Shown: positions 1 through 64,000 of the stretch, one piece after another
How the letters are laid out: each line of letters opens with the position of its first letter
How positions within the stretch are numbered: the stretch's first letter is position 1
NCBI GenBank assembly: GCA_964566575.1
Contig: CAZMKD010000147.1
Location: 13,001-77,000, forward strand
Direction of reading: 5' to 3'
Source: an uncultured Verrucomicrobiota bacterium
Lineage (GTDB): Bacteria; Verrucomicrobiota; Verrucomicrobiia; Palsa-1439
Length of the DNA stretch: 64,000 nucleotides
Made by a program: the position numbers and the translations under genes
Notes under the pieces: model-generated
The model's database searches: none
What the model was told of the DNA's origin: nothing
The model's input: the letters and a program-made list of their open reading frames with translations, nothing else

Positions 1-728
1 TGACTCGGCTCGACCACGAGCGTGCCGGAGTAGCCGTCGAGAATGCCCGGCTGCCCGTCGTGCAGGTGCTGACTGGCGTCCCGCAATCCAACCACTGCCG
101 GTAGGTTCATCGAGCGCGCCATAATTGCCGTGTGCGAAGTGTGGCTGCCCACGTCGGTCACGAAGCCGACAACGTTCTTACGGTCGATCGACGAAGTGTC
201 CGATGGTGACAAGTCGTGCGCGACGACGATGGTGCCGGGAGGGAGATTGGCGAGGCCGCGATGTTCGCGCCCCATCAGGTTGCGCATGATCCGGTGGGAC
301 ACATCGCGCACGTCCGCGGCCCGTTCTCGCAAGTATTCATCCGGCATCTCGGCCAGCGTCTTGGTGTAAGCGGTGGCAACGCTATGAAAAATGAACTCGA
401 CGTTTTTCTTCTCCTGCTCGAGGCGGCGCATGACCCGCTCAATCAACACCGGGTCTTCCGTGATCGAGACGTGGACATCGAGAATGCTGGAGGGCGCGTC
501 CGATCCCATGCCGGTGGCGATGCGCTGCTGGAGTTCGTGGAGTTGTTCGCGGGTGGCGATCAAGGCGTGCTCGAAGCGCGCCGTCTCCTTCGTGACGTCC
601 TCGGGCGAGATGTCGTACTCCGACACCGCCTCCTCAGCCATCTTGTAGACAAAGATCTTGCCGCGGGCGACGCCGGGGGAGACGCCGATGCCTTGGTACA
701 GTTTTTCGTTTGCCGGTTTGTTCGCCAT
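1..728 (-). CDS. ptsI: phosphoenolpyruvate-protein phosphotransferase (PTS Enzyme I), N-terminal part; the gene continues beyond the window start
   Basis: Translated by hand from the minus strand; it is absent from the ORF track because it runs off the edge. MANKPANEKLYQGIGVSPGVARGKIFVY...VTDVGSHTSHTAIMARSMNLPAVVG has the phospho-histidine signature of EI. The ATG is near 728, directly downstream of ptsH on the same strand. Confidence 0.8.
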   Translation of the reverse strand, partial: MANKPANEKLYQGIGVSPGVARGKIFVYKMAEEAVSEYDISPEDVTKETARFEHALIATREQLHELQQRIATGMGSDAPSSILDVHVSITEDPVLIERVMRRLEQEKKNVEFIFHSVATAYTKTLAEMPDEYLRERAADVRDVSHRIMRNLMGREHRGLANLPPGTIVVAHDLSPSDTSSIDRKNVVGFVTDVGSHTSHTAIMARSMNLPAVVGLRDASQHLHDGQPGILDGYSGTLVVEPS

Positions 729-761
729 CGCAATTCAGGATGAGCGGCCGGCGGCTGCGAG

Positions 762-1037
762 TCAGTCTTCGTTGAACTTCAGGAGAAACAGCTCTTCGAG
801 CGCCTTCAACGCCGCCTCAGCGTCGCGTCCCTGGGCCGTGATCGTGAGCTTCGAACCTTGCGCTGCCGCCAACATCATCAACCCCATAATACTCTTGCCG
901 TTAATGATTTCACCATCTTTTTCGACTTCGATGTGGCTCTCGAATTTGCCGGCCACCTTGACGAACAACGCCGCGGGTCGAGCGTGAACGCCGAGCTTGT
1001 TGATGACGGTCATGTGTTTGCTGAGTTTGGCGGCCAT
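762..1037 (-). CDS. ptsH: phosphocarrier protein HPr
   Basis: 91 aa. The His15 region GVHARPA and the Ser46 region GKSIMGLM are both present. Confidence 0.9.
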   Translation of the reverse strand: MAAKLSKHMTVINKLGVHARPAALFVKVAGKFESHIEVEKDGEIINGKSIMGLMMLAAAQGSKLTITAQGRDAEAALKALEELFLLKFNED

Positions 1038-1040
1038 GGA

Positions 1041-1994
1041 TCAATCGCCGGGCGGGCGCATCCGTTCGATGAGACGCTGGTTGAATTCTTGAGCGGGATT
1101 GTATCCTGAGTCTTTGAGTTTTTGATCGAGAGCGGCGACTTGGATGAGCCGGGCGATGTCGCGCCCCGGTCGGACCGGTATGGTGACATGCGGCAACTGG
1201 ATGCCGAGGATCGTGTAGGTCTGTTGCTCGAGGCCGATGCGGTCAACTTCCTCCATCTTGTTCCAGTCCATCAACGTCACAATTAGGTCGACGCGTTTCT
1301 CGGGCCGGACGGCCGCGACGCCGAACACGGCCGGCACGTTGATGATGCCGATGCCGCGAATTTCCATGTGATACCGGGTGGTCTCCGACGAAGTGCCCAT
1401 GAGTTGCTGGCCTTCGAGAAGTTTGATCCGCGTGATGTCGTCGCTGACCAACGAGTAACCGCGCTCCAACAACGCGAGGACGCTCTCGCTCTTGCCAATG
1501 CCGCTCTCGCCGCGAATCAACACGCCGATGCCGAGAATGTCCACCATCGAGCCGTGCTCGGTGGCCGTCGGCGCAAACTCGAGTTCGAGCGCGATGGTCG
1601 CGGCGTTGATGAACCTCATCGTGATCATCTTGGTCTTGAACAGCGGCACCTGACACTTGTCGCACAGATCGATGACGTGCTTCGGTGGGTTGACGTTGCG
1701 GGCGTACACGAGGCAGGGAATCTTTTGCTGGAGCAGGTCGGCCACGCGGCGCTGCGCATCGGCGGGGCGGAGTGATTTCAGATACTGCCATTCCGCGCCG
1801 CCGAACACCTGCACGCGTTTGAACGCGAAATACCGGTAGAAGCCGGCGAGTGCGAGGCCGGGCCGGTTCACCGATCCTTCCAGAATCTTGTGCGACAATC
1901 CGGCCCCGCCGGCGACGAGCTTGAGATGCAACTTCTCCGCCTGGTTCAGGTAGAAGCGCTCGACGGAGACGGTTGGGAGCGAGGGGTTCTCCAT
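1041..1994 (-). CDS. hprK: HPr kinase/phosphorylase
   Basis: 317 aa. Contains the Walker A loop GESGIGKSE and is of typical HprK length; it is coupled to ptsH. Confidence 0.9.
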   Translation of the reverse strand: MENPSLPTVSVERFYLNQAEKLHLKLVAGGAGLSHKILEGSVNRPGLALAGFYRYFAFKRVQVFGGAEWQYLKSLRPADAQRRVADLLQQKIPCLVYARNVNPPKHVIDLCDKCQVPLFKTKMITMRFINAATIALELEFAPTATEHGSMVDILGIGVLIRGESGIGKSESVLALLERGYSLVSDDITRIKLLEGQQLMGTSSETTRYHMEIRGIGIINVPAVFGVAAVRPEKRVDLIVTLMDWNKMEEVDRIGLEQQTYTILGIQLPHVTIPVRPGRDIARLIQVAALDQKLKDSGYNPAQEFNQRLIERMRPPGD

Positions 1995-1995
1995 G

Positions 1996-2544
1996 TCAGG
2001 CCAACTGGGGCTGGATCAGGCCGAAGTCACCGCTCTTGCGACGGTAGAGCACGTTGACCTGCTCGGTGTCGGCGTTGAGAAAGACAAGAAATTCGCGCTT
2101 GTCCGAAACCTCGAGCTGCAGCACCGCCTCGTCCACAAACATCGGCTTGCAGGGGTAGGGCTCGGTGCGGATGTGATGGGTCTGGCCGTGTTCCTCGTGC
2201 AGATCGTGGGTGAGAATCTGCTCGTCGAAGTGCCGGGCCTGCGCGTGACGCGGCCGGTGATTCTGAATGCGCGTCTTGTATTTGCGCATCTGGCGCTCGG
2301 CCTTGTCCACCGCCCTGTCGATGGCGGCGTACAAATCCTCATGGACGTCGCTGGCTTCGATGTGAATGTGATTGCCGCAATGCAGCACCAGCTCCGCCCG
2401 TTGCCGGAATTTGTCCACTTCGACGATAAAATGCGCATCGAGGATGCGCGGAAAATGGATGTGAATGTTATCGATCTTCTTGCGCGCATACTCTTCGATT
2501 GCCGGCGTCACGGTTACGTGTCGCCCGGTCACAGTGATATCCAT
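1996..2544 (-). CDS. hpf: ribosome hibernation promoting factor (long form, RaiA/HPF family)
   Basis: 182 aa. MDITVTGRHVTVTPAIEEYARKKI... is a typical HPF N-terminal domain with the C-terminal extension. Its stop is 1 nt from the hprK start. Confidence 0.9.
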   Translation of the reverse strand: MDITVTGRHVTVTPAIEEYARKKIDNIHIHFPRILDAHFIVEVDKFRQRAELVLHCGNHIHIEASDVHEDLYAAIDRAVDKAERQMRKYKTRIQNHRPRHAQARHFDEQILTHDLHEEHGQTHHIRTEPYPCKPMFVDEAVLQLEVSDKREFLVFLNADTEQVNVLYRRKSGDFGLIQPQLA

Positions 2545-2555
2545 GATGTCCCTCC

Positions 2556-3299
2556 TTACATGCTGAACCGCGGTCCCAGATACAGCTCGCGGCTCTTCGG
2601 ATCGTTGATCAGAAACTCACTCGTGCCTTCCACCTCAACCTTGCCGGCACAGATTAAATACGCGCGATCCACGATCGACAACGTCTCACGCACATTGTGG
2701 TCGGTCACCAGAATGCCCAGCCCCTTGTGTTTCAACTCGGCGATGATCTGCTGCACCTCATACACCGCAATCGGGTCGACACCGCTGAACGGCTCGTCCA
2801 GCAGCATCAACTTTGGCGCTGTCACCAGTGCCCGCGTGATCTCCAGCCTCCGGCGCTCGCCACCGCTGAGCGTGAACGCCTTATTCTTCCTTAGCGGCGC
2901 AATATCCAACTCCTCCAACAAATAATCCAGCCGAAATCTCCGCTCCTCCGGCGTTAACGGCAACGTCTCCAAAATCGCGAGGATGTTTTCCTCCACCGTC
3001 AACTTCCGAAACACACTCGGCTCCTGCGCGAGATAACCAATTCCCAACCGTGCGCGCTTATGCATCGGCACGCGCGTTACCTCGCCGCCGTCGAAGAACA
3101 CTTTCCCGCCATCCGGTTTCACCAACCCGACGGTCATGTAAAACGTCGTAGTCTTACCGGCCCCATTCGGCCCGAGCAAGCCGACGACTTCGCCGCGCTT
3201 CACATTGATATCCACGCCATTAACGACCCGTCGCCCGCCATAGATTTTGACGAGCTGCTCCGTGTGCAGCAGAAAGCCGTTGTTCGCCCCCTCGGTCAT
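2556..3299 (-). CDS. lptB: LPS export ABC transporter ATP-binding protein LptB
   Basis: ABC ATPase carrying GPNGAGKTTTFYM, LSGGERRR and LLDEP. The ORF extends to 3512, but the start was chosen at MTEGANN... because it gives the E. coli-like spacing before the LVKIYGGRRVV motif. Confidence 0.85.
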   Translation of the reverse strand: MTEGANNGFLLHTEQLVKIYGGRRVVNGVDINVKRGEVVGLLGPNGAGKTTTFYMTVGLVKPDGGKVFFDGGEVTRVPMHKRARLGIGYLAQEPSVFRKLTVEENILAILETLPLTPEERRFRLDYLLEELDIAPLRKNKAFTLSGGERRRLEITRALVTAPKLMLLDEPFSGVDPIAVYEVQQIIAELKHKGLGILVTDHNVRETLSIVDRAYLICAGKVEVEGTSEFLINDPKSRELYLGPRFSM

Positions 3300-3377
3300 C
3301 GCGCGCAGTGTAGCAGAAACGTCAGTGGTGACAAGCGCGGGGGATTTACACATCGATGAGAACCGAGTATCCTTCCC

Positions 3378-4445
3378 GTGATGTCGGCGATGATTCCGAA
3401 ATTGGTCAAGATTGCAGAGTTGACCCCAATCACAATTATCCTCGCTTTTCTCGTACTCCTCGCCAGTTCGAGGATGGGACTGGGCGACAGTAGAATTTTT
3501 CCTCAAAGCCAAGATATCGTCGTTCTGCTTGATCAGATTCAGGATCAGGACTTGGACGTGCGGAAGGCTGCGTCGAGGCAGTTAATTAGGAGACTCTCTG
3601 ATCTTGAGTCATTTGACGCAAAAGCCGTTCCGATTTTAGCTAGAGCGCTGAGTGATTCTGATGAAAGTTTGAGGGGCAGAGCAGCAGCTATTCTTGCTGC
3701 TATCAGCATTCGCAAGTATTTAACTACTACAATGAAGCCCGCTGAGGATGCGTTGTTAGCCTCGTTGAGCGACGAGGATGTCGACGTTAGGCTGAATTCA
3801 TTAATCGCATTGGGAAGCCTGCGGCCGCCTTCTAAACGGGCGATTTCAGCTTTTCTGAAACTGACTACTGATCCCGATTGGAGAGTGCGAACGCAAGCAT
3901 TTACCGCTCTACAGTCTGCCACGTCTGAGGACAAGGAAGTTCAGGATCACCTCTTCAGCTATTTAACTGCTGCGAACCCGACCAACAGGATGCTTGCCCT
4001 AAGGGCTTTCGCCGGAATGCAAACTATCTCGACTGACGTGATAGAGGAATCGGCAAAACTCTTACGGGATCAGGACAACAACGTGCGATTCGTAGCAATC
4101 GATACTCTTGACCGACACGTCAATACGGCGCTCGCATCTACTGCGGCTGTTTCGGGGTTGCGAGGTGTTCTGCAAAATCCTGATGAGACTATTGACTTGA
4201 GAGTACGTGTGACATCGCCATTGGCGAAAATGCTCGCTCAAAAGCCCGAGATCACCGATGATTTTATCAAGTTGCTTGCTGATAAGTCCGTAGCCGCTAG
4301 ACTGCGAATCGCCGCAGCGAACTCACTCGCCTACAGCACAGAGTCTAAAGAGAAAGCGATTACTGCACTTAGGGCTGCTGTACACGATGAGGATGCAACA
4401 GTTAGGCAACAGGCTGAGTTCGCTTTGCAGCATTTTTCGCCATAG
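3378..4445 (+). CDS. membrane-anchored HEAT-repeat (PBS-lyase-like) protein
   Basis: An N-terminal TM helix (ITIILAFLVLLASS) is followed by repeated 'xxDxDxxVRxxAxxAL' HEAT units. GC is about 48% against about 62% for the flanking DNA. The gene is oriented opposite to the lpt genes. Confidence 0.6.
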   Translation: MMSAMIPKLVKIAELTPITIILAFLVLLASSRMGLGDSRIFPQSQDIVVLLDQIQDQDLDVRKAASRQLIRRLSDLESFDAKAVPILARALSDSDESLRGRAAAILAAISIRKYLTTTMKPAEDALLASLSDEDVDVRLNSLIALGSLRPPSKRAISAFLKLTTDPDWRVRTQAFTALQSATSEDKEVQDHLFSYLTAANPTNRMLALRAFAGMQTISTDVIEESAKLLRDQDNNVRFVAIDTLDRHVNTALASTAAVSGLRGVLQNPDETIDLRVRVTSPLAKMLAQKPEITDDFIKLLADKSVAARLRIAAANSLAYSTESKEKAITALRAAVHDEDATVRQQAEFALQHFSP

Positions 4446-4527
4446 CAAGCACTCGCCTGTTCGCTACTAGGAGAAACGTGCGCAACTATCCGGGAAACGA
4501 GCCGGCTCTTCGCAGTCTACGCGCCGC

Positions 4528-5088
4528 CTACTCCTTCTTCTTCTGATCCTCAGGGTAGATGATCAGCCGTGTCCGGTTGGTCTCGGTGGAATCGGATTCG
4601 ACGTCCATTTTGCTTTCGTTGCGCCGGAACGTGATTTTCTTGCCGGTCACAGTGCCATCCGGACTTTGGACGCGGGGATTGCCGGTGAGCACGACTTTGC
4701 CGTCCACCGCAGTGTACACGGCGTGGTCGCTGTGCGCAATCTTCTCGTCGGGTGTCGTGATGACGACGCTGCCTTCAGCAATGATTCTCTGCGCCGAGCG
4801 CATGACGTTGGTGAGACCGCTGATGACGTTCGTTGAATTGCCGAACCAAACCGTCATTTTATCAGCCCGCATCACAATCCGAGAATCGAGGACCCGGACA
4901 TCGCCTTCGAACGTCCCGATGTTGTGGAGATAGTCAGCCTGAAAGCGCTGGCTATCCACGACCGTTGGCTCGTTCGTCGACGCCGGTTTCGGTTGCGCCG
5001 GCGCAGCGGCTTCTTCGACGCTGAACGCGACGACGGCTAGCGCAGCCAGGAGTGCGACCGCAACAAGTGACGGAATCAACTTCTTCAT
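4528..5088 (-). CDS. lptA: LPS transport periplasmic protein LptA (OstA-like N domain)
   Basis: 186 aa with a signal peptide and an OstA-like beta-jellyroll. It lies between the KdsC-LptC ORF and lptB, as in the E. coli yrb/lpt locus. Confidence 0.75.
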   Translation of the reverse strand: MKKLIPSLVAVALLAALAVVAFSVEEAAAPAQPKPASTNEPTVVDSQRFQADYLHNIGTFEGDVRVLDSRIVMRADKMTVWFGNSTNVISGLTNVMRSAQRIIAEGSVVITTPDEKIAHSDHAVYTAVDGKVVLTGNPRVQSPDGTVTGKKITFRRNESKMDVESDSTETNRTRLIIYPEDQKKKE

Positions 5089-6026
5089 GGTTGGCTTTCC
5101 TGTACCGAAGGAGCTTCGGCATTCTTAATGATCACCTGTACGTTACTGCGAATCGTCAGCGAAGAATGATTGCTGTCCCAGTCCCCGCCGATGCCGGTCA
5201 TGATCATATTCGCTCGTTCGATGCGCACTGGCGCGTCGGTGGCGGCGCGATTGTTCACGCGGTCGAGTAAGCAGACCGGCGAGGTGAACACCAAGTCGAC
5301 TTGGTTGCTCGTGTAGAATTCGGCGCGCGCATTGTAGACGTTCATCAGTCCGTCCGGCCGGATAGTCGCCCGGTCCCCGCTGAGCTTCCACTTGAGGTTG
5401 CCGTCTTCGTCGCGTTGTGGCACTTCGAACTTCTCGATGTAGCCGGTGGGAGCGTTCGTGTTGCCGGAGTCGGCCAATACCCCGGTGATCATCGAGAGTC
5501 CGGCAACCGTGAGCACCATATACTTCGCGACGACGCTCTTCCATGAGCCTTGCGCCTTCAAAATCATCTCGATGACTTCCCGCACCGCCCCATCACCACC
5601 GCGACGCTTCGTCGTGTAATGCGCGATCGCCTTCACTTCATCCACCGCATTCGGCACGGCAATCGCCAATCCAACGCGTCGCAGCACCGGCAAGTCCACC
5701 AATTCGTCGCCGATAAATGCGATTTCCTCGTCGCGCAGATTGTGTTCGCGTTTGATTTCCTCGACCATGTCCATCTTGTTAACGGTCGCTTGCTTCACAA
5801 TGTTCACTCCAAGATCGGCCGCCCGCTTCTCGGTCGCCTTCGATGGGCGGCCGGAGACGAGACCGAGGAGCAGCCCCGCGCGATTGGCCATCGAGATGCC
5901 GTGGCCGTCTTGCACGTCGAAGGTCTTGAACTCCTGTCCGTCGCTGGTGAAATGCAGTTTGCCGTCGGTGAGCACGCCGTCCACGTCCATCAGCAGGCAA
6001 CGGATATTCTTCAGTCGTTCTTTCAT
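5085..6026 (-). CDS. KdsC (Kdo-8-phosphate phosphatase, HAD family) fused to LptC-like domain
   Basis: Residues 1-170 carry the HAD motifs DVDGVLTDG and GDELVD. A TM helix (YMVLTVAGLSMITGVLA) follows, then about 130 aa of LptC-like beta-jellyroll. It is one uninterrupted ORF of 313 aa. Confidence 0.75.
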   Translation of the reverse strand: MKERLKNIRCLLMDVDGVLTDGKLHFTSDGQEFKTFDVQDGHGISMANRAGLLLGLVSGRPSKATEKRAADLGVNIVKQATVNKMDMVEEIKREHNLRDEEIAFIGDELVDLPVLRRVGLAIAVPNAVDEVKAIAHYTTKRRGGDGAVREVIEMILKAQGSWKSVVAKYMVLTVAGLSMITGVLADSGNTNAPTGYIEKFEVPQRDEDGNLKWKLSGDRATIRPDGLMNVYNARAEFYTSNQVDLVFTSPVCLLDRVNNRAATDAPVRIERANMIMTGIGGDWDSNHSSLTIRSNVQVIIKNAEAPSVQESQP

Positions 6027-8404
6027 CCGAGAACGGTCAACGTCCCGCTGGTCACGCCGAGCTGACGGACCGCGTTCAGATGTTTGACGTTTTCAGTCTT
6101 GCCGGCAAGCAAATCCCGGTAGGCTCCCAGAATCTGCAGCGTCCGCGTCGCATCTTCTTCCAGAAGTTCGACGCGAAAGGTCCGTGCCCCGGCATCGAGG
6201 AATTGCCGGAGAAACTCCGCGCCAGTTTGTGCTTTCGCATGGAAGACGGTGTTCCGGCAACCAACATCCGCTTTGACCGGATGCTGGATGCCGACGCGGT
6301 CGCGCAACTTCAGGTCGTGCGTGTCGCAGGGACGACCGCAGTTCGTGCTGTCGGTGCCCGTGGAGAGGAACGCCGCGAATAGGCAGTGCTCCATGTGAAA
6401 CATCGGCATGTGCTGATGAATCACCAGTTCAAACCAACTCGCCGGCGCCGCGTGGAACAAATCGAGTACTTGCTGCGCATTGCAGTCGTACGAAACTGTG
6501 AGACGCTCCAGGCCTTCATGCATCAGCAGGTCGGCGCTCAACGGGTTAGCGACGTTCAATGAGAAGTCGCCGACTTTGCGCAGTTTGCTCGCGCGAAAGT
6601 AATCGAGCGCCCCGAGATTGCGGATAAGCACGCCGTCGGGCTGCGCATTGTCGATGAGCTTGAAGAAGCCCTGCTCACCGGCCTTCTGAATGCGCGGTGT
6701 GCCGAGATAAATCCGGCCGTGTCCGCGCACCAGCGCGACCGCTTCCGGATACCGGCGCAAGTCCTCGAAGTCCACGTAGATGGTTTGAAGACCGGCTTCG
6801 AGCGTCGCACGAACCTGGTCCAGCGTCCGACACAGAGCGATCAGTTGCGGTTTCATCTTTTGGGCAGTGGCTTTGGTAATTTGCGTGAGAAGCTGGGGCA
6901 GGATAGGGGACAGGGACGTGCGTTGCTCGACTTCCACCGGCGCATCCAGTTTGGAAACGAGCTCTCGGCGCAAGCGATTCAACTCGCTGACCGGCAGGAT
7001 GACCTGGCCGGCGAGCTTGTTGCGCACTTCACCGAGTTCGAAATCGGTTTCGCCGAGCCGCCCAAGCTGATCGCGTAGAACCGGCGTCGACATCGGTCGC
7101 TTGTATGCTGTTTGTAGGGGCATCGAGGAATGCACGCGTGTGCCGTTGGTTTCAATGGTGAGCAGCTTGCCAGCGGAACCGGTCACAACTAAATCGAGCC
7201 TGCGTTTCGGCCGGGGGATTTCGCCGGTGAAAGACTTGCGCAACTCACGTTCAAGCTGCGGGTCGCTCGTCTTCCAGACACGGTCGCCGGGCTTGAGCTT
7301 CGTGAAATCAATATGGCCGCGTTCAAAAAATAGTTGGCTCCCGCGAACCTGCCAGACGCGACCGCCTTGCTCGTTATCGGGATCGCCGCCGGTATCGAAG
7401 ACGACACCGTCACCGGCCTTGAGTGGCGTTTGCGGTTCGACTTCGACGTGGTCGTACTCGACATTCGTGACGAGACCGACGAACGGCCCGCGCTTCTTGC
7501 CGAAACGTGCGTGAACGAGTTGCTGGTGGTTCACACCGTGCATCCAGCCTGTATACAAACCGCGAGAAAATGTCATCTCGAGTTTGTACTGATCCTCCGG
7601 TGTCAACGCGGCGGCATCGATGGCTTTCCGGTACACCTGGCACGTCGCGGCGACATACTCTGGCGATTTGAGACGGCCCTCGATCTTGAAGCCCGTCACG
7701 CCGAGGCGAATCAACTCCGGTATCTCACGCACGGCGGCGAGGTCTTGCGGCGAGAGCAGATACCGGCGGTCGCCCAAATCCTTGAGCACACCGTCCACGA
7801 TAAGGTCGTAGGGCAGACGGCAGGCTTGCGCGCACTCGCCGCGGTTGGCGCTGCGTTGGCCGAGCGCTTCGCTGGTCAGGCACTGGCCGGAGTACGCCAC
7901 GCAGAGCGCACCATGGACAAATGTTTCGAGCGAGACGCCGTTTGTTTCGAACTTCGCCAATTCGCGTAGTGATGTCTCGCGGGCGATGACAACGCGTTTG
8001 ATGCCGAGCCGGGAGGCGAACGCGACGCCTTCGGGCGAGGTGATCGTCATTTGCGTCGAGGCATGAAGGTCCATGCGGACGCCGAGTTCCTTGGCGAGCC
8101 GCGCAATCCCGAGGTCCTGCACGATGACGACATCCACGCCCGCTTGGTCGAGGGCGATGAGTTCGCGCTCGGCGGCCGGCAACTCGTCGGTGAAAATCAG
8201 GGTGTTGAGGGTGCAAAACGCGCGGACGTTGTGGTCGTGGACGAAGCGAACCAGTTCCGGCAAAGAGTCCTCGGTAAAATTGTCGGCGCGCATCCGCGCA
8301 TTGAACTTCTGAAGTCCGAAGTAGATCGCATTCGCGCCATTGGCGACAGCGGCGCGGGCGCACTCGAAGTTGCCGGCGGGCGCGATCAGTTCGGGTTTCA
8401 TCGG
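6023..8404 (-). CDS. peptidase U32 family protein (tandem U32/collagenase-like domains)
   Basis: Contains the U32 signature ExxxGxxxxxxxSGxCxxS-like region (VAYSGQCLTSEALGQRSANRGECAQAC) and a second U32-like half. The start is assigned at MKPELIAPAGNFE. Confidence 0.8.
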   Translation of the reverse strand, partial: PMKPELIAPAGNFECARAAVANGANAIYFGLQKFNARMRADNFTEDSLPELVRFVHDHNVRAFCTLNTLIFTDELPAAERELIALDQAGVDVVIVQDLGIARLAKELGVRMDLHASTQMTITSPEGVAFASRLGIKRVVIARETSLRELAKFETNGVSLETFVHGALCVAYSGQCLTSEALGQRSANRGECAQACRLPYDLIVDGVLKDLGDRRYLLSPQDLAAVREIPELIRLGVTGFKIEGRLKSPEYVAATCQVYRKAIDAAALTPEDQYKLEMTFSRGLYTGWMHGVNHQQLVHARFGKKRGPFVGLVTNVEYDHVEVEPQTPLKAGDGVVFDTGGDPDNEQGGRVWQVRGSQLFFERGHIDFTKLKPGDRVWKTSDPQLERELRKSFTGEIPRPKRRLDLVVTGSAGKLLTIETNGTRVHSSMPLQTAYKRPMSTPVLRDQLGRLGETDFELGEVRNKLAGQVILPVSELNRLRRELVSKLDAPVEVEQRTSLSPILPQLLTQITKATAQKMKPQLIALCRTLDQVRATLEAGLQTIYVDFEDLRRYPEAVALVRGHGRIYLGTPRIQKAGEQGFFKLIDNAQPDGVLIRNLGALDYFRASKLRKVGDFSLNVANPLSADLLMHEGLERLTVSYDCNAQQVLDLFHAAPASWFELVIHQHMPMFHMEHCLFAAFLSTGTDSTNCGRPCDTHDLKLRDRVGIQHPVKADVGCRNTVFHAKAQTGAEFLRQFLDAGARTFRVELLEEDATRTLQILGAYRDLLAGKTENVKHLNAVRQLGVTSGTLTVLG

Positions 8405-8471
8405 CGGCGAGGATAGCATGCGTTGAACAAGTTGGCTCGACAATTCGTCGGCGTGGTGAAAGATTATTTGC

Positions 8472-9350
8472 ATGAATGCGAAATGGATTCTCGTCGGGCT
8501 GTTGACGGTGACGACGGCGTTCGCGGACATGAGCAAGGAGGAACGCGAGGCCTATCAGGCGTGGTACGACGCGAACGCGGCGCAAGACTGGCCGAAGGCG
8601 ATCGAGGCCGGCAAGATTTACCGCGACAGTTTCCCGCAGGGCGAATACGCTGAGTACCTCAAGAAGTGGGAACACAGTCAGCGCGTGCAGCTTTTTGCGG
8701 ACGCGGTCAGGGCGAAGGCCAGCGACGAGATGATCAAACGCGGCACAGACCTGCTCGCCGAAGACGCCAACAACCTCGACATCATTTACACCATCGCCAC
8801 TGCGTTGCGGGTGAATGAACTGTGGGCGAAGCCGCCCGTGTTCACGCACGCGGGCGAAGCCGCCGCGTTCATGCTCAAAGCCGCGCAGCTCATCGAAGCC
8901 GGCAAAGAACCCGCCAGAGCGGACAAAACGAAATGGAACAAGCAGAATGTGCTCGGCACGCTTTACCAGACTCTCGCGCTGATCGAGAAAGCGAACAAGA
9001 ACACCGACAAAGCGATCGAGTATTACACCAAGGCGGCGACGGCCGACCCGTCCAGCCCCAGCCACGCGCTCTCCGCCGGCATCCTCAGCTACACAAAGTA
9101 TCAGGAGGCCGCGCGCAAGTACCGGGAATTGATGAAGGACGCGACGAATAGGGACAAGCCCGAGACGACGACCGCCAAGCAAGAAGCCGACAAACATGCC
9201 GAGGCCGCCATCGCCAGCTACGCGAAATTTCTGAAGGCCACGGACGGCAATGCCAGTTACGCCGAACAGCGCGTGAAAGTGGAGAAGGGACTCGCGGACG
9301 CCAAAAGGTTTCTGCACCCCGAGCCGACGCCGGAAACCAAATCTCCCTAG
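8472..9350 (+). CDS. secreted hypothetical protein (helical/TPR-like)
   Basis: Signal peptide MNAKWILVGLLTVTTAFA followed by Ala/Lys-rich helical repeats. Confidence 0.6.
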   Translation: MNAKWILVGLLTVTTAFADMSKEEREAYQAWYDANAAQDWPKAIEAGKIYRDSFPQGEYAEYLKKWEHSQRVQLFADAVRAKASDEMIKRGTDLLAEDANNLDIIYTIATALRVNELWAKPPVFTHAGEAAAFMLKAAQLIEAGKEPARADKTKWNKQNVLGTLYQTLALIEKANKNTDKAIEYYTKAATADPSSPSHALSAGILSYTKYQEAARKYRELMKDATNRDKPETTTAKQEADKHAEAAIASYAKFLKATDGNASYAEQRVKVEKGLADAKRFLHPEPTPETKSP

Positions 9351-9365
9351 CGCGCATCCAATGGC

Positions 9366-9953
9366 GTGATGCAACTACGGAAACTTCTTATACTGGGAGC
9401 GCTGACGGCCATGGGAATCAACACGCATGCGGGTGACACACACTGCGCCACGTTTGGCGGAGGCTGTTTCTGGTGCCTAGAAGCGGTCTTCGAACGTGTC
9501 GAAGGCGTAAAATCGGTCGCCTCCGGCTACGCCGGCGGCCTCATGCCGAACCCGACGTACAAAGACGTCTGCAACGAAGACACCGGCCACGCCGAGGTCA
9601 TCCAAATCGAATTCGATCCCGGCAAGCTCACCTACGATCAACTCCTCGAAGTCTTCTGGGCCGCGCACGACCCGACGACCTTGAACCGGCAAGGCGCGGA
9701 CGCCGGGACGCAATACCGGTCGATTATCCTTTATCAAAACGACGCCCAGAAGGCCGCCGCCGAGAAGTCGAAGGCCGCGGCGCAAAAGGAATTTGGCGGG
9801 AAAGTTGTGACCGACATTAGACCGCTCACGAAGTTCTACCCCGCCGAGGGCTATCATCAAGATTACTACCGGAACAACACGCACGCCCCGTACTGCATGA
9901 TGGTCATCACGCCCAAGCTCAAGAAACTCGAAGCCAAAGGTGTGATCAAGTAA
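9366..9953 (+). CDS. msrA: peptide methionine sulfoxide reductase MsrA (secreted)
   Basis: GGGCFWCLEAVF active-site motif, with a signal peptide. Confidence 0.9.
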   Translation: MMQLRKLLILGALTAMGINTHAGDTHCATFGGGCFWCLEAVFERVEGVKSVASGYAGGLMPNPTYKDVCNEDTGHAEVIQIEFDPGKLTYDQLLEVFWAAHDPTTLNRQGADAGTQYRSIILYQNDAQKAAAEKSKAAAQKEFGGKVVTDIRPLTKFYPAEGYHQDYYRNNTHAPYCMMVITPKLKKLEAKGVIK

Positions 9954-10761
9954 CAATCGTGTGCAGGTCGCGCAAGGTCTTCAGCAGACTCTTCACTTGC
10001 GAAAGCGGTAACTGATTCGCCGCGTCGCTTTTTGCTCTGGCAGGATTCGGATGCGCTTCAAGGAAGATGCCATCGCAGCCGGCCGCCACCGCGGCGCGGG
10101 CAAGTACCGGCGCCATGCGCCGGTCACCGCTGGTGTAACCGCCCGCGCCCGGCATCTGGACGCTGTGTGTGGCGTCGAACACGACCGGGTAGCCGAGTCC
10201 GCGCATGATAGCCAAGCCGCGCATGTCCACGACGAGATTGTTGTAGCCGAATGACGAGCCGCGCTCGGTGAGCATAATGTTGCGGTTGCCGGTGTCGGTG
10301 ATCTTGGCGACGGCGTGCTGCGCTTCGGTCGGCGCAAGGAACTGGCCCTTCTTCACATTGATGCAACGCTTCGTGCGCGCGGCGGCTTGAATGAGATCGG
10401 TCTGTCGGCACAGAAACGCTGGTATTTGCAACACGTCGCATATTTCGGCCGCCGGTTTGCAGTGAGCGATCTCATGAACGTCAGTCAGAATCGGCACGCC
10501 AAACTTTCGTTTCACTTTCTCAAGGACAGCGAGCCCGCGCTTCAGACCCGGTCCGCGAAAGCTGTCTCCTGCAGTCCGGTTAGCTTTGTCGAAGCTGCAT
10601 TTGAAAATGAAGGGCAACCGCAAGTCGTCGCAAATGCCGGCGAGCGCCTCGACCGTGCGCATCACCATCGTTTCGTTTTCGATGACGCACGCCCCGGCGA
10701 TGACGAACAGCGGGGCACGCTCGCCGCCGAGAGTGAGTTTGCCTGCGTGGATGGTTTTCAT
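9946..10761 (-). CDS. kdsA: 3-deoxy-8-phosphooctulonate synthase
   Basis: 271 aa. The KdsA/DAHP-synthase fold motifs [15 protein letters not shown] and [13 protein letters not shown] are present. Confidence 0.9.
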
Positions 10762-12335
10762 GTCTTGAGCGCGGCTTCGATGAAACCGCGAAAGAGAGGG
10801 TGCGCCTTGTCGGGTTTCGAGAGGAACTCAGGATGAAACTGACAGGCGATGAACCAAGGATGATCACGCAATTCGATCAGTTCGACGAGATCGTGTTTCG
10901 CATACAGCCCGGCCACCGTCAGGCCTGCTTTCATCAGTTGATCCCGGTACGTGTTGTTGAATTCGTATCGGTGGCGATGACGCTCGCGGATTTCGTCCGC
11001 GCCGTAAAGCTCCCGCGTCTTGGTGCCGGCGACGAGTTTGCACGGCTGCGCGCCGAGCCGCATCGTGCCGCCTTTAGCCTCGACGCCTTTCTGTTCTTCG
11101 AGCAGGCAGATGATGGGGTGGGGTGATTGCGGGTCGAACTCCGTGGAGTTCGCGCCGTCCAGACCGCAGACGTTGCGTGCGAACTCGATGACGGCGATCT
11201 GCATGCCGAGGCAAATGCCGAAGTACGGAATCTTCTTCTCGCGCGAGTACTGCGCCGCGAGAATCTTGCCTTCGATGCCCCGGCCCCCGAAACCGCCGGG
11301 CACGAGGATGCCAGCGAGGCCGGCGAAGTCGCCGATGTTCTCCGCGTCCACGCGCACGATTTCCACGGCGGCGTCGTTCGCGGCGCCGGCATGTTTAATC
11401 GCTTCGTACAAACTCTTGTACGCGTCCTGCAACTGGATGTACTTACCGACGACACCAATCGTGACCTTTCGCTTCGGCTCGATCATGCGCTTGAGCATTT
11501 GCTCCCAGTCGGTCATCGGCTTCGGCGGAGCGTCGAGAGCAAGATGCCGGCAGACGAGCTCGTCGAGTTTCTCGGCCCGCAAGTCGACCGGGACTTCGTA
11601 GACGGAATGTGCGACATCGAGTTCCTCAATGACGCATTCGGGATACACGTTGCAGAACATCGAAATCTTCTGGCGCACCTCCGCGCTGAGCACCTTCTCG
11701 CTCCGGCAAATCAGGATGTGCGGTTGGATGCCGATCTCGCGGAGCTTGGCGACGCTCTGCTGCGTCGGCTTGGTCTTGATCTCGCCGGCGACGCGAATGA
11801 ACGGCACGAGCGTCACGTGGATGAACAGCGAGTTCTGCGCGCCCGCTTCGAGTGCGAATTGCCGGATGGCTTCGAGGAACGGCAGCCCTTCAATGTCGCC
11901 AATCGTGCCGCCGATTTCGATGATGACGACGTCCGCGCCACTCTTCACGGCGATTTCGCGGATGCGCGTCTTGATTTCGTCGGTGACATGCGGGATGACT
12001 TGCACGGTCTTGCCGAGGTAATCACCGCGACGTTCTTTCTCGATGATCCGGGCGTACACCTGACCGGATGTGAGATTGTTGAGCCGCGTCAGCGTCGCGT
12101 GTGTAAACCGCTCATAATGGCCGAGGTCGAGGTCGGTCTCCGCGCCGTCGTCGGTCACGTAGACTTCGCCGTGCTGGAACGGGCTCATCGTGCCGGGGTC
12201 GACGTTGAGATACGGATCGAATTTCGCAAGCGTGACTTTCAGCCCGCGATTCTCCAGCAACGTGCCGAGCGAGGCGGCGGTCAGCCCCTTGCCAAGCGAA
12301 CTGATCACGCCGCCGGTGACGAAGATGTATTTCAT
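10758..12335 (-). CDS. pyrG: CTP synthase
   Basis: 525 aa. [17 protein letters not shown] at the N-terminus and the glutamine-amidotransferase region GICLGMQ. Confidence 0.95.
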
Positions 12336-13066
12336 TGCGCCCGCAATATCTCCTCGACCAACTGGGCGTCTTCCGGACGGTCCACACCGATGGAATCGTG
12401 CGGCGTGATCCAGACCTTGACGCCGAACCCATTATCGAGCGCGCGCAATTGTTCGAGCTTTTCTGTCTTCTCCAACTCCGAGGGCGGGAGCTGGACGAAT
12501 TTCATCAGGAAATCGCGCCGGTACGCGTAAATGCCCAGATGTTTGTAAAAGGTCGTGGCGTCACCGGGGTCGCGCACGAACGGAATCTGGCTGCGCGAAA
12601 AATACAGCGCGTTGCCGGTCTTGCCGATGACTACTTTGACGATGTTGGGATTCGTGAGTTGATCCGGGGCGTTGATCTTGCGGGCCAACGTTCCCATCAC
12701 GCAGCCAGGATCGCTCTGCATGCCTTCGATGAGCTGATCGATCATCTCCGGCCGCATCAACGGCTCGTCGCCCTGAATGTTGAGCACTAGTTCGCAGTCG
12801 AACGCCCGCGCGACTTCGGCGACCCGATCGGTGCCCGTCGCGCACTCGGGCGAGGTGAGCATTGCGTCGCCACCGTAGCTCTCGACGGCTTCAAGGATGC
12901 GCGTGTCTTCCGTCGCGACGACGACCTTGTCGACGCGTGTGGCCTTGGCGGCTTGCTCGTAAACACGCTGAACGAGCGTCTTACCGGCGATCAACGCTAG
13001 CGGCTTGCCGGGAAACCGTTGCGCGCCGTACCGGGCGGGAATCACGCCGAGCGTTCGCACTTTCAT
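12332..13066 (-). CDS. kdsB: 3-deoxy-manno-octulosonate cytidylyltransferase
   Basis: [16 protein letters not shown] followed by NIQGDEP. The start is assigned at [12 protein letters not shown]. Confidence 0.9.
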
Positions 13067-13122
13067 GGTGTTGAGTGTAACAGAATGAGCGCAGCTGACA
13101 AGCATCGGCGCGCTGCGGTAGA

Positions 13123-13437
13123 ATGACTGGAGTGAAGAACGATTCGTTCAAGGACTTCGTAGCCGAGCAACTGGCCGGCGTTCCCGATTTGAGCTGTCGG
13201 GCGATGTTTGGCGGCTATGGGCTGTACTCGGGCGAGAAATTCTTCGGCATCATCCACCGCGACACCCTCTACTTCAAAACCGATCGACAAACTGTCGGCG
13301 ACTTCATCGAGGCCGGAATGAAGCCGTTTCGTCCAAACAGGAAGCAGACATTGAAGAGCTACTACGAAGTCCCCGCCGACGTGCTCGAAGACCGGACCGT
13401 GCTCGTGGAATGGGCCGGAAAGGCGACTGCTGCCTGA
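13123..13437 (+). CDS. TfoX N-terminal domain protein
   Basis: 104 aa. Carries RAMFGGYGLYSGEKFFGII, the TfoX_N signature. Confidence 0.7.
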   Translation: MTGVKNDSFKDFVAEQLAGVPDLSCRAMFGGYGLYSGEKFFGIIHRDTLYFKTDRQTVGDFIEAGMKPFRPNRKQTLKSYYEVPADVLEDRTVLVEWAGKATAA

Positions 13438-13510
13438 ACCGCGCTTTTGTCCTCGACATTTCAAGCGTTTTCAGGCAGAAAACACGGTCAAAGGAGGTGG
13501 ATTCTCCACC

Positions 13511-14443
13511 ATGCAGAAGAAGGCTTTGGGCAGGGGACTGGACTCTCTTATCAGCGGCGGTTTTGTCGCAACTGTTGCTGTCGAACCACCACACGCGCCG
13601 GTCGCGGTGCGCCCGCTCGGCTCGCCGGTCGCGCCGGACAACGGCGACGGTGTCAGGCATTTGGACGTCGCCGACATTGACCGCAGCCGGTTTCAGCCGC
13701 GCACGGAGTTTGATCCCGGACAACTCCGCGAGTTAGCGGACTCGATCAAACAACGCGGAGTGATGCAGCCGTTGCTGGTCCGGCCTCTCAACGGAACCAG
13801 CCGCTTCGAGTTGATTGCCGGCGAACGTCGCTGGCGCGCGGCCCGCGAAGCCGGACTGACGAAGATACCGGCGTTGGTGCGCGAAGCCAGCGATCAGGAA
13901 GCACTTGAGATCGCGCTCATTGAAAACCTCCAGCGTGAGGACCTCAACCCGATCGAAGAAGCGCGCGCGTACGAGCAGTTGGCGACGCAGTTCAAGCTGA
14001 CACAGGAGCAGATCGCTGAGAAGGTCGGACGCAACCGGGCGACGGTCGCCAATGCGATGCGATTGCTGGGGTTACCGGTCGATGTGTTGTCGTGGGTCGC
14101 AGATAATCGGCTGACTGTCGGCCACGCCAAGGCGATTCTGGGGTTGACGATTGCGGAAGAGCAGAGGCTCGTCGCCGAGCGTGTGCTGAAGCGTAATCTC
14201 ACCGTCCGCGAGACGGAACAGCTCGTCGAGCAACTCAAGGGCGATACGAAGGTCCGGTCGCGGGCGTTGGGCGGGCCGGCAAAATCACCGCACATTCTGG
14301 TCATCGAAGAGAAGCTCCGGCAGAAGCTCGGCACGCATGTGAACGTGCAGCACGGCAAAAAGAAGGGCCGCATCGAGATCGAATACTACGGCAACGACGA
14401 CTTGGCACGCTTGCTCGGTATCTTTGGAGTTGAAAATCTCTGA
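13511..14443 (+). CDS. parB: ParB/Spo0J-family partition protein
   Basis: GRGLDSLI at the N-terminus and LIAGERRWRAAREAGL (the ParB box). A strong SD sequence AAAGGAGG lies upstream. Confidence 0.85.
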   Translation: MQKKALGRGLDSLISGGFVATVAVEPPHAPVAVRPLGSPVAPDNGDGVRHLDVADIDRSRFQPRTEFDPGQLRELADSIKQRGVMQPLLVRPLNGTSRFELIAGERRWRAAREAGLTKIPALVREASDQEALEIALIENLQREDLNPIEEARAYEQLATQFKLTQEQIAEKVGRNRATVANAMRLLGLPVDVLSWVADNRLTVGHAKAILGLTIAEEQRLVAERVLKRNLTVRETEQLVEQLKGDTKVRSRALGGPAKSPHILVIEEKLRQKLGTHVNVQHGKKKGRIEIEYYGNDDLARLLGIFGVENL

Positions 14444-14465
14444 GCGGTCTGAAACCGTCTGACGT

Positions 14466-15581
14466 GTGAACACGCCAGACCGCCAGCACCGCGCCAAGCG
14501 CTACGAGGCGATTCACAACGGCCTCTTTGTTGTGGAGGCGGGTTACTCCGCTACTTTGCTGGTGACGTTCCTGCTGACTGGTGCGTCGGATTTTCTCGCG
14601 GACTCGTCTCGCACCGTTTCGTCGAACCCATGGCTCGCAACGGCGGTGTATGCCGGCGTCGTGTCCGTGGCGGCGAAACTGTTGTTTCTTCCGCTGAACT
14701 TCTGCGGCGATTTTTATCTCGAACATCGGTTCGGACTCTCCAACGAATCGCTGGGCCGGTGGGCCGTGGATGAAGTAAAATCGCTCGCCTTGAACATCGT
14801 GCTCGGTGTGGTCGTGCTCGATGTCGTGTACTTCCTGTTGCGTCGGGCCGGGGACTGGTGGTGGGTCGGCGCCGGTATCTTTTCCCTGCTGTTTAGCGTC
14901 GTCCTCTCGACGATCTTTCCGGTGCTGATCCTGCCGTTGTTCTACAAACTGCAACCGCTGGAAAACGAATCGCTCAAGCAAAAGCTCGTGACGCTCGCGC
15001 AACGAGTCGGGGCGAGAGTGCTCGGTGTGTACCGGATGGGCATGAGCGAGAAGACGAAGAAGGCCAACGCCGCCTTTGCCGGCCTCGGTGCGACTAAACG
15101 CATCATTCTTGGCGACACGTTGCTCGATAGTTTTGCCGAAGACGAAATCGAAGTGGTCATGGCGCACGAGATGGCGCACTACAAACACGGCGACATCACC
15201 AAGCTGCTCGTGTGGAGCACGGCGACGACGTTTGTCGGTCTCTGGCTCGCGGACAAGGGGCTGCGGGCCGGCCTGCAGCATTTCGGCTTCACCGAGATCA
15301 GCGATCTCGGCGCGTTTCCGTTGCTGGCGTTGTGTTTGTTTGTGTTCGGTCTCGTGGCGATGCCGGTCAACAATGCATTCTCGCGCTGGCGGGAGCGGCT
15401 GGCGGACCACGAAGCGTTGGCGCTCACAGAAAATCCGGACGGTTTTGTCCGCGCGATGCGCAAGCTCGCGGATCAGAATCTCGCGGATCTCTCACCGCAT
15501 CCGGCCGTGGAATTCCTGCTGCACGATCATCCTTCGCTGGCGCGGCGCATTTCCTGGGCGGAGCAATGGCAACGAAGCTGA
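14466..15581 (+). CDS. M48 family metallopeptidase (Ste24/HtpX-like)
   Basis: Multi-TM N-terminus plus the HEMAHYKHGD zinc motif. Probable GTG start. Confidence 0.85.
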   Translation: MNTPDRQHRAKRYEAIHNGLFVVEAGYSATLLVTFLLTGASDFLADSSRTVSSNPWLATAVYAGVVSVAAKLLFLPLNFCGDFYLEHRFGLSNESLGRWAVDEVKSLALNIVLGVVVLDVVYFLLRRAGDWWWVGAGIFSLLFSVVLSTIFPVLILPLFYKLQPLENESLKQKLVTLAQRVGARVLGVYRMGMSEKTKKANAAFAGLGATKRIILGDTLLDSFAEDEIEVVMAHEMAHYKHGDITKLLVWSTATTFVGLWLADKGLRAGLQHFGFTEISDLGAFPLLALCLFVFGLVAMPVNNAFSRWRERLADHEALALTENPDGFVRAMRKLADQNLADLSPHPAVEFLLHDHPSLARRISWAEQWQRS

Positions 15582-16486
15582 GCCCGGCATTGCTCCTGAC
15601 AATCCTGCTGGCCGGCTGTGGTCGAAACCCGGCGCCGGAGATTCAGTGGCGCATGTTCAGCGGCGAGCGCGCCTATTCACAGGCCCAGAAGATCGTCGAC
15701 TTCGGCCCGCGACCCAGCGGCAGCCCGGCGCTGGCGCGGTTGACGGTCTCGCTGACCACGCAATTGCAGGAGTACGGATTGGCAGCCGACGAGCAGACGT
15801 TCATCGCGCCCACGCCGCGCGGCCCAGTGCAGTTTCGCAATCTCGTCGCCCGGACCCGCGGCGCACGCGGGGGCCCCGGCCAGGTTATCCTCATCGGCGC
15901 GCACTACGACACGAAGTGGATGACCAATACAACGTTCGTCGGCGCCAACGATGGCGCGTCGGGGGCGGCGGTGTTGCTGGAGATGGCGCGCGTGGCGTCG
16001 ACGCAGCCGAATTTGTGGTTCGTGTTCTTCGATGGCGAAGAGGCGACGCGCGAGTATGCCGAGGAGGACGGTCTGCACGGCAGCCGGTTCTTCGTCGAGG
16101 AACTAAAAGCCTCCGGCAGAATCAATTGGGTGAAGGCCATGGTCCTGCTCGACATGGTGGGTGACGCGCGCCTCAACATCAGCATGCCGGTCAACAGCGA
16201 CCCGAAGCTGGTCGAGCAAGTGTTCGAGGCGGCGCGCGATGCGGGCCACCGGGACTATTTTAGTTATGGCAAGAGCGAGATAGTGGACGATCACCTCCCC
16301 TTCCTGCGTGCCGGCATCCCGGCCGTGAACTTGATCGATTTTGAGTACGGAAGCGCACCGGGATTGAACGACTACTGGCACACCGGCCGGGATACGATGG
16401 ATAAAATCGTCCCGCGCAGCCTTGAGATTACTGGCCAGACGGCCTTACGACTGATTTCCCGCCTGAAAACCGTCGCCCCGCATTGA
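15566..16486 (+). CDS. M28 family peptidase lipoprotein
   Basis: Lipobox LLAGC, then ILIGAHYDTK...GANDGASGAAVLLEMAR and FVFFDGEE (M28 metal ligands). It overlaps the M48 gene end by about 16 nt. Confidence 0.8.
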   Translation: MATKLSPALLLTILLAGCGRNPAPEIQWRMFSGERAYSQAQKIVDFGPRPSGSPALARLTVSLTTQLQEYGLAADEQTFIAPTPRGPVQFRNLVARTRGARGGPGQVILIGAHYDTKWMTNTTFVGANDGASGAAVLLEMARVASTQPNLWFVFFDGEEATREYAEEDGLHGSRFFVEELKASGRINWVKAMVLLDMVGDARLNISMPVNSDPKLVEQVFEAARDAGHRDYFSYGKSEIVDDHLPFLRAGIPAVNLIDFEYGSAPGLNDYWHTGRDTMDKIVPRSLEITGQTALRLISRLKTVAPH

Positions 16487-16553
16487 ACCGGCCTGCCGTC
16501 TGCTCTACTCTGTGAATGGGCACCCGACGGGGGCGACCCACGGACGGAACATC

Positions 16554-18524
16554 ATGGACAAGCTGCAAGTGCTGACGAACGTCCCGCTGCTGGCCGGTCT
16601 CGGGGAAGAGTTGATGAAAGGGATGGCCGAGCGGGCGGGATTCGTCACGATTAAGAAGGGCGAACTGGTCTTTCGCGAGAACGATCCAGGGGATGCCCTC
16701 TATGCCGTCGTTACCGGCCGTCTGCAAGCCTACACCCGGCTCAGCAGCGGCCGCGAGCGTGTCTTCGCCACGTACTGCAATGGCGATTGTTTCGGTGAGA
16801 TGCCGCTGTTGTCCGGCGAAACACAATGGGCCAGCGTCCGCGCCCTCAACGACTCCGTCCTGTTGCGAATTCCCCGGGAAGACTTCGACGCCGTCGTCAA
16901 CCGCGATCCGCGCGTAGCCGTCGGCTTCACGCGTCGGCTCGCGCATCGTGTCAAGGAACTCCGTGCGGAAAAGAATCGCGCCAAGACCAGCAACATCATC
17001 GCGCTCTACAGCGCGGTGCCTGGTGCCGGCAAGACGCTACTGGCGACCAACCTTGTCGCCAGCCTCGCGCACGAAACGGCTGAGCCGGTCCTGTTGCTGG
17101 ATTTCAGCGGCCAGCAACGAGGCGAACCGTTGGCGGCCTGTGAGCGGATCGTCAGTCAGCCGAGCGCGCCATTGGACGGACTGGTGGTGCACACGCCGCT
17201 CGGCTACGACCGGCTCAATCTGACGATGCGGGGCGACGAACGCGAAGCTCCGTTGATCGCGCCACTGTTCGGCCGGTTGGTCAAACACTACGACTACGTG
17301 CTGGTCGATCTGCCGAACGAAGCGTCCGCGTCGACGATGGAATGTCTGCTGCAGGCCGATCAGGTTTACATCATTGCCCGGAGCGAAGAGGAACACCTGC
17401 ACCGGACCCGGTTGCTGTTGGACGACCTGCGTTCCCGCCGTCTTGGTGTCACGCCGAAGGCGCGCGTGATCCTCACTGCCGTCAGTGAAACCTGCGCGCC
17501 AACCGTCGAGGAATCGGAACGCAAGGTCGGTCAAGACATCAGTCATCTGCTGCGTTGGATACCGGAGACCGACATCATCGAGTCTGTGGACGGCGTGCCG
17601 TTCGTGTTGCGCCGTCCGATGGAAGCATACAGCCTCGTGGTGCGCCGCATGGCGCGCGAGCTGGGCAACGCGCTTGTCGGCCTCGCGCTCGGCACCGGCG
17701 CGGCACGCGGCTTGGGACACATCGGCGTCATCCGCGTTCTGGAGCGCGAGGGCTTGGCGGTGGACGTCGTGGCCGGCAGTTCGATGGGCGCGCTGGTCGG
17801 CGCAGCGTGGGCCGTCGGCAAATCGGCCGACGAGATGGAGCAGCTGGCGCTGCAGGTCAAGGGGCGACGAGCGTTCCTGCGATTGCTCGACCCGGTGTTC
17901 CCGGGATCGGGCTTCATCCGCGGCCTGAAAGTGCAGGAATTTCTGCACGGGATCGTGGACGAACTGACGTTTGCCGACACGCTCATCCCGCTCAAGATTA
18001 TCGCCAGCGATCTGAACACGATGGAAGAAATCGTCTTCGAGCACGGTCGGCTGCTCGATGCGATCCGCGCGAGCATTTCGATCCCCGGCGTCTTCCGTCC
18101 CGTCGCCAACAACGGCCACGTTCTCATCGACGGCGGCATCACCGACCCCGTGCCAGTCGACGTGCTGGTTCGTTCGGGGGTCACCAAGATCATCGCGGTC
18201 AACACCATCCCCAATGTGGACGAGATGAAACATCGGGCCTTGGTGCGCAGCGAGATGAAATCTGCGAAACGCGGCGAACCGGTTCGCGAAATCGGCCCGG
18301 TCGTCGAGACACCCACCAGCATCATCAACGTGTATATGCGCTCGATGCATGTAATGCAATCGCGCATGGCCGAGGAAGCCTGCACGCGCGCCGACGTGGT
18401 CCTGCGCCCGATTGTGGTTGGAGGCGTGTGGTACGATTTCTATCATCCCGAGAAGTATATTCGGGCGGGCGAACAAGCGGCCGAGGAAGCATTGCCGAAG
18501 TTGAAGGAGTTGATGCGCGCATGA
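16554..18524 (+). CDS. cyclic-nucleotide-binding domain / degenerate ParA-MinD-like domain / patatin-like phospholipase fusion protein
   Basis: A cNMP domain (GDCFGEMPLL), then IIALYSAVPGAGKTLLATNLV...YVLVDLP (a deviant P-loop), then patatin motifs GTGAARGLGHIGV, GSSMGA and DGG. The ORF opens at 16512 (GTG), but the start is placed at MDKLQ. Confidence 0.8.
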   Translation: MDKLQVLTNVPLLAGLGEELMKGMAERAGFVTIKKGELVFRENDPGDALYAVVTGRLQAYTRLSSGRERVFATYCNGDCFGEMPLLSGETQWASVRALNDSVLLRIPREDFDAVVNRDPRVAVGFTRRLAHRVKELRAEKNRAKTSNIIALYSAVPGAGKTLLATNLVASLAHETAEPVLLLDFSGQQRGEPLAACERIVSQPSAPLDGLVVHTPLGYDRLNLTMRGDEREAPLIAPLFGRLVKHYDYVLVDLPNEASASTMECLLQADQVYIIARSEEEHLHRTRLLLDDLRSRRLGVTPKARVILTAVSETCAPTVEESERKVGQDISHLLRWIPETDIIESVDGVPFVLRRPMEAYSLVVRRMARELGNALVGLALGTGAARGLGHIGVIRVLEREGLAVDVVAGSSMGALVGAAWAVGKSADEMEQLALQVKGRRAFLRLLDPVFPGSGFIRGLKVQEFLHGIVDELTFADTLIPLKIIASDLNTMEEIVFEHGRLLDAIRASISIPGVFRPVANNGHVLIDGGITDPVPVDVLVRSGVTKIIAVNTIPNVDEMKHRALVRSEMKSAKRGEPVREIGPVVETPTSIINVYMRSMHVMQSRMAEEACTRADVVLRPIVVGGVWYDFYHPEKYIRAGEQAAEEALPKLKELMRA

Positions 18525-18552
18525 AACTTAATTCTATTGTGGGAGCGTCGCG

Positions 18553-19986
18553 ATGAAATGGGATGAGATACCGGCGACCGAACAGCGCCGGCTACAAAAC
18601 GAGAAGCTGCACCGGTATCTCACCGAGGTCGTCGCGCCGTTCAGTCCGTACTACCGGAAGTTTGATCTCGGTAGGATCAAGACCGTCGAAGACCTCCGGC
18701 ATCTGCCGTTCACCACCAAAACCGATCTGCTGCCGACCTCTGAGCAGCCGGAAAAATTCCGCGAGTTCATCATCACGCCGGACATCACCGTACTCAAACA
18801 CCGGCCGCGCGTCATGGCCGAAGCCATGTTTCGCGGCCGGCGCGCCGTCGAGCGCCGGTTCGAGCGCGAGTACCGGCCGATCTTTCTCACCGCGACCACC
18901 GGTCGGAGTTCGTCCCCGGTCGCTTTCGCGTACACCGAGCATGACATGCACAATCTCCGCGAAACCGGCGCGCGACTGATCCAGACTTTTGGCTGCACCA
19001 CCAAGATGCGCGGGGTGAACATGTTTCCGTACGCGCCACATCTGGCTTTCTGGCAGGTCGTGTTTGCCGGGCTGGAGTTCGGGATGCTCATTCTCAGTAC
19101 CGGCGGCGGCAAAGTCATGGGCACGGACGGCAACATCCACGCGATCGAAAAGATCAAACCCGAAGCGCTCGCCGGCATCCCGACGTTCGTCTATCACGTC
19201 ATCCGTCAGGCCCACGAAGAAGGCCGGCGTTGGCCGCAAGTCAGCAAAATCATTCTCGGCGGCGAAAAATCTCCGCAAGGCATCCGGCGCAAGATTGTTA
19301 GTCTGTTGCAGGAAATGGGTGCCGGTGATGTCCGCGTCTGCAGCACGTATGGATTCACGGAGTCGCGCACCGCGTGGGGCGAATGCCCGCCGCCGCCCGG
19401 CGAATGGAGCGGCTATCATCTGTTCCCGGACCTCGGTATCTTCGAAGTCATTGACCCGATCACGAGCGAAGTGAAAGGGGAGGGAGAGCCGGGCGAGTTG
19501 GTTTACACGCCACTCGATGCGCGCGGCACCGTCGTGCTGCGTTACCGGACGGGCGACTATGTGGACGGCGGTCTCACGTGGGAACCGTGCCCGCATTGCG
19601 GCCGAACCGTGCCTCGCATCGTGGGCGGCATCGGTCGCGCGAGCAACACGAAAGAACTGCAGTTCGGGAAACTCAAGGGCACACTCGTCAACTTCGACAC
19701 CCTCCAACACATCCTCGACGACTCGTCCGATGTCAGCGAATGGCAACTCGAAATCCGCAAAGCCCATGACGATCCGCACGACGTGGACGAGCTTGTGCTA
19801 CACATCGCGCCCGACAACGGCGCAAACGTTGACCGCCTGAAGGACAAGATCCGGCAGCGCTTCCAGACAGAAGTCGAGGTCACGCCCAACCGCATCGAAG
19901 TTCATTCGCTCGATGATATGCTGCGCCGCATCAAGCTGGAAACCAGCCTCAAAGAAGTCCGTATTCTCGACGCCCGGCCGAAGTAA
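18553..19986 (+). CDS. phenylacetate-CoA ligase family (PaaK-like) adenylate-forming enzyme
   Basis: 477 aa. PaaK-like architecture with ...TTGRSSSPV..., YGFTES and GEPGELVYT. Confidence 0.8.
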   Translation: MKWDEIPATEQRRLQNEKLHRYLTEVVAPFSPYYRKFDLGRIKTVEDLRHLPFTTKTDLLPTSEQPEKFREFIITPDITVLKHRPRVMAEAMFRGRRAVERRFEREYRPIFLTATTGRSSSPVAFAYTEHDMHNLRETGARLIQTFGCTTKMRGVNMFPYAPHLAFWQVVFAGLEFGMLILSTGGGKVMGTDGNIHAIEKIKPEALAGIPTFVYHVIRQAHEEGRRWPQVSKIILGGEKSPQGIRRKIVSLLQEMGAGDVRVCSTYGFTESRTAWGECPPPPGEWSGYHLFPDLGIFEVIDPITSEVKGEGEPGELVYTPLDARGTVVLRYRTGDYVDGGLTWEPCPHCGRTVPRIVGGIGRASNTKELQFGKLKGTLVNFDTLQHILDDSSDVSEWQLEIRKAHDDPHDVDELVLHIAPDNGANVDRLKDKIRQRFQTEVEVTPNRIEVHSLDDMLRRIKLETSLKEVRILDARPK

Positions 19987-19992
19987 TTCGAT

Positions 19993-20053
19993 TGTGGGAG
20001 CGCCCTTCCGGGCGCGATTCCCCACCGGTCGCGCCCGGAAGGGCGCTCCTACA
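19993..20053. repeat. REPIN (inverted REP doublet) copy A
   Basis: TGTGGGAGCGCCCTTCCGGGCGCGA, a 12-nt spacer, then TCGCGCCCGGAAGGGCGCTCCTACA. Each arm contains the internal palindrome GCGCCC-TTCC-GGGCGC. Confidence 0.85.
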
Positions 20054-20075
20054 GAATCTCAACGGTATCTCTAGA

Positions 20076-20260
20076 TCAGCCGCGTTTATAGATTTCGCGG
20101 CGGTTGCCAACGTAGTGAAGGTAGAGGCGTCCTTGACTCACGTCGAATTCGTAGAGGATTCGATAATCTCCCACGCGCAGCTTGCATTCCGCACGACCAG
20201 TCAGGCGTTTGTGTGGATACCCCCAACGTAGCAAATGACCGGTGAGTTGCAACGTCTGTC
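20076..20260 (-). pseudogene. RelE/ParE-family toxin, N-terminally truncated remnant
   Basis: Hand translation gives LTGHLLRWGYPHKRLTGRAECKLRVGDYRILYEFDVSQGRLYLHYVGNRREIYKRG*, the conserved RelE/ParE C-terminal core. There is no start codon, about 30 aa are missing from the N-terminus, and no antitoxin gene is present. Confidence 0.6.
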
Positions 20261-20263
20261 TTT

Positions 20264-20323
20264 ATCAAGCTGGAGACGTCTCTGAAGGAAGTCCGCATCC
20301 TCGACGCCCGACCGAAGGCGTAG
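20264..20323 (+). pseudogene. displaced second copy of the last 19 codons of the PaaK-like gene
   Basis: Encodes IKLETSLKEVRILDARPKA*. This is the same peptide as 19930..19986, differing by 8 synonymous codon changes and no non-synonymous ones. Confidence 0.6.
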
Positions 20324-20382
20324 CGAGTCGGGCCAATACCAGTGGCCCTCAAGAACTGAAGCAAATGTCGGATGATATTAAA

Positions 20383-22950
20383 TCACGGGCCTAGCGGTTT
20401 GTTGTCCGGGCTGCCCTGGCCACTGCCCGGTGCGTCGTTTCCCTTCGGACTGCCCGGCGGCGCCGTGGCGATGACGTTGCGCGCCCCGTTAGAGCGTTTG
20501 CCGCAGTGCGATCTCGCCGCCTGGCTGACAATCTCGCCCTTCTGTTCCTCTGTAATCAGCCCGGCTGCCAGGAATTGGTTTGCGGCCTTGGCCACCCTCG
20601 ACACGTACTGACCGTGGTTTCTCCACGTCCCGCCAGCACGCGGTCCCGAGCACGGCACGAGTTGGTCAATGCTGCAGCCGTGGGTGTCAACGACCGCTCC
20701 CGCCACGGTGTTCGGGCATGAATCAAGGTCGTCACGCACTCCATCTCCGTCGCTGTCCGGGTTCTGGACTTCAAACGCGCCGATGTCGCTGCCGTCGCCG
20801 CCTGCGGCGTTGGCAATGGCGAGGAAGTTAACCGGCCGGGGGAAACCGCGCTGGTCGGTGGCCGCGCCGCTGAAGTTCTTGCCCTGATCAATAGCCGGGC
20901 TGCCGGGGAACAGCGCGTGTGTAAAGGTCGGGCCGCCGTTGTCCGCCAGCGGGCCGAGCAGTGGAGGAGTGTTGGTCTGGTCGCCGGTGTTGGTTAAGAA
21001 GCCGCCACCGTCATCGCTGCTCAGGTTGTAGCCGAGCGAGGTGACCGTGCCGTTTTGATTGCTGATGGTGCTGCCCGAAGCGCCAGCGTTTAGGATGGTG
21101 CTGCCGATTTCCAACGTCGCGCTGGTGCCGCCAAAATCTTCGTTGAAGATGCCGCCACATCCAACCTCGGCCGAGTTGCCGCTCACTGTGCTGTTGGCAA
21201 TCGTCAGCGTCCCGCCGGCGTTGTAGATGCCGCCGCCTTCACCTTGGCCTTCACCCTGGGCCGAGTTGCCGCTGAGGGTGCTGTTGGCGATCTGCACGGT
21301 CGCGCTGCTTTGAAAAGCTTCATTCAAGATGCCGCCGCCGAAGGTGGCCGAGTTGCCGCTGAGGGTGCTGTTGGCAATCGTCAGCGTCGCGCTGCCACCA
21401 TTGAAAGCTGCGTTGTAGATGCCGCCGCCTTCATACTGGGACGAGTTGCCGCTGAGGGTGCTGTTGCTAACCGTCAGCGTCGCGCTGCCATTGTTTCCGT
21501 CGTTCCAAATGCCGCCGCCGGAGACAGCCCTGTTGAGGCTCAGCGTGCTGTCGACAACCGTCAGGCTCGCGCTCCCGGTTCTACCGTCGTTGTAAATGCC
21601 GCCGCCGCCGTAGCCGGCCGAGTTGCCGCTCAGGGTGCTGTTGGCAATCGTCAGCATCCCGAAGTTGTCGATGCCGCCGCCGCTACCGGTGGCCGAGTTG
21701 CCAATGAGAGTGCAGTCGCTGACAGTCAGCGTCGCGTGGTCGTTGTAGATGCCGCCGCCCGCGTCGTCTGGGAAATTGAGGCCGGCAGTGTGACCGTTGG
21801 TAATCGTCAGGCTGGAGATGGTGACGGTTACGGCGTTCGTAATGTGAAACACGCGGCTGGCGGCGTTGCCGTCCACCGCCAGATTGCCGGGGCCGGGGCC
21901 GATGATGGTCACGCTTTTCGTGACGAGCAGTTCGCCGCTGGTCAGCAGAATGGTGCCGGAGACGCCGGTAGCATCAATGATGTCGCCGTCCGACGCACAC
22001 GCCAGTGCCGCGCGCAACGAGCCGGGGCCGCTGTCAGCGGTGGTCGTGACAAGGGGTGGAGAGCACGGAAACCAAAGAATCGCGTCGTTTTGGCCCGTGG
22101 AACTATTATACGCGTATCCAACGATGTTGCTATTGGCATCAACACCTTGCGCAAAGGAACTCGTGTAGTTCGACGAGAGGAAGCTGTGTAGGTCCACCGC
22201 GCTGGCTGCGGTGCCGGACCACAACAGTGCGTGGGGGTTGCCGCCCGCCATGGTTCCGTCGCCGACCTGCTGGCTACCGGAAAGGCCGAGGGCTTCCGAC
22301 ACAATGAATCCACTGGGGTTGAGGTCCACGGCGCTGACGGCCGTGCCGGACCATAACAGAGCGTGGACGTTGCCGCCCGTGCTGGGGCCGTATCCGTGGC
22401 CGACCTGCTGGCTACCGGAAATGCCGTTGGCGATCGAGTCAGTGAACCCGCTGGGGTGTAGGTCCACGGCGCTGGCCGCCGTGCCAGACCACAACAGCGC
22501 GTGATTGTTGAAGCCCGCCATGGTTCCGTTGCCGACCTGCTGGCTACCGGAAACGCCGAGGGCGTACGACCAACTGAACCCGCTGGGGTGTAGGTCCACG
22601 GCGCTGGCCGCTGTGCCAGACCACAACAGCGCATGGCTGTTGCCGCCCGTGCCGGGGCCGTATCCGTTGCCGACCTGCTGGCTGCCGGAAATGCCGCCGG
22701 CACCCGACTCAGTGAATCCGCTGGGGTTGAGGTCCACGGCGCTGGCCGCTGTGCCAGACCACAACAGCGCATGGCTGTTGCCGCCTGTGAGGCCGGAGCC
22801 GACCTGCTGGCTACCGGAAATGCCGAGGGCGGCCGAATCAATGAACCCGCTGGGGTTGAGGTCAATGAATGTGTACTGCGCTTCGACCGCCACGGGCACG
22901 GCCACAATCGCCAGCGCGAGCATCCAAATGGTTTGTTTTCTCGATTTCAT
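20383..22950 (-). CDS. secreted beta-propeller-like/right-handed beta-helix adhesin-like protein with thrombospondin-type-3 (calcium-binding) repeat
   Basis: 855 aa. Signal peptide, then about six units of 'HALLWSGTAASAVDLNPSGF..GISGSQQVGNG', then GGGIYN/ANSTLSGNSA parallel beta-helix repeats, then a DSDGDGVRDDLD calcium-binding repeat. Confidence 0.8.
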   Translation of the reverse strand: MKSRKQTIWMLALAIVAVPVAVEAQYTFIDLNPSGFIDSAALGISGSQQVGSGLTGGNSHALLWSGTAASAVDLNPSGFTESGAGGISGSQQVGNGYGPGTGGNSHALLWSGTAASAVDLHPSGFSWSYALGVSGSQQVGNGTMAGFNNHALLWSGTAASAVDLHPSGFTDSIANGISGSQQVGHGYGPSTGGNVHALLWSGTAVSAVDLNPSGFIVSEALGLSGSQQVGDGTMAGGNPHALLWSGTAASAVDLHSFLSSNYTSSFAQGVDANSNIVGYAYNSSTGQNDAILWFPCSPPLVTTTADSGPGSLRAALACASDGDIIDATGVSGTILLTSGELLVTKSVTIIGPGPGNLAVDGNAASRVFHITNAVTVTISSLTITNGHTAGLNFPDDAGGGIYNDHATLTVSDCTLIGNSATGSGGGIDNFGMLTIANSTLSGNSAGYGGGGIYNDGRTGSASLTVVDSTLSLNRAVSGGGIWNDGNNGSATLTVSNSTLSGNSSQYEGGGIYNAAFNGGSATLTIANSTLSGNSATFGGGILNEAFQSSATVQIANSTLSGNSAQGEGQGEGGGIYNAGGTLTIANSTVSGNSAEVGCGGIFNEDFGGTSATLEIGSTILNAGASGSTISNQNGTVTSLGYNLSSDDGGGFLTNTGDQTNTPPLLGPLADNGGPTFTHALFPGSPAIDQGKNFSGAATDQRGFPRPVNFLAIANAAGGDGSDIGAFEVQNPDSDGDGVRDDLDSCPNTVAGAVVDTHGCSIDQLVPCSGPRAGGTWRNHGQYVSRVAKAANQFLAAGLITEEQKGEIVSQAARSHCGKRSNGARNVIATAPPGSPKGNDAPGSGQGSPDNKPLGP
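22198..22870. repeat. about 126-144-bp tandem DNA repeats (5 units) inside the adhesin gene
   Basis: Near-identical units each begin GTCCACGGCGCTGGCCGC(T/C)GTGCCAGACCACAACAGCGC. They start at about 22198, 22325, 22463, 22589 and 22733. Confidence 0.7.
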
Positions 22951-23558
22951 ATTTGGCTCCCTACTTTCTTTCGGTCGTTGTTTACCGGATACTCGTCATG
23001 GCTGTGCTCCTGATCAGTTTCGTCTCATGGCACGATCCGAATGCGGCAGAACGTTGCCGGTTGCGTCGCGTGATCGTTCAAGGCACAACAGCGGCAGTGA
23101 TGGTGATGGCGATGAACGTTTCATGAGTTGACTCCTTGCAGGTGTGTGCGGAACCCGGTAAACCGGGGTCTGCGGGTTGATCCGAATCGGTCGAGCGAGG
23201 ACGCCGTGACGAGGAACTGTTCGCTCTCGCTGGTGAAGTCGTCTGCCGACGACAATGCACCCGCAAACGATCCGCCGGCACCGAGATGCGGTTGGAGGCG
23301 GGTCGATTGGGCTAAGCCCGAGTACGGTCCGTATGCCCAAGAGTTCATCTTTCCCTCGCCAGCCGACCAGAAAGCAGAAACGAGGTTTGACTTGCAAGCA
23401 AATAATTTGCTGGCGCGGGGGCAGGACCCGGTTCGTTACTACACGCTGAACTGGCGCTGAACCTGCGGTTGGCCACGGAGTAAAAGGATTTGCGTTGAAT
23501 CGCTCTCTCGCGTTGAGAGCGTCATGCGGTCGTGTTAGCCTGCCGTCGCGTGGAGCGG

Positions 23559-23771
23559 TTACCCGGCGACCGGGGCGGCATTCTTCAGTGCGGCTTCGAG
23601 CGCGTTGAGCAAGCGCTCCTTTTGACGAACCACAGATTGTTGCGCGTCGAGCTTCTTTTCCAACGTCAGCCCCGACTCGGCTTCGGTGAGCCGTAGGAGC
23701 CGGTCGCCGCCGACTAGCTTGATCAGGTCGATCTGGATTTTGCTGCGATCCATCATGACTCTATTCTCCAT
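23559..23771 (-). CDS. hypothetical small protein (about 70 aa), overlapping the upstream gene by 11 nt
   Basis: MENRVMMDRSKIQIDLIKLVGGDRLL.... Its ATG lies inside the stop region of the upstream gene, which suggests translational coupling. Confidence 0.4.
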   Translation of the reverse strand: MENRVMMDRSKIQIDLIKLVGGDRLLRLTEAESGLTLEKKLDAQQSVVRQKERLLNALEAALKNAAPVAG

Positions 23772-24153
23772 GAAAACCGTGGAATTGCAACAGTCGGTTG
23801 AGATTCTCCGGCGACGCATCGCCCCAGCGCGCTTGGGCGACCTTGGCGGCCCGTTCAAAATCGCCCTCGTTGAACTCCATCAGGCTGGAGGGCGGCAGCC
23901 AACTCGCCACGGTTGCGGCTTCCAGAATCTCGTGATACAGCGTCACGGATAATTCTTCTTCGCTCAGCCCGTGGCGGATCAGCAGGTGAAATTCGCGTCC
24001 CGTGAGCCGCGTCTGGGCGAGCGATTCGCGTCCCAAGGCATCCACGATTGGCTCGCGTGTGAACTCGACGGTTGCGACCACAAAGCCACCATGTAGCCGG
24101 AGGTTATTGAACGCGGCGTGGTCAATCATGGCGGGCTGCTTCTTACCCCGCCA
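23761..24153 (-). CDS. hypothetical protein (about 130 aa), first gene of an overlapping pair
   Basis: MIDHAAFNNLRLHGGFVVATVEF...LYHEILEAATVASW.... GC3 is high, so it looks coding. I do not recognise any family. The longer track ORF (to 24762) overlaps the convincing methyltransferase gene on the other strand and is rejected. Confidence 0.5.
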   Translation of the reverse strand, partial: WRGKKQPAMIDHAAFNNLRLHGGFVVATVEFTREPIVDALGRESLAQTRLTGREFHLLIRHGLSEEELSVTLYHEILEAATVASWLPPSSLMEFNEGDFERAAKVAQARWGDASPENLNRLLQFHGFHGE

Positions 24154-24234
24154 TGCGGACGAGGCCAAGCCTTTTCGGGTGGCGTCCCCACAATCCTTTT
24201 GCCGGTGGAGGTGGCCGCGTGTTAGCCTCCCGCC

Positions 24235-24984
24235 ATGCGCGAACTCAAGAGCTGGTATCAGGACGACAATTTCTGGAAAGTCGTCGAGCCGATCCTGTTC
24301 GGCGAGAAGCGCGTTGCCAACGCTGCGGCCGAAGTCGATCAACTCACCAACCTCCTCAAGCTGCAAACGCCGGCCAAAGTGCTCGACCTCTGTTGCGGCC
24401 TCGGCCGGCACAGCCTCGAATTCGCGCGGCGTGGTTTCGCCGTGACTGGTGTGGATCGCACCGGCGTTTACCTGCGCCGCGCCCAGAAGCAAGCCGACGC
24501 CGAAGGATTGAAAATCGAATTCGTGCAAGAGGACATGCGCCAGTTCTGCCGGCCCAACGCCTTCGACCTCACGCTGAACTTGTTCACCTCGTTCGGCTAC
24601 TTCGAAAGCCCGGCCGAGGACCGACGCGTCCTCGTCAACGTCCACAAATCCCTCAAGCCCGGGGGCCGGCTCGTCATGGACCTGATAGGCAAGGAAATCA
24701 TCGCCCGTATTTTCCGCGAACGCGACTGGCACGAAGAAGACGGCGTCATCTGGCTCGAACAACGCAGCATCAGCCAGGACTGGTCATGGATCGACAACCG
24801 CTGGATTCTATTGCGTGGCGACAGGCGCGACGAGTTCCGCGTCTCCCACCGCATCTACTCCGCCGCCGAACTGACCGGCCTGCTCAAGGATTGCGGCTTC
24901 AAGAAAGTTCAAACCCACGGTAGCTTTGCCGGCACGCCGTACGATCACGTCGCGGAACGGTTGGTAGTTGTAGCGCACAAGTAG
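24235..24984 (+). CDS. class I SAM-dependent methyltransferase
   Basis: VLDLCCGLGRHSLEFARRGFAVTGVD (motif I) followed by LKPGGRLVMD. Confidence 0.85.
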   Translation: MRELKSWYQDDNFWKVVEPILFGEKRVANAAAEVDQLTNLLKLQTPAKVLDLCCGLGRHSLEFARRGFAVTGVDRTGVYLRRAQKQADAEGLKIEFVQEDMRQFCRPNAFDLTLNLFTSFGYFESPAEDRRVLVNVHKSLKPGGRLVMDLIGKEIIARIFRERDWHEEDGVIWLEQRSISQDWSWIDNRWILLRGDRRDEFRVSHRIYSAAELTGLLKDCGFKKVQTHGSFAGTPYDHVAERLVVVAHK

Positions 24985-24992
24985 TACCGGAT

Positions 24993-25075
24993 TGTAGGAG
25001 CGCCCTTCCGGGCGCGACCGGGTGGAGTGCTGATTCCATCCCCACAGCCCTCGCGCCCGGAAGGGCGCTCCCACA
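24993..25075. repeat. REPIN copy B
   Basis: TGTAGGAGCGCCCTTCCGGGCGCGA, a 33-nt spacer, then TCGCGCCCGGAAGGGCGCTCCCACA. It starts 9 nt after the methyltransferase stop. Confidence 0.85.
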
Positions 25076-25135
25076 ACCAGAGCCGGCACAGACGCCGCAT
25101 TGCAGGGATGCCGGCCGCATGTTACTCTGGCTCGC

Positions 25136-26374
25136 ATGACGCGACTGGCCATCATCGACGGGGTGCGGACGCCGTTCTGCAAAGCCGGAACGGACCTCAA
25201 AGCATTGCCGGCGCAAGACCTCGGCCGCATCGTCGTCAGCGAAGTGCTGGAACGCACGAGCTTCAAGCCCGGTAAGGTCTCGCAAGTCATCTTCGGCTGC
25301 GTCGCGCAACCGGCGGAAGCCGCCAACATCGCACGCGTCATCGCCCTCAACGCCGGCATCCCGCACGAAGTTCCCGCGTACACCGTGCATCGCAATTGCG
25401 CGAGCGGCTTCGAGGCGATCACCAGCGCGTATGAGAAAATGGTGGCCGGGCAGGGTGATGTGTTTGTCGTCGGCGGCACCGAAAGCATGTCGAACATCCC
25501 GCTGCTGTATTCGACCGCCGCTGCCGAGAAGTTCGCCGCGCTCGCAAAGGCGAAGAGCTTGCCGGACAAGGTCCGCGCCGCTCTCGGTTTTCGGCCATCG
25601 GACTTCCGTCCTCGCATCGGCATCATGCTCGGTCTCACCGATCCAACTTGCGGCCTCAACATGGGGCAAACGGCAGAGGTTCTTTACCGGGATTTCGGCA
25701 TCAGCCGGGAAGACCAGGACCGGTTCGCGCTCGATTCGCACTTGAAAGCAGCAAAAGCGCGGGCGAAGTTGCACGAAGAGATTACCACTGTTTATTTGCC
25801 GCGCGGGAAGTTCACGCAAGACGACAACGGCGTTCGCGAGAATCAGACGATGGAGGCGCTGGCGAAGCTAAAGCCAGTCTTCGCGAAGCACAACGGCACC
25901 GTAACAGCCGGCAATTCCTCGCAACTCACCGACGGCGCCGTCGCGTTGCTGGTGATGAGCGAAGACAAAGCACGCGAGTTGAAGTTGGATCCGCTCGGTT
26001 ATCTTCGCAGCTACGCGTATGCCGGTTGTGAGCCGCAGCGTATGGGGCTTGGCCCGGCCTACGCGATTCCGGAGGCACTCGAAGCGGCGCGCGTCCGGTG
26101 GGACGAGATCCAACTGATCGAAATCAACGAAGCGTTCGCCGTGCAAGTGCTCGCCGTCGAAACGTTCCTGCGCAAGCAATCCGGTTTGACCATCAACCGC
26201 GACCTGCTCAACGTCAACGGCGGCGCGATCGCGCTCGGTCACCCGGTCGGTGCGAGCGGTGCACGGCTCGTATTGACTCTGCTGAAGGAAATGAAGCGCC
26301 GAAACCTGAAGACCGGTCTGGCCTCGGCTTGTGTCGGCGGCGGGCAGGGGGCGGCGTTGGTTGTGGAGAGATGA
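25136..26374 (+). CDS. fadA: acetyl-CoA C-acyltransferase (thiolase, FadA-like)
   Basis: NRNCASGFEAI (the active-site Cys region) and the C-terminal GGAIALGHPVGASGARL and CVGGGQG. Confidence 0.9.
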   Translation: MTRLAIIDGVRTPFCKAGTDLKALPAQDLGRIVVSEVLERTSFKPGKVSQVIFGCVAQPAEAANIARVIALNAGIPHEVPAYTVHRNCASGFEAITSAYEKMVAGQGDVFVVGGTESMSNIPLLYSTAAAEKFAALAKAKSLPDKVRAALGFRPSDFRPRIGIMLGLTDPTCGLNMGQTAEVLYRDFGISREDQDRFALDSHLKAAKARAKLHEEITTVYLPRGKFTQDDNGVRENQTMEALAKLKPVFAKHNGTVTAGNSSQLTDGAVALLVMSEDKARELKLDPLGYLRSYAYAGCEPQRMGLGPAYAIPEALEAARVRWDEIQLIEINEAFAVQVLAVETFLRKQSGLTINRDLLNVNGGAIALGHPVGASGARLVLTLLKEMKRRNLKTGLASACVGGGQGAALVVER

Positions 26375-26394
26375 ACGAGGCAAGGAACAGCAAT

Positions 26395-26469
26395 TGTGGG
26401 AGCACCCTTCCGGGCGCGATTCCGGCCGCATCGCCACAAACCGGTCGCGCCCGGAAGGGCGCTCCCACA
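26395..26469. repeat. REPIN copy C
   Basis: TGTGGGAGCACCCTTCCGGGCGCGA, a spacer, then TCGCGCCCGGAAGGGCGCTCCCACA. Confidence 0.85.
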
Positions 26470-26721
26470 ACAACATCGAAGCCGCAACTGCCGCATTCTT
26501 CCGCCCTGCGCAAAGGCCGCTGGTCATGGCCGAATCATTGTTACTTCGTCACGACCAATGCAGCGGATATGAAGCCGATGTTCGCACACAAAGAGGCAGC
26601 CCATGTCGTCATCGAGTCACTGGTCTGGCTTCAGCAGGAGGGGCGAATCAGGCTAATGGGATTTGTCGTCATGCCGGATCATGTGCATCTGGCGTTTGTG
26701 TTGTGCGATGCGCGCGACCGG

Positions 26722-26793
26722 TCGCGCGCAGAAGCGCGCTCCCACAATCAGAAGGACAAGGCTGCCATTGTGGGAGCGCCCTTCCGGGCGCGA
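26722..26793. repeat. REP arms (one variant arm plus one canonical arm) inserted in frame inside the RAYT coding sequence
   Basis: TCGCGCGCAGAAGCGCGCTCCCACA ... TGTGGGAGCGCCCTTCCGGGCGCGA. It translates as ...CDARDRSRAEARSHNQKDKAAIVGAPFRARSG... between the HVHL motif and the SFKGYTGKKIN segment. Confidence 0.8.
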
Positions 26794-27064
26794 TCTGGAT
26801 TGTCGGTGGTGATGAATTCATTCAAAGGCTACACCGGCAAGAAGATCAACGAGTTGCTCGGCCGGCATGGGGACGTGTGGCAACCGGCCTACTACGAGCA
26901 TCTGGTCCGAGACGAAAAGGACTTTCGCGCACGGCTCGATTACATGCACGCCAATCCGATTCGCAAAGGGCTGGCGCAATTCGAGGTGGACTGCGAATTC
27001 TCGAGCGCGAATCCGAAGTGTGCGCATTTGGTCGATTGGAACTGGCTATTTGGCGTTGAGCCGG

Positions 27065-27089
27065 TCGCGCCCGGAAGGGCGCTCCCACA
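27065..27089. repeat. single REP arm abutting the fadB start codon
   Basis: TCGCGCCCGGAAGGGCGCTCCCACA is followed immediately by the ATG at 27090. Confidence 0.8.
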
Positions 27090-29039
27090 ATGAAGGGCAA
27101 GTCGATCAATCTCGAACGGGATGCTGACGGCATCGCGTGGGTGGTGTTCGATGACCCGAACGCCAAGGTCAACGTTTTCAACTCCGGCAACGTCGCGTTG
27201 CTGGACCGGATTCTCGACGAACTGGCGCAGCAGAAACCGAAGCGTGTCGTCTTCATCAGCGGCAAGCCGGACACCTTCATTGCCGGGGCGGACATTAAAG
27301 AGTTGGAGAAAATTCGCGACGACGCGCACGGCGAGGAACTATCGAGGGCTGGTCACAAGATTTTCGCCAAGATCGAGAACCTCGGCGTCTCGACGGTGGC
27401 GGCGATAGATGGCGCGTGCCTCGGCGGCGGCTGCGAGTTAGCGCTGGCGTGCAGCGCCCGGGTGGCGACTGACAATCCGAAGACACAGATTGGGCTGCCG
27501 GAAACGCAACTTGGCATAATTCCCGGCTGGGGCGGCACACAGCGGTTGCCGGGATTGATCGGATTGCGTGCGGCGCTGGAGATCATCGTGCCCGGCAAGA
27601 CGCTGGATGCTGCGCGCGCCTTGAAGGTCGGACTTGTGGACGCCGTCGTGCCCAAAGTTGCGTTGCGAGAGGCTGCGGTGAAAACAATTTGTAGGAGCGC
27701 CCTTCCGGGCGCGACCGGCCGGAGTCGCGCGCAGAAGCGCGCTCCCACATTGCCGGACTTTATCGTGCGTGCGATTGCTCGCAAGCAAACCCTGGCGAAA
27801 ACCCACGGTCATTATCCGGCGCCGTTGAAGGCGATCGAAATTGCCGGGCGCGGGTTCGAGGCGGAGGCGCGGGCGTTCGGCGAAGTGTCGGCAACATCGC
27901 AGTGCAAGAACCTGATTCGGGTTTTCTTTCTACGCGAGAAATACTCGAAGCTGCGGTTGCCGGGCGGCGAGAGAGCGAAGAAGATTGAGAAGGTCGGCGT
28001 GCTTGGCGCCGGCACGATGGGCGCCGGCATCGCGATGTGGTGCAGCGCGCGCGGCTTGACGGTGCGGTTGAAGGACATCAAGCCGGAGTTTGTTGCGGTC
28101 GGCATGAAACGCATCGAGGACGCTTACCGGGATGGGGTAAAGCGGCGCAAAATTACCGAGTTGCAGATGCAGCAAGGCATGGCGCGCGTGCATCCGACTA
28201 CCGAGTACACGGGCTTCGGTGATTGCAACATCGTCATCGAGGCGGTGCTGGAGAAGATCGAGATCAAGCGGCCGGTCTTCAGCGAACTCACGCCACTGCT
28301 CCGGCCAGACTGTGTTATCGCGTCGAACACCTCGGCGATTCCGATCGATGATCTGGCGGCAGCGACGGGACGGCCGGAGAAGTTTGTCGGGATTCACTTT
28401 TTCAATCCCGTTCACAAGATGCCACTGGTGGAAGTGGTGCGCGGCACAAAGACGTCGCCGGAAGTCGTCGCCGCAGCCGTTGAGTTTGCGAAGCAGCTCA
28501 AGAAGATACCGGTGGTCGTCAAAGGCGCGCCGGGGTTCTTGGTGAACCGGTTGTTGATGCCGTACCTGAACGAAGCCGGCGTCATATTGGGCGAAGGCGT
28601 GGGCGTGGAAGCGTTGGACAAGGCAATGGTGGATTTTGGCTGGCCGATGGGGCCGGCACGGTTGATTGACGAAATCGGCATTGACGTGACGCTGGATGTG
28701 GCACGCGAGTTGGCCGAGGCGTTTCGTGGCCGGATGATTGTCGCGCCAATTCTCCGGCAAGTGCACGAGCAGGGCTTGAAAGGGCGCAAGGGTGGGGCAG
28801 GGTTTTACATCGGGGACCGGCCGAACCCGGCCGTCAAACTTCCCGGCGGCAAGAGCCTGAGCGCCGACGAGATTCAGAAGCGGTTGATGAACGCGATGGT
28901 GGCGGAAGCCAAGTTATGCTTGAAGGAGGGGATTGTCGCGGCGGAGGACGACATTGATGTGGCGCTGATTTTCGGTACCGGCTTCCCGCCGTTTCGTGGT
29001 GGGCTGGTGAAATGGGCGCGCGATACGGAGGTGTGGTGA
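27090..29039 (+). CDS. fadB: fatty-acid oxidation complex alpha subunit-like (enoyl-CoA hydratase + 3-hydroxyacyl-CoA dehydrogenase), FadB/FadJ-like
   Basis: Crotonase fold (AAIDGACLGGGCELAL) and an NAD-binding domain (VGVLGAGTMGAGIA), 649 aa in total. Confidence 0.9.
   Translation: MKGKSINLERDADGIAWVVFDDPNAKVNVFNSGNVALLDRILDELAQQKPKRVVFISGKPDTFIAGADIKELEKIRDDAHGEELSRAGHKIFAKIENLGVSTVAAIDGACLGGGCELALACSARVATDNPKTQIGLPETQLGIIPGWGGTQRLPGLIGLRAALEIIVPGKTLDAARALKVGLVDAVVPKVALREAAVKTICRSALPGATGRSRAQKRAPTLPDFIVRAIARKQTLAKTHGHYPAPLKAIEIAGRGFEAEARAFGEVSATSQCKNLIRVFFLREKYSKLRLPGGERAKKIEKVGVLGAGTMGAGIAMWCSARGLTVRLKDIKPEFVAVGMKRIEDAYRDGVKRRKITELQMQQGMARVHPTTEYTGFGDCNIVIEAVLEKIEIKRPVFSELTPLLRPDCVIASNTSAIPIDDLAAATGRPEKFVGIHFFNPVHKMPLVEVVRGTKTSPEVVAAAVEFAKQLKKIPVVVKGAPGFLVNRLLMPYLNEAGVILGEGVGVEALDKAMVDFGWPMGPARLIDEIGIDVTLDVARELAEAFRGRMIVAPILRQVHEQGLKGRKGGAGFYIGDRPNPAVKLPGGKSLSADEIQKRLMNAMVAEAKLCLKEGIVAAEDDIDVALIFGTGFPPFRGGLVKWARDTEVW
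27690..27749. repeat. REPIN copy inserted in frame inside the fadB-like CDS
   Basis: TGTAGGAGCGCCCTTCCGGGCGCGA, then CCGGCCGGAG, then TCGCGCGCAGAAGCGCGCTCCCACA. It translates as ...TICRSALPGATGRSRAQKRAPTL... in the linker between the hydratase and dehydrogenase domains. Confidence 0.8.
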
Positions 29040-29584
29040 TGGGGTTTGAATTCCAAGAGGGCGATTCGCTGACCGGGCAGGTGCTCGCGGCAGCGCCGGA
29101 TCTGCTCGACCCGAATTTTCACAAGACGGTCGTCTACATCGTCGAGCATGCCGCAACCGGTGCGCTGGGGTTCGTGATGAATCGGCCGCTGGGCAAGAAA
29201 CTGAGCGAGATCACGAAGGAGCTGGACTTGCCGGTGGCGTTGAAAAACCTGCCCGTGTTCGAAGGCGGGCCGGTGAAGCCGAACAGCCTGTTGTTTGCGT
29301 GCTTCAAGCGCGGAGGCAACGACGAGGAAGTCGTGTGTGAAATTGTGGCCGATCCCACGGAGATGAAAACCGGCGGATGCGTTCGGGCGTTCGCCGGCTA
29401 TACAGGCTGGGCAGAAGGGCAGTTGGAGCGTGAGTTGACGGAGCAAACGTGGAAGATCTGTCCCCCGCACGTGGCCCTGCTCGAAGAGCCGGTCCCGCCG
29501 GCGTTGTGGCCGGCATTCGTCAGCGATGACCAGCGGTGGCGGAAGCTGCAGTCGTTGTTGCCGAAAGATACGGGGCAGAACTGA
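29039..29584 (+). CDS. YqgE/AlgH family protein (UPF0301)
   Basis: ...DPNFHKTVVYIVEH...GALGFVMNRP..., the DUF179 signature. It has an ATGA overlap with the fadB stop. Confidence 0.75.
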   Translation: MGFEFQEGDSLTGQVLAAAPDLLDPNFHKTVVYIVEHAATGALGFVMNRPLGKKLSEITKELDLPVALKNLPVFEGGPVKPNSLLFACFKRGGNDEEVVCEIVADPTEMKTGGCVRAFAGYTGWAEGQLERELTEQTWKICPPHVALLEEPVPPALWPAFVSDDQRWRKLQSLLPKDTGQN

Positions 29585-29616
29585 ATTGTGGTCGCGCCCG
29601 GAAGGGCGCTCCTACA
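29585..29616. repeat. degenerate REPIN (left arm reduced to ATTGTGG, intact right arm)
   Basis: ATTGTGG + TCGCGCCCGGAAGGGCGCTCCTACA. The TAG stop codon of tadA (29612..29614, minus strand) lies within the right arm. Confidence 0.75.
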
Positions 29617-30079
29617 GGCGTCTGACGCGGAAGAAATCCTGCAGAAGTTGCCGCGCTTCGGCTTCTTTCACACCGGCGTTGACGGTGACCGTGTGGTTGA
29701 GTCCGCCCTGCCCGGTAATGTCGAAGATTGAACCGGCCCCGCCGCTCTTCGGATCGGCCACGCCGTAGACGAGTCGCTGCACCCGCGCCAGCACAGTCGC
29801 GCCGGCGCACATCGGGCACGGCTCTTTGGTAACGAAGAGCGTCGAGCCGTCAAGCCGCCAATCGCCGACGGCCTGCGCCGCTTGGGTGATGGCGAGAACT
29901 TCGGCGTGGGCCGTGGCGTCTTTCAGCAGTTCGACCTGATTGAACGCGCGCGCGATGATTTTGCCGTCGCGGGCAATGACTGCGCCGACCGGGACTTCTT
30001 CGGCGTCGAACGCCATCCGCGCTTGTCGGAGCGCTTCGCCCATAAAGTAATCGTCACTGGTGAGCTCGATTTCGGACAT
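29612..30079 (-). CDS. tadA: tRNA-specific adenosine deaminase
   Basis: HAEVLAI and PCPMCAGA, the CDA zinc motifs. The start is assigned at MSEIELTSDDYFMGEAL. Confidence 0.85.
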   Translation of the reverse strand: MSEIELTSDDYFMGEALRQARMAFDAEEVPVGAVIARDGKIIARAFNQVELLKDATAHAEVLAITQAAQAVGDWRLDGSTLFVTKEPCPMCAGATVLARVQRLVYGVADPKSGGAGSIFDITGQGGLNHTVTVNAGVKEAEARQLLQDFFRVRRL

Positions 30080-30115
30080 TTGCCGGATGCTAGCCGGTCG
30101 GCTAGGATTCGACAA

Positions 30116-30901
30116 GTGAGCAAGATCGCGGACATTTCGACGGGACGTACACGGCTGCGGGTGACCGGTGCCGACCGAGCGGAGTTCCTGCACGGGCAGT
30201 GCACGAACAGCATCAAGAAGCTCCGGCCGGGCCAGAGTTGCTACGCGGCGTTTCTCAACGCGAAGGGAAAGATGCGGGGTGATGCGCACGTCGTTTGTCG
30301 GCCAGAGGAGTTCTTGTTGGAGGCGAGCGTCGGGCTGCAAGCATCACTGGAGAAGTTTGTCATTACGGAGGACGTGGTGATCGAAGACGTCAGCGCGTCG
30401 CTGGGCGCGTGGCTGGTGATCGATGAATCGCCGGGCGGCATTACATTCGAGCATCCGCTTGGGACGGGCGTGTTGAGCGCCGAGCCGCTGCCGGTCAAGG
30501 TGGATGCCGGAGCGCTGGAGGTGTTGCGAGTGGAGGCCGGTGTTCCCGCTTGGGGCGTGGATATGGATGAGGAAACCATTCCCGTCGAGGCCGGTTTGGC
30601 GGCACGGGCGATTTCGTACGACAAAGGCTGTTACATCGGCCAAGAGACGATCGCGCGGATCAAGACGTACGGCCATGTGAACCGACATCTGGTGCAGTTG
30701 GTCGGGGAAAGCGAGACCGGGCCGGGCGCGAGCCTGTCGGTCGGCGAGCGGGAGGCGGGGCGGTTGACCAGCGTGGTGCGCTCGAACCGGCTTGGCAAAT
30801 TCATCGCGCTGGGATACGTTCGGCGTGAGTGCGCCAAAGCGGGAACGGTCCTGCAGGCGGGCGAACAATCATGGGAGATCATCAAGTTATGTGGCGAATG
30901 A
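30116..30901 (+). CDS. folate-binding YgfZ/GcvT-family protein
   Basis: Aminomethyltransferase-like fold (...GCYIGQETIARIKTYGHVNR...). A probable GTG start was chosen so that the gene does not overlap tadA. Confidence 0.7.
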   Translation: MSKIADISTGRTRLRVTGADRAEFLHGQCTNSIKKLRPGQSCYAAFLNAKGKMRGDAHVVCRPEEFLLEASVGLQASLEKFVITEDVVIEDVSASLGAWLVIDESPGGITFEHPLGTGVLSAEPLPVKVDAGALEVLRVEAGVPAWGVDMDEETIPVEAGLAARAISYDKGCYIGQETIARIKTYGHVNRHLVQLVGESETGPGASLSVGEREAGRLTSVVRSNRLGKFIALGYVRRECAKAGTVLQAGEQSWEIIKLCGE

Positions 30902-31488
30902 AAGTCGCAGTGGTACTGGCAACAGCAACGTTCATCCTAAAAGGTACAACAATCATGGCGGCGGACTCGAACAAGGTGGCGGTGGTGGAGACGAAATTCG
31001 GCAAGATGGTGATCGAATTTTACGAGAAGGATGCGCCGAAGACGGTGGAGAATTTCCAGACGCTGGCGGGGAAGGGGTTCTATGACGGCACGACCTTTCA
31101 CCGAATTGTGAAGGGTTTCATGATTCAGGGCGGTGATCCGCTCAGCAAGGACCCAAACAACACTCGCGCCGGTACCGGCGATCCGGGCTATAAGATCAAA
31201 GCGGAGTTCAACAAGAATTTGCACCAACTCGGCGTGGTCTCAATGGCGCGTTCGGCTGATCCGGATTCGGCGGGCTGTCAGTTCTTCATTTGTCTTGGCG
31301 ACGCGTCGTTTCTCGACGGCAAGTACACCGCGTTCGGCAAACTGATTGCCGGCGAGGACGTACTGAAGAAGATCGGCGACCTGCCGACGAAGGCGGGACC
31401 GATGGGAGGGGAGAAAAGCACTCCGGAAGAGCGCGTCGTGATCGAGCATGTCAAACTCATGACCCAAGCCGAGGCGCTCAAGAAGTAA
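30889..31488 (+). CDS. peptidyl-prolyl cis-trans isomerase, cyclophilin type (secreted)
   Basis: Signal peptide, then FHRIVKGFMIQGGDP and SMARSADPDSAGCQFFI. Confidence 0.85.
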   Translation: MWRMKVAVVLATATFILKGTTIMAADSNKVAVVETKFGKMVIEFYEKDAPKTVENFQTLAGKGFYDGTTFHRIVKGFMIQGGDPLSKDPNNTRAGTGDPGYKIKAEFNKNLHQLGVVSMARSADPDSAGCQFFICLGDASFLDGKYTAFGKLIAGEDVLKKIGDLPTKAGPMGGEKSTPEERVVIEHVKLMTQAEALKK

Positions 31489-31676
31489 TGACGATTAGCG
31501 AGTTGGCGGAGGCGCTGCGGAAGCTCGGTTGTCCAGCCGACCAGTCCGAAGCGATGGCTGCGCAGCTCGACCGGAAGGCGCGGATGGACGCGGAGCGGCG
31601 GAACATCAGCTACGATGTGGCGCGCGATCACTTGCTGCAGTTGATGGCGCAAGGCTGGGCGAGCCGCCGTCCGTGA
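31489..31676 (+). CDS. hypothetical small protein (62 aa)
   Basis: MTISELAEALRKLGCPADQSEAMAAQLDRKARMD.... It is translationally coupled at both ends (TAATGA upstream, GTGA downstream). Confidence 0.4.
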
Positions 31677-33256
31677 AGCGCACACTGACACTCCTGCTGG
31701 CGCTGGCCGTTCTGTCGGTGAGTGGGCACGCCCGGGAAGTTCACATCGCGCTACTTCACACGTGCGACCTCCACGGCAACGTCCTACCGACCGAAAGCTA
31801 CGAAGGCCGAACCAATCTCGGCGGGATCGCCCGATGCGCAACCGTGATCCGGCAAGTCCGCGCCGAACAGCCCAACACCCTTTTGCTCGATGCTGGCGAT
31901 ACTATCCAAGGCGCGGCCATCAGCTACCTCACCGGCGGGCAGGCGATGGTCAAAGTGCTGAACTTGCTGCGCTACGACGCGTGGTGCTGGGGCAACCATG
32001 AGTTCGACTGGGGACTGGAGAAACTCGCCGCCTGCGCCAAGACGGCCGAAATGCCGATCCTCAATGCCAACCTCCACGGTTCGGCGGCCATCTTGAAACG
32101 CGTTACTCCGTTTGTGATTCGAGAAGTGGACGGCGTGAAAATCGGCATCATCGGGCTGAACACACCCGGGATTCCGAACTGGAGCCGGCCGCGACTGATC
32201 CCCGGATTAGATTTCGCCGACTCAATCGAGACGTTGAAGCCCATTGTGCCGGCGCTTCAGCGGGCCGGAGCGAGAGTCCTGGTGCTCGTCTGTCATCAGG
32301 GTTACCGGGAGGGCGGAGACGATCATGCCAATCAAGTGAACGCCATTGCGCGCACCTTTCCGGAACTGGATGTGATCATCGGCGGGCATACACACCGGAA
32401 TTTCCCGGAGTACAAGATCGGCAATGTCCTGTACTGCCAGGCCGGCTACCATGGCATTCACCTCGGCCGGGTGGATCTTATGTTCGACACAAATGCCGGC
32501 CGGGTCACGCGCCGCGAGTCGAACACGCTCCTGATGGATGGGCGCATTCCTCTGGACCAATCCGTCCTGGACGCGTGCGCTGAAGACATTGATCGCGTAC
32601 AGAAGATGAAAGCGATTGTCATTGGCAGGGCGACGGAGGAGTTCGTGACGCGAGGAGCTCCCAAGCATGAGACGGCGATTCATAATCTACTCTTTGAATC
32701 CATCTCCGGTGCATTCCGAAAACAGGGAGTAACAGTGGACGCCGTTGTTCATGGAATTTTTGAAGAACGTGGCGCGCTTCAGCGTGGCGCGATTACAATC
32801 GGGGACGTGTGGAAAATCGTCCCGTACGAGAACACAATCGGCGTGCTACGACTCACTCCCGGGGAGTTGAAGGAAGTACTCGATGAAAACGCGGCGGCCT
32901 ATGAACGACGAGAGTTCCGAGGGATTGGAGGCGTGTGCTGGACATTCGATCCCACCGGTGGCGAGAGCAACCGGGTCATTGCCGTTACCCGGCGGGATGG
33001 CTCGTGGCTGCCAGAGGACAGGCGATTGGCAGTCGCTTTCAATAGCTACGAACTCGCCAGCGGCGGTTTACGCTGGAAAAGGCTGCGAGAATTAGCTGAC
33101 AAACCAGAGACTGAACTCGTCGAGTACGATGTTCAAATCCGTCAGGCGGTCATTGACTATATCCAGCAACGCGGCGAAATCTCACCGACGATCCGCGGTT
33201 GGTGGAAGGCGCAACCGCGCCTGCCAACCGTCACTCGGCCGGGGCCGGCTCGCTAA
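31673..33256 (+). CDS. bifunctional metallophosphatase/5'-nucleotidase (UshA-like), secreted
   Basis: GTG start. Signal peptide, calcineurin-like motifs DLHGN, GDTIQG and GNHEFD, then a 5'-nucleotidase C-terminal domain. Confidence 0.8.
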   Translation: MKRTLTLLLALAVLSVSGHAREVHIALLHTCDLHGNVLPTESYEGRTNLGGIARCATVIRQVRAEQPNTLLLDAGDTIQGAAISYLTGGQAMVKVLNLLRYDAWCWGNHEFDWGLEKLAACAKTAEMPILNANLHGSAAILKRVTPFVIREVDGVKIGIIGLNTPGIPNWSRPRLIPGLDFADSIETLKPIVPALQRAGARVLVLVCHQGYREGGDDHANQVNAIARTFPELDVIIGGHTHRNFPEYKIGNVLYCQAGYHGIHLGRVDLMFDTNAGRVTRRESNTLLMDGRIPLDQSVLDACAEDIDRVQKMKAIVIGRATEEFVTRGAPKHETAIHNLLFESISGAFRKQGVTVDAVVHGIFEERGALQRGAITIGDVWKIVPYENTIGVLRLTPGELKEVLDENAAAYERREFRGIGGVCWTFDPTGGESNRVIAVTRRDGSWLPEDRRLAVAFNSYELASGGLRWKRLRELADKPETELVEYDVQIRQAVIDYIQQRGEISPTIRGWWKAQPRLPTVTRPGPAR

Positions 33257-34025
33257 CAAATGTGAAGTCCGCAGCGTTGCGCAGCTTGATCTGCAGAGTC
33301 CCACGGTACTCAGTGACTTGCGCTTTCACACGCACGACGTTGCCGACGTTGAGTTGCTGTTTAATCGGCTCTTGGACGGCACTCCAAAAGACGAGTGGAA
33401 TTCGTGCGTTGTCTTGAACCAGTGTAACGGTGTACGGCGCCTTTTCGGAGCGCGGCTCGCGAATCTCGGTGATATTCGCCTGTACCGTCACGTCCCGGTT
33501 CATCAGTGCCGTTGTGATGCTCGCCACGGGGGTCAAGGCTCCCGCTTCAGGAGCCGGTGGGGCGGAGGGGGGCGTCAGAGTCTTCTCGGCAGGGGGAGCA
33601 GCCGTTTCCGTTTTCCCGATCACTTTGATATCAGTGGCCGCCTGTATTTTCAGTTGGAGATGCTCTCTATATTTCGCGACCTTCGCATTCACGTGAACAA
33701 CGGTGCCGAGTTCCAGTTGTGATTTTGTGTTAATGACTTCGAACACGTCCGGCCAGACAACCAGCGTCATTGTGCCGGTGAGATCGGAAAGCTCAACTCG
33801 AACTGGACCCTTGGCGTCATCGCGTGGTGGAGTAACAGATTTGACAGTCGCCTCAACCTCCACAGCGGAATCAACCAAGCCTTCGTTGATCGAGCCAAGG
33901 TCAGTATTGGTTATCGGAGTCGTTGTGACAGCGGCCTCGGCGCGATGCGTAACGGACGACATCAGCAAACTCAAGCCGATGACCAGAACAAAAATGTGCG
34001 TCCGAGAATGGAACAGAGTTATCAT
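33231..34025 (-). CDS. secreted protein with two tandem OB-fold (tRNA_anti-like/BOF) domains
   Basis: Signal peptide plus two repeats of '...V.V.A.V..YR..LQ.K...' OB-fold units. Confidence 0.6.
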   Translation of the reverse strand: MITLFHSRTHIFVLVIGLSLLMSSVTHRAEAAVTTTPITNTDLGSINEGLVDSAVEVEATVKSVTPPRDDAKGPVRVELSDLTGTMTLVVWPDVFEVINTKSQLELGTVVHVNAKVAKYREHLQLKIQAATDIKVIGKTETAAPPAEKTLTPPSAPPAPEAGALTPVASITTALMNRDVTVQANITEIREPRSEKAPYTVTLVQDNARIPLVFWSAVQEPIKQQLNVGNVVRVKAQVTEYRGTLQIKLRNAADFTFVSEPAPAE

Positions 34026-34134
34026 TGCGAATCTCCCCTCCGGATTTCTATCCACTTAGTTAAGAGCATTTTCGCGCTGAAGAGTCAGCACAGCAAGAGA
34101 AATTGGAGGCGGGCTCTCTCAAGACTGAGGCATT

Positions 34135-34150
34135 GAGGCACGGCTATTGC
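34135..34150 (+). promoter_or_regulatory. sigma-54-type promoter candidate upstream of pilC
   Basis: AGGCACGGCTATTGCT matches the TGGCACG-N4-TTGCW consensus with one mismatch. It lies about 55 nt upstream of the pilC ATG. Confidence 0.5.
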
Positions 34151-34205
34151 TAAAAATGAGAATCAACCGGATGCGAGTTTAAGAGAGGAAGCCCTTTTTT
34201 CCATT

Positions 34206-35414
34206 ATGTTGGCCTTTCATTACCAGGCGCGAGACAACGCAGGACAAGTAATCAGCGGACAAATCGAAGCGGCAGATCAGCAGGGCGCAGCGACGATCCT
34301 GTCCAACCGCAACCTCATGATTGTCTCTCTCCGTCCGAGCGGTTCGCGGAGAGCTTCCACCAAACGCATGCAGGGCAAAGTCAAAGCCCAGGATCTTGTC
34401 GTGTTCTCCCGGCAACTGGCGACGATGATGGATGCCGGACTCCCGTTGTTGCAGTCGCTCACGGCCTTGGAGGAACAGACCGACAGTAAGGTGTTCAAGG
34501 GCATCATTCGATCTATCATGCAAAAGGTCGAAGCCGGCGACGCCCTTTCCTTAGCCCTCGCTGCGTATCCAAAGGTGTTCAACAAACTATACGTGAGCAT
34601 GGTCGAGGCGGGAGAGACCGGCGGTTTGCTGGCCGAGATTCTCGATCGCGTCGCCACCTACCTCGAGGCATCGTCGCGGTTGAAGAAGAAGGTCAAGTCC
34701 GCCATGTCCTATCCGGTGATTGTGTGCGCGATCGCGATGTGCATCTCGCTGTTCCTGCTCATGAAGGTCATCCCGATCTTTGGCGACATTTATAAAGACT
34801 TCGGCGCCAAGCTGCCGACGCCCACCCAGATATTGATCAATTTCAGCGATTTTCTGCGGGCGCATTTCTTAATGTTCATCGGCGCTCTGGGAGGAATGAT
34901 CTTCGCCTTCGTCAAACTCAAGCGCACGAGCCGCGGGACGCGGATTTGGGATCGGGTCAAACTTAAATTCCCGATCTTCGGAAAGCTTGCTCACAAGATT
35001 TGCATCACGCGATTTGCGCGCACGTTCGCCGCGCTCCTCCGTAGCGGTGTTCCAATTCTGGAGACGCTGCGGATCGTCGGTCAGTCGTCCGGCAACACCC
35101 AGGTTGAAATCGCGGTGGAGAAGACCGCGGCCAGCATCGAACGGGGCGACGGCCTGGCCTTGGCGCTCGGCCAACACGCCATCTTTCCGCCCATGCTGGT
35201 TCGCATGGTGGCGGCCGGCGAGCAGACCGGCAAAGTCGACGTCATGCTCGAGAAGATCTCAGATTTTTTTGATGAAGAGATTGAGGCGACATTGTCAGCT
35301 CTGACTTCGCTGATCGAGCCCCTGCTGATTGTGTTCTTGGGCGTTGTGGTCGGCACAATCGTCGTCTGCATGTTCCTGCCGATCTTCAAACTCAACCAGA
35401 TCGTGCAGTTCTAG
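34206..35414 (+). CDS. pilC: type IV pilus / type II secretion platform protein (GspF/PilC family)
   Basis: 402 aa with two GspF repeats (...KVEAGDALSLAL... and ...ASIERGDGLALAL...). Confidence 0.85.
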   Translation: MLAFHYQARDNAGQVISGQIEAADQQGAATILSNRNLMIVSLRPSGSRRASTKRMQGKVKAQDLVVFSRQLATMMDAGLPLLQSLTALEEQTDSKVFKGIIRSIMQKVEAGDALSLALAAYPKVFNKLYVSMVEAGETGGLLAEILDRVATYLEASSRLKKKVKSAMSYPVIVCAIAMCISLFLLMKVIPIFGDIYKDFGAKLPTPTQILINFSDFLRAHFLMFIGALGGMIFAFVKLKRTSRGTRIWDRVKLKFPIFGKLAHKICITRFARTFAALLRSGVPILETLRIVGQSSGNTQVEIAVEKTAASIERGDGLALALGQHAIFPPMLVRMVAAGEQTGKVDVMLEKISDFFDEEIEATLSALTSLIEPLLIVFLGVVVGTIVVCMFLPIFKLNQIVQF

Positions 35415-35464
35415 CCGGGAAGGCGACACGGGGGTGTCGCCGCGAGACAGGAGGAGATGCAAAT

Positions 35465-36907
35465 ATGTATAAAATTCTAGTCGCGGAAGATGATCCGAAC
35501 ATGGTTTCGGTGCTGTCGGAAGTGCTGCGGGATGGCCAGCGGCAGGTGATCTCCGCCAACACCACGGAGCGCGCTCTGGATCTGATCAAACAAGACCCGC
35601 CGGACCTCGTCCTCGCCGATATTGAGATGCCGGAAGGCAAGCCGCGCGGGCTGGAACTCCTTCGCCAAGTCAAAGACTTCAAGAGCGACATCGCGGTCGT
35701 GATGATTACAGGCAACGGAACGAAAGAGCGGGTGGTCGAGGCGCTGCGTCTCGGGGCGCAGGACTTTATTGAGAAGCCGTTTCGCGTCGATGAACTGATC
35801 CGACGTGTCGACAACGCGTTGCTCCAGAAACAGGGGGTACACGCGATCCGGGAGAACGCGGTTTTGAAGAACCAACTCCGCGAGAAATTCCGGTTTGAAA
35901 ACATTGTCGGCAGCCATCTGCGGATGGAGACCGTCTATCGGATGATCGAACGTGTGGCGGATACCGATTCGACGGTGCTCGTGCTCGGCGAGAGCGGCAC
36001 CGGTAAGGAACTCGTCGCGCGTGCGCTGCATTTCAACAGCCGCCGCGCCAACCACCCCTTTGTGGCGGTGAACTGCGCGGCCCTACCGGAGCACCTTCTC
36101 GAGTCGGAATTGTTTGGTCACCGGAAGGGCGCGTTTACCGGCGCCGCGTTCGACAAAGTCGGTCTGTTTCAACATGCGGACGAAGGCACGATCTTTCTCG
36201 ACGAAATCGGTTCGATGGCGCTTGGGTTGCAGACCAAGCTGTTGCGCTTTCTGCAAGACAAAGAACTTCGCCGCGTCGGCGATACTGGCATGATCCACGT
36301 CGATGTGCGAGTCGTCGCCGCCACCAATGAAGTGTTGCAGCAGAAGCTCAAGGAAAAATCGTTCCGCGAGGACTTGTATTACCGGATCAGCGTCATCCCC
36401 ATTGAACTGCCGCCCCTGCGGGACCGCGTCGAGGACATCCCGTTACTCGTCCAGCATTTTGTCCAGAAGTCCGCCGAACGCCAGGGTGTGCCGGCCACCC
36501 GTGTGCCCGATGACGTCTTGGAAGTTCTGATGAGCTACTCCTGGCCGGGCAATGTCCGTGAATTACAGAATGCCCTGGAGCGCGCCGGTGCCTTGTGCGA
36601 TGGCGGGGTGATCGCGCTGAAAGATCTTCCCGAGCGCATCCTCGAAAAGGTGGGATGTATTGCACAGTCGGGTCTGAACCCGGCCGTGGTCCAGAAGGCG
36701 GCTGGAGCAATTCAAACGGCGCGTGGCGACTCACCGATTCCACTGAAGGATTTTCTGCACCAACAGGAAGTGGGCTACATCGAACAAACCATCCAGGGCT
36801 TCGCCGGAGACAAAGACAAGGCGGCGGCGTTACTGGGCATCAGCATGGCGACTTTGTACCGCAAGCTCGCGCCGACGGAAGACGAAGAAGAGGCAGAGCA
36901 AGGCTAG
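35465..36907 (+). CDS. pilR: sigma-54-dependent response regulator (NtrC/PilR family)
   Basis: Receiver domain (DD...D), an AAA+ sigma-54 activation domain (GESGTGKE, GAFTGA, the ESELFGH box) and a C-terminal HTH. It is adjacent to pilC and the pilins. Confidence 0.8.
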   Translation: MYKILVAEDDPNMVSVLSEVLRDGQRQVISANTTERALDLIKQDPPDLVLADIEMPEGKPRGLELLRQVKDFKSDIAVVMITGNGTKERVVEALRLGAQDFIEKPFRVDELIRRVDNALLQKQGVHAIRENAVLKNQLREKFRFENIVGSHLRMETVYRMIERVADTDSTVLVLGESGTGKELVARALHFNSRRANHPFVAVNCAALPEHLLESELFGHRKGAFTGAAFDKVGLFQHADEGTIFLDEIGSMALGLQTKLLRFLQDKELRRVGDTGMIHVDVRVVAATNEVLQQKLKEKSFREDLYYRISVIPIELPPLRDRVEDIPLLVQHFVQKSAERQGVPATRVPDDVLEVLMSYSWPGNVRELQNALERAGALCDGGVIALKDLPERILEKVGCIAQSGLNPAVVQKAAGAIQTARGDSPIPLKDFLHQQEVGYIEQTIQGFAGDKDKAAALLGISMATLYRKLAPTEDEEEAEQG

Positions 36908-36948
36908 CGCGGCTGGCTGCTGCTGCCGACTGAGCAAGCCGGTCCAAA

Positions 36949-38499
36949 CTAGCCGCCCGGACCTGCCAGTCGCGACCAGTGGTTCTTGGCCGCCATCGCA
37001 TTCCTCTCGTCACCCAGGGCGGCGAAGCCCTCGTACAGTCCGCGCCAAACATCGGCATCCTCCACGCCGTGGTTGACGGCGACGAGCAGCACCTCCACAG
37101 CCTCGCGCGGGCGGTCGGCATTGAGGAGCGCGAATGCCAGATTCTTGCGCCCCGGGAGACCTTGCGGCGCAATTTCGACCGCGCGCCGGCCATGCGCGAT
37201 GGCGTCGTCGTAGCGCTTGAGCCGATTGTACCAAAAAGTGAGATTCACGTGCGCTGGCAAGCAGTCTGGGTTCTCGCGCAGGACGTGCAGGAAGAGCGTC
37301 TCGGTGTCGGCCCAGACACCGGTTTGCCGCACGCTCAGCGCCGTCAGTCCCGCCAGTGCCAAGCCGGCGATGACAAACACGAGGACGCGGAGACGGATTT
37401 GCGCTTGTGCCACGGTGACCACGCCCGCGCTCACGATGAATGCGAGGCCGATCAACGGAAGATATGAAAAGCGATCGGCCACGACGTGAATGCCGACCGG
37501 CACGAGTCCAATCGTGGGCGACAACGTGATGAGATAGAGCAGCCACGCCGGCAACAATGCCGGGGCGCGGTGTCGCAACGCAAATACGACAGCGTTAACG
37601 ATAGCGAATGCGGCAAGCCAACTGACGACGTGCAGGGACGTCCAACCCATCTCGTCGAAGGCGGGGTAGATGGCGGAAAGATGAAACGGCCAGAAACACT
37701 TGCCGACGTAAAAAAACGAACAGAACCCCACCAAACCTAGCCGCGACCAAACCGGTATGATCTGGGCATTCGCAACTGTGTCACCTTTGCCGGCCGCTTG
37801 TGCGAAGAAAGTGGCCAGGGTGATGATCACGCTGACGGCGAAGAACGGAATCTTTTCTGCCAGCGCAATGCGGCGACGCCAGAAGGTGTCGAGCAACAAC
37901 AGGGTGAATGGAAATGTAACGGCCGTCGATTTCGAAAGTGCGGACGCCACGAAGAGGCCGAACGTGCACCAGTAGGCGGTGCGTTTGCGCGTGGTTACCC
38001 ACGAGAGATACGCGAGCAATCCCAGTAAATAGAATAATGCAAAGAGCAAGTCTTTGCGTTCGGTGGCCCACGCGATGGATTCAACGTGTAACGGATGGAC
38101 GCCAAAGAGCGCCGCAGTCAACACGGCCACCGTCATGCCGCGGGTGGAACGATCGCGAAGCAATTTGGAAACCAGTGCGAACACAAGCAGGGTGTTGGCG
38201 ACGTGCAGCAGGAGATTTGTGAGATGGTAGCCGAGTGGGTTACGTCCCCAGATTTGGTAGTCCACGGCGAATGACAGCCAAGTAAGCGGGGCGTATAGCT
38301 TCGCAGCCGGTACGGTGAACATCGTCCACACGTGAGTGGGTGAGAGCGAGCGAATGGCCGGATTCTGTGTGATGTGTGTGTTGTCATCCCATTCGACGAA
38401 CTCGCCAGAAAGTCCGCGCATGTGTGCGGCGATCGTCAGTAGTGAGATGAACAACACGATGCGGCTTGTCAATCGGATCATGGTAATGCGAATGGCCAA
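36949..38499 (-). CDS. TMTC-like membrane glycosyltransferase (GT-C fold, DUF1736-type) with C-terminal TPR repeats
   Basis: A multi-TM N-terminus with FVEWDDNTHITQNPAI (the DUF1736-like motif), and TPR units at the C-terminus. Confidence 0.7.
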   Translation of the reverse strand: MAIRITMIRLTSRIVLFISLLTIAAHMRGLSGEFVEWDDNTHITQNPAIRSLSPTHVWTMFTVPAAKLYAPLTWLSFAVDYQIWGRNPLGYHLTNLLLHVANTLLVFALVSKLLRDRSTRGMTVAVLTAALFGVHPLHVESIAWATERKDLLFALFYLLGLLAYLSWVTTRKRTAYWCTFGLFVASALSKSTAVTFPFTLLLLDTFWRRRIALAEKIPFFAVSVIITLATFFAQAAGKGDTVANAQIIPVWSRLGLVGFCSFFYVGKCFWPFHLSAIYPAFDEMGWTSLHVVSWLAAFAIVNAVVFALRHRAPALLPAWLLYLITLSPTIGLVPVGIHVVADRFSYLPLIGLAFIVSAGVVTVAQAQIRLRVLVFVIAGLALAGLTALSVRQTGVWADTETLFLHVLRENPDCLPAHVNLTFWYNRLKRYDDAIAHGRRAVEIAPQGLPGRKNLAFALLNADRPREAVEVLLVAVNHGVEDADVWRGLYEGFAALGDERNAMAAKNHWSRLAGPGG

Positions 38500-38652
38500 G
38501 ATTCTAACATTCTGAAGGCAGTTGGCCAGTCTCTGTGTTGCTCATATTTGTGCGTGTTGAGCCGCCTTTTTTGTTGATGAATCCGCCAACTTGGAACGGC
38601 GGATTCTCATTTTATGCGACTTGGTATCGATGATCGAGGAGCATTCAGCTAC

Positions 38653-38668
38653 TGGCATCAATGGTGCT
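38653..38668 (+). promoter_or_regulatory. sigma-54-type promoter candidate upstream of the first pilin gene
   Basis: TGGCATCAATGGTGCT, with GG-N10-GC spacing. It lies about 50 nt upstream of the pilin start. Confidence 0.5.
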
Positions 38669-38715
38669 CTATTTGTCGACTTGAACAAACACACACGAAA
38701 GGCAGGTGGAACAGA

Positions 38716-39096
38716 ATGAATAGCAAGATTCGCAATAGTAAAGCGGCGTTCACCTTGGTTGAAATCATGATTGTGGTTGCCATTATCGGGTTGCTCGCTG
38801 CCTTGGCGATTCCGGGCTTCGTCAAAGCCCGTAAACAGTCCCAAGGTCGCCGCATTATCAACGACGCGCGTCAGATGGACGCGGCCGTTGATCAATGGGC
38901 GCTCGAGAACGGCAAGAAGGACGGCGACACGGTGGATACCACCGCCGCGGCGTCTTACTTGAAGACCGCCTGGAATGCCAACGACCTGTTGAACAATGCG
39001 TACACGGTCAACACGGTCGGCGCCACTCAGGTCGTGATCTCCGCGACCACGAAGTCTGCTCTGCAGGGCGTGGGTATTGACTGGGGTCCGTTCTAA
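38716..39096 (+). CDS. pilA: type IV pilin (prepilin-type N-terminal methylation domain)
   Basis: MNSKIRNSKAAFTLVEIMIVVAIIGLLAALAIPGF, the class III signal and hydrophobic helix. Confidence 0.8.
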   Translation: MNSKIRNSKAAFTLVEIMIVVAIIGLLAALAIPGFVKARKQSQGRRIINDARQMDAAVDQWALENGKKDGDTVDTTAAASYLKTAWNANDLLNNAYTVNTVGATQVVISATTKSALQGVGIDWGPF

Positions 39097-39141
39097 ACCC
39101 TGAACAGTAACGCGAGCGCTTTACGCTCACGACACGCAGAG

Positions 39142-39168
39142 GCAGGAGGTAACCCCTCCTGCCTTTGG
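39142..39168 (+). terminator. intergenic hairpin (GCAGGAGG-TAACC-CCTCCTGC, then CTTTGG) between the two pilin genes
   Basis: A perfect 8-bp GC-rich stem with a weak U-tract. It could act as an attenuator or partial terminator. Confidence 0.35.
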
Positions 39169-39187
39169 CGCATACAGAAATGACACA

Positions 39188-39601
39188 ATGATGAGGGGAG
39201 GCGAGTACGACTTGAAAATCGAACGGTTGCGGAGACATCGCCGCGGAGGGTTCACCCTATTGGAAATCATGGTTATCGTAGCCTTAATCGGGTTACTCGC
39301 CGTTTTGGCGATGCCGGCCTTCATCAAAAGCCGCAAATTGGCGCAAGGCAAACGTGTCGTCAACGACGCGCGGATTATTGACCAAGCCGTGGATGCATGG
39401 GCGATGGAGACTTACAAGACCGATGGCGCGCCTGTGAACCTCGTTGAAGCAGCGTCATACACAAAGTTGGGTTTCATCCCGGACCCCGACTTATTGGGGA
39501 ACCCATACGGCATCGGTCCTGTCGGCACCAATCAGGTGCGAATCGCTGATACTACCAAAGGTGCATTGTCAGGCGTCTCCATCGACTGGGGCGCATACTG
39601 A
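39188..39601 (+). CDS. type IV pilin paralogue
   Basis: ...RRGGFTLLEIMVIVALIGLLAVLAMPAF.... Its C-terminal region matches the first pilin (D.ARIIDQAVD.WA...). Confidence 0.8.
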   Translation: MMRGGEYDLKIERLRRHRRGGFTLLEIMVIVALIGLLAVLAMPAFIKSRKLAQGKRVVNDARIIDQAVDAWAMETYKTDGAPVNLVEAASYTKLGFIPDPDLLGNPYGIGPVGTNQVRIADTTKGALSGVSIDWGAY

Positions 39602-39664
39602 GCCGCCCGCCAAGCAATTCCCGTCCAAATCAGCGATAGGCAGCCCGATGGGATGGGGGTTGTT

Positions 39665-39680
39665 GGCATATCGCGTGCTC
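39665..39680 (+). promoter_or_regulatory. sigma-54-type promoter candidate upstream of pilM
   Basis: TGGCATATCGCGTGCT has the same GGCAT-N5-GTGCT form as the promoter upstream of pilA. It lies about 20 nt before the pilM ATG. Confidence 0.45.
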
Positions 39681-39699
39681 AAGGTTAGTGGGAGGAAAC

Positions 39700-40758
39700 A
39701 TGATTTTCAGGAAAAACAAGCAAGGCAAGCGAGGCTCGATCATCGGGCTGGACTTGGGCTCGCACCAGATTAAAGCGGTGGTCCTCGAGCGCGAAGACGC
39801 CGCTCTCAAACTTGCTCGCTACGTCGTGTTCCCCTCATCTGCGGGAGCGAGCAAGGCCGGGTCGGCGGAAAAACTCGCCACCGAATTGCAGGAAGTGATG
39901 ACTCAACTTGGAGGTGGTGACGGCGGCGTCCATGTGTCGGTCAGCTGCCCGTCTGCGACCGTCTGCGAAGCAGAATTTCCGCGTATGCCGCTCGATGAAG
40001 TCCGCAGCGCACTCCGGATGCCGGTCAATGCCAACCGGTACCTGCGACGGGACCTGACGGGATATTATGTGGATGCTATCGAATTGAGCGAGGTGGAAAG
40101 TGACAGCAAGAACAAGAAGTCGCAAACCATGCGGCTGCTTGTCGCTGCGGCGGACAAAGAAGAGGTGCGCTGGTACTGCGGAGCACTCGAGGCCGCCAAG
40201 ATTCCTCCCCAGGCGATCGGGTTGTCCGCGCTCACGGTTGTCAACGCCTTCCACATCGGCAATGCGGAACTCTGTGAGAAGGAAGTTGTGCTCTTGCTCG
40301 ACATTGGCGCGCACTCCACCAGCATCAGTGTCCTGCGCAAAGGACAACCGTCGATGACACGGATCATGCACTTTGGTGGATATCAAATCAGTGAGTTTAT
40401 CGGCTCGATTCTGACTCTGGAACCGAACGCGGCCGAGGAAGAGAAGATCAAGATGACCGATGTGGTCCAACCGCTGGTCCGGCAGGCGCTATCGCCACTT
40501 GCGCGGGAAGTCCGGTCCTCCATCGACTTCTTCGAGCGGCAACAGGAATGCCACGTCAGCCGCGCGTACGCGTGTGGCGGCAGCGCCTGTTCCGCCAGTG
40601 TGTTGGATTTCCTTAGCGAGGAAGTCGGGTTTCACATCGAAAGCTGGAACCCGATCCAGGCTCTTTCGACAGTCCATTTCAACGGTGAAGCCCCCAAACT
40701 GGCGAGTCTTGCCCCCACGCTGGCAGCGGCGATCGGAACCGCCGTGCCGCACCTCTGA
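39700..40758 (+). CDS. pilM: type IV pilus assembly protein PilM (actin-like ATPase fold)
   Basis: IIGLDLGSHQIKAVVLE at the N-terminus, about 350 aa. The ORF opens at 39688 (GTG). Confidence 0.85.
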   Translation: MIFRKNKQGKRGSIIGLDLGSHQIKAVVLEREDAALKLARYVVFPSSAGASKAGSAEKLATELQEVMTQLGGGDGGVHVSVSCPSATVCEAEFPRMPLDEVRSALRMPVNANRYLRRDLTGYYVDAIELSEVESDSKNKKSQTMRLLVAAADKEEVRWYCGALEAAKIPPQAIGLSALTVVNAFHIGNAELCEKEVVLLLDIGAHSTSISVLRKGQPSMTRIMHFGGYQISEFIGSILTLEPNAAEEEKIKMTDVVQPLVRQALSPLAREVRSSIDFFERQQECHVSRAYACGGSACSASVLDFLSEEVGFHIESWNPIQALSTVHFNGEAPKLASLAPTLAAAIGTAVPHL

Positions 40759-40776
40759 GCTCGTAAGCACGTCATC

Positions 40777-41463
40777 ATGACTGCAATTACTCTCAACTTA
40801 CTGGCGGAGGAGCAATTCGCCCAACGCGCCGAGTCGCGCAATCCATTCAAAGTGGCTCTCGCAATCGGGATCGGCGTGTTCACGCTCACAGTGTTGGCCG
40901 GTATGATCGTCGCCCACGTGGCTGGGAAGCGGGGACGGGAAGCCGACGCACTGCAAAGTAAGTTGGATACTCTGGAGGCGTCAGAATCAGTTGCAACCGG
41001 CGGAGACACGAAGACGCTCAAATCGATAGCCGATGACATCGTGGCGATCAATCGAGACCGGCAACTGTACGCGAAGCAACTTGCCCTGATCAAGGACCTT
41101 GTGCCGAACACGATCGAGTTGACGCGTATCAACTTTAGCCTCAGCGTCAACACGCAGGATACTGCGCCGGCAGAGTCAGCGGCACCGACCCGGGGTGAGA
41201 AAGACAAAGGCACCCGCCTTGCTCGGCCGAAAGTTACCGAGCGTTTGACGTTGCAACTCGAAGGCCGGGCAATTTGCAGTCGCCCCGAAATTGAAGTCGA
41301 TCAGTACATTCAGACATTGCAAAGCGACGCTACGTTTGGGAGCTACGTCAAGGATATCAAACTGCGCTCCATCGCCCGCGGGGCCATTGGTGGAAGTTCC
41401 GCGACGCCGGGTGCGGCCAGCGTGAACTTTGTCATCGAGTGCCAATATCAGGAGCGCAAATGA
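40777..41463 (+). CDS. pilN: PilN-like pilus assembly protein
   Basis: ITLNLL at the N-terminus, one TM helix, and a coiled-coil periplasmic domain. Confidence 0.7.
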   Translation: MTAITLNLLAEEQFAQRAESRNPFKVALAIGIGVFTLTVLAGMIVAHVAGKRGREADALQSKLDTLEASESVATGGDTKTLKSIADDIVAINRDRQLYAKQLALIKDLVPNTIELTRINFSLSVNTQDTAPAESAAPTRGEKDKGTRLARPKVTERLTLQLEGRAICSRPEIEVDQYIQTLQSDATFGSYVKDIKLRSIARGAIGGSSATPGAASVNFVIECQYQERK

Positions 41464-42074
41464 ACTTTCTGAAATCCATGCCGAAGAAAAAGCTTCAGAA
41501 GGTCATTTTGGTGGCGATCCTCAGCTTGATTGGAATCGGTGCGGTTGGCAATTTTTACGTCGGGATAGGGTTGACCAAGCTTTCAACGGAGCGCGCCCGT
41601 CTGGTGAAGCTACGCACTCAACTGGACTCGGCGCAGTCCAACGCCAAGCAGGAGGCACAGAACGACCAACTTCGGGAACAGATCCGGGCATTCGTCGATG
41701 GCCATCGTCAGAAGATGATCTCCGGTGACCCGTTTAGCTGGATTGTGCGCGAAATCAGCCTGTTGGCGGAAGGGCATGTTGTACGCGTGGCCGCGCTGCG
41801 ACCCGGGACGAAGTATGCCAACATCGTCAAACCCAAGTACGAAATGTTCACGACCCGCATCGAGTTGGAAGGTGCTTACGACCAGATCGGGAAGTTCATC
41901 AAGGAACTGGAGAATACCTTCGTTACGGGTCAGATCCGGTCGCTCGAAGTAACATCATCCGACCCGACACGCGGACAATGTCGCGCGACCCTTGACTTAG
42001 CGTTACTGACGCGCCCCGACGAAGCTGCAACACCAGCGCATAAGTTATCGGAAGGAGCAAACAAGAGCCTATGA
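41460..42074 (+). CDS. pilO: PilO-like pilus assembly protein
   Basis: ATGA overlap with pilN. A single TM helix followed by a coiled coil. Confidence 0.65.
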   Translation: MNFLKSMPKKKLQKVILVAILSLIGIGAVGNFYVGIGLTKLSTERARLVKLRTQLDSAQSNAKQEAQNDQLREQIRAFVDGHRQKMISGDPFSWIVREISLLAEGHVVRVAALRPGTKYANIVKPKYEMFTTRIELEGAYDQIGKFIKELENTFVTGQIRSLEVTSSDPTRGQCRATLDLALLTRPDEAATPAHKLSEGANKSL

Positions 42075-42640
42075 GACCGGTTTCACAGACGATTGACCTG
42101 ACGAACTCACACATCGGTCACCCGGGCGCTACATCGACGTTCGCTTTGGACGTGACGATGCGTCCATTGGAGCGCACCTTGAGCCGGCATTCACGCACAG
42201 ACGCCCTGCGTCTGGTCGGATTGATGGCGTTCGGTCAATCACTGCTGTTTCTGGCGATTTGGCTGCTGATTTGTGCCAGCACGGGTGCGGCGGGTGTGAA
42301 CAAAGTGGATTTCAATCCGGATCTACAACTCTCCGACTATCGGCCCGCGAAAGTGCGCAATCCCTTCGGCGGGATGGCAGCAGCCGACGCCAATGTGGCA
42401 TCGATGCCCATTGGGGCACTGGACTTTCAGTTACAAGGCATCTTGTATCAATCGAAGAATCCATCAGCAATTGTGAACAACCAACTGTTGACCCTCAACA
42501 AAACTGTAACTCTCGAGACCGGGATTGGCACAGTTGAAGTGCGAGCCGTCGCAATCACCCGCAACAACGTCGTCCTGGAGTCCAAGGGGCAGAAGGTCAT
42601 GCTACACCTTAACTCCTCCAATTCCCAACATCAGCCATAG
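42071..42640 (+). CDS. PilP-like protein (hypothetical)
   Basis: Assigned by its position between pilO and the secretin, with a TM or signal segment LMAFGQSLLFLAIWLLICAS. Family membership is not established. Confidence 0.45.
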   Translation: MRPVSQTIDLTNSHIGHPGATSTFALDVTMRPLERTLSRHSRTDALRLVGLMAFGQSLLFLAIWLLICASTGAAGVNKVDFNPDLQLSDYRPAKVRNPFGGMAAADANVASMPIGALDFQLQGILYQSKNPSAIVNNQLLTLNKTVTLETGIGTVEVRAVAITRNNVVLESKGQKVMLHLNSSNSQHQP

Positions 42641-42685
42641 CGCCAAACAGTAGATGGCGTGATTGCTGCTAAACATAAACCCACT

Positions 42686-44338
42686 ATGAAAACTGCGTTG
42701 TTATTCGGAGGAACGACCATGAGCAATCGGCTTCTCACAGCAGGTGCTTTCGCTGTTTGTCTGACTCTCTTACCGGACGCGACCCGGGCAGACGAAAATA
42801 CCGAAAAGCCTACAGTCAGTACTCCCGCTGTCACCGTTGCTCCGGTGAGCACCCCCGCTGTCAACGTCGAACCCCCCGCCAAATCCGAGACCCCGGCTGG
42901 TGTGTCCGCGTCCGACAAGGGCGACGCAACGGCGAAAGCCGACAGCAAGCCGAGCGATGCGGCCGAACCGGTAATGATTGATTACAACGAAGCGGATATC
43001 CAGAGCGCCTTGCGCACGTTGGCCACAAGAGCTGGAATCAATCTGATCATGGGCGATGAGGTGACCGGCAAGGTCACCGTCCATCTCGAGGGTGTGAGTT
43101 ATGAGGACGCGATACAGCTCATTGTCGAGTCCAAAGGGTACGCTTACGTCAAAGACAAAAACGTGGCGCGGATCAAATCCAAAGAATCATTGGAGAGTGA
43201 GCCGCTCGAAGTGCGGGTGCAAACATTGAACTATGCAAAGGCTGATGACATCCGCAAGACGCTTGAGCCCGTGCTGACGAAGCGCGGCAAGATTCAAGTG
43301 GATGCGCGCAGCAATACACTAATCTTCTCCGACACGCCCTCGAATCTTGCCAAAGTCATCCCGCTGTTGGAGACACTCGACCTGCAGACTCCGCAGGTCA
43401 TGATCGAAGCAAAATTCGTTGAAACAACAAAGAATCCGAAGAAAGATCTTGGCATCAACTGGTCGGGCACCTTGCTGAACCACGAAGTAAGCGTGCGCCG
43501 GCCGACACCAGACAAACCTGTTGACTCTGTGGGTAACCCCTCGCCATTGGAATTCGGAAATAACTTGGCCAATGGACAGTGGACCTATCCCACGGCGATA
43601 CTGGATGTGGGCTCCTTCAATGTGGTGTTGTCCTATCTGAACTCGGACTCCGACACGGAATTGCTGGCTAACCCCCGGGTTGTGACCGCGGACAATAGTA
43701 AGGCAAAAATTGCCATCGCCACCCAGTATCCGATCCCGACGTTTACGTACAGCGAAACAAAGGGTGCGTTCACAATTTCCGGATTCGAATTCAAAGACAT
43801 CGGGATCGTTCTGAACGTGACGCCGCGGATTAACAAGAATGAGTTTGTCACGCTCGACGTCGCGCCCGAGGCGGGTAGTCAATCCGGTGTGGCCAACTTC
43901 CAGGGAGTCAGCATCCCGATCGTCGACAACCGCTCGGCAAGCACGACGGTGCTCATCAAGAGTGGGAATACGCTGGCAATTGGCGGGCTTATGCGCCAGG
44001 ACACCACTGATCAGTATACGAAGGTGCCGGTTCTGGGAGATCTGCCTGGCCTTGGCGCTCTCTTTCGCAGCAAGAGCCTCACCAAGACCAAGCGCGATCT
44101 GTTGATTTTCGTCACACCTACCATCGTCAATCCAGAATCTCAAACAGGCTATGAACAATACATCGGTGGCCTGCCAGCGGAAGAACTCTTCACCCGCGAC
44201 AAGTGGTTGCCCAAAGACAACGCCAAACCGAATTCTGCCAGCCTGAAAGAGCTCCTTCCGCAACGTCCGAATTCTGCCAGTCGGAAAGAGGTCGTTCCGT
44301 CACGTAAATCACCGAGCCAGAACTTCGTCCCCAAATAA
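42686..44338 (+). CDS. pilQ: type IV pilus secretin PilQ (GspD family)
   Basis: N0/secretin domains (...ARSNTLIFSDTPSNL..., ...VPVLGDLPGLGALFRSKSLTKTKRDLLIFVTPTIV...). The start is uncertain (42659, 42686 or 42719). Confidence 0.85.
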   Translation: MKTALLFGGTTMSNRLLTAGAFAVCLTLLPDATRADENTEKPTVSTPAVTVAPVSTPAVNVEPPAKSETPAGVSASDKGDATAKADSKPSDAAEPVMIDYNEADIQSALRTLATRAGINLIMGDEVTGKVTVHLEGVSYEDAIQLIVESKGYAYVKDKNVARIKSKESLESEPLEVRVQTLNYAKADDIRKTLEPVLTKRGKIQVDARSNTLIFSDTPSNLAKVIPLLETLDLQTPQVMIEAKFVETTKNPKKDLGINWSGTLLNHEVSVRRPTPDKPVDSVGNPSPLEFGNNLANGQWTYPTAILDVGSFNVVLSYLNSDSDTELLANPRVVTADNSKAKIAIATQYPIPTFTYSETKGAFTISGFEFKDIGIVLNVTPRINKNEFVTLDVAPEAGSQSGVANFQGVSIPIVDNRSASTTVLIKSGNTLAIGGLMRQDTTDQYTKVPVLGDLPGLGALFRSKSLTKTKRDLLIFVTPTIVNPESQTGYEQYIGGLPAEELFTRDKWLPKDNAKPNSASLKELLPQRPNSASRKEVVPSRKSPSQNFVPK

Positions 44339-44390
44339 TTCAAGGACACGACAAAGTTAGTGAGAGAGCTGAGGGTGGGGACGTTAGGTT

Positions 44391-44417
44391 GGGGGATGCC
44401 GGCAGCCGGCATCCCCC
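44391..44417 (+). terminator. strong hairpin downstream of pilQ (GGGGGATGCCGG-CAGC-CGGCATCCCCC)
   Basis: A perfect 12-bp stem about 50 nt after the pilQ stop. It has no clear U-tract. Confidence 0.4.
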
Positions 44418-44511
44418 AATGCCGTTAGCGGTTCGCAGTTTCGAGTTGGCTTTGTCGCAGGGATGCGAACGAACCTCCCCCCAGGACACTTACGAGCGTG
44501 ACTTTCAGTGA

Positions 44512-44527
44512 CGGCACATCTGGTGCT
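44512..44527 (+). promoter_or_regulatory. sigma-54-type promoter candidate upstream of the minor-pilin operon
   Basis: CGGCACATCTGGTGCT, about 40 nt upstream of the minor-pilin ATG. Confidence 0.45.
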
Positions 44528-44567
44528 CCCTTGGATCTAAACTCCGAACAGGTAACCGGAACTACTC

Positions 44568-44996
44568 ATGCGGGCTCAAGGGAAACGCGGTCAAACCGGC
44601 TTCACGATGGTGGAAGCCACTGTCGCCAGCGTGATTCTGGTCCTGGCGTTGGTCTCCGTGCTGGCGTTAGGGGCGAGAGCGTTCCGGTACTTGAACGACA
44701 TGCGACGCTGGGCGCGCTCCTCCCAAGTGCTGCAGCAGAAGATGGAAGACATCCGCTTGGTCACGGTGTGGACCAACGTCTGGGCATTGAACAACGCCAC
44801 GTTTACGGACTCTAGCTTGAGCGGCATGGTTTACAAAGGCAGCATCGACATCAGTTCCTACAACCCCCCGTATCCAACCGACTTTGTTGCCCGAGTCACC
44901 CTGACGGTCACTTGGACCAATAGCACCTACAAAGTTGTCACGAATCGTCTGTGTTCGTTGGTCTGTAAGAATGGCCTCAACAAATACATTTTTTAA
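44568..44996 (+). CDS. prepilin-type minor pilin/pseudopilin
   Basis: QTGFTMVEATVASVILVLALVSV. Confidence 0.7.
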   Translation: MRAQGKRGQTGFTMVEATVASVILVLALVSVLALGARAFRYLNDMRRWARSSQVLQQKMEDIRLVTVWTNVWALNNATFTDSSLSGMVYKGSIDISSYNPPYPTDFVARVTLTVTWTNSTYKVVTNRLCSLVCKNGLNKYIF

Positions 44997-45537
44997 GCGC
45001 GTGACCCCGAGTCGATCATGCGGCGGCTTTACGCTCGTCGAAGCGTCGATGGGCGCAGCCATCGGCGCCATCATCATGGGCGGTGTGCTTAGCACGTACA
45101 TCATGACCGCCCGGCAGTTCGCCGCCATCTCGAATTACTGGGAGATCCACATGGACGGTCGCACGGCTATCGACCGATTCGCCGTCGACATGCGCGCCGT
45201 CTACGCCATCAAGAGTTTTGCCGCGAATGGTCCCTTGGTCGTGAAGACGCCGTTCTATTCGAGCGGCGGTTCGATTACAAACACCGCCACGATCACCTAT
45301 ACCTACACGTCCGGTATGCTCAAGCGAACCGACGCCCTCACCGGGTCGACTTCCGTACTGGCGACTAACGTCTACAACCTGAAGTTCTCATTGTTCGACC
45401 GCGTCGGCAGCAACACCACGGTCATCGCCGCCGCCAAGGGAGTCTCGATCGAACTCTTTCTCCGCAAATCTACTGCTGGAAAAAACCAAACCGAGGATTA
45501 CCTGTCGGCGCGCATGAATATGCGCAACAAGCCCTGA
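44971..45537 (+). CDS. prepilin-type minor pilin/pseudopilin
   Basis: CGGFTLVEASMGAAIGAIIMGGVL. The start is assigned at MASTN. Confidence 0.65.
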   Translation: MASTNTFFKRVTPSRSCGGFTLVEASMGAAIGAIIMGGVLSTYIMTARQFAAISNYWEIHMDGRTAIDRFAVDMRAVYAIKSFAANGPLVVKTPFYSSGGSITNTATITYTYTSGMLKRTDALTGSTSVLATNVYNLKFSLFDRVGSNTTVIAAAKGVSIELFLRKSTAGKNQTEDYLSARMNMRNKP

Positions 45538-45545
45538 GGTGGACC

Positions 45546-46937
45546 ATGAATCAACTCACTCTTCGACGTACCGATGACCGAGGCTCAGTCCTGATTTCAG
45601 CGGCAGTGGCCGCGGCGGTGATCGCCATCCTCGTCGGCGGGATGCTCACCTTCATCAGCAACGAGTACCGGCAGAACCTTCGCAGCCACCGCTGGACGCA
45701 AGCGCTCTATTTGGCGGAAGCCGGCGTGGATATCGGGTTCGCCGAGGTCAATAACTACTACCTCTTCGGCTCCAATGCCTTTTCCAGCTCGCGCGGCTGG
45801 GTCAGTCAAGGGGGCGGCAACTACATCAAGATTGTCGCGGCGTTTACGAATGCCGCAGGCGAAGTCGTCGGCAGTCTCAGCAATCGCGTCCAGGGCGCCA
45901 TCGGGAACAATCCGCCCATCGTCAAAGCATTTGCCAGTTGCACCACCACGCCCAACGGTCCGAAAATCTATCGCGGCATCAAGTCCATCCTCGTCGATAG
46001 CGCCGCCTTCCCCGCCGGCCTGGTTTCCAAGGGTGGCATTGACATGAAGGGCAACAACATCACCACCGACAGCTACGATTCCTATGACGTCAGCAAATCC
46101 ACCAACGGCCGATACGATTCAACCAAGAAACAGGCCAACGGCGACATCGCCACCAACGGCGCGCTCACCAACTCCAACATCAGCGCCGGCAATGCCAACA
46201 TCTCCGGCTATGCGCTCACCGCTCCCGGCGGCACCGTCACTCTAGGTGCCTCTGGCACAATCGGCCCCACGTTCATCAGTCCGGCCACCACGGTGGCGGA
46301 GGCTCAGGCGAATGGCTGGGTGCGCGACGACTTCGCTGTGGATATCCCGGACGTCACCTTGCCCAGCGGCACCTCGTCCTGGCTCTCACTAGGCAGCATC
46401 AATAACAATACGACGCTCGCCACCGGTAACTATCAGGCGACCGACGTCACCCTCACCGGCTGGAATAGCCTCGTCATCGACGGCGACGTGAAGCTCTACG
46501 TCACCGACGCCAGCCAAGGGATCAGTATCCTCGCCAACGCCCAAATCACCATCAACTCGGGCGGCACCTTAACCATCTACAGCAACGGTTCGATGGACAT
46601 TGGCGGCAACGGGGTCGTCAACTACAACACCAGCGGCAGTAGCGACTCGGCGGCGATGCACGCCCAGTTCTACGGCATGAACACCGCCACCTCCGTCAAC
46701 ATCCATGGCAACGGTGAGTGGGTCGGCATGATCTACGCGCCCTACGCGGATCTCTCGCTGGGCGGCGGCGGCGAAATGAGCGGCTCGGTCGTCGCCAAAT
46801 CCATCAACATGAACGGGCACGTCAGCTTCCACTACGACGAAGCCCTTCGCACCCAGGGGCCCGGGGCCACCTTTGACATCCACTCTTGGGAAACCTACCG
46901 TTCCACCGACGGCGTCAATTGGACCAAAGATTTCTGA
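45546..46937 (+). CDS. PilX-N-like pilus-associated protein with beta-helix-like C-terminal region
   Basis: A PilX-like hydrophobic N-terminus (RGSVLISAAVAAAVIAILVGGMLTF) followed by a Gly/Asn/Thr-rich repetitive region. Confidence 0.6.
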   Translation: MNQLTLRRTDDRGSVLISAAVAAAVIAILVGGMLTFISNEYRQNLRSHRWTQALYLAEAGVDIGFAEVNNYYLFGSNAFSSSRGWVSQGGGNYIKIVAAFTNAAGEVVGSLSNRVQGAIGNNPPIVKAFASCTTTPNGPKIYRGIKSILVDSAAFPAGLVSKGGIDMKGNNITTDSYDSYDVSKSTNGRYDSTKKQANGDIATNGALTNSNISAGNANISGYALTAPGGTVTLGASGTIGPTFISPATTVAEAQANGWVRDDFAVDIPDVTLPSGTSSWLSLGSINNNTTLATGNYQATDVTLTGWNSLVIDGDVKLYVTDASQGISILANAQITINSGGTLTIYSNGSMDIGGNGVVNYNTSGSSDSAAMHAQFYGMNTATSVNIHGNGEWVGMIYAPYADLSLGGGGEMSGSVVAKSINMNGHVSFHYDEALRTQGPGATFDIHSWETYRSTDGVNWTKDF

Positions 46938-46943
46938 CCACGC

Positions 46944-48344
46944 CTACCGGACATCCAGTCGGCGCAAGATCCCAAACTTCTCGATCCGCTTGCGCAATGT
47001 CGCCCGCGTGATGCCCAACAGCTTCGCCGCCTGCACCTGGTTGCCCCCCGTCTGCTCCAGCGCCCGCACGATCAGCTCCCGCTCCATCAACGGGATCAAC
47101 TCCAGCGCCGAATCCTTGCGCGCCAACTCAAACAACGCCCGCGCCGCCGCCTCCAACCCGGCCGTCACGTCCTCGGCCGGCGCCACGGTGGGCGCGCCCA
47201 CCTCAGCCGGCAAATCCTCGGCCATCAACGTCTCGCGCCGTGCCATTACGACGGCCCGCTCGATCACGTTCTCCAACTCCCGCACGTTGCCGGGCCACAG
47301 GTGTTTCTGGAGCGAGGCCAGCGCCGCCGGCGCGATGCCTTTGACCTTGCCGGTACGCCGCAGAAAGTACTCCACCAACACCGGGATGTCGTCCACCCGG
47401 TCCCGCAACGGCGGCAAGTGGATGCGCACCACGTTGAGCCGGTAGTACAAGTCCTCGCGGAACTTCTTCTCCGCCACGAGTCGTTCCGGCTCCTTGTTGG
47501 TCGCGGCGATCACGCGCACATCGGCGCGCAGCGTCTCGTTGCCGCCGACGCGCTGGAACTCGCCGTTCTGGAGCACGCGCAGGATTTTCGTTTGCGTCGT
47601 CAACGGCATGTCGCCGATCTCGTCGAGAAACAGCGTGCCTTGGTCGCACTGCTCGAACTTGCCGATGCGCCGCTCCGCCGCGCCGGTAAACGAGCCTTTC
47701 TCGTGGCCGAACAACTCGCTCTCCAGCAGATTCTCCGGGATGGCCGCGCAGTTGATCGCCATAAACGGCTGACCCGCGCGCGCGCTGTGGTGGTAGAGAG
47801 CCCGCGCGACCAATTCCTTTCCAGTCCCGCTTTCGCCGGTCACCAGCACCGTCGCGTCGGAGTGCGACACCTGACCGATCATCTTGAACACCTGCTGCAT
47901 CGCCTCGCTCTTGCCGACGATGCCCTCGGCGTACTCTTCCTTCGCGAGCAACGGCTGGTAGCTGACGACGGCGCGCATGTCGCGCGCGACTTTCAGCGCG
48001 GCGGCGATCAGGGTCTTGAGTTTCGGCACGTCCAGCGGTTTCAGGATGTAATCGTACGCGCCGAGCTTCATCGCCTCGATCGCTGTCTGCGTCGTGCCGT
48101 AGGCGGTCATGATGATGACCAACAGCTTCGGGTTCAACTCCCGCAGTTTGCGCAACGTGTCCAGCCCGCTGGTACCGGCCATGCGAATGTCCATGACGAC
48201 GAGGTCCGGTTGCTCCGCCGCGACTTGCCGGATGGCGTCGTGTCCGTCCCCGGCTTCGACGATGTGCACCGTGTCGGTTTCGAGGTTGCGTCGAAACGCC
48301 CGGCGAATGTCCGCCTCGTCATCGACGACCAAAATCTTTTCCAT
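46944..48344 (-). CDS. sigma-54-dependent response regulator (NtrC family), orphan
   Basis: Receiver domain, AAA+ domain (GESGTGKE, GSFTGA) and HTH. There is no adjacent histidine kinase. Confidence 0.9.
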   Translation of the reverse strand: MEKILVVDDEADIRRAFRRNLETDTVHIVEAGDGHDAIRQVAAEQPDLVVMDIRMAGTSGLDTLRKLRELNPKLLVIIMTAYGTTQTAIEAMKLGAYDYILKPLDVPKLKTLIAAALKVARDMRAVVSYQPLLAKEEYAEGIVGKSEAMQQVFKMIGQVSHSDATVLVTGESGTGKELVARALYHHSARAGQPFMAINCAAIPENLLESELFGHEKGSFTGAAERRIGKFEQCDQGTLFLDEIGDMPLTTQTKILRVLQNGEFQRVGGNETLRADVRVIAATNKEPERLVAEKKFREDLYYRLNVVRIHLPPLRDRVDDIPVLVEYFLRRTGKVKGIAPAALASLQKHLWPGNVRELENVIERAVVMARRETLMAEDLPAEVGAPTVAPAEDVTAGLEAAARALFELARKDSALELIPLMERELIVRALEQTGGNQVQAAKLLGITRATLRKRIEKFGILRRLDVR

Positions 48345-48412
48345 GGGCGCGGCATCTTACGCGGCTGCTGCCTGTATTGCAACGGCGACGAGGACGTGCT
48401 ACCGATAAAGCC

Positions 48413-49600
48413 ATGCGTTGGTCATTGCCCATCGGTCGCTTGTTCGGCATCTCGTTGCGGCTGCACGTGACGTTTCTGCTGCTGCTCGGCTGGGTCGCCT
48501 ACGAGGCGTTCAACGTCGGCGGCCCGGTCGCCGCGAAATGGGAACTGCTGCGTGTCTGTCTTATTTTTGTGTGCATCGGGTTGCACGAACTCGGCCACAG
48601 CGTTGTGGCTCAACAACTTGGTGTGCAGGTCAAGAGCATCACGCTGTTGCCCATCGGCGGGGTCGCGGCGCTGCGCCGCATCCCGGAGAATCCGTGGCAC
48701 GAAATCGCCATCACACTCGCCGGGCCGATGGTTAACGCGGTGATCGCGGCCGTGTTGTTGCCCATTGCCGGTTTGCCCTCGTTGCTGGACCTCGCGCGCA
48801 TCCCGCATGACGTGGGCAGCTTGGTGCGCGCGCTGACGGGGACGAACATCGCGCTGTTCGTGTTCAACTTCATCCCGGCCTTCCCGATGGACGGCGGCCG
48901 ATTGTTGCGGGCGGTGTTGGCCTTGGCTATTTCCTACCGGCGGGCGACGACGATTGCGGCGGTTGTCGGGCAAGGGTTGGCGATCGTGTTCATTCTGGCC
49001 GGGTTGAAACTGTCGGCGTGGCTGCTGATGATCATTGGTGTGTTCATCTTCCTCGGGGCGGAAGGCGAGGAGAGGATGGTGCAGATGCGCGGCCTGCTGC
49101 GGGATCTTGATGTCGAGGACGTGATGAGCCGGGAGTTTGTCGTGCTTGCGCCCACCGATGACATCGCGCGGGGACTGGAAATGGTTTATCAAACCGGGCA
49201 GGACGATTTCCCGGTGATCCAGGACAAGCAACTGCTGGGCATCGTGTCCCGCCAAGCGATGCTCGAGGCGGTGAACCGTGGCGGGGCGCACAGTCAGATT
49301 GCGGGCGTGATGGAGACGGACATGCCGGCGGTCTCGCCGGAGACGAAAATATTGCGAGTGCAGGATGAGTTGTTCAACGAAGGTTGGACCAGTGTGCCGG
49401 TGATGCAGGAGAGCCGGATCGTTGGCCTGCTCAGTCCCGAGAACATCAGTCGCTATCTGCTGGTGCAGTCCAGCATCAAGCCAGCTCGCCGACCCGCTGC
49501 CGCGCGAACGCCAGTGCCTCCTCCCGTGATCGCAGCCGTTCCTCCAGTTGTGCCTCCTCCGCCTCGCGTAGAATCTGTCCCACCAACGGGCCCGGTGTAA
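48413..49600 (+). CDS. M50 (site-2 protease) family metallopeptidase with CBS pair
   Basis: HELGHSVVAQQLG (HExxH in a TM helix), a FIPAFPMDGGR LDG-like motif, and a CBS pair. The Pro-rich tail overlaps the convergent cca gene. Confidence 0.8.
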   Translation: MRWSLPIGRLFGISLRLHVTFLLLLGWVAYEAFNVGGPVAAKWELLRVCLIFVCIGLHELGHSVVAQQLGVQVKSITLLPIGGVAALRRIPENPWHEIAITLAGPMVNAVIAAVLLPIAGLPSLLDLARIPHDVGSLVRALTGTNIALFVFNFIPAFPMDGGRLLRAVLALAISYRRATTIAAVVGQGLAIVFILAGLKLSAWLLMIIGVFIFLGAEGEERMVQMRGLLRDLDVEDVMSREFVVLAPTDDIARGLEMVYQTGQDDFPVIQDKQLLGIVSRQAMLEAVNRGGAHSQIAGVMETDMPAVSPETKILRVQDELFNEGWTSVPVMQESRIVGLLSPENISRYLLVQSSIKPARRPAAARTPVPPPVIAAVPPVVPPPPRVESVPPTGPV

Positions 49601-50786
49601 GCCCGAGCGCGAGCAGGTCGTGGCCGGTCAACAACGGGGCTGGTTTCAAGACTTCGGGCGGCAGCTCAGCGGCCTTGGTCTTGAGAAACTCGTAATTCTC
49701 CAGATTCCGGTGACTCGAGGCGCAGTCGATGCAGTGCAATTCGAGTTCGTCCGGGAACGTCTCGCGGGCAAGGATGCGTTTCAGCTTGGCCGGCCGCATT
49801 TCTTTCACGAATTGAAATCGCATGTGCTCGGCCACGCACAGTACGACCTTCGCAATCGTGTCGTTCGGAAACCGCAGCCGCTCCAAGATCTGCGCGGTCA
49901 TCTCCGCCCCGATGCGGTCGTGGTCGTTGAAGCGAATGCGGTCGGGCGCGCGCTCAAACGTCGGCGGCTTTCCCACGTCGTGCAGCAGAACGGCCAACGC
50001 CAGCACAGGACTGGGGTTCGCCGGCAACGCATCGAGCATCAGTCCGGTATGCGTGAACACGTCGCCCTCGGGATGAAACTCGGCCGGTTGCTCGACGCCT
50101 TTCATCGCTGCGATCTCCGGTAGGATTTCGGGCAACAACCCGGTCGCGTCGAGCAACTCCAGTCCGCGCCCCGCGTTTGGTCGCGTCAGAATCTTGATCA
50201 ACTCGTCCCGGATGCGCTCCGCGCTGACGACATTGATCTGCCCGGCCAGTTCGCGCGCTGCGGCGAAAGTCGCCGGCTCGATGTCATACCCGAGGTTGCT
50301 GGCAAATCGCACACACCTCAGCAGCCGCAGCTTGTCCTCCGTGAAGCGTTGCTGGGCATCGCCGATGCACCGAACAATCTTGCGCTCGATGTCGGCTCGA
50401 CCGCCGACGAAATCTATGATGTCTCCAGTCAGCGGATCGTAGAAGAGTCCGTTCACCGTGAAGTCGCGGCGCTGGGCGTCCTGTTCGGGTGAGCTGAACT
50501 TCACGCCGGTCGGCCTGCGACCGTCCAAATACACCTCGTCGCTGCGGAAGGTCGCGACCTCGAACTGGTGTCCGTCTTCTAGGACGAGCACGACGCCGAA
50601 CTGTGCGCCTACCGGCACCGTCTTCGCGAACAACCGTTGCACGTCGTCCGGGGTGGCGCTCGTGGCAATATCGAAATCGCGCGGTTCGACGCCGCGCACC
50701 ATGTCGCGGACGCACCCGCCGGCGAAGTAGGCGGTGTGCCCCGCCTCGCGCAGCCGGCGGACGATGCTGGTAGCCTCGTCCCGCAT
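49476..50786 (-). CDS. cca: CCA tRNA nucleotidyltransferase / poly(A) polymerase family with HD domain
   Basis: GGCVRDMVRGVEPRDFDIAT (the nucleotidyltransferase head) and an HD domain (LLHDVGKP). Confidence 0.85.
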   Translation of the reverse strand: MRDEATSIVRRLREAGHTAYFAGGCVRDMVRGVEPRDFDIATSATPDDVQRLFAKTVPVGAQFGVVLVLEDGHQFEVATFRSDEVYLDGRRPTGVKFSSPEQDAQRRDFTVNGLFYDPLTGDIIDFVGGRADIERKIVRCIGDAQQRFTEDKLRLLRCVRFASNLGYDIEPATFAAARELAGQINVVSAERIRDELIKILTRPNAGRGLELLDATGLLPEILPEIAAMKGVEQPAEFHPEGDVFTHTGLMLDALPANPSPVLALAVLLHDVGKPPTFERAPDRIRFNDHDRIGAEMTAQILERLRFPNDTIAKVVLCVAEHMRFQFVKEMRPAKLKRILARETFPDELELHCIDCASSHRNLENYEFLKTKAAELPPEVLKPAPLLTGHDLLALGLTPGPLVGQILREAEEAQLEERLRSREEALAFARQRVGELA

Positions 50787-50791
50787 GCCGG

Positions 50792-51868
50792 TCAGTTCGC
50801 CTCGTCGGCTTCGTGTTCGATGGCGGTGACTTCCTTGCGGTGGGTGAGATAGAAGATTGCCCCCACGAGACTCCAGACCAAGTTGGCCAGATACCCCAGC
50901 AGCGACAGGGCGACGGCGAGCGAGGCGGCCATGCCCACTTCACTGAACATCTGGGCGTACATCAACTCCCGGACGCCAAAGCCGGAGATGCTGATGGGAA
51001 TAGCGGTCACGCTGTTGATGATCGGCAGATACAGCAGGTAATCAATGAGACCGTTGGTCGTGACGACGCCGAGCCCCCGGCCAACGCACCAGATGGAGAG
51101 CATCGATGCCAGATGGATGAAGAAGGACTGCACCAACGTGCTCACGAGCACGGTCGGGTGGGAGGCATATTGCCGGTAGGCGTCGACCATGCGCTTCAGG
51201 GTGTCGTAGCGCGGCATCTTCTGCAATGTGGCGCGCAACCGTGGCAGTTTATCGGCAAACCCGCGCCAAAAACCCACGATCGTGCCGGTCACACACGCCA
51301 GCACGAATGTCAGCGTGATGACGGCAAAGCTGCGCAACCGGACATCATCAAACACCCGGTGGTGATAGATCGTCATCATGATCAGCGCCAACACGAACAG
51401 CGCGAGCAGGCCAATGAGGCGGTCGACGACAACGGTCGCGACAGCCTCGGCCTTTTTATGGTGCGTTTCATGGGCGACATACCACGCTTTGATCACGTCG
51501 CCACCGGTTGAGCCGAGCAGAAAGGCGTTAAAAAACATCCCCACGAAGACGATGGAAGCGGCGCGCGGAAATTTGAGTTCCAAGCCCTGCACGCGCAGGA
51601 TCATCTGCCACCGAATGATGCCAAGCACGCACACGATTCCCACCGACAGCGTCCCCGCCGCGAACCACAAAAGGTTGACTCTCTGAAACACCTCCCACAA
51701 CACCTGCGGGCCTTTGGTCCAAACGATGTGCTCGCGCTCCGTCCACGTCATCGTGTCGAGATTGGAAACGAGTTTCTTCGCCTCGGCGTGGAAAATGCCG
51801 TTGAACAGATAGGCGAGGATACCGACGCTGACCAGAATGCGCAGGAGGGCGAGCAATCTTTGTTTCAT
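50792..51868 (-). CDS. flippase-like/UPF0104 (lysylphosphatidylglycerol-synthase TM-region) family membrane protein
   Basis: About 8 TM helices, the typical UPF0104 topology. Confidence 0.7.
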   Translation of the reverse strand: MKQRLLALLRILVSVGILAYLFNGIFHAEAKKLVSNLDTMTWTEREHIVWTKGPQVLWEVFQRVNLLWFAAGTLSVGIVCVLGIIRWQMILRVQGLELKFPRAASIVFVGMFFNAFLLGSTGGDVIKAWYVAHETHHKKAEAVATVVVDRLIGLLALFVLALIMMTIYHHRVFDDVRLRSFAVITLTFVLACVTGTIVGFWRGFADKLPRLRATLQKMPRYDTLKRMVDAYRQYASHPTVLVSTLVQSFFIHLASMLSIWCVGRGLGVVTTNGLIDYLLYLPIINSVTAIPISISGFGVRELMYAQMFSEVGMAASLAVALSLLGYLANLVWSLVGAIFYLTHRKEVTAIEHEADEAN

Positions 51869-52788
51869 TTGTGGACGGGACTCCGCAAAATTCCCTCAGC
51901 ACGACGGCAGGCTGCGGCGACTTGCTCGCCGCTCCAGTTGTGGTGAAGCTCCCACGTCAGGATCATGTCCTCGGTCAGATACCGGGTCAGCCGCGAGAAA
52001 TCAAACGTCCCGAGCCCGGGCGGCTGGTGGTCGAATGCCGGTGGGGTAAAATCCTGAAGATGCATACCGGCGGTCCGTCCACGATACCGTTCGAGAATGG
52101 ATTCATGGCTGGTGATCCCGAAGTTCTCCTTCACCTGTGCATGTCCAACATCGTGCCAATAACTGACCGCGTCGGCACCATAGCGGTTGATGAGTTCGGT
52201 CACTTCATACTCGCTGGGGATCTCTTCGAGACAGAACCGCGTCTCCAGCCCCAATCGCACACCGGCCCGCCGCGCGCGCGGCACAATTTCGTCGAGCGAG
52301 CGCAACACCTGGGCAAAATACTTCGGTCGGTTGTTGGCGCGGGCCGTCACCGCCTTCACGCGCACGCGCTCGAACTTCGGCGTCTTCGCCTTGCCGTTGG
52401 CGAACAGCTTCATGAGTTTGTCGGTGTAATCGCGCATCTCAATTTCGCCGAGATGGAGCACAACCATCTTGGCGCCGAGGCTCGCGGCAAACTCGATCGT
52501 GCGCAACGTGTGCCGCACGGCCAACTGGCGTTCGGCCTCGCGCAGTGAACTCGGCCGATACCGGTCCGGCGACGGTCCCGTCACGCCGACCGGTAACGGG
52601 CAAAAATTGTGCAAGGAGCTGATCTTGATTTCGCCGGCCGCCACCGCCGCCCGGATGCCGTCGACCATCGACAGCGGCGTGCCGTGTCCGAGCTCGGCGT
52701 ACTCGAAGCCCAGCGCCCGCACTTCGGCCAGCAACGCCCGGCCGTCGGTATGCCGCCCCGTGTTCCAGCAGGTCGAGAATGCAAACAT
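51865..52788 (-). CDS. sugar phosphate isomerase/epimerase (xylose-isomerase-like TIM barrel)
   Basis: ...GFEYAELGH..., ...VVLHLGE..., ...GLETRF.... The start is assigned at MFAFSTCW. Confidence 0.7.
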   Translation of the reverse strand: MFAFSTCWNTGRHTDGRALLAEVRALGFEYAELGHGTPLSMVDGIRAAVAAGEIKISSLHNFCPLPVGVTGPSPDRYRPSSLREAERQLAVRHTLRTIEFAASLGAKMVVLHLGEIEMRDYTDKLMKLFANGKAKTPKFERVRVKAVTARANNRPKYFAQVLRSLDEIVPRARRAGVRLGLETRFCLEEIPSEYEVTELINRYGADAVSYWHDVGHAQVKENFGITSHESILERYRGRTAGMHLQDFTPPAFDHQPPGLGTFDFSRLTRYLTEDMILTWELHHNWSGEQVAAACRRAEGILRSPVHK

Positions 52789-52855
52789 AACAGTTGAGGC
52801 CAACGTGCCCATACGAGCGTCGCGTTGGCCTCGGCGCGAATCAATTGCCGGTGTA

Positions 52856-53032
52856 TTAGAACCCGACGAAGTTGCGCGGTCCTTTCGCTTTGCGCCGACG
52901 CTTTTCGCTCGGCTTTTCGTAGTGGCGATGGGCCCGGGCCTCCCGCAACGTGCCTTCGCGGTCGAGCTTCTTCTTCAAGCGCCGCAGCGCCTTTTCCACG
53001 GGCTCGCCTTTCTTCAGTTTAACTTCTGACAA
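52856..53032 (-). CDS. rpsU: 30S ribosomal protein S21 (TTG start)
   Basis: Translated by hand: (L/M)[57 protein letters not shown]. The ORF track missed it because it has no ATG. It is preceded by the RBS GAGAGGAG and a sigma-70-type promoter. Confidence 0.7.
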
Positions 53033-53069
53033 ATGTTCTCACGCTCCTCTCAGTTCAGAATGAGTTGAC

Positions 53070-53098
53070 ATGATACGGGTGGAGTCGCAGCCTGTCAA
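53070..53098 (-). promoter_or_regulatory. sigma-70-type promoter of rpsU (TTGACA-N17-TATCAT)
   Basis: Read on the minus strand. It has a perfect -35 element, a 17-nt spacer and a near-consensus -10 element, about 35 nt upstream of the TTG start. Confidence 0.5.
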
Positions 53099-53101
53099 AA
53101 C

Positions 53102-53839
53102 CTATCGCGCCACCGCGTTCGTGCCGCCCGGTAACAGTGCTGCCAGTGGCACGAGCGGCGCGTAATCCTTTGCCGGCATCTCGGCCATGCGCCGTTGCAG
53201 AGTTGCCGGCTCGTCCAGCGCCATCCCGCTCAAGCGGATCGGCTGCCACATCAACCCGTCGAAATGCCGGTCCACCGTGCCTTTCACGAACACGTAAAAC
53301 ACCTCGGCGAATGCCGCCACAATTCGGTTGTCGATCTTCACAAACATCGAGCCGGTGTACTCGATCGCGTCCGGCGCGCATTGCTTGTAGCGCACAACCG
53401 CCACGCCACGCCCTCCCACGTCGAACACGCCGCGCTGCATCCCTTCGACATAGAAGATCCGTTGCCCGTCGGAGCGATAGACTTGTTGGATGTAACCCTG
53501 CGCGCCAATCCGATCATCCGCGAACGTGCGCCCCGGTTCTTCTTCCACCGCCCGATACACGATTAACCCCAGCGACTGCGCCAACAACGAGCACGCCGCG
53601 ATATGATCCATCAAAAACTGGAAATGATCTGTCCGTCCCCGGAACAGTCGCGGCGGATACTGGCGGCGCAGCGTGTAACGCTCCAAGACCGGCCGCACCA
53701 ACGCGCGATTGCTCTCCGTCATCGCCGCCAGCGGCACGAGGGCGGCCGGTGCGTTGGTCCTCGCCGCACGCGCTCCCACGCTCGACAAGAGCAGCGACAA
53801 CACGACGATTCCTGCAATGCTTTGACGGACACGTGCCAT
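53102..53839 (-). CDS. secreted hypothetical protein
   Basis: Signal peptide MARVRQSIAGIVVLSLLLSSVGARA. No family recognised. Confidence 0.5.
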   Translation of the reverse strand: MARVRQSIAGIVVLSLLLSSVGARAARTNAPAALVPLAAMTESNRALVRPVLERYTLRRQYPPRLFRGRTDHFQFLMDHIAACSLLAQSLGLIVYRAVEEEPGRTFADDRIGAQGYIQQVYRSDGQRIFYVEGMQRGVFDVGGRGVAVVRYKQCAPDAIEYTGSMFVKIDNRIVAAFAEVFYVFVKGTVDRHFDGLMWQPIRLSGMALDEPATLQRRMAEMPAKDYAPLVPLAALLPGGTNAVAR

Positions 53840-54002
53840 GACGTGACTGTGTCCACGTTCTGTTCTCTGGCTCAAGTGCAAAAGAAGCAACCCAATTGAC
53901 ATTAGCGCACCCAGTCCGCGCGACTACCTTCGCACCGAAAGGGGCGGATGGCTATGAAAGCATCAGAACGAAGCCGCCGCTGCGTCTGCGGGAGTCGTGG
54001 TG

Positions 54003-55439
54003 TCAAGCTAAGCCGCCGGCCAGAAACTCCTTCAACTGCGACGCCATCTTAGGCCCGATACCGGGCACGGCGGCGATGTCTTCGACGCTGGCCGAACGCA
54101 GCCGCTGAATCGAGCCGAAATGTTTCAACAACGCCAGTTTCCGCTTCCCGCCAAACCCCGGCAACTCGTCCAGCACCGACTCCTGAATCCGGCGCTTGCG
54201 CAACTTCTGATGGTACGCATTTGCGAACCTGTGCGCTTCATCGCGCAGGCGCTGAATTAGGTGCAGGGCGGGGGAATTGCGCGACAACCGGAGTGTCTGA
54301 CCGGGCGTATAGATTTCCTCCATCTGTTTCGCCAGTCCAATCACCGGCAACTGCACGCCAAGCTTAGCCAACGCTCCCATCGCCGCGCTCAACTGCCCGG
54401 CGCCGCCGTCCACCATTACCAGATCCGGCAACGCCCCGCCTTCCTCGCGCAGCCGGGCATACCGGCGGCCGACGACCTCCGCCATCGACGCAAAATCATC
54501 GCTGCCCTCGACCGTCCGGATCTGGTAATGCCGGTAATGTTCCTTGTGGGGTTTGCCGTCACGAAAGCAAACCGTTGAAGCGACCGCGAGCGTGCCGGAG
54601 ATATTGGAAATATCGAAGCCTTCAATGTGCGCCGCCGCCGGTAATCCCAAGACTTGCCGCAACTCCGCCATCTCCGCCTGCCGGTCGATCTTCGGCGATA
54701 AGTCCCGGGCAAACTTCCGCTCGCGCGACGCTCGCGCAATCTCCCGCAAACTATTGATCACATCGCGGAACTCGCCCGCCTTCTCGAACTGCATCAACTG
54801 CGCCGCCTCGCGCATCTGGATGTCGAGTTCCGCGAGCGCCTCGCGGTTGTGGCCTTCGAGAAAGCCGCACGCCAACGCGATCCGCCGCCGGTATTCCTCG
54901 CGCGGCATGTCTTTCAACGGCACCGGCACGAGATACGTCGAGTACTTCAAGTCTTTGGCCGTCGGTGCGCCCATACCCTGGACGAGCACGCCATACTTCT
55001 TGCGCATCCACTGCATCACTGCACGAACCGCCCCGGCATGCGCGAACGGCCCGAAATACAGCGCCCCATCGTCCTTCTTCAACCGCGCGAACTTGAAGCG
55101 CGGGTACTGGTCGGTGAGACTAACCTTCACGAGCAGGAAGCGTTTGTCGTCCTTGAACGTCACGTTGTAATGCGGCCGGTATTCCTTGATGAGCTTGCCT
55201 TCGAGCAACAAGGCTTCCGGCTCGCTGTTCACGACGAACGTCTCGAAGTCCGCGATGGAATCGATCAACGCCCGCGTCTTCGGGTCATACCGGAGCCGTC
55301 GCGACGGAGTGAAGTATTGCGACACGCGTTTGCGCAACGACCGCGCCTTGCCGACGTAGATCACGCGCCCCAGCCGGTCGCGCATCAGGTAGACGCCGGG
55401 CTTATTCGGGAGTTCCCGGACTTTGGCCTTGAGGTTCAC
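54003..55439 (-). CDS. uvrC: excinuclease ABC subunit C
   Basis: GIY-YIG (PGVYLMRDRLGRVIYVGKA), the UvrC homology region and a C-terminal HhH. Confidence 0.9.
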   Translation of the reverse strand: MNLKAKVRELPNKPGVYLMRDRLGRVIYVGKARSLRKRVSQYFTPSRRLRYDPKTRALIDSIADFETFVVNSEPEALLLEGKLIKEYRPHYNVTFKDDKRFLLVKVSLTDQYPRFKFARLKKDDGALYFGPFAHAGAVRAVMQWMRKKYGVLVQGMGAPTAKDLKYSTYLVPVPLKDMPREEYRRRIALACGFLEGHNREALAELDIQMREAAQLMQFEKAGEFRDVINSLREIARASRERKFARDLSPKIDRQAEMAELRQVLGLPAAAHIEGFDISNISGTLAVASTVCFRDGKPHKEHYRHYQIRTVEGSDDFASMAEVVGRRYARLREEGGALPDLVMVDGGAGQLSAAMGALAKLGVQLPVIGLAKQMEEIYTPGQTLRLSRNSPALHLIQRLRDEAHRFANAYHQKLRKRRIQESVLDELPGFGGKRKLALLKHFGSIQRLRSASVEDIAAVPGIGPKMASQLKEFLAGGLA

Positions 55440-55623
55440 GACGCGCGCTTTGCCGAATACCGGCCGTGCCGCTCGGCGACCTTGCTGGGCGATGGTAACC
55501 GGGTCGAGGCGTGGGAATGTAAACCGGCCTCGTAACCGGCGCGCGCCAGCCGCCGGGCGAGATCGCGCAGTTCACTGATTCGCCGCACGGTTTGTTCGGC
55601 GGCAGTGGGCGTGTTCGAACGTT

Positions 55624-56082
55624 TCATCGTCGCTGGCGGAGAAATTCGATGTCGGCCTTGTCGCTGGCCGAACCGCGGAGTCGTTTCATCGCAACCAGAT
55701 CACGGGCATTCACGACCGGCAGTGAAATCTTGCCGAACGGCACCCGGACCACCCGCTTCAATACGTTCTTCATCCGGGTCGAAGCGGGGACGAGCACATC
55801 CACGATCATCACATCTTCAGCCTTGGGCAGCCCCTTGAAAAACCGCTGGAGCGTCAACCCGGCGCGGGCAAATTCCTGCGTCACGGGATTCGCGCGATAC
55901 CGCAACCGCCGCAACGTCGCCGTCGTCGCCGGCAAGTCGTCCGGGTGGACGAGGAAGTCCATATCTTGCGTCGCCCGGACGTACCCATGCAGGCCGACCG
56001 CGAAGCCGCCCGTGACGGCATAGCGCACGTTCGCCCGCGCCAACGAGCGGACAATCCGATCGAATTCAAGATAGAGCGACAT
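55624..56082 (-). CDS. minimal nucleotidyltransferase-fold protein
   Basis: YAVTGGFAVGLHGYVRATQDMDFLV fits the hG[GS]x9-13Dh[DE] pattern, and a third acidic residue follows in IVDVLV. 152 aa. Confidence 0.65.
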   Translation of the reverse strand: MSLYLEFDRIVRSLARANVRYAVTGGFAVGLHGYVRATQDMDFLVHPDDLPATTATLRRLRYRANPVTQEFARAGLTLQRFFKGLPKAEDVMIVDVLVPASTRMKNVLKRVVRVPFGKISLPVVNARDLVAMKRLRGSASDKADIEFLRQRR

Positions 56083-56210
56083 AGCTGAACGCCGGTGAGC
56101 GTAAAGTCAAACCGCGTGCGATGCAATCCGCCAATCGACACGACGCATGATACCCGAATTACCGGCCGATTTGGAGTGCCACCGCTTGGTCGTGGGATTG
56201 TCGGACGCTC

Positions 56211-56597
56211 TCAACTCTTGTCCGAGTCCTCAAACGGACCAAGACGCTTCTGTAAAGTGCGCCAATTTCTAATTGCGTAAATCCAGAATGTCCCAATCCA
56301 CGAAAGAAAAACAACCAGAAACCAGAGATACCGGAGATTGCTTGTCGAAGGTCGTGGACCGGTGAACAGCAGTGCTATGCAGCCAAAGAATGGAATGAAA
56401 ATAAACACCGCGAGTCCACAAAGGAATACGAAAAACCGCCCCCATTCGTTTCTCGTACGACTGATGAGCAGCGAGTAGTAATGAACAAGGATGCAGGTAT
56501 AGAGCCCCAACCCAATTCCGGCAAATAATCGAATTACATATCTCATGCCGTCAGCGGCTAACATTAGTAATGCGACAGAACCTGCGGTGAAAGCCAA
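56211..56597 (-). CDS. hypothetical 4-TM membrane protein (low GC)
   Basis: 128 aa with four hydrophobic helices. GC is about 47%. The gene ends 5 nt from the displaced murJ fragment. Confidence 0.5.
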   Translation of the reverse strand: MAFTAGSVALLMLAADGMRYVIRLFAGIGLGLYTCILVHYYSLLISRTRNEWGRFFVFLCGLAVFIFIPFFGCIALLFTGPRPSTSNLRYLWFLVVFLSWIGTFWIYAIRNWRTLQKRLGPFEDSDKS

Positions 56598-56601
56598 ATC
56601 G

Positions 56602-56805
56602 TCAATTGCCGGGCAGCTTCGCGCCGAACTTCAAGACGCCGAGAAGCTCACCGAACTCCGCCACGCGCAGCAAGGCGCAACATACGCCGAAGACGACCAA
56701 CCCCACGACCATCGAGCCGGCCACATCGAGATACCGGTGCCTGCGAGCACGTGGTGCACGCCCAATATGGCGGCGCTCATCACGGCGGAGGCGAGGCACG
56801 AACGC
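56602..56805 (-). pseudogene. displaced, frameshifted copy of the murJ 3' end (last roughly 65 codons)
   Basis: About 85-90% nt identity to 57505..57710. It encodes ...RYLDVAGSMVVGL(V/I)VFG(V/A)CCALLRVAEFGEL(L/M)GVLKF.AK.P.., with a 1-nt frameshift relative to MurJ. Confidence 0.7.
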
Positions 56806-56859
56806 AGATGGTGACGCGATGATTTACATACCATCGCAGACTGTGATATGTTTGCCGCA

Positions 56860-57090
56860 ATGGAAACAGCCACCGTTACTCTTGAAGGCGACCATCTGAC
56901 GGTTCGATTGCCGAAAGGCGTTCACTTGCCTACGCCCACGGTGTCAGTCCGACACGAAGGCGAGTCCGTCATCTTGGAACCGGTCAAGCCGACCGCGTGG
57001 CCGGAACAATTCTTCGAGTCCATCCGGATTGACGACTTGGCTTTTGTCCGTCTGGCACAAGGATTACCGCCAACGGTCAGAGGTTGGTAG
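56860..57090 (+). CDS. vapB: AbrB/SpoVT-type antitoxin VapB
   Basis: METATVTLEGDHLTVRLPKGVHLPTPTVSVRHEGESVILEPV, a swapped-hairpin AbrB fold. Confidence 0.75.
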   Translation: METATVTLEGDHLTVRLPKGVHLPTPTVSVRHEGESVILEPVKPTAWPEQFFESIRIDDLAFVRLAQGLPPTVRGW

Positions 57091-57099
57091 CCAGCCGGC

Positions 57100-57495
57100 A
57101 TGACCCACCTGCTCGACACCGACACTTGCATCGGGATTCTGCGTCAGCAATCAGGTTTCGTGGAGCGCTTGAGCCGGTTATCGCCCGTCGATGTGGCGGT
57201 GTCCATGGTGACGGTTTATGAGTTGTTCAGCGGCATTGAGAAAACTCGCGAGCCAGCGACCGAACGCCTGAAGGTGGCCCGCTTCCTTGCCGTGGTGAAT
57301 GAACTACCGTTTGACCGGGCCTCCGCCGAAATCGCCGCGCGGATTCGCATGGAGTTGGAGCGCGCTGGCCGCCCCATTGGCCCGTACGACCTACTGATTG
57401 CCGGACAAGCATTGTCTCACGGTCTCATTCTTGTGACCAACAATGTCACTGAATTCCAGCGGGTCGCGGGGCTGACACTCGAATCTTGGTCATAG
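57100..57495 (+). CDS. vapC: PIN-domain toxin VapC
   Basis: MTHLLDTDTCIGIL..., with conserved acidic residues and the GPYDLLIAGQAL... segment. Confidence 0.85.
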   Translation: MTHLLDTDTCIGILRQQSGFVERLSRLSPVDVAVSMVTVYELFSGIEKTREPATERLKVARFLAVVNELPFDRASAEIAARIRMELERAGRPIGPYDLLIAGQALSHGLILVTNNVTEFQRVAGLTLESWS

Positions 57496-57504
57496 TAGCC
57501 CCGG

Positions 57505-59085
57505 TCAGTCGCTCGGCTGTTTTGCGCTGAACTTCAACACGCCCATAAGTTCTCCGAACTCCGCCACGCGCAGCAGCGCGCAGCACGCGCCGAAGACGAT
57601 CAACCCCACGACCATCGAGCCGGCCACGTCGAGATACCGGTGCGCTTGGAGCACGTGGTGCACGCCCAAGATGGCGGCGGTCATCACGGCTGAGGCGAGG
57701 CCGATCTTTACCAGCGATTTCAACAGCGCGCCGGCCTCGACGCGTTCGATGCGGCGGCGCATCAGGGCGAGCAGCAGGAAGAAATTCGTCAGCGCCACGC
57801 ACGAGGTGGACAACGCCAGCCCAGCCGTGCCCATGCCCAAGCGCATCGCGAACAACCAGTCGAGTCCGGCGTTGATGACGATGGAGAACAATGCGACGTA
57901 CATCGGCGTGCGCGCGTCGCCAAAGGCGTAGAACGTGGGCGCGATGACCTTGATGGCGGCGTAGCCGGCCAGGCCGACGGCGAACGCTTGGACGCACAAC
58001 GCGGTCTGCGCGGTTGACGCGGCGTCGAACCGGCCGTGTTGGTAGATGGCGGCAATGATGGGCTGCGCGAGTGCCGCCAGTCCGCACGCGGCCGGCACGC
58101 ACAGAAAGAACGCCAGCCGGATTGACCGGCCGAGGGTTTTCCGAAACTCGACGATCTCGCCGCGCGCGATGTGAGCGCTAGCAGTCGGCAGCGTCGCGAC
58201 CCCGATGGCGACGCCAAACAGACCAATCGGAAACTGTATGAGCCGGAACGCGCAGTTCAGAAACGTGACCGCGCCGTCGCCGAAGTAGGACGCAAACCAG
58301 TTGTCGATGAAGACGTTGATCTGCACCGCCGACGCGCCGAGCACGGCCGGGCCGACGAGTTTGACGACCCGTTGAAATCCCGGGTCGTGCCAGTCGAGAA
58401 TCGGTTCGTACCGGTAGCCGATGCTGCGCAGGCTCGGCACTTGGATGAACCATTGCGCCGCGCCGCCGATGAGCGTGCCGAACGCGATGCCCTTGATGGC
58501 TGCCGGGCCAAAGTTCGGGTCGAACCAATACGCCAGCCCGACGCCACCGATAATCGAGCCGACATTGAACATCATAGAAGCGCTGGCCGGTACGCCAAAC
58601 CGATGTTTGGCGTTGAGCATGCCCATTGCGAGCGCAGCGACGGCGACCATCGGCAGAAACGGAAACATGATCCGCGTGAGCGTCACGGTCAGCTCCGTCT
58701 TGCCGGGAATGTTGGCGAAGCCGGGCGCGATCGCCCGCACCAGCCACGGCGAAGCAATGATGCCGACCACCGTGATCACGCTGAGCAGAATCAGGAGCGC
58801 GTTCAGCACGAGATTGGCGAGCCGCCACGCGCCCTTATCGCCTTCGGCGGTGAGCTTCTGTGAAAACGTGGTGACGAACGCGGCCGAGAGCGCGCCCTCC
58901 GCGAAGAGGTCACGCAGCAGGTTCGGGATGCGAAACGCGGTGACGAACGCATCAAACTCCCGGCTTGCGCCGAACAATGTTGCGAGCACTTGTTCGCGGA
59001 CGAGACCGAGCACGCGGCTGCCGAGAACGGCCAGACTGACGGTGCGCGCGGCGCGGACGACGGTGGGGCGTGGTTGGTCGCTCAT
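57505..59085 (-). CDS. murJ: lipid II flippase MurJ (MviN)
   Basis: 14-TM MATE-like fold with a MurJ N-terminus (...AVLGSRVLGLVREQVLATLFGAS...). The start is assigned at MSDQPRP. Confidence 0.9.
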   Translation of the reverse strand: MSDQPRPTVVRAARTVSLAVLGSRVLGLVREQVLATLFGASREFDAFVTAFRIPNLLRDLFAEGALSAAFVTTFSQKLTAEGDKGAWRLANLVLNALLILLSVITVVGIIASPWLVRAIAPGFANIPGKTELTVTLTRIMFPFLPMVAVAALAMGMLNAKHRFGVPASASMMFNVGSIIGGVGLAYWFDPNFGPAAIKGIAFGTLIGGAAQWFIQVPSLRSIGYRYEPILDWHDPGFQRVVKLVGPAVLGASAVQINVFIDNWFASYFGDGAVTFLNCAFRLIQFPIGLFGVAIGVATLPTASAHIARGEIVEFRKTLGRSIRLAFFLCVPAACGLAALAQPIIAAIYQHGRFDAASTAQTALCVQAFAVGLAGYAAIKVIAPTFYAFGDARTPMYVALFSIVINAGLDWLFAMRLGMGTAGLALSTSCVALTNFFLLLALMRRRIERVEAGALLKSLVKIGLASAVMTAAILGVHHVLQAHRYLDVAGSMVVGLIVFGACCALLRVAEFGELMGVLKFSAKQPSD

Positions 59086-59209
59086 CTCGGTAGGGACGGA
59101 TTGCCGCACAGACGGCGGTGCGGCGTCTCGGCGCAGCGCCTCGGCTGTCCGGGCCGTCCGTCTTGTGTAGTTCGCGGCGCGCCCGGCGGTCGCGCCCTAC
59201 CGGGATTGC

Positions 59210-60310
59210 TCATGTGTGACCGTGCGTCGTTTCGGTTTGCTGCCACAGTTTCAGCACGGCTTCGGTGACTTGCTCAACAGTAATGTTGTTCATGCAGCGG
59301 AAATCAATCGGGCATTTTCGGAGAAAACACGGTGTGCATTCCACAGCGGCGCTCACGACGGCCGCTCGCGGGTCAAGCGGTCCGGTCAGCTCGGCGGACG
59401 TTGAACCGAAGACCGCGACGACCGGCGTGCCGACGGCGGTCGCCAGGTGCATCGGGCCGGTATCGTTCGTGAGGAGTAGTTTACAGAAACCGATAAGTTC
59501 GCAGAGTTCGAGCAGCGTGGTCTTGCCGGCAACATTGACAACCGCGCGGTCGTCGCCAAGGCTCGCGCGCAATTCCGCCTCGATCTTGCCGGCGATTTCC
59601 ACATCGCCGGGGCCGCCGAGTAGTAGCCACCGGCAGGCGACTTCGGCGGAGACGCGCTGGGCGACTTCGGCGAAGCGCTCGGGCATCCACCGTTTGGCCG
59701 GACCGTATTCGGCGCCGGCGTTGAGGGCAAAGACCGGACGCGAGCCTTCGTGGATGAATTTGGTCAGCGACGGCAACTCGCCCGGCGCGAGCCAGATCTT
59801 CGGCCGGGTAATTTCGCGATTGCCGCCTAGGAACCAGATGAGGTCGAGATACCGGTGGGACTGGTGGCGGATCGTGGGGAATGATTTCACCTTGAAGGTT
59901 TTACCAGCGACCGTGATGTCCTTGTACACGGGCCGCTCGGTATGCGGTTCTTCGACGACATGCGTGAGCAGCATGCGCCGCCAATGGCCGGCGAACCCGA
60001 CCCGGGTCGGGATGCCGGCGCGCCAGCACTCCCACGCGGAGCGAAAGGAATTGGGGAAGATGATGGCGACGTCGTAGTTGTGAGCGCGGAGTTGGCCAAC
60101 ATCGATGACCTCGTTGATGTAGGGGTTGTGTCGCCACAGGTCGTGGAGTTTGGCGGGGCAGAGTAGGGTGATGTGGGCGTCGCGCTCCCGTTCTCGCAGG
60201 CGTTGCACCGCCGGCATGGTCATCACGGCGTCGCCGATCCAGTTGGTGGCGCGCACGAGGATGCGAGCGTGGGGCGTGTTAACGATGGCAGATGGTTCGG
60301 ACGGCGTCAT
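59210..60310 (-). CDS. ADP-heptose:LPS heptosyltransferase (glycosyltransferase family 9)
   Basis: ...LLTNDTGPMHLATAVGTPVVAVFGSTS..., the GT9 signature. The start is assigned at MTPSEPS. Confidence 0.8.
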   Translation of the reverse strand: MTPSEPSAIVNTPHARILVRATNWIGDAVMTMPAVQRLRERERDAHITLLCPAKLHDLWRHNPYINEVIDVGQLRAHNYDVAIIFPNSFRSAWECWRAGIPTRVGFAGHWRRMLLTHVVEEPHTERPVYKDITVAGKTFKVKSFPTIRHQSHRYLDLIWFLGGNREITRPKIWLAPGELPSLTKFIHEGSRPVFALNAGAEYGPAKRWMPERFAEVAQRVSAEVACRWLLLGGPGDVEIAGKIEAELRASLGDDRAVVNVAGKTTLLELCELIGFCKLLLTNDTGPMHLATAVGTPVVAVFGSTSAELTGPLDPRAAVVSAAVECTPCFLRKCPIDFRCMNNITVEQVTEAVLKLWQQTETTHGHT

Positions 60311-61439
60311 CAAAGTCTTTCGCTCCCGCGATGATTCGGATTTCCACTCGTAAGAAGTAAACGGGGATGTCTCGTCGGTCGATCTTTGGAAAGCGGACAG
60401 CGTCTTTTTCCGTGGTGAGGATTGCTTTGGCGCCACGCTTGAGGCTGCGGTTGATCATGTTGATGATTTCTTGTTGCGTGTAGCGGTGGTGGTCGGCGTA
60501 CGCTTTGCGGTAGACGACCTTTGCCCCCAATCCTCGCAGACCGTCCTCGAAGCTTTCGGGTGCAGCGATCCCGGAGAGGGCGGCCACATCGAGGTCGACA
60601 AGACGTTTGAGGTCGTGGCGCTCGCCGGTGAAAACATCTTGGAGGTAGAGCGGATGATGGGCGCACTCGATGATTTCGGCGGTCTCGTTGAATTGCCGGA
60701 TGGCTTTGCGGAGTTTGTCCGCGCCGAACTTGCTGGATTTGGTGATGAAGATGTAGCTGGCACGTTTAAGGTTGGTGATCGGCTCGCGGAGCGTGCCGCG
60801 GGGGAGGAGGTAGTGATTGCCGAACGGATTGTTGCGGTCGACAAGACAAATGTCCAACCGGCTCTTGAGCGCGAGGTATTGAAACCCATCGTCGAGCAAC
60901 AACGTGTCGCAGCCGAACCGTTGGATCGCATAGCGGCCGGACTTGACGCGGTCTTTGTCCACAAGCACCACGACATCCTTGAGGTTGGACGCTAGCATGT
61001 ACGGCTCGTCGCCAGCTTGTTCGCTGTCGAGTAGCAACGACTGACCATCGGAAACGACTTTGGGAGGGATCTTGTCTTCTTGAAGCGTCATCTTGGCGAC
61101 GATGCGTTGCCAGAGTGGGCGGGGCGTGCTCTTGTAGCCGCGCGAAAGGATGGCAACGCGCCGGCCAGCATGTTGCAGGGCCCGCGCGAAGACTTCGACG
61201 ACCGGGGTCTTGCCGGTGCCGCCGACGGTGAGGTTGCCGATGCTGACGACTTGGCAGCCAAGTGTGTGGTCGCGAAAGATGCGATGACGCCAGAGGAAGA
61301 GGCGCGCTTGGATGGCGCCAGCGTAGATGCGCGACAAACCCAGCAGCAGTCCGCTGGTCAGGCGCGCGCCGAAGTCGTGTCGGCGTTTGAAAATGACGTC
61401 GAGGACGTATTGCTCGACGGATTCAGTCCATTGCCACAT
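60279..61439 (-). CDS. lpxK: tetraacyldisaccharide 4'-kinase
   Basis: [16 protein letters not shown] (the P-loop) followed by ...ILSRGYKS.... Confidence 0.85.
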
Positions 61440-61476
61440 GCGCGGCCATACTGCCGGAGCGCGCGGGAAATATCAA

Positions 61477-61668
61477 TCACGACCACGGACGCAGCAGGCT
61501 CTTGGCGAGGCAATGCTCGTAGTAGGCTTTGCGCTTGTTACGGCTGTGTCGGAAGGTTGGATCCGAAAGCCAGAGCCAGAAAAACTCCAGCCACTGCTTC
61601 ACATTAGAAGGAGGTATCTTACCGTTAGCCATCATGTTGTTTTTACTACAAACGCACTGCCGCGTCAA
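61477..61668 (-). CDS. hypothetical small protein (51-63 aa), low GC
   Basis: MMANGKIPPSNVKQWLEFFWLWLSDPTFRHSRNKRKAYYEHCLAKSLLRPWS. It is AT-rich compared with its neighbours and has no recognisable family. Confidence 0.3.
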   Translation of the reverse strand: MTRQCVCSKNNMMANGKIPPSNVKQWLEFFWLWLSDPTFRHSRNKRKAYYEHCLAKSLLRPWS

Positions 61669-61683
61669 ACGGTAACGCCAAGT

Positions 61684-63609
61684 TTACCGCTGGCTGGCCA
61701 TCTCGGCTTCGATCCCCTTGAGGTACTGGTCTGCGATCGGCTCGATGTTGTTGAGTTGCTGGGAGCGGCGGAGCGCCTCGATCGCACCGGCGATATCGCC
61801 TTGACGATGCCCAAACATCCCGAGCCGCAGCCAGCTGAAAGCGTTGTTTGGGTCTACTGCCAGCGCATGACCATAGGTCCGTGCCGCACTGGCGATGTCG
61901 CCGGCCAACTCGTAGGCCGCCGCCAGCCGCAGCATGACCTCCGACTGGTACGGATTCAATCTCAGCGACTCCCGGTAAGAGTTTACTGCCAGGTCGGCGA
62001 ACCGGCGCTGCTCGCGACTGTCTTCAGGGGCGTCGGCCAACGAGCTTTGCATCCGGTACGAATCGCCAATTTCCGCGAGCGGCTCGGGGTTGCCGGGATC
62101 GTGACGCCGTGCGCGCTCATAGAACGTCTGCGCCCGAGCCCATTCGAATTCCTGACTGGAGTTGTAACCAACTGCCGTGTCGCGTGCGCTCAGACTGAAT
62201 CGCGCACCGAACCAACCCAGTCCGGCCGCCACCACGATCACCCCGAAGGCGAGAGCGAATCGGTTCGGTGTGTGGAACTCACGGTGCCGGCTCTCAGTCG
62301 GGTTTGAGCTGGGCGCGACCGTGAGGGCCATGAGGGTCACCAGCCACATCGCGTTCGCCGGTATGTGGAGATTGAAATCGACGAAAGAATGCACAAGGAT
62401 GGCGGTGACGGCGGCACTGCTGCCCAGCGCGAAGGCGCGCAACTCCACGGATTCATCTTGCCGCGCAAGCCGCCACGCGTGCCGGTAGAAGCAAGCCAGC
62501 ATTATCACGACAAGCGCCGCCCCGATCAATCCATAGTCGGACGCAAGCTGAAGCACGTCGTTGTGGGCGTACTGCGGGCGAATCTGCAAACGCGGATCGC
62601 GATACTTCAGATGCATCCATTCCCACGTCGCAGGCCCCGTACCCAGCCAGACGTGATCCCGGATCATGCGGACGGTCGCGTGCCAGATTGGATATCGGCC
62701 GGAAAGACCCGCCACGATTTGAATTGGCGAATCACCGGGGACGTAGTCCAGCCGCACGCGCACATCTTGTTCGATCCGGTCGCGCACGCGCGGAATGTTC
62801 CACGCTGCGACGCCGATCAGTAGGATGGTGACAAAGACAGAGATGACCAACCGCGACGACAACACCCGCGCCTTTTCCGCCCATACCAACAGAGCCAGAA
62901 GCGCTACTGCGGTGGCGATCCACCCGCCGCGCGATAGCGTCGCAAACAGTCCCAGCGCGACAAAGACGGCGGCGGCCACTTCATAGAGTTTGATGAGGAG
63001 CGTCGATTGGAGGTCGCCGAGCGGGTTGCGGTGGACGAGAAGGCGCGCGATGAGGATCGCCAACGTCATCTCGAACATCCCGGCGAGGTGATTGGGGCAG
63101 AAGTACGTGCCACTCCCGCGACCATGATAGTTCGTGCCGCGGTCCAGCCACAACACCGCATCGGCATGTGTGCGGAATTGCCACAGAGCGTAGGCCGCCT
63201 CGCCGATTGCCAGGATCAGCAGTGCGCCGACAATCACCAGCCGGTCACGTGTCCGATGCAGGTTGCTGGCGACGAGGAAGTAGATGAACGTGTACATGCC
63301 GACCTGATAGAGTTCGAATCGGGATTCGTACTCGATCGGCGAAACCGCATATCGGTACGCCGCGTAACCGGCGAACAGTAGCACCGGCACATGCATGGGC
63401 GACCACACCACTGGGACGCGTCGACATAACAACAACTTGGCGGCCCAAAACGTTGCCAGCAGCGTCACCAACACCACCAAGGGCAACGCGTACTCCGGTA
63501 GCACCCCGCCAAAAGCGATGGTCGCTGTGCCAAGACACAACACCACCGTGACGAGCAAGACAATGTCCAGCGCGGATTTCAGCATCGACTCAGACTGGTA
63601 CGCCGGCAC
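61684..63609 (-). CDS. O-antigen ligase (Wzy_C) family membrane protein with C-terminal TPR repeats
   Basis: A multi-TM region containing the Wzy_C-like loop (...LSRGGWIATAVALL... H...), and C-terminal TPR units (AEIGDSYRMQ..., LRLAAAYELAGD...). Confidence 0.8.
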   Translation of the reverse strand: MPAYQSESMLKSALDIVLLVTVVLCLGTATIAFGGVLPEYALPLVVLVTLLATFWAAKLLLCRRVPVVWSPMHVPVLLFAGYAAYRYAVSPIEYESRFELYQVGMYTFIYFLVASNLHRTRDRLVIVGALLILAIGEAAYALWQFRTHADAVLWLDRGTNYHGRGSGTYFCPNHLAGMFEMTLAILIARLLVHRNPLGDLQSTLLIKLYEVAAAVFVALGLFATLSRGGWIATAVALLALLVWAEKARVLSSRLVISVFVTILLIGVAAWNIPRVRDRIEQDVRVRLDYVPGDSPIQIVAGLSGRYPIWHATVRMIRDHVWLGTGPATWEWMHLKYRDPRLQIRPQYAHNDVLQLASDYGLIGAALVVIMLACFYRHAWRLARQDESVELRAFALGSSAAVTAILVHSFVDFNLHIPANAMWLVTLMALTVAPSSNPTESRHREFHTPNRFALAFGVIVVAAGLGWFGARFSLSARDTAVGYNSSQEFEWARAQTFYERARRHDPGNPEPLAEIGDSYRMQSSLADAPEDSREQRRFADLAVNSYRESLRLNPYQSEVMLRLAAAYELAGDIASAARTYGHALAVDPNNAFSWLRLGMFGHRQGDIAGAIEALRRSQQLNNIEPIADQYLKGIEAEMASQR

Positions 63610-63634
63610 TCGGCAGGCTGCTCGGAACCGAGGA

Positions 63635-64000
63635 TCAGCGGCTAGCCGAGGTCGGCGGAATGCCGGTGACTATCGGCCCAGCACCGTCGAGACAGTAGCC
63701 GTCTTTATCATCAGTATGACTTTGCAAGTGCCACTGTCTGGCGTGGTTGGAAACGATGATCGTGCGACCGTTGTGGCAGAGCAAATTCTTGCCCGGGCAA
63801 AGCCCGAGAATTTGCCCGTGTGCCAGATGGTCCTCCACACCATTAGCATCCACGACGATGGTGTGCACACGCAAGTTGCACATGAACATCTGGCCCGGGC
63901 ACGGCCCGTCGGAGTCGCCGTGTCCAGTGTGAGTGTCCAAAGCACTCTCGTCGATAATAAGTGTCTTGCCGTTATGGCAGACGACCGTTTTTCCCTGGCA
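63635..64000 (-). CDS. partial Cys/His-rich repeat protein; C-terminal part only, the gene runs off the window end
   Basis: Repeated 'C(H/Q)NG(K/R)T(I/L)I(V/I)' and 'HG..(L/I)G.CPG' units. The function is unknown. Confidence 0.35.
   Translation of the reverse strand, partial: CQGKTVVCHNGKTLIIDESALDTHTGHGDSDGPCPGQMFMCNLRVHTIVVDANGVEDHLAHGQILGLCPGKNLLCHNGRTIIVSNHARQWHLQSHTDDKDGYCLDGAGPIVTGIPPTSASR

Follow-up and report, generated by a model that had tools for sequence, protein, structure and literature searches.

ATPases of the ParA/MinD type are familiar as positioning machines that stand on their own. In the stretch of DNA analysed here (the window, 64,000 nucleotides), a domain of this fold is set within a larger enzyme, between a sensor of the cyclic-nucleotide-binding (cNMP) type and a patatin-like lipase. 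This raises the question of what such a domain would do between a sensor and a lipase, what the whole protein would serve for in the cell, and whether the parB gene located upstream has a part in it.

The three-domain layout read from the letters in the initial annotation was borne out: the terminal domains were found by Pfam (PF00027 and PF01734), with a ParA/MinD-fold domain between them (Table 1). The full-length AF2 model of the 656-aa protein reached a pLDDT of 79.7 and a pTM of 0.82, and no transmembrane (TM) helix is predicted in it: the maximum KD19 value, 1.51, is located within the catalytic core. The gene is separated from its flanking genes by gaps of 67 and 28 nt, and a terminator-like site was found in neither gap. 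In the databases, these proteins are labelled only "patatin-like phospholipase / NTE family protein". A full-text literature search returned only incidental mentions of patatin with cNMP or ParA and no description of the architecture; the well-described family that would have refuted the initial annotation was thus not encountered. A survey of its occurrence, suggested at the same time, revealed members in Verrucomicrobiota, Omnitrophota, Planctomycetia, Elusimicrobia and others. The combination of a sensor, a decayed ParA/MinD-type domain and a patatin lipase is a real bacterial family, widely conserved and unstudied. The family-wide residue counts given below refer to 83 representatives, and the clade counts to 27 members of the window's clade, down to 48% identity. 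Proteins of Acidobacteriaceae, Desulfobacterales and Promineifilum can be aligned with the query over its whole length by tblastn; the middle-domain profile fails to detect them, and they were left out of the family counts.

The reading favoured here, to which we assign a probability of roughly 55%, is that of a signal-gated patatin lipase feeding β-oxidation, with the pseudo-MinD domain as a non-hydrolysing coupling domain. In this scheme, the N-terminal cNMP-type domain would sense a signal, and its long C-helix would, according to the AF2 monomer on which the inter-domain geometry rests, lead straight into the CpaE/TadZ-derived ParA/MinD-fold domain. A soluble patatin-type lipase or phospholipase would then release fatty acids for β-oxidation, and the PaaK-like AMP-ligase, along with thiolase, FadB and acyl-CoA dehydrogenase (ACAD), would take care of the activation and degradation of the released acyl chains. 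Of this scheme, the identities of the domains, the state of their motifs, the conservation across the family and the synteny were observed, and the substrate, the ligand, the way of coupling and the part played by the ligase are inferred.

Table 1. Features of the sensor–lipase gene and of its β-oxidation neighbours, in positions of the window
Feature	Position	Strand	Evidence or remark
Complete ORF, 656 aa + stop	16554..18524	+	cNMP-like sensor, pseudo-MinD/ParA domain, patatin lipase
cNMP-binding-type (CRP/PKA-R fold) sensor, aa 1-143	16554..16982	+	Pfam PF00027 5e-25; PDB matches CRP/PKA-R/SthK; Foldseek CRP
Phosphate-binding cassette (PBC) F80-G-E...Q91-W92-A-S-V-R96	16791..16841	+	Alignment to PKA-R/CRP PBC; column counts
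ParA/MinD-fold P-loop domain, aa 144-372, CpaE/TadZ (AAA_31) branch	16983..17669	+	
Walker A / P-loop S153-A-V-P-G-A-G159-K160-T161	17010..17036	+	
Walker A' remnant D183-F-S185	17100..17108	+	
Walker B Y246-D-Y-V-L-V-D252-L-P254-N	17289..17318	+	
Patatin-like (RssA/NTE/PlpD-type) lipase + C-terminal extension, aa 373-656	17670..18521	+	Pfam PF01734 5e-30
Oxyanion-hole motif G380-T-G-A-A-R385-G386	17691..17711	+	Invariant G382, A384, R385, G386
Nucleophile elbow G408-S-S410-M-G412	17775..17789	+	Invariant in clade; S410 82/83 family-wide
Catalytic Asp motif D526-G-G	18129..18137	+	Invariant in clade; D526 82/83 family-wide
PaaK-like AMP-forming ligase	18553..19986	+	28 nt downstream of lipase gene
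Thiolase (FadA-type)	25136..26374	+	Member of recurrent β-oxidation neighbourhood
FadB-type enoyl-CoA hydratase / 3-hydroxyacyl-CoA dehydrogenase	27090..29039	+	Context

Judging by its motifs, the patatin domain is the catalytic part of the protein, with a predicted Ser410/Asp526 dyad; its oxyanion, nucleophile and Asp motifs are invariant in the clade and found in 82/83 members of the family. Its Pfam score is 105.5 bits against a cut-off of 27.7, and Foldseek aligns it with PlpD (5fya) at a TM-score of 0.86 and 32% identity. The NCBIfam model of RssA (NF007623) matches aa 374-655 with an E-value of 1.8e-41, at a score (142.3 bits) under the equivalog cut-off of 272. RssA (YchK) and PlpD belong to the same patatin type and have the GxGxxG, GxSxG and DGG motifs in common with this domain, but RssA consists of a single domain and PlpD is type-V secreted, whereas here two N-terminal domains are added. 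The best named match, RssA, is itself a protein without a clear function, which counts against the lipase model.

The fact that RssA and PlpD are the best patatin family matches would also suit a (lyso)phospholipase of membrane-lipid homeostasis, similar to RssA and NTE, having no catabolic role and only incidental β-oxidation neighbours. In the same vein, NTE and PNPLA7 combine cNMP domains with a patatin lysophospholipase (PMC5704489). NTE (PNPLA6) and PNPLA7 resemble the present protein in the order of their parts, with the cNMP-type domain(s) preceding a patatin lipase that has a Ser/Asp dyad, and in the uncertain ligand specificity of these domains. In PNPLA7, the latter affect localisation to lipid droplets, not activity (PMC5704489). 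At the same time, NTE and PNPLA7 are anchored by an N-terminal TM segment, contain three cNMP domains (PMC5704489) and have no P-loop domain. In the protein described here, there is a single cNMP domain, no TM segment is predicted, and a ParA/MinD-fold insert of 230 aa is present. The missing anchor speaks against a homeostatic role of this kind, and so does the recurrence of the β-oxidation linkage, which appears independently, in several arrangements and in two phyla, so that chance is hard to invoke. Taken together, this makes a purely homeostatic enzyme quite unlikely.

The linkage itself was observed in 22 of the 37 loci, where an AMP-ligase, thiolase, FadB or ACAD gene lies within ±10 kb of the sensor–lipase gene, in at least six arrangements. 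For example, three loci (L021, L022 and L031) harbor tight same-strand clusters in which the sensor–lipase gene is followed by ligase, thiolase, FadB and ACAD genes; in another (L009), the ligase and β-oxidation genes are divergent from it, and in Omnitrophota it is either followed by thiolase and 3HCDH genes or preceded by an ACAD gene. The identities of these neighbours were confirmed with Pfam, the ACAD bearing a VLCAD-type C-terminal domain. In the remaining 15/37 loci, the fetched DNA, which includes some short contigs, contains no β-oxidation gene. In the window, the thiolase and FadB genes are 6.6-8.6 kb away from the lipase gene, with an unrelated minus-strand gene between. The most persistent neighbour within Verrucomicrobiota is the PaaK-like AMP-ligase, which would be a functional partner of the lipase; its substrate is uncertain, since the enzyme is PaaK-like and not a fatty-acyl-CoA synthetase of the FadD type. 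The initial annotation, in looking at the genomic context, pointed to parB, which did not stand up (see below), and missed the informative, conserved linkage to the ligase and β-oxidation genes.

The signal to which the lipase would respond has to be considered in the light of the sensor structure. Pfam delimits a single cNMP_binding domain at aa 31-118, and DSSP analysis of the AF2 model shows its long C-helix (aa 119-143) passing into the first strand of the domain that follows. The β-roll fold and the FGE of canonical cNMP domains are both present, and W92 of the phosphate-binding cassette is invariant in the clade. The position of the canonical phosphate-contacting Arg is occupied by Gln (Q91) here and by His in 69/83 family members, Arg being found in only 2/83. 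Because of this replacement, the binding of canonical cAMP or cGMP is doubtful, and so is the earlier suggestion that the phospholipase is regulated via nucleotide binding at this domain; for the same reason, the ligand may be other than cAMP/cGMP.

A cNMP domain joined to an effector is the Pycsar design. Hence, one could think of a Pycsar/CBASS-like effector that acts against phages by abortive infection, i.e., a cyclic-nucleotide-activated patatin phospholipase destroying the membrane on infection. In CBASS (CapV/CapE) and Pycsar, a nucleotide-sensing element likewise governs a patatin phospholipase or another effector. By Foldseek, the patatin fold of the present protein is similar to CapV and CapE (E about 1e-11). 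In PADLOC, the PycTIR model hits aa 5-198 with 1e-13, and weak matches were obtained with the phospholipase effector models. The PycTIR hit reflects the generic cNMP fold and is weaker than the Pfam match (5e-25), and the NCBIfam CBASS_lipase model gives an E-value of 0.04. Furthermore, the cassette lacks the phosphate-binding Arg, and the conserved neighbours comprise no cyclase partner or other defence gene, the surroundings being housekeeping or catabolic ones. Unlike the patchy defence islands, the gene is vertically conserved across a phylum with stable housekeeping or β-oxidation synteny. A role as a defence effector is therefore highly unlikely, and this candidate was rejected, the PADLOC matches being generic and both a cyclase and an island context being absent.

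The least conserved part of the protein is the middle domain, with a mean pairwise identity of 24% vs. 33% and 46% in the other two. Its ParA/MinD identity, proposed in the initial annotation, was confirmed in that the SIMIBI-class ParA/MinD fold is present; its nearest relatives turned out to be proteins with a receiver and an AAA_31 domain (CpaE/TadZ-type) and not chromosomal ParA. Outside its own family, the best matches of the middle-domain profile among 1.84 billion representatives were proteins of ~400 aa, which carry AAA_31 in 52/54 and Response_reg in 31/54 cases and display a canonical KGGxGKT in the consensus. The alignment with the receiver+AAA_31 ATPase domain is full-length (hhalign probability 100%, E 3e-44, 230 columns), and the KGG and DLD of the latter fall on V-P-G and D-F-S, respectively. 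CpaE/TadZ-type proteins are encoded in tad pilus loci (PMC11407121). They are hallmarked by the canonical KGGxGKT, a receiver domain, the lack of an enzyme domain and a location in a tad locus, and none of this applies here: the N-terminus is cNMP_binding without a receiver-like domain, and the neighbours are peptidases, the AMP-ligase and β-oxidation genes, with no tad/cpa pilus locus. Among the long relatives, Response_reg was found in only 1/58.

Compared with chromosomal ParA/Soj and MinD, the middle domain lacks both the signature lysine and the catalytic second Asp. The former position is V155 here and variable in relatives, so the P-loop (SAVPGAGKT) departs from the deviant Walker A consensus xKGGxxK[ST]. 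The second Asp of the DxD motif, which is catalytic (Soj D44 / MinD D40), is present in 5/83 members and replaced with Ser here; this residue, S185, aligns with the D44A position of the Thermus thermophilus Soj structure 2bek. The Walker B sequence V-L-V-D252-L-P conforms to hhhhD, with D or E retained in 61/83. Family-wide, the GK[ST] of the P-loop is found in 24/83 members and the complete set of GK[ST], D183 and D252 in 17/83. Since the P-loop lysine K160 is retained in 27/83 members vs. 82/83 for the lipase dyad, ATP turnover is, as far as residue conservation can tell, not the conserved function of this domain, and the earlier view of it as non-catalytic is supported. The loss of the signature lysine and of the catalytic Asp, in most members along with that of the P-loop lysine, suggests that it most likely acts as a non-hydrolysing module for coupling, dimerisation or localisation between sensor and lipase rather than as a partition ATPase.

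The description of the P-loop as degenerate is thus correct for the signature lysine but does not hold as simple degeneracy, because G159-K160 is invariant in the window's clade. In its 27 members, D183, D252 and P254 are likewise invariant or nearly so, and T161 is retained in all but the most distant subclade. With the invariant G-K, D183 and D252 retained, ATP binding or slow hydrolysis by the middle domain of this protein is possible. Moreover, the PGxGK[ST] form of the P-loop occurs in active BY-kinases (BceF PTPGIGKS, VpsO SCLPGEGKT); this likeness and the invariant G-K suggest that nucleotide binding may persist in the clade. Taken further, the same observations, along with a weak co-retention of K160 and D183 across the family (Fisher p = 0.024), would be compatible with an active NTPase or a BY-kinase-like autokinase which, in this clade, switches the lipase as a sensor of the energy state. 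The similarity to the BY-kinases (Wzc/CapB/BceF) is confined to the Walker A form: neither their DxDxR Walker A' nor the C-terminal tyrosine cluster is matched, and BY-kinases are not the closest fold. An active enzyme at this place appears unlikely.

The other role proposed for the middle domain concerned parB, which lies 2.1 kb upstream of the lipase gene and reads in the same direction. The intergenic gaps in this interval are short, and a terminator-like site was found in none of them. According to this proposal, the ParA-like domain would be a localisation module tied to the orphan ParB, so that ParABS positions the phospholipase or the domain replaces the missing ParA. Some observations go along with it. 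As stated in the initial annotation, there is no parA in the window, in which no other ParA/MinD domain was found; none was found near parB in four related genomes either, and the order parB-M48-M28-lipase gene is maintained in relatives at 62-76% identity. However, the adjacency turned out to be limited to the closest Verrucomicrobiae clade. It is missing in two relatives at 60-63% identity (L003 and L009) and absent from all Chthoniobacterales, Omnitrophota and Planctomycetia loci surveyed; in one more locus (L004), the two genes are 7 kb apart with unrelated genes between. A canonical parA may simply lie beyond the 64 kb window. The domain is also ill-suited for the task: the signature Lys on which the ParA sandwich dimer depends is missing, as is the catalytic Asp targeted by ParB stimulation, most members of the family have a destroyed P-loop, and the closest relatives are CpaE/TadZ-type proteins and not chromosomal ParA. 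The link to parB was therefore not borne out, no conserved ParB partner being found, and a partnership with ParB, rejected on the synteny survey, is hardly credible.

Coming back to the signal-gated lipase feeding β-oxidation, a broader and rather speculative idea, which we consider doubtful as a whole, is that the family represents a bacterial "lipolysis switch". A patatin lipase gated by a metabolite or second messenger would channel stored or membrane lipid into the adjacent β-oxidation pathway. A ParA/MinD ATPase with a positioning role would have been captured in cis, decaying afterwards to a pseudo-ATPase for dimerisation or targeting to lipid surfaces, and the sensor with His in place of Arg would respond to a ligand other than cAMP/cGMP, e.g., acyl-CoA or a different nucleotide. 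Its logic would be analogous to that of the regulated eukaryotic ATGL/PNPLA lipolysis.

If the favoured reading is true, a ParA/MinD fold lodged between a sensor and an enzyme, with its nucleotide site progressively lost but the fold itself preserved, would be a clear case of pseudo-ATPase reuse for coupling or targeting. The natural occurrence of members with an intact P-loop and of those with a dead one provides a ready comparison for the role of the middle domain. In Verrucomicrobiota, Omnitrophota and related phyla, most of which are uncultured, there has been essentially no study of lipid catabolism or of how it is regulated, and the β-oxidation linkage offers a testable function for this protein across them. 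Overall, sensor–patatin regulated lipolysis would suggest that this design is not exclusively eukaryotic.

The protein encoded by the tri-domain gene (X) combines a cNMP-type sensor, a ParA/MinD-like middle domain and a patatin lipase, and ORF, Pfam, NCBIfam, motif and profile searches confirmed the initial annotation of this layout in all particulars. An in-frame GTG at 16512 represents a possible alternative start; still, the annotated ATG is right, since 26 homologues begin there with the pattern M-[ED]-DKLQVL in the alignment. The domain search proposed earlier recovered both outer domains, and between them Pfam yielded only a marginal match to AAA_31 (30.9 bits; cut-off 27), with BcsQ and CbiA below the threshold. 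In NCBIfam, the P-loop weakly matched models of ParA, BcsQ and BY-kinases, and aa 374-655 gave an RssA-type match below the cut-off.

Features of the window around and within the tri-domain gene (aa positions refer to its product unless stated otherwise)
Feature	Position	Strand	Remark
Tri-domain ORF (X)	16554-18524	+	ATG to stop, 656 aa
cNMP_binding	aa 31-118		Pfam, 5e-25
P-loop string	aa 153-161		SAVPGAGKT
Helix after P-loop	aa 166-175 (nt 17049-17078)		N-L-x-x-S-L-x-x-E-T
Patatin	aa 377-538		Pfam, 5e-30
parB	13511-14443		three-domain ParB
parB-M48-M28 block	13511-16486	+	M48 CAAX-protease-like
PaaK-like AMP-ligase	18553-19986	+	starts 28 nt after X
Repeat-protein ORF	20383-22950	-	855 aa
Thiolase	25136-26374		downstream of ligase
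FadB	27090-29039		downstream of ligase
Receiver-domain ORF	35285-36904	+	N-terminal receiver
Receiver-domain ORF	46947-48356	-	N-terminal receiver; Walker A (GIVGKS)

The first search returned 243 homologues; among the 120 listed, from Verrucomicrobiia and Methylacidiphilales MAGs, most are full-length (~660 aa, 48-96% identity) and annotated either as "patatin-like phospholipase family protein" or as "NTE family protein". Both cNMP_binding and Patatin occur in 57 of 58 distant long representatives, with named members in Omnitrophota, Lindowbacteria and Verrucomicrobiota. The profile of the middle domain, run against species genomes from GTDB, confirmed this architecture in Verrucomicrobiae, Chthoniobacterales, many Omnitrophota, Planctomycetia, Elusimicrobia and Moduliflexus, and weakly matched one Deltaproteobacterium. 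Proteins of Acidobacteriaceae, Desulfobacterales and Promineifilum matched end to end in tblastn, yet were not detected by this profile; in these cNMP and patatin proteins (615-754 aa; L047, L048 and L050 in Acidobacteriaceae, L036 in Desulfobacterales, L083 in Promineifilum), the linker region may be either another kind of inserted domain or an extremely diverged version. A frameshift divides the gene of one related Verrucomicrobiae MAG (L008, 9956-12908) into overlapping ORFs at 9956-10594 and 10398-12908; the cause could be pseudogenisation or an error in assembly. Full-text literature searches turned up no account of this architecture or of its link to β-oxidation, contrary to the possibility, raised earlier, of a well-described family. 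Automated pipelines can recognise the domains, as shown by one JGI annotation string (P0300) that names an RssA part, a CRP-like part and a cellulose-biosynthesis (BcsQ-like) part.

Within the window's clade (27 sequences, the lowest identity being 48%), there is no variation at G159-K160, D183 or P254 and almost none at D252. The ParA signature-lysine position is V/L/T/M/I/R/H, and the second Asp of the DxD, the catalytic residue, which aligns to the D44A position of the Soj structure 2bek, is replaced by S/T/G/N; in the most distant subclade, A or G takes the place of T161. Family-wide (n = 83, distant representatives plus genome-derived members), K160 is retained in 27/83, GK[ST] in 24/83, the second Asp in 5/83 and the full set GK[ST]+D183+D252 in 17/83; each of the two patatin residues, Ser and Asp, is present in 82/83. 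Mean pairwise identity is lowest in the middle domain (24%, vs. 33% in the sensor and 46% in the patatin core). Because the nucleotide site is mostly lost while the patatin residues are kept, and the middle domain is the least conserved, its conserved role appears to be structural (coupling, dimerisation or targeting) and not ATP turnover. Within the family, the window's clade is the best preserved, and its middle domain may still bind nucleotide. Two active BY-kinases, BceF and VpsO, share the PGxGK[ST] form, hence the motif alone is no proof of inactivity. The earlier designation "probably non-catalytic scaffold" thus agrees with the replaced Lys and Asp and the scarcity of K160, but sits less easily with the invariant G159-K160 and the BY-kinase precedent; it is unlikely that the window's clade still uses the domain as a nucleotide-dependent switch. 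The helix after the P-loop bears an invariant family-specific signature, and the broad-family consensus retains it even after loss of the P-loop.

The suggested link to parB fared worse. The order parB-M48-M28-X-ligase is kept in the closest clade only (L001, L002, L006-L008); at L003 and L009, the ligase alone remains, divergent from X, at L004 the peptidases lie 7 kb from X, and parB is absent near X at all other loci beyond this clade. The adjacency is, therefore, local, and a ParB-linked localisation module is very hard to credit. No other KGGxGK[ST] motif occurs in the 64-kb window, and a profile of canonical receiver+MinD-like proteins found no other ParA/MinD domain among its ORFs: two further matches cover the receiver part only (the receiver-domain ORFs in the table, the minus-strand one resembling an NtrC-type σ54 activator). 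The parB-M48-M28 block, in which two peptidase genes immediately follow parB and no parA is adjacent, is conserved in related Verrucomicrobiae (L001, L006, L007, L008); in four related genomes, the ±10 kb fetched contains no ParA/MinD ORF besides X.

The sensor has the FGE motif and fold of the CRP and PKA-R type. In PKA-R cassettes, an Arg binds phosphate; here this position aligns to Q91, followed by the invariant W92, and family-wide it is His in 69/83 and Arg in 2/83, both outlying (L026, Moduliflexus; L028, Deltaproteobacteria). Given this replacement, canonical cAMP/cGMP binding is doubtful, and the Arg-to-His change may mark an early ligand switch in the family's history. In the full-length model (pLDDT 79.7, pTM 0.82), the sensor C-helix (aa 119-143) directly joins strand 1 of the P-loop domain (aa 147-153), a plausible path of signal transmission.

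The lipase motifs are intact: G380-T-G-A-A-R-G386, G-S-S410-M-G and D526-G-G are invariant in the window's clade. The top structural match of the patatin domain is PlpD (TM 0.86, 32% identity), then CapE and CapV; a role as a defence effector is most improbable. The protein resembles sensor-patatin proteins of the NTE/PNPLA7 type. PNPLA7 is TM-anchored, with three putative cNMP domains, and responds to cNMP analogues in its localisation, not in its activity (PMC5704489). In contrast, the tri-domain protein has no predicted TM segment, a single sensor and an inserted MinD-like domain; membrane-lipid homeostasis of the RssA/NTE kind is quite improbable. CpaE/TadZ-type proteins, which serve as localisation factors (PMC11407121), are homologues of the inserted domain, but it lacks their receiver domain and tad locus, as well as the signature Lys, catalytic Asp and conserved partner of ParA/MinD.

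Clustering of all ORFs within the fetched ±10 kb of 37 loci revealed a FadB-type protein (16), thiolase (14), PaaK-like AMP-ligase (13) and acyl-CoA dehydrogenase (ACAD; 10) as the commonest neighbours of X; at least one occurs at 22/37 loci, several of the rest being short contigs. These identities were upheld by Pfam, in which the C-terminal domain of the dehydrogenase is of the ACAD9/ACADV type. Tight X-ligase-thiolase-FadB-ACAD clusters occur at L021, L022 and L031 (Chthoniobacterales and other Verrucomicrobiota), with L027 alike but cut off before ACAD; L032 and L038 show ligase-thiolase-FadB-...-ACAD-X, L009 has the genes of the tight clusters divergent from X, and Omnitrophota display X-thiolase-3HCDH, X-FadB or ACAD-X. 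Although the loci are not phylogenetically independent, the occurrence of at least six different arrangements in two phyla suggests that the linkage is under selection. The best solved relatives of the ligase are phenylacetate-CoA ligases, and in NCBIfam it comes nearest to a flexirubin-pathway acyl-CoA ligase and to PaaK, not to FadD; at aa ~344-357 it has a CxxC-type motif (…EPCPHCGR…) with weak zinc-finger Pfam matches. Between the lipase/ligase and thiolase/FadB genes of the window lies the 855-aa ORF, in which ~5 tandem copies of a ~48-aa unit (…HALLWSGTAASAVDL[NH]PSGF…) precede many β-helix-like repeats of the "NSTLSGNSA" type and an Asp-rich C-terminal segment; its product resembles a repeat protein that is secreted or exposed on the surface.

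Overall, with a probability of about 0.55, X encodes a soluble, ligand-gated patatin lipase: the non-canonical cNMP-type domain would sense a ligand and so gate the lipase, with the pseudo-MinD domain as a coupling, dimerisation or targeting element, and the acyl chains liberated would be activated, possibly by the adjacent ligase, and enter β-oxidation.

Follow-up and report, generated by a model that had tools for sequence, protein, structure and literature searches.

A putative operon-nested REPtron carrying conserved REP copies within its own transposase gene, most probably from a member of the Verrucomicrobiota

Described REP and RAYT systems and the present locus

REPtrons of Pseudomonas and Xanthomonas, which encode TnpAREP/RAYT proteins of the 'group 3' type, possess REPs composed of a T-GT(A/G)G head, a GA spacer, a short perfect GC-rich palindrome with a loop of 2–4 nt and a CGA tail (PMC2817692, PMC8266576); published examples include the REPs of P. 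putida (TGTGGGAGCGGGCgTGCCCGCGAA) and X. campestris (GTAGGAGCGCGCTCGCGCGCGA) (PMC2817692). The locus described here, which lies in a 64-kb window (the whole stretch of DNA that was analysed), follows the same design. Comparison of its GTGG-type head with known REPs, as suggested in the original prediction, fits the T-GT(A/G)G-GA-palindrome-CGA arrangement of the Pseudomonas/Xanthomonas class, an assignment that concerns the design of the repeat and not the clade of the RAYT. Bracketing of the RAYT gene by its own REPs and the presence of REPINs are also shared. The locus differs from these systems in its host phylum (the nearest DNA matches to the window are Verrucomicrobiota MAGs, 72–75% identical, and on this basis the host lineage is most probably Verrucomicrobiota), in the nesting of the RAYT gene in an operon whose genes overlap at their start and stop codons, and in the occurrence of REPs in the RAYT reading frame.

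TnpAREP of E. coli, with its REP/BIME elements, is the only system for which hairpin-plus-GTAG recognition and cleavage have been described biochemically (PMC3479197), and its structure (PDB 4ER8) represents the best sequence-profile and fold match to the RAYT of the window, the HUH histidines, the tyrosine and N119 being conserved. The structural alignment, however, reaches just ~21% identity, while the REPs of E. coli, unlike those of the window, form long and imperfect palindromes that contain a bulge, with GTAG placed directly against the stem. The E. coli protein furthermore possesses H123 (Lys in the window RAYT) and a short post-HUH loop, and its gene carries no REP-coded insert. IS200/IS605 elements have the Y1 HUH transposase fold and gene-flanking hairpins in common with the window (PMC6006769) but occur as multiple mobile copies, whereas here it is the repeats that are multi-copy, the gene being single, syntenic and apparently vertically inherited.

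Within the Verrucomicrobia, the GTAG/GTGG REPs of Opitutus terrae resemble those of the window in phylum and in their mostly GTGG heads (PMC3733652). Di Nocera et al. (2013) reported many REPs and REP dimers in frame within genes, where they encode 20–30 residues, and described GTAG heads as a source of TAG stop codons and REPs that overlap the 5′ or 3′ ends of RAYT genes (PMC3733652). No transposase gene figures among the hosts of intragenic REPs that they list, whereas the host genes in the window are RAYT and fadB, and the intragenic copies of the window, unlike those reported cases, have kept their positions in diverged genomes. Rickettsia palindromic elements (RPEs) likewise occur in frame in genes for likely functional proteins (PMC3733652). 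The repeats of the window differ from RPEs in being 25-nt units with a cognate RAYT. Classic RPE-1 elements span ~100–150 bp and are not known to possess a dedicated transposase or a GTAG-type head.

The RAYT gene and its repeat family

Judged from its sequence, the 240-codon ORF at positions 26371–27093 (plus strand), which is bracketed by its repeat, is a genuine REP-associated tyrosine transposase, and the predicted combination of a REP/REPIN family with its RAYT is thereby upheld. The intact ORF scored 106.7 bits against NCBIfam NF047646, the curated equivalog model for REP-associated tyrosine transposases (cut-off 80), and 119.3 bits when the insert was removed; the corresponding scores for Pfam Y1_Tnp (threshold 23) were 22.2 and 33.0. 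The profile match to E. coli TnpAREP (PDB 4ER8; E = 4.9e-20) aligned HUH, Y115 and N119, residues whose functional roles are known in that protein (PMC3479197), and 4er8_A was also the top Foldseek match of the AF2 model. In that model the core has pLDDT values >90, while the REP-coded segments (45–55) are modelled as loops. On alignment, the catalytic residues were all present: the HUH motif is H104/H106 in DHVHL, as predicted, the asparagine metal ligand is kept as N195, and the invariant Y191 is equivalent to E. coli Y115. Both N195 and Y191 are located in LDYMHANP. The catalytic tyrosine is not in the originally favoured YYEH, which corresponds to F-W in E. coli; the E. coli metal ligand H123 aligns with the lysine mentioned above. 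The core of the protein is under purifying selection, with pN values of 0.12–0.29, pS values of 0.66–0.87 and, where correctable, dN/dS of 0.04–0.24.

Scanning of the 64-kb window for the 25-mer TGTGGGAGCGCCCTTCCGGGCGCGA with up to three mismatches yielded 12 matches at seven loci, all within 19993–29616, which agrees with the predicted number of arms and loci within ~10 kb. The other ~54 kb is without any copy, 100 dinucleotide-preserving shuffles gave no match, and neither a looser core pattern nor a head-only scan revealed intact copies beyond the 12. Each unit begins with T-GT(G/A)G-GA, continues with a 4-nt loop enclosed between the two halves of a 6-bp GC stem, and closes with GA. Nine of the 12 arms possess the perfect GCGCCC-TTCC-GGGCGC hairpin that had been attributed to every arm; the arm at 26395 has a single stem mismatch (GCACCC), and two arms (26722 and 27725) carry the compensated variant GCGCGC-TTCT-GCGCGC. 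A lone arm folds with −8.4 to −9.5 kcal/mol, and pairs with their heads outside form long hairpins with energies between −22.6 and −37.6 kcal/mol (z scores of −4.3 to −10). The hairpin is supported by strong covariation among 87 distinct 25-mers that were selected only by their common head TGTRGGAG and tail CGA: pairing was found in 94.8% of stem cells compared to 66.9% in shuffles, none of 500 of which matched the observed value, and 132 stem cells had changed on both sides compared to 38.7 in shuffles, while slid controls paired in just 21–48%.

Repeats at gene boundaries and within reading frames

REPIN 1 (19993–20053; plus arm 19993–20017, minus arm 20029–20053, heads outside, spacer 11 nt), which folds with −35.7 kcal/mol (z −9.4), begins 6 nt past the stop of an AMP-binding-enzyme gene (18553–19986), and not after a methyltransferase gene as had been stated. 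It is REPIN 2 (24993–25075; plus arm 24993–25017, minus arm 25051–25075, heads outside, spacer 33 nt; −37.3 kcal/mol) that follows the methyltransferase stop (24984), preceding the ATG of a fadA-like thiolase gene (25136–26374, plus strand; Pfam Thiolase_N/C), the orthologue of which encodes 412 aa in relative L186. The fadA stop TGA (26372–26374) overlaps the RAYT start, and RAYT shares ATGA overlaps both with fadA upstream and with the downstream fadB/fadJ-like gene for an enoyl-CoA hydratase/3-hydroxyacyl-CoA dehydrogenase (27090–29039, plus strand; Pfam ECH_1, 3HCDH_N and 3HCDH; PDB FadJ/FadB matches). Beyond fadB, a single minus-strand arm (29592–29616) is located between the stop of an AlgH-like gene (29584) and tadA; a truncated plus-arm head, ATTGTGG (29586–29592), is fused to it, and the tadA stop TAG (29612–29614, minus strand) forms part of its GTAG head.

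While these loci lie at gene boundaries, as all seven were predicted to do, two others lie in frame within ORFs and another three arms are contained in the two ends of the RAYT ORF, such that translation covers seven of the 12 arms. REPIN 3 (26395–26469; plus arm 26395–26419, minus arm 26445–26469, heads outside, spacer 25 nt) codes for RAYT residues 9–33. Translation probably proceeds from the ATG at 26371 across this REPIN, since the stretch from this REPIN to the conserved N-terminal strand offers no in-frame ATG, GTG or TTG and since homologues P0001, P0002, P0004 and P0007 have the same REP-coded extension. A tail-tail pair (26722–26793; minus arm 26722–26746, plus arm 26769–26793, heads inside, spacer 22 nt) codes for residues 118–141, in the loop that follows the HUH strand (pLDDT ~50), while a single minus-strand arm at the 3′ end of the gene (27065–27089) codes for the C-terminus VAPGRALPQ, its head abutting the fadB ATG (27090). 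Within fadB, a REPIN (27690–27749; plus arm 27690–27714, minus arm 27725–27749, heads outside, spacer 10 nt) is in frame and codes for residues 201–220 (CRSALPGATGRSRAQKRAPT), in the linker that joins the two enzyme domains. Peptides of the SALPGAT and GAPFRAR type, which had been regarded as repeat artefacts, are indeed such in antisense ORFs but belong genuinely to the proteins read in the RAYT and FadB frames. A REP with a GTGG head is free of stop codons in all six frames, and a GTAG head brings in a stop in one frame only; inserts whose length is a multiple of three would be tolerated because the repeat is nearly stop-free.

The internal RAYT pair was found at the identical site and in the same frames in seven relatives (L034, L186, L187, L188, L189, L191 and L192), and is reduced to its minus arm in L078. 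The C-terminal REP, its orientation unchanged, is present in all seven aligned RAYT orthologues, and a minus arm occupies the equivalent site in every fadB orthologue compared (L186, L187, L189, L078 and, in degenerate form, L188). Relatives at synonymous saturation have retained both the gene order and the embedded REPs. L186 and L187 share with the window the order patatin / AMP-binding ... thiolase-RAYT-fadB-tadA, the RAYT-fadB adjacency is also present in L078, and RAYT lies immediately upstream of the thiolase gene in L188, L189, L191 and L194; four-base start/stop overlaps occur in most loci compared.

Persistence and spread of the repeats

We consider it very probable (approximately 0.85) that the locus is a REPtron, consisting of a single, vertically inherited RAYT gene with cognate REP hairpins that is nested in a fadA-fadB operon for fatty-acid degradation and retains old in-frame repeat copies in REP-like form. 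The RAYT would be an HUH/Y1 single-strand DNA endonuclease acting on these hairpins, inverted pairs of which make REPINs. Judging from E. coli TnpAREP, it may bind the hairpin and its 5′ GTRG head on single-stranded DNA and cut and rejoin DNA next to the hairpin, by which the repeats would be spread and homogenised. The gene itself would be passed on vertically within the operon, with ATGA overlaps on both sides, while the embedded repeats, old and orthologous between relatives, would persist as disordered surface segments at the RAYT N-terminus, post-HUH loop and C-terminus and in the FadB linker. Their REP-like nucleotide sequence, seen in the 86–96% identity of the RAYT arms detailed below, would be kept either by selection on the hairpin and binding site or through ongoing conversion by other members of the repeat population. 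This kind of system is well known; its form is unusual in being conserved, operon-nested and equipped with REPs within the transposase ORF. The apparent novelty lies in the conserved copies in the RAYT's own gene, of which we found no earlier account in the literature.

A decaying pseudogene, invaded and inactivated by its own repeats, might be suspected from an ORF that is interrupted or extended by three repeat-derived segments and that, when intact, falls under the Pfam Y1_Tnp threshold. This reading is largely refuted, and we regard it as highly improbable: all 240 codons are open and every insert preserves the frame, the catalytic residues are retained, dN/dS remains at 0.04–0.24 against orthologues with the same inserts, the core is modelled with pLDDT >90 and the inserts as loops, and the NCBIfam equivalog threshold is passed. 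That a host or cis-regulatory function, and not mobility, is what chiefly maintains the embedded and flanking hairpins, with the RAYT as a domesticated partner, is rather unlikely but overlaps with the REPtron explanation rather than excluding it; possible roles are mRNA stability, translational coupling of fadA, RAYT and fadB, and autoregulation, by binding of the RAYT to the gene or transcript that encodes it. Within the RAYT gene, nucleotide conservation is highest in the REP arms (86–96% identity among five orthologues, whose core is 75.5%, 83.5% and 47.0% identical at codon positions 1, 2 and 3), and arm positions and orientations are fixed among relatives with saturated synonymous sites. 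ATGA overlaps at either end of RAYT in many loci, a hairpin that several lineages carry within the ~12 opening codons and compensated stem changes even within coding sequence point in the same direction. Mobile repeats that evolve in concert, however, would show equal conservation, and several lineages have lost both internal arms (P0011, P0020 and P0025) or all but one (P0003, P0005 and P0023; P0004, P0009 and P0010) with the ORF still intact; in addition, consensus scans found no enrichment of terminators or promoters, and an Rfam search gave no match.

The internal RAYT pair could also mark a hot spot re-entered repeatedly and independently by REPs rather than one ancient insertion, a possibility to which we give limited credence. 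Arm content varies among close relatives (none, minus only, plus only, both or more), the internal arms of L191 differ in type from its C-terminal arm, and in the more distant P0055 (RAYT 44% identical) the same loop holds a pair of another repeat type, with a GCGACA stem deduced from the peptides SRQECRSHE and CGSGIPVAT and with the plus arm in a different frame. Against this, the main clade is uniform in site, orientation and frames (first the SRPEGRSHN type, then the VGAPFRAR type), the window, L186, L187 and L191 have the GCGCGC variant in the first arm in common, and a rough NJ tree places the insert in one clade with scattered losses. The view of the original prediction, that the cluster amplified recently from the RAYT locus by local hopping, appears similarly doubtful. 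Only three loci (19993, 24993 and 29592) look lineage-specific, with no counterpart in L186–L189 (for REPIN 1, none at the equivalent position); all three lie <8 kb from RAYT, a proximity whose chance under uniform placement is roughly estimated at ~0.02, the other ~54 kb is empty, and in Marinomonas REPs are reported to be concentrated near tnpA (PMC8266576). Three loci are nevertheless a very small sample, and the RAYT genes of relatives have few or no additional REPs inside 6 kb. Most arms near the gene have counterparts at equivalent sites of diverged relatives; these seven of the 12 are ancient positional orthologues rather than recent products and are therefore uninformative on present mobility. 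In related genomes the family is dispersed, the exact 24-mer being scattered across many contigs, a distribution that also favours the REPtron reading. One further trace in the window is a plus-strand REP remnant from which the hairpin has been deleted (TGTGGGAGCG/TCGCGA, 18539–18554), located in the patatin / AMP-binding intergenic gap, the equivalent of which holds an intact REP (1033–1056) in L187.

Repeat family and gene neighbourhood

A search of the whole 64 kb recovered 12 copies of the 25-nt hairpin repeat TGTGGGAGCGCCCTTCCGGGCGCGA at three mismatches or fewer, all of them inside 19993-29616, and none in 100 dinucleotide-preserving shuffles, thereby bearing out the original observation of about 12 REP arms in seven loci within this interval. 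No further intact copy was found elsewhere in the 64 kb using a looser core pattern or head-only and generic GTRG-hairpin scans. A single arm is predicted to fold as a hairpin (-8.4 to -9.5 kcal/mol) in which a 6-bp GC stem carries a 4-nt loop, while inverted pairs with their GT(A/G)G heads outside (REPINs) are predicted to form long hairpins (-22.6 to -37.6 kcal/mol; z -4.3 to -10). In the arms at 26722 and 27725 the GCGCCC-TTCC-GGGCGC hairpin is replaced by the compensated form GCGCGC-TTCT-GCGCGC. As the window contains no regular array, a CRISPR-like or tandem-array interpretation was rejected. The repeat returned no match in Rfam at gathering thresholds, and no enrichment of promoter or terminator consensus sites was observed.

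Gene order was assigned using Pfam and comprises a patatin/cNMP-binding gene (16512-18524), an AMP-binding enzyme (18553-19986), a large repeat protein (20383-22950, minus strand), a methyltransferase (24235-24984), a fadA-like thiolase (ATG at 25136, placed by frame and by a 412-aa orthologue; end at 26374), the gene of the putative REP-associated tyrosine transposase, or RAYT (ATG at 26371 to TGA at 27091-27093; 240 codons in an open frame), a fadB/fadJ-like hydratase/dehydrogenase (27090-29039), an AlgH-like gene (29012-29584) and a tadA-type deaminase (29612-30340, minus strand, with its TAG stop at 29612-29614). The RAYT gene overlaps both of its neighbours by an ATGA, in which its ATG meets the thiolase stop and its own stop meets the fadB ATG.

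The notion that the repeat loci sit at gene boundaries holds for some of them, but seven of the 12 arms lie inside reading frames and are predicted to be translated. Heads-outside inverted pairs occur at 19993-20053 (spacer 11 nt) and 24993-25075 (spacer 33 nt), and a single minus-strand arm at 29592-29616 holds the tadA TAG stop within its GTAG head. Within the RAYT frame, a heads-outside pair at 26395-26469 (spacer 25 nt) codes for residues 9-33, a heads-inside pair at 26722-26793 (spacer 22 nt) codes for residues 118-141, immediately after the HUH strand, and a single minus-strand arm at 27065-27089, whose head adjoins the fadB ATG, codes for the last nine residues (VAPGRALPQ). A further heads-outside pair at 27690-27749 (spacer 10 nt) codes for FadB residues 201-220, the linker peptide CRSALPGATGRSRAQKRAPT. 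REPs and REPINs are extragenic by name, and seven arms of the window family are not; since intragenic REPs have been documented in other genomes (PMC3733652), this represents a departure from the name and not from the family.

From the REPIN at 26395-26469 up to the conserved N-terminal strand of the RAYT no in-frame ATG, GTG or TTG is available, and this SALPGA...GRARKGAPT-type N-terminal extension is shared by the RAYT homologues P0001, P0002, P0004 and P0007. In FadB, the linker from hydratase to dehydrogenase is no longer than that of E. coli FadJ despite its REPIN, which speaks against a simple net insertion and indicates that a variable stretch of the linker is occupied or replaced by the repeat. 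In its GTGG form the repeat is free of stop codons in all six frames, and in its GTAG form it contains one TAG in a single frame; judging from this anatomy, copies would be tolerated when they land in a loop or linker and their length is divisible by three, because the repeat is almost devoid of stops.

Traces of rearrangement were also noted. The 3' end of the AMP-binding gene (19930-19986, approximately 57 bases) is duplicated at 20263-20320, approximately 330 bp downstream, at approximately 85% identity, and between the two copies lie the first REPIN and a C-terminal fragment of a ParE/RelE-type toxin gene (20076-20218, minus strand; Pfam ParE_toxin 19.9 bits, under the cut-off of 23). It looks as though the 3' end of the AMP-binding gene was swapped for an incoming segment, the old end being left as a remnant. 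A collapsed REP, TGTGGGAGCG/TCGCGA, is present at 18539-18554 with its hairpin gone, the relative locus L187 having an intact REP in the same intergenic gap, and a bare ATTGTGG head at 29586-29592 is fused to the minus-strand arm at 29592; these two remnants suggest that deletions occur within REPs or REPINs. The 2-kb bin at 8001-10000 displays an AT skew of 0.22, which is unusually high relative to the rest of the window.

The RAYT protein and its operon setting

The intact ORF scored 106.7 bits against the NCBIfam equivalog NF047646 ('REP-associated tyrosine transposase'; cut-off 80), and 119.3 bits when its internal repeat-coded segment was omitted. The Pfam Y1_Tnp domain (PF01797) scored 22.2 bits against a gathering cut-off of 23, and 33.0 bits without the REP-coded insert, which splits the domain. 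The first match of a profile of 32 homologues was E. coli TnpAREP (PDB 4ER8; E = 4.9e-20), and chain 4er8_A was also the top Foldseek match in the PDB of the AlphaFold model, thereby confirming the RAYT identity that had been proposed for the gene bracketed by the repeats. In this model pLDDT exceeds 90 at residues ~50-112 and ~143-225, while the repeat-coded segments (pLDDT ~45-55) are predicted to form loops outside the fold.

The catalytic residues were likewise recovered on proper alignment, although only one of the two motifs initially put forward was correct. In the HUH motif DHVHL, H104 is invariant among the homologues and H106 nearly so, and they align with H59 and H61 of E. coli TnpAREP. 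The proposed YYEH motif aligns with an F-W of the E. coli protein, and the catalytic tyrosine is instead the invariant Y191 of LDYMHANP, equivalent to E. coli Y115; N195, equivalent to N119, and P196 are also invariant. H59/H61, Y115 and N119 are named as active-site residues in the structural study of E. coli TnpAREP (PMC3479197). The position of E. coli H123 is occupied by a lysine in the window protein. At the level of sequence, the gene is thus a bona fide RAYT with an intact active site, and it is under purifying selection.

The RAYT is bracketed by the REPs at 26395-26469 and 27065-27089, and the same layout is present in the related loci L034, L078 and L186-L194. The order patatin/AMP-binding ... 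thiolase-RAYT-fadB-tadA recurs in L186 and L187, and the RAYT-fadB adjacency in L078; in L188, L189/L190, L191 and L194 the RAYT lies directly upstream of the thiolase within the same neighbourhood. In a related lineage an oligopeptide-type ABC transporter operon harbours the RAYT, placed between its two ATPase genes and again overlapping both neighbours by 4 bases (L192, 412-1071; L193, 6001-6588; L195, 6001-6516), the internal REP pair being present in L192 and absent in L193 and L195. Most relative loci retain 4-base overlaps of the RAYT ORF with both neighbours. An insertion sequence of the IS200/IS605 type would be expected to occur in several near-identical copies at unrelated sites, yet the window holds one RAYT gene, at a position that is syntenic across relatives whose synonymous sites are saturated. 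Gene order and copy number within the window therefore show the locus to be, as far as can be judged by comparison of these contigs, vertically inherited and not IS-like.

Such seamless incorporation into metabolic operons fits a domesticated, vertically inherited gene. From the ATGA overlaps, the RAYT is probably translated in a coupled manner with fadA and fadB, and a hairpin positioned right after the start codon would keep expression low. In two metagenomic homologues, P0056 (356 aa) and P0055 (212 aa), an upstream gene runs on at its C-terminal end into the RAYT frame, and in P0056 that gene encodes a class-I/II aminotransferase domain (PF00155); these may represent another operon-nested or fused arrangement.

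Embedded repeats are conserved above coding constraint

The suggestion that copies amplify from the RAYT gene needs correcting, as most of the nearby ones are old, not freshly amplified, and occupy the same sites in diverged relatives. Close relatives were fetched one by one for locus comparison. In L034, L186, L187, L188, L189, L191 and L192 an arm pair in minus-plus order is present at the same internal RAYT site and in the same frames as in the window, while L078 carries the minus arm alone. The C-terminal minus arm is present in all seven aligned loci (window, L034, L078 and L186-L189) and also in L191, L192 and L194. The window, L186, L187 and L191 all have the GCGCGC variant in their first internal arm, and L188 and L189 display a GCGGCC-TCCC-GGCCGC stem at all three RAYT positions. 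Strict co-switching of internal and flanking repeat types holds in the latter two loci but not in L191, which combines type 1 internal arms with a type-2-like C-terminal arm, and is therefore no general rule.

The fadB minus arm is located at the same site in every orthologue examined, whether intact or degenerate, and its stem frequently shows compensated changes, GCGGCA-TTCC-TGCCGC in L189 being one instance. In L188 (7901-9890), fadB is called as two ORFs, hydratase at 7901-8641 and dehydrogenase at 8592-9890, and this split, which is either a frameshift or genuine, adjoins a degenerate REP site in the linker.

Across seven orthologues the repeat-free RAYT core exhibits a pN of 0.12-0.29 and a pS of 0.66-0.87, with saturated synonymous sites and a dN/dS of 0.04-0.24 where correctable. 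Mean pairwise identity among the five type-1 orthologues is 75.5% at first, 83.5% at second and 47.0% at third codon positions, compared to 93% for the C-terminal arm, 86% for the first internal arm and 96% for the second. The embedded in-frame copies are thus conserved above coding constraint. On a rough neighbour-joining tree of the RAYT core, an insert of 14-45 residues is limited to one clade, some members of which are without one or both arms, and all outgroups possess a loop of 4-5 residues. In P0055, a more distant RAYT, a repeat pair of a different type is present in the same post-HUH loop, as judged from the peptides.

The hairpin itself was assessed by collecting every 25-mer in all fetched DNA with the head TGTRGGAG and the tail CGA as sole criteria, which yielded 87 distinct sequences of diverse stem, 56 with perfect 6-bp stems and 28 with five of six pairs. 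Pairing is present in 94.8% of the stem cells of this alignment, compared to 66.9% in shuffles (none of 500 reaching the observed value), and in 132 cells both partners deviate from the commonest pair, compared to 38.7 in shuffles. When the partner was slid by one to three columns as a control, pairing dropped to 21-48%. Double changes are present in five of the six stem pairs. The REP hairpin is therefore under selection and is maintained by compensatory substitutions.

Conservation of the embedded arms may have either of two causes, gene conversion by the repeat population or selection acting on a structure or binding site. By analogy with E. coli TnpAREP, the RAYT would bind the hairpin and its GTRG head on single-stranded DNA and would cut and rejoin beside the hairpin, whereby REPs would be moved or homogenised. 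It is possible that the heads-inside pair and the N- and C-terminal REPs are not tolerated junk but a functional part of the system, presumed recognition hairpins of the enzyme within its own frame, serving as a cis-acting autoregulatory site or as protected 'master copies', a reading which we consider unlikely, at roughly one chance in five. In the former case the embedded hairpins would act on the single-stranded DNA or mRNA of the gene, while in the latter enzyme and repeat would be co-inherited and co-evolve, with the repeat population being re-seeded from the embedded arms. Bearing on a functional role are the identity of the arms above that of any RAYT codon position, their perfect hairpins, and their occurrence throughout the clade in both fad and opp-like operon contexts; that some lineages have repeatedly lost one arm or both speaks against an essential one. 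If the embedded copies are instead passive passengers, the system would be an ordinary REPtron, that is a RAYT gene with its cognate REPs, of curious anatomy.

The presumed substrate sequence of the enzyme lies within its own gene and within fadB, its nucleotides being held while nearby synonymous sites saturate, and this amounts to a natural experiment in which constraint on DNA or RNA structure is separated from constraint on protein. The embedded REPs thereby open autoregulation, gene conversion and the extent to which proteins tolerate repeat-encoded loops to experimental testing.

Relation to known systems and distribution of the repeat design

REP/RAYT systems count among the most common repeats of bacteria, and their persistence and co-evolution with a single-copy transposase are debated. 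The system described here is of a known kind, a REPtron, while its anatomy is unusual and, as far as we found, undescribed: an operon-spliced RAYT with its own hairpins in frame at three places and a fourth set in fadB, the whole being conserved within a clade. In the literature covered by a limited search, no mention was found of REPs inside a RAYT reading frame, and the table of intragenic REPs compiled by Di Nocera et al. (2013) is without any transposase (PMC3733652). These authors reported GTAG/GTGG REPs in the verrucomicrobium Opitutus terrae, many of them intragenic and in frame, in which GTAG heads provide TAG stops and REPs overlap the ends of RAYT genes (PMC3733652); the tadA stop within a GTAG head in the window parallels these. 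Corneloup et al. (2021) described group 3 REPs as short perfect palindromes and Marinomonas REPs as concentrated near tnpA (PMC8266576).

Comparison of the head with those of known RAYT groups, as originally suggested, matched the GT(A/G)G plus GA design of the Pseudomonas/Xanthomonas class. Nunvar et al. (2010) presented the REPs TGTGGGAGCGGGCgTGCCCGCGAA of P. putida and GTAGGAGCGCGCTCGCGCGCGA of X. campestris, the GA dinucleotide between head and palindrome being peculiar to the Pseudomonas/Xanthomonas RAYT clade (PMC2817692). The window repeat has exactly the same GA-spaced design, a likeness at the level of repeat sequence. A RAYT profile search identified 1473 relatives, and among the 120 listed, with hardly any organism names, none bears the name of Pseudomonas or Xanthomonas. 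Protein searching returned approximately 25 clusters of close RAYTs (51-79% identity) along with numerous distant ones, and a metagenome scan with the RAYT alignment gave at most 44% identity among the matches listed.

When GTDB representative genomes were scanned for the exact 24-mer GTRGGAGCGCCCTTCCGGGCGCGA and counted as 8-kb blocks, at least 105 blocks were obtained, including at least 20, at least 9, at least 7 and at least 6 in, for example, individual Verrucomicrobiota MAGs and at least 12 in an unclassified MAG. Four related MAGs of Verrucomicrobiota type hold at least 20, 12, 9 and 7 separate blocks, while all window copies lie within 10 kb. The 24-mer also occurs in Geomesophilobacter sediminis (at least 19 blocks), in Gammaproteobacteria and Pseudomonadota MAGs and in one WOR-3 contig. 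The loci so retrieved reach a best DNA identity of 72-75% to the window, and the closest protein is at 79%, among the matches listed. The Pseudomonas/Xanthomonas-type design is thereby extended to Verrucomicrobiota and, by the exact 24-mer, to Desulfuromonadota and Proteobacteria MAGs. Horizontal transfer need not be invoked for an identical 24-mer across phyla: as the head, the GA, the GCG...CGC and the tail are fixed, variation is confined to the loop and about three stem positions, so that convergence within a constrained design suffices.

In keeping with this, the RAYT of Geomesophilobacter sediminis (L012, 1-860; 161 aa), which lies next to one copy, is only 27% identical to that of the window. 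It is flanked mainly by the GCGACA-stem variant TGTAGGAGCGACATTCCTGTCGCGA, with one GCGCCC-type copy 60 nt further, which indicates that different stems of one repeat design coexist in a single genome of another phylum. Tandem duplications of whole units that include the same REP as the window were also observed: a Pseudomonadota MAG (L050, 6227-6745) contains 4.9 copies of a 106-bp unit in which a GCGCCC-type arm is paired with a GCGGGC-TTCT-GCCCGC arm in a BIME-like manner, and Geomesophilobacter sediminis (L074, 1416-1823) contains 2.5 copies of a 162-bp unit.

Follow-up and report, generated by a model that had tools for sequence, protein, structure and literature searches.

Two small adjoining genes, here called A and B, in a 64,000-nt stretch of a contig from an uncultured Verrucomicrobiota bacterium (the window) probably form a small, self-contained, and mobile toxin-immunity cassette that resembles a toxin-antitoxin (TA) system. 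This reading is based on the conservation of both genes, their linkage, fusions that place A at the toxin position of larger proteins, an asymmetry in their decay, and the relocation of the pair between genomic sites. The toxicity of A, the binding of A by B, the catalysis, and the cellular target are inferred.

Gene structure and neighborhood

The initial annotation described two open reading frames between an adhesin and a divergent methyltransferase gene, and both are present on the minus strand of the window (Table 1). The larger had been given as 130 aa and is 122 aa long. The smaller had been described as a 70-aa ORF with an 11-nt overlap, which is what is read from the ATG at 23771-23769, but homologues favor a 65-aa product that starts at 23756. 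A length of 65 aa and a start of the form M-x-D-R-x-K-I-Q were found in 98 of 120 B homologues among the matches listed, and few gene calls include an N-terminal extension of B. The match to B begins 7 nt past the last A codon (the stop plus 4 nt) at most related loci. Because of these homologue starts and this spacing, the ATG at 23756 is most likely the true start of B, with a 4-nt gap after the A stop, and the 11-nt overlap probably arose from choosing an ATG that lies too far upstream. Tight coupling had been put forward as a hint of a TA system; the coupling itself stands, but the overlap used to argue for it is probably wrong, and the two genes are probably tightly coupled without overlapping. 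A GGAG sequence upstream of B points to translational coupling of A and B. As in type II TA systems, the genes are small and closely spaced, and most loci show this spacing. A search for a sigma-70-like promoter was negative, and a terminator hairpin 3' of B was rejected, its fold energy not differing from that of shuffled sequences (z -0.9).

The methyltransferase gene lies where it had been reported, divergent from the pair. The pair had also been placed next to a REPIN, but the nearest one is beyond the methyltransferase gene and not adjacent. The methyltransferase gene, the adhesin-like gene, and the REPIN were each considered as members of the module and rejected, as all-against-all clustering of flanking ORFs found no neighbor family in more than 9 of ~80 loci.

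Table 1. Positions of the gene pair, its associated signals, and neighboring features in the 64-kb window
Feature	Position	Strand	Description
ORF A	23761..24129	-	ATG at 24129, TAG at 23763-23761; 122 aa (MIDHAAF...FHGFHGE); predicted toxin domain
ORF B	23559..23756	-	ATG at 23756-23754; 65 aa plus TAA stop; predicted immunity protein or antitoxin
GGAG, Shine-Dalgarno-like	23766..23769	-	Within the 3'-terminal codons of A; 9 nt before the B ATG; read from the sequence
51-nt leader upstream of A	24130..24180	-	Moves with the cassette; blastn 82% vs L186, whose flanks are unrelated to those of the window
Direct repeat copy 1, 15 nt (CGTGTTAGCCTGCCG)	23531..23545	+	14 nt past the B stop
Direct repeat copy 2, 15 nt (CGTGTTAGCCTCCCG)	24218..24232	+	88 nt upstream of the A start, directly before the methyltransferase ATG
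Methyltransferase gene	24235-24984	+	Divergent from the A-B pair
Chlam_PMP-repeat protein (adhesin-like)	20383-22950		Upstream-strand neighbor of the pair
Nearest REPIN	24991-25077		Far side of the methyltransferase gene

Conservation and linkage of A and B

A search of 5.8 billion proteins identified 657 relatives of A and 138 of B (E <= 0.01), all labeled 'hypothetical' and all from Verrucomicrobiota MAGs. AF2 models were produced with pLDDT values of 95 for A and 82 for B. With relatives this numerous and models this confident, A and B are far beyond chance ORFs. An HMMER profile of A matched only 176 clusters among 1.84 billion cluster representatives, and the A family therefore appears narrow at the sequence level, with no detectable distant relatives. 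A scan using one genome per species yielded 80 loci from the Limisphaerales, Verrucomicrobiaceae/Prosthecobacter, Chthoniobacterales, Opitutaceae, and Methylacidiphilales. Some loci of a toxin-type cluster described below are assigned by NCBI to Isosphaeraceae (Planctomycetota). The cassette is widespread in Verrucomicrobiota and has relatives in Planctomycetota. Identities of 45-70% across orders of one phylum could also suit a vertically inherited cellular function.

Neither protein family had been recognized initially, and scans of A and B against Pfam, NCBIfam, and PADLOC likewise gave no match to a curated family; the only hit, a PADLOC MTase match (0.05), was treated as noise. Pfam searches at E <= 10 returned zero matches for A, B, 13 toxin-type A domains, and 22 B members, including no match to a described Tox, Ntox, or Imm family. 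Sequence-profile searches of the PDB (four profiles and one single sequence) produced chance-level matches only, and these were discarded (TOM6, flagellin, PhnH, RpoB, and a designed diiron protein). No match to A was found by tblastn in plasmid and phage collections. Two long matches to the A profile (P0249 and P0384) were excluded as low-complexity tandem repeats in which weak matches had been summed.

The proposal of a two-component module is supported by the co-occurrence of A and B in other genomes, where the pair is almost always found together (~150 of 160 loci). Six-frame hmmsearch placed a same-strand B directly 3' of A at 77 of the 80 loci from genomes and 75 of the 80 from metagenomes, and both genes are intact in 129 of all 160. 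Counting against the cassette reading, A is intact and B truncated in L131, and L088 has no detectable B. Loci were also compared to each other by blastn (n = 1684 pairs, each with at least 400 nt of flank), and 1512 pairs share nothing outside the segment from the A start to the B stop (75th percentiles of +2 and 0 nt).

The A domain at the tip of RHS and PT-HINT proteins

Proteins of polymorphic toxin systems carry their toxin as the C-terminal domain, and the gene that follows encodes the immunity protein (PMC3482391). The A domain was found in this position in several larger proteins. P0325 (833 aa) has RHS repeats (Pfam E 5.7e-22) and a core end of the form PxxxxDPxGL ('...DPSGL') followed by A. 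It is part of an RHS array in which the adjoining paralogue ends in CdiA_C and is followed by an immunity gene, and 2 nt past the stop of P0325 is a 66-aa ORF (MLRDDEIQFDSYLLDDGRRVYRATHIPSGLFVEDE...) that matches the B profile (L086, 7505-7705). P0372 contains PT-HINT (E 8.6e-14) and then A, with a 70-aa gene next, while A also forms the C-terminus of P0263, after an RHS core end, and of P0410, after a PT-HINT remnant. Each RHS or PT-HINT fusion for which DNA was available has a 66-73-aa B homologue within a few nucleotides of its stop.

A second toxin-type cluster (L089, L092, L123, L135, and L181-L184) has near-identical A tips joined to differing or truncated N-terminal sequences. Overlapping B-like genes are present 3' of the tips at all of these loci and share the pattern M[KS]..END[VI]S..H..L.D..GYLRLTH.PSGL.V.A, and at five of them (L089, L092, L123, L135, and L184) truncated or displaced toxin tips are accompanied by an intact B. 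Some members of the family thus have A at the extreme C-terminus of toxin-type proteins with the putative immunity gene directly downstream; the window copy of A is standalone.

These arrangements suggest that A is a toxin and that the same 120-residue domain would serve as the C-terminal warhead of secreted RHS/PT-HINT toxins. B would be the cognate immunity protein, made from the same transcript as A, and most likely neutralizes A by direct binding. Free A would be toxic after loss of B or of the cassette, or when delivered on the RHS protein of a neighbor. Having no delivery domain, the window cassette would most likely act within the cell as a selfish addiction or protective module, and B would also protect against A-type toxins from neighbors.

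It is unlikely, in our view, that standalone A is instead exported as an interbacterial effector, or that it is a reservoir of warheads that recombine into RHS genes, with B providing purely self or kin immunity. Such a role would be in keeping with the use of the A domain by secreted RHS/PT-HINT toxins, with a toxin-then-immunity order like that of polymorphic toxin loci, and with the occurrence of orphan immunity genes and displaced toxin tips. However, standalone A has its own start codon, placed precisely where the domain begins, and it has no signal peptide, PAAR, MIX/FIX-like segment, or pre-toxin homology segment. No RHS or secretion-system gene is conserved nearby, no second copy of A or B was found in the 64-kb window, and the cassette is often directly after the stops of housekeeping genes (ileS and glyA-like).

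Protein A: predicted fold and motif

Returning to A as the toxin of an intracellular cassette, its AF2 model consists of three beta strands and then helices at residues 57-75, 88-102, and 107-116. Among 30 diverse members, including toxin fusions, residues S61, H66, E67, E70, P80, G103, and L114 are invariant, and Y65 and E88 are near-invariant, E88 being kept in at least 90% of members and replaced by Asp in one. The family motif is S..YHExxE..E, in which the Y and the last E are the near-invariant positions. H66 and E70 are one helical turn apart, and E88 opens the next helix 18 residues on. In the model, this layout resembles the gluzincin HExxH...E geometry, except that Glu takes the place of the second His. 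The zincin HExxH signature itself is absent, the second His always being Glu in the 30 members, whereas E88 is a predicted ligand in the place of the third-ligand Glu that zincins have on the next helix (~18-25 residues on). A Foldseek search with the A model gave IrrE/PprI as top matches (E 0.1, a weak zincin-like similarity), and the best structural neighbors include CapP, IrrE/PprI, YbeY, Spartan, ArdC, and aminopeptidase N. As modeled, A is a candidate zincin-like hydrolase that lies outside every zincin family.

The predicted pI of A is 5.0, with a net charge of -7.5. Acidity this strong speaks for a basic protein as the target and against nucleic acid as the substrate. We propose a mechanism in three parts, given here in order of falling support. 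A would be an acidic hydrolase with a three-stranded sheet, an active-site helix carrying H66-E67-x-x-E70, and E88 on the next helix; B would be the peptidyl-hydrolase (GGQ) domain of a release factor (RF) with the catalytic loop deleted; and B, as a GGQ domain without its catalytic loop, could then act as an uncleavable decoy of the natural target of A, which would be basic and translation-related.

Protein B: likeness to the release-factor GGQ domain

The AF2 model of B has a beta-beta-beta-helix topology and contains no HTH or RHH. In structural comparisons with this model, RF1 scored 7.4 (6osk; 63 of 65 residues, 21% identity) and 7.3 (1zbt), mtRF1 6.9 (24% identity), C12orf65 6.5, and PrfH 6.4, with RF2 and ICT1 lower. 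Scores of 6.8 and 6.2 were obtained for the unrelated families LptE and T3SS chaperones. The predicted three-stranded sheet and long helix of B correspond to the domain-3 fold of RF-1/GGQ proteins, but the GGQ motif is absent from every B member.

A profile of 124 B sequences was compared by hhalign to 10 real RF1/RF2/PrfH GGQ domains from annotated records. The alignment covers 61 columns with a score of 18.0 (P 0.004), and its only gap, of 8 residues, coincides with the GGQ loop. Column shuffles (n = 200) all scored below 18.0 (9.5 +/- 2.2, maximum 17.2). The invariant B residues R22, G29, and E33 align with the RF motif R-I-T-H-x-P-T-G-I-x-V-E; the corresponding B motif is R-L-T-[H/E]-x-[P]-S-G-L-x-[V/L]-E, of which T-H-x-P-S-G is kept in toxin-associated B. 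Among PHROG families, both B subtypes hit phrog_20323 best ('RF-1 domain peptide chain release factor'); 3 of 22 B members match it, with E values of 0.0041-0.089. HMMER found no matches of B to Pfam RF-1 or to RFs in the PDB. The pI of B is 8.9, compared to 9.3 for RF GGQ domains and 5.8-6.7 for toxin-associated B. According to the model, B has the RF GGQ-domain fold, and it is probably an RF derivative from which the GGQ loop was deleted. Because the GGQ motif is absent, B is not a member of PF00472, which that motif defines.

Since A is acidic, B appears to have RF ancestry, and the catalytic loop is precisely lost, A might attack the GGQ domain of class-I RFs or of ArfB-type rescue factors, with B as an uncleavable or unmodifiable decoy that lacks the target loop. 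This is a specific suggestion that we consider rather doubtful, and the literature searched contained no description of the GGQ domain of release factors as a toxin target.

The same fold could be taken to mean that B guards the target and not the toxin, by docking in the ribosomal A site or peptidyl-transferase center and shielding or rescuing ribosomes from a ribosome-directed A, in a way comparable in spirit to the action of PrfH-RtcB against colicin E3. In support, the window B is basic like RF domains, the lone B of Chthoniobacter flavus adjoins an rsfS-like gene, and PrfH is a precedent for an RF homologue that serves as a counter-toxin factor (PMC9304027 and PMC9223846). We find such a role quite improbable, as a non-catalytic B of 65 aa would have to be bound to ribosomes in stoichiometric amounts, where it would block translation itself, RHS immunity proteins characteristically bind the toxin, a net charge of -7.5 is atypical for an RNA-directed enzyme such as A would have to be, and toxin-associated B is not basic.

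Decay asymmetry, relocation, and flank duplications

A is inactivated with B intact at 15 loci, and the opposite was found at one (L131; binomial p = 0.0099 given gene lengths). In-frame nonsense codons are present in 8 of the 15 A-inactivated loci. Nonsense codons in A (L006, L018, L026, L027, L030, and L046) comprise TAG, TAA, and TGA at differing positions, with a recurrent CAA-to-TAA change at Q39, and frameshifts occur in L067, L073, L077, L083, L085, L150, and L158. Recoding was rejected as an explanation for the in-frame stops, since all three stop codons are used and at different positions. Sequencing errors could account for some of the disruptions of A in MAGs, chiefly the frameshifts rather than the nonsense codons. 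One metagenomic locus has segregating A alleles, one intact (L188), one with Q22* (L187), and one with Q22* and W* (L186). B without A was found in C. flavus Ellin428, and L011 and L083 have additional B-only copies. Decay of A, retention of B, and orphan B genes are expected of toxin-immunity or TA modules and not of housekeeping pairs. Together with A at the toxin position of RHS/PT-HINT proteins, the decay of A while B is kept adds support to the TA-like, two-component reading that was first proposed from the window.

The position of the cassette changes between genomes. In a relative with a 92% identical B, the pair is bordered by a ParE-like/aminotransferase block on one side and by gspD_N0/ADH/M48 genes on the other, and no methyltransferase is near it. 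Nucleotide similarity between this locus and the window is 82% and extends only across 24180..23558, a span made up of the 51-nt leader, A, the 4-nt gap, and B.

In 26 of 140 loci the cassette is flanked by exact direct repeats of 14-82 nt. With mismatches allowed, host sequence of up to ~170 nt is duplicated on both sides in 44 of 129 loci, using the 99th percentile of a mismatched-locus control as the threshold. The sequence of the flanking repeat differs between loci. At 11 or more loci the repeat ends no more than 10 nt from the stop of a long co-oriented upstream gene; in L050/L051, for example, it ends by the stop of the upstream gene, at the IleRS C-terminus. The cassette is often directly 3' of housekeeping stop codons, such as those of ileS and glyA-like genes. 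In the window, the two 15-nt repeat copies are identical at 14 of 15 positions and are the sole two exact-class matches in 64 kb. The local score between the window flanks (12.5) is below the control threshold (16.3), and the repeat was therefore rejected as a stand-alone argument and counts only given the family-wide pattern. It may be the remnant of a flank duplication.

The cassette has no recombinase. Candidate routes to the flank duplications are Campbell-type integration of a circle carrying the 3' end of a host gene and homology-anchored illegitimate recombination of the kind that displaces RHS tips. The 0.6-kb cassette could conceivably spread without a recombinase of its own by landing behind host stop codons and duplicating the 3' ends.

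A vertically inherited Verrucomicrobiota housekeeping module that was later borrowed as a warhead, for example one in which a small metal-dependent hydrolase and an RF-like ribosome adaptor would serve translation quality control, is very improbable: the pair is phylum-wide and usually single copy with 45-70% identity, and B resembles an RF, but nonsense and frameshift alleles of A recur while B is kept, some genomes have only B, genomic position is not conserved even among close relatives, host sequence is duplicated on both flanks, and each RHS/PT-HINT fusion has its own B next to it.

Significance

If the toxin-immunity reading is correct, an undescribed toxin domain with a HExxE variant of the zincin-type site joins the warheads of RHS toxins and TA-like modules, along with an undescribed immunity family that was apparently carved from a core translation factor. 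As a free-standing cassette, the pair would have spread through much of a phylum that has received little study, and ~800 'hypothetical protein' clusters (657 A and 138 B) could be given names. The apparent RF ancestry of B is a testable lead to the cellular target of A, and the host 3'-end duplications around a cassette without a recombinase hint at an insertion route that needs explanation.

Comparison with known systems

Toxin-immunity and TA-like cassettes are a known kind of system. The two protein families, the HExxE site, and the RF-derived immunity protein were not found in the literature and libraries searched, and neither was a free-standing, recombinase-less cassette flanked by host 3'-end duplications.

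Compared to zincins (gluzincins, ImmA/IrrE/CapP, SprT/Spartan, and Tox-MPTase1-5), A has the same predicted sheet-helix H-E-x-x-[ligand]-Glu layout but differs in its invariant HExxE motif, which replaces HExxH, and in having no sequence-profile match to them. Metallopeptidase warheads appear among the RHS toxins catalogued in PMC3482391, and the polymorphic-toxin metallopeptidase warheads entered in that catalogue all have HExxH. Most of the Tox-MPTase families in the table rows compared have no listed immunity protein, whereas A almost always has a putative one.

B is similar to RF-1/GGQ domains (RF1, RF2, PrfH, ArfB/ICT1, and C12orf65) in its motif and in an alignment with one gap at the GGQ loop. 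It differs in having no GGQ loop, codon-recognition domain, or C-terminal tail domain, in its length of 65 aa, which is shorter than any described member, in falling below detection by Pfam RF-1, and in being genetically tied to a toxin and not to translation genes. A catalytically dead GGQ derivative, MRPS35, is described in the sections on this domain in Burroughs & Aravind 2019 (PMC6514570), and those sections of the RF domain survey (PMC6514570) mention no toxin-linked form without GGQ.

Similarities to type II TA systems include two small genes that appear to be translationally coupled, a patchy and relocating position, the decay of A while B stays, and complementary charges (A acidic, B basic). 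In contrast to those systems, the toxin gene comes first, B has no HTH, RHH, or other DNA-binding fold, and A and B match no PADLOC or Pfam TA family. Many A-B loci have only a 10-50-nt leader after the host stop, and a promoter of their own may be absent. A standalone A without a delivery domain and a B without a DNA-binding fold do not make a textbook type II TA.

The pair shares more specific features with the polymorphic toxin cassettes of RHS and PT-HINT proteins (Zhang et al. 2012, PMC3482391): A is found at the extreme C-terminus, B starts a few nucleotides past the toxin stop, displaced tips keep their immunity gene, and orphan immunity genes occur. It differs from them in that most A copies, including that of the window, are standalone 122-aa proteins without a delivery module, and in that A-B pairs are scattered singly behind unrelated housekeeping genes and not in toxin arrays. 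With the toxin gene first and an antidote that has no DNA-binding fold, the pair is closer in gene order and antidote type to polymorphic-toxin/immunity cassettes than to classical type II TA systems.

Host DNA duplications and allelic variation at the cassette

Host DNA is duplicated in direct orientation on the two sides of the cassette formed by A, the predicted toxin gene, and B, the predicted immunity gene directly after it, over lengths of 14 to about 170 nt. Such duplications were found at the four homologous loci listed in the table and at about 40 further loci. The duplicated sequence is a different one at each locus and often consists of the final codons and stop of a co-oriented upstream gene (IleRS, a GlyA-like gene, and others). 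No transposase or integrase is encoded within the cassette.

Coordinates of flanking duplications at four loci and of features neighboring the A-B pair in the window
Feature	Locus	Position	Strand
Direct duplication	L050	5821-5902 / 6600-6681	
Direct duplication	L066	1-81 / 733-813	
Direct duplication	L010	5921-5971 / 6584-6634	
Direct duplication	L042	5948-5986 / 6584-6622	
REPIN-like inverted pair	Window	24991-25077	
REPIN-like inverted pair	Window	26393-26470	
REPIN-like inverted pair	Window	26722-26793	
REPIN-like inverted pair	Window	27061-27091	
Adhesin-like gene (855-aa product)	Window	20383-22950	-

One metagenomic locus is represented by three population variants of the cassette (L186 3628-3996, L187, and L188; JGI 3300055048, 3300055099, and 3300054704). 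L188 has an intact A, L187 a single nonsense codon in that gene (Q22*), and L186 two. B does not differ among the three. Toxin-null alleles of A appear to segregate naturally. A homolog of B without A, CfE428DRAFT_2175, occurs in a relative of Chthoniobacter flavus Ellin428 (L003 5504-6195) and could be an orphan immunity gene. It directly follows nadD, an rsfS-like gene of just 68 aa, and a Zn_ribbon_21 gene; the neighboring ribosome-silencing-factor gene may be there by chance or may point to an association with the ribosome.

Several MAGs bearing the cassette, which is specific to Verrucomicrobiota, have record titles reading "uncultured Bifidobacterium/Bifidobacteriaceae" or "Akkermansia muciniphila" (L010, L023, L042, L060; L051, L072), and these are probably lake and soil bins with the wrong taxonomic label.

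Neighboring genes in the window

An ORF at about 26470-27093 (+) lies among four REPIN-like inverted pairs, each built from a unit of ~26-31 nt (TTGTGGGAGCGCCCTTCCGGGCGCGA). This ORF is RAYT-like, given its weak match to an IS200-like Y1 transposase amid such pairs. These elements are the REPIN that the initial annotation set next to the A-B pair; the methyltransferase gene lies between them and the pair. The adhesin-like product begins with a run of roughly 45-residue repeats (HALLWSGTAASAVDLNPSGF...), continues with Chlam_PMP-type beta-helix repeats (NSTLSGNSA...), and has a DSDGDGV motif at its C-terminus. Its gene is not conserved beside the cassette at other loci.

Phage family match and polymorphic toxin loci

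The best match of B in PHROGs is phrog_20323, a profile of 73 positions. The phage proteins of this family are roughly of B's short length and are annotated as "RF-1 domain peptide chain release factor." The A domain also forms the tip of polymorphic toxins. At L182 (616-8865), the toxin-type pair made up of P0390 and a 73-aa B-like gene lies within an island that also holds a DUF433/PIN TA pair, a ParB-HTH gene, and part of a phage integrase gene. The toxin-type pair borders a gene for a glycoside hydrolase, which also flanks the truncated copy on an Isosphaeraceae contig (L184). At L086 (1401-10641; GCA_040766885.1, JAXGPP010000002.1), three tandem RHS genes have near-identical cores and differing tips (unknown, A domain, and CdiA_C), with a small gene after each of the last two. 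This array is textbook warhead swapping and sets A beside a validated toxin domain.
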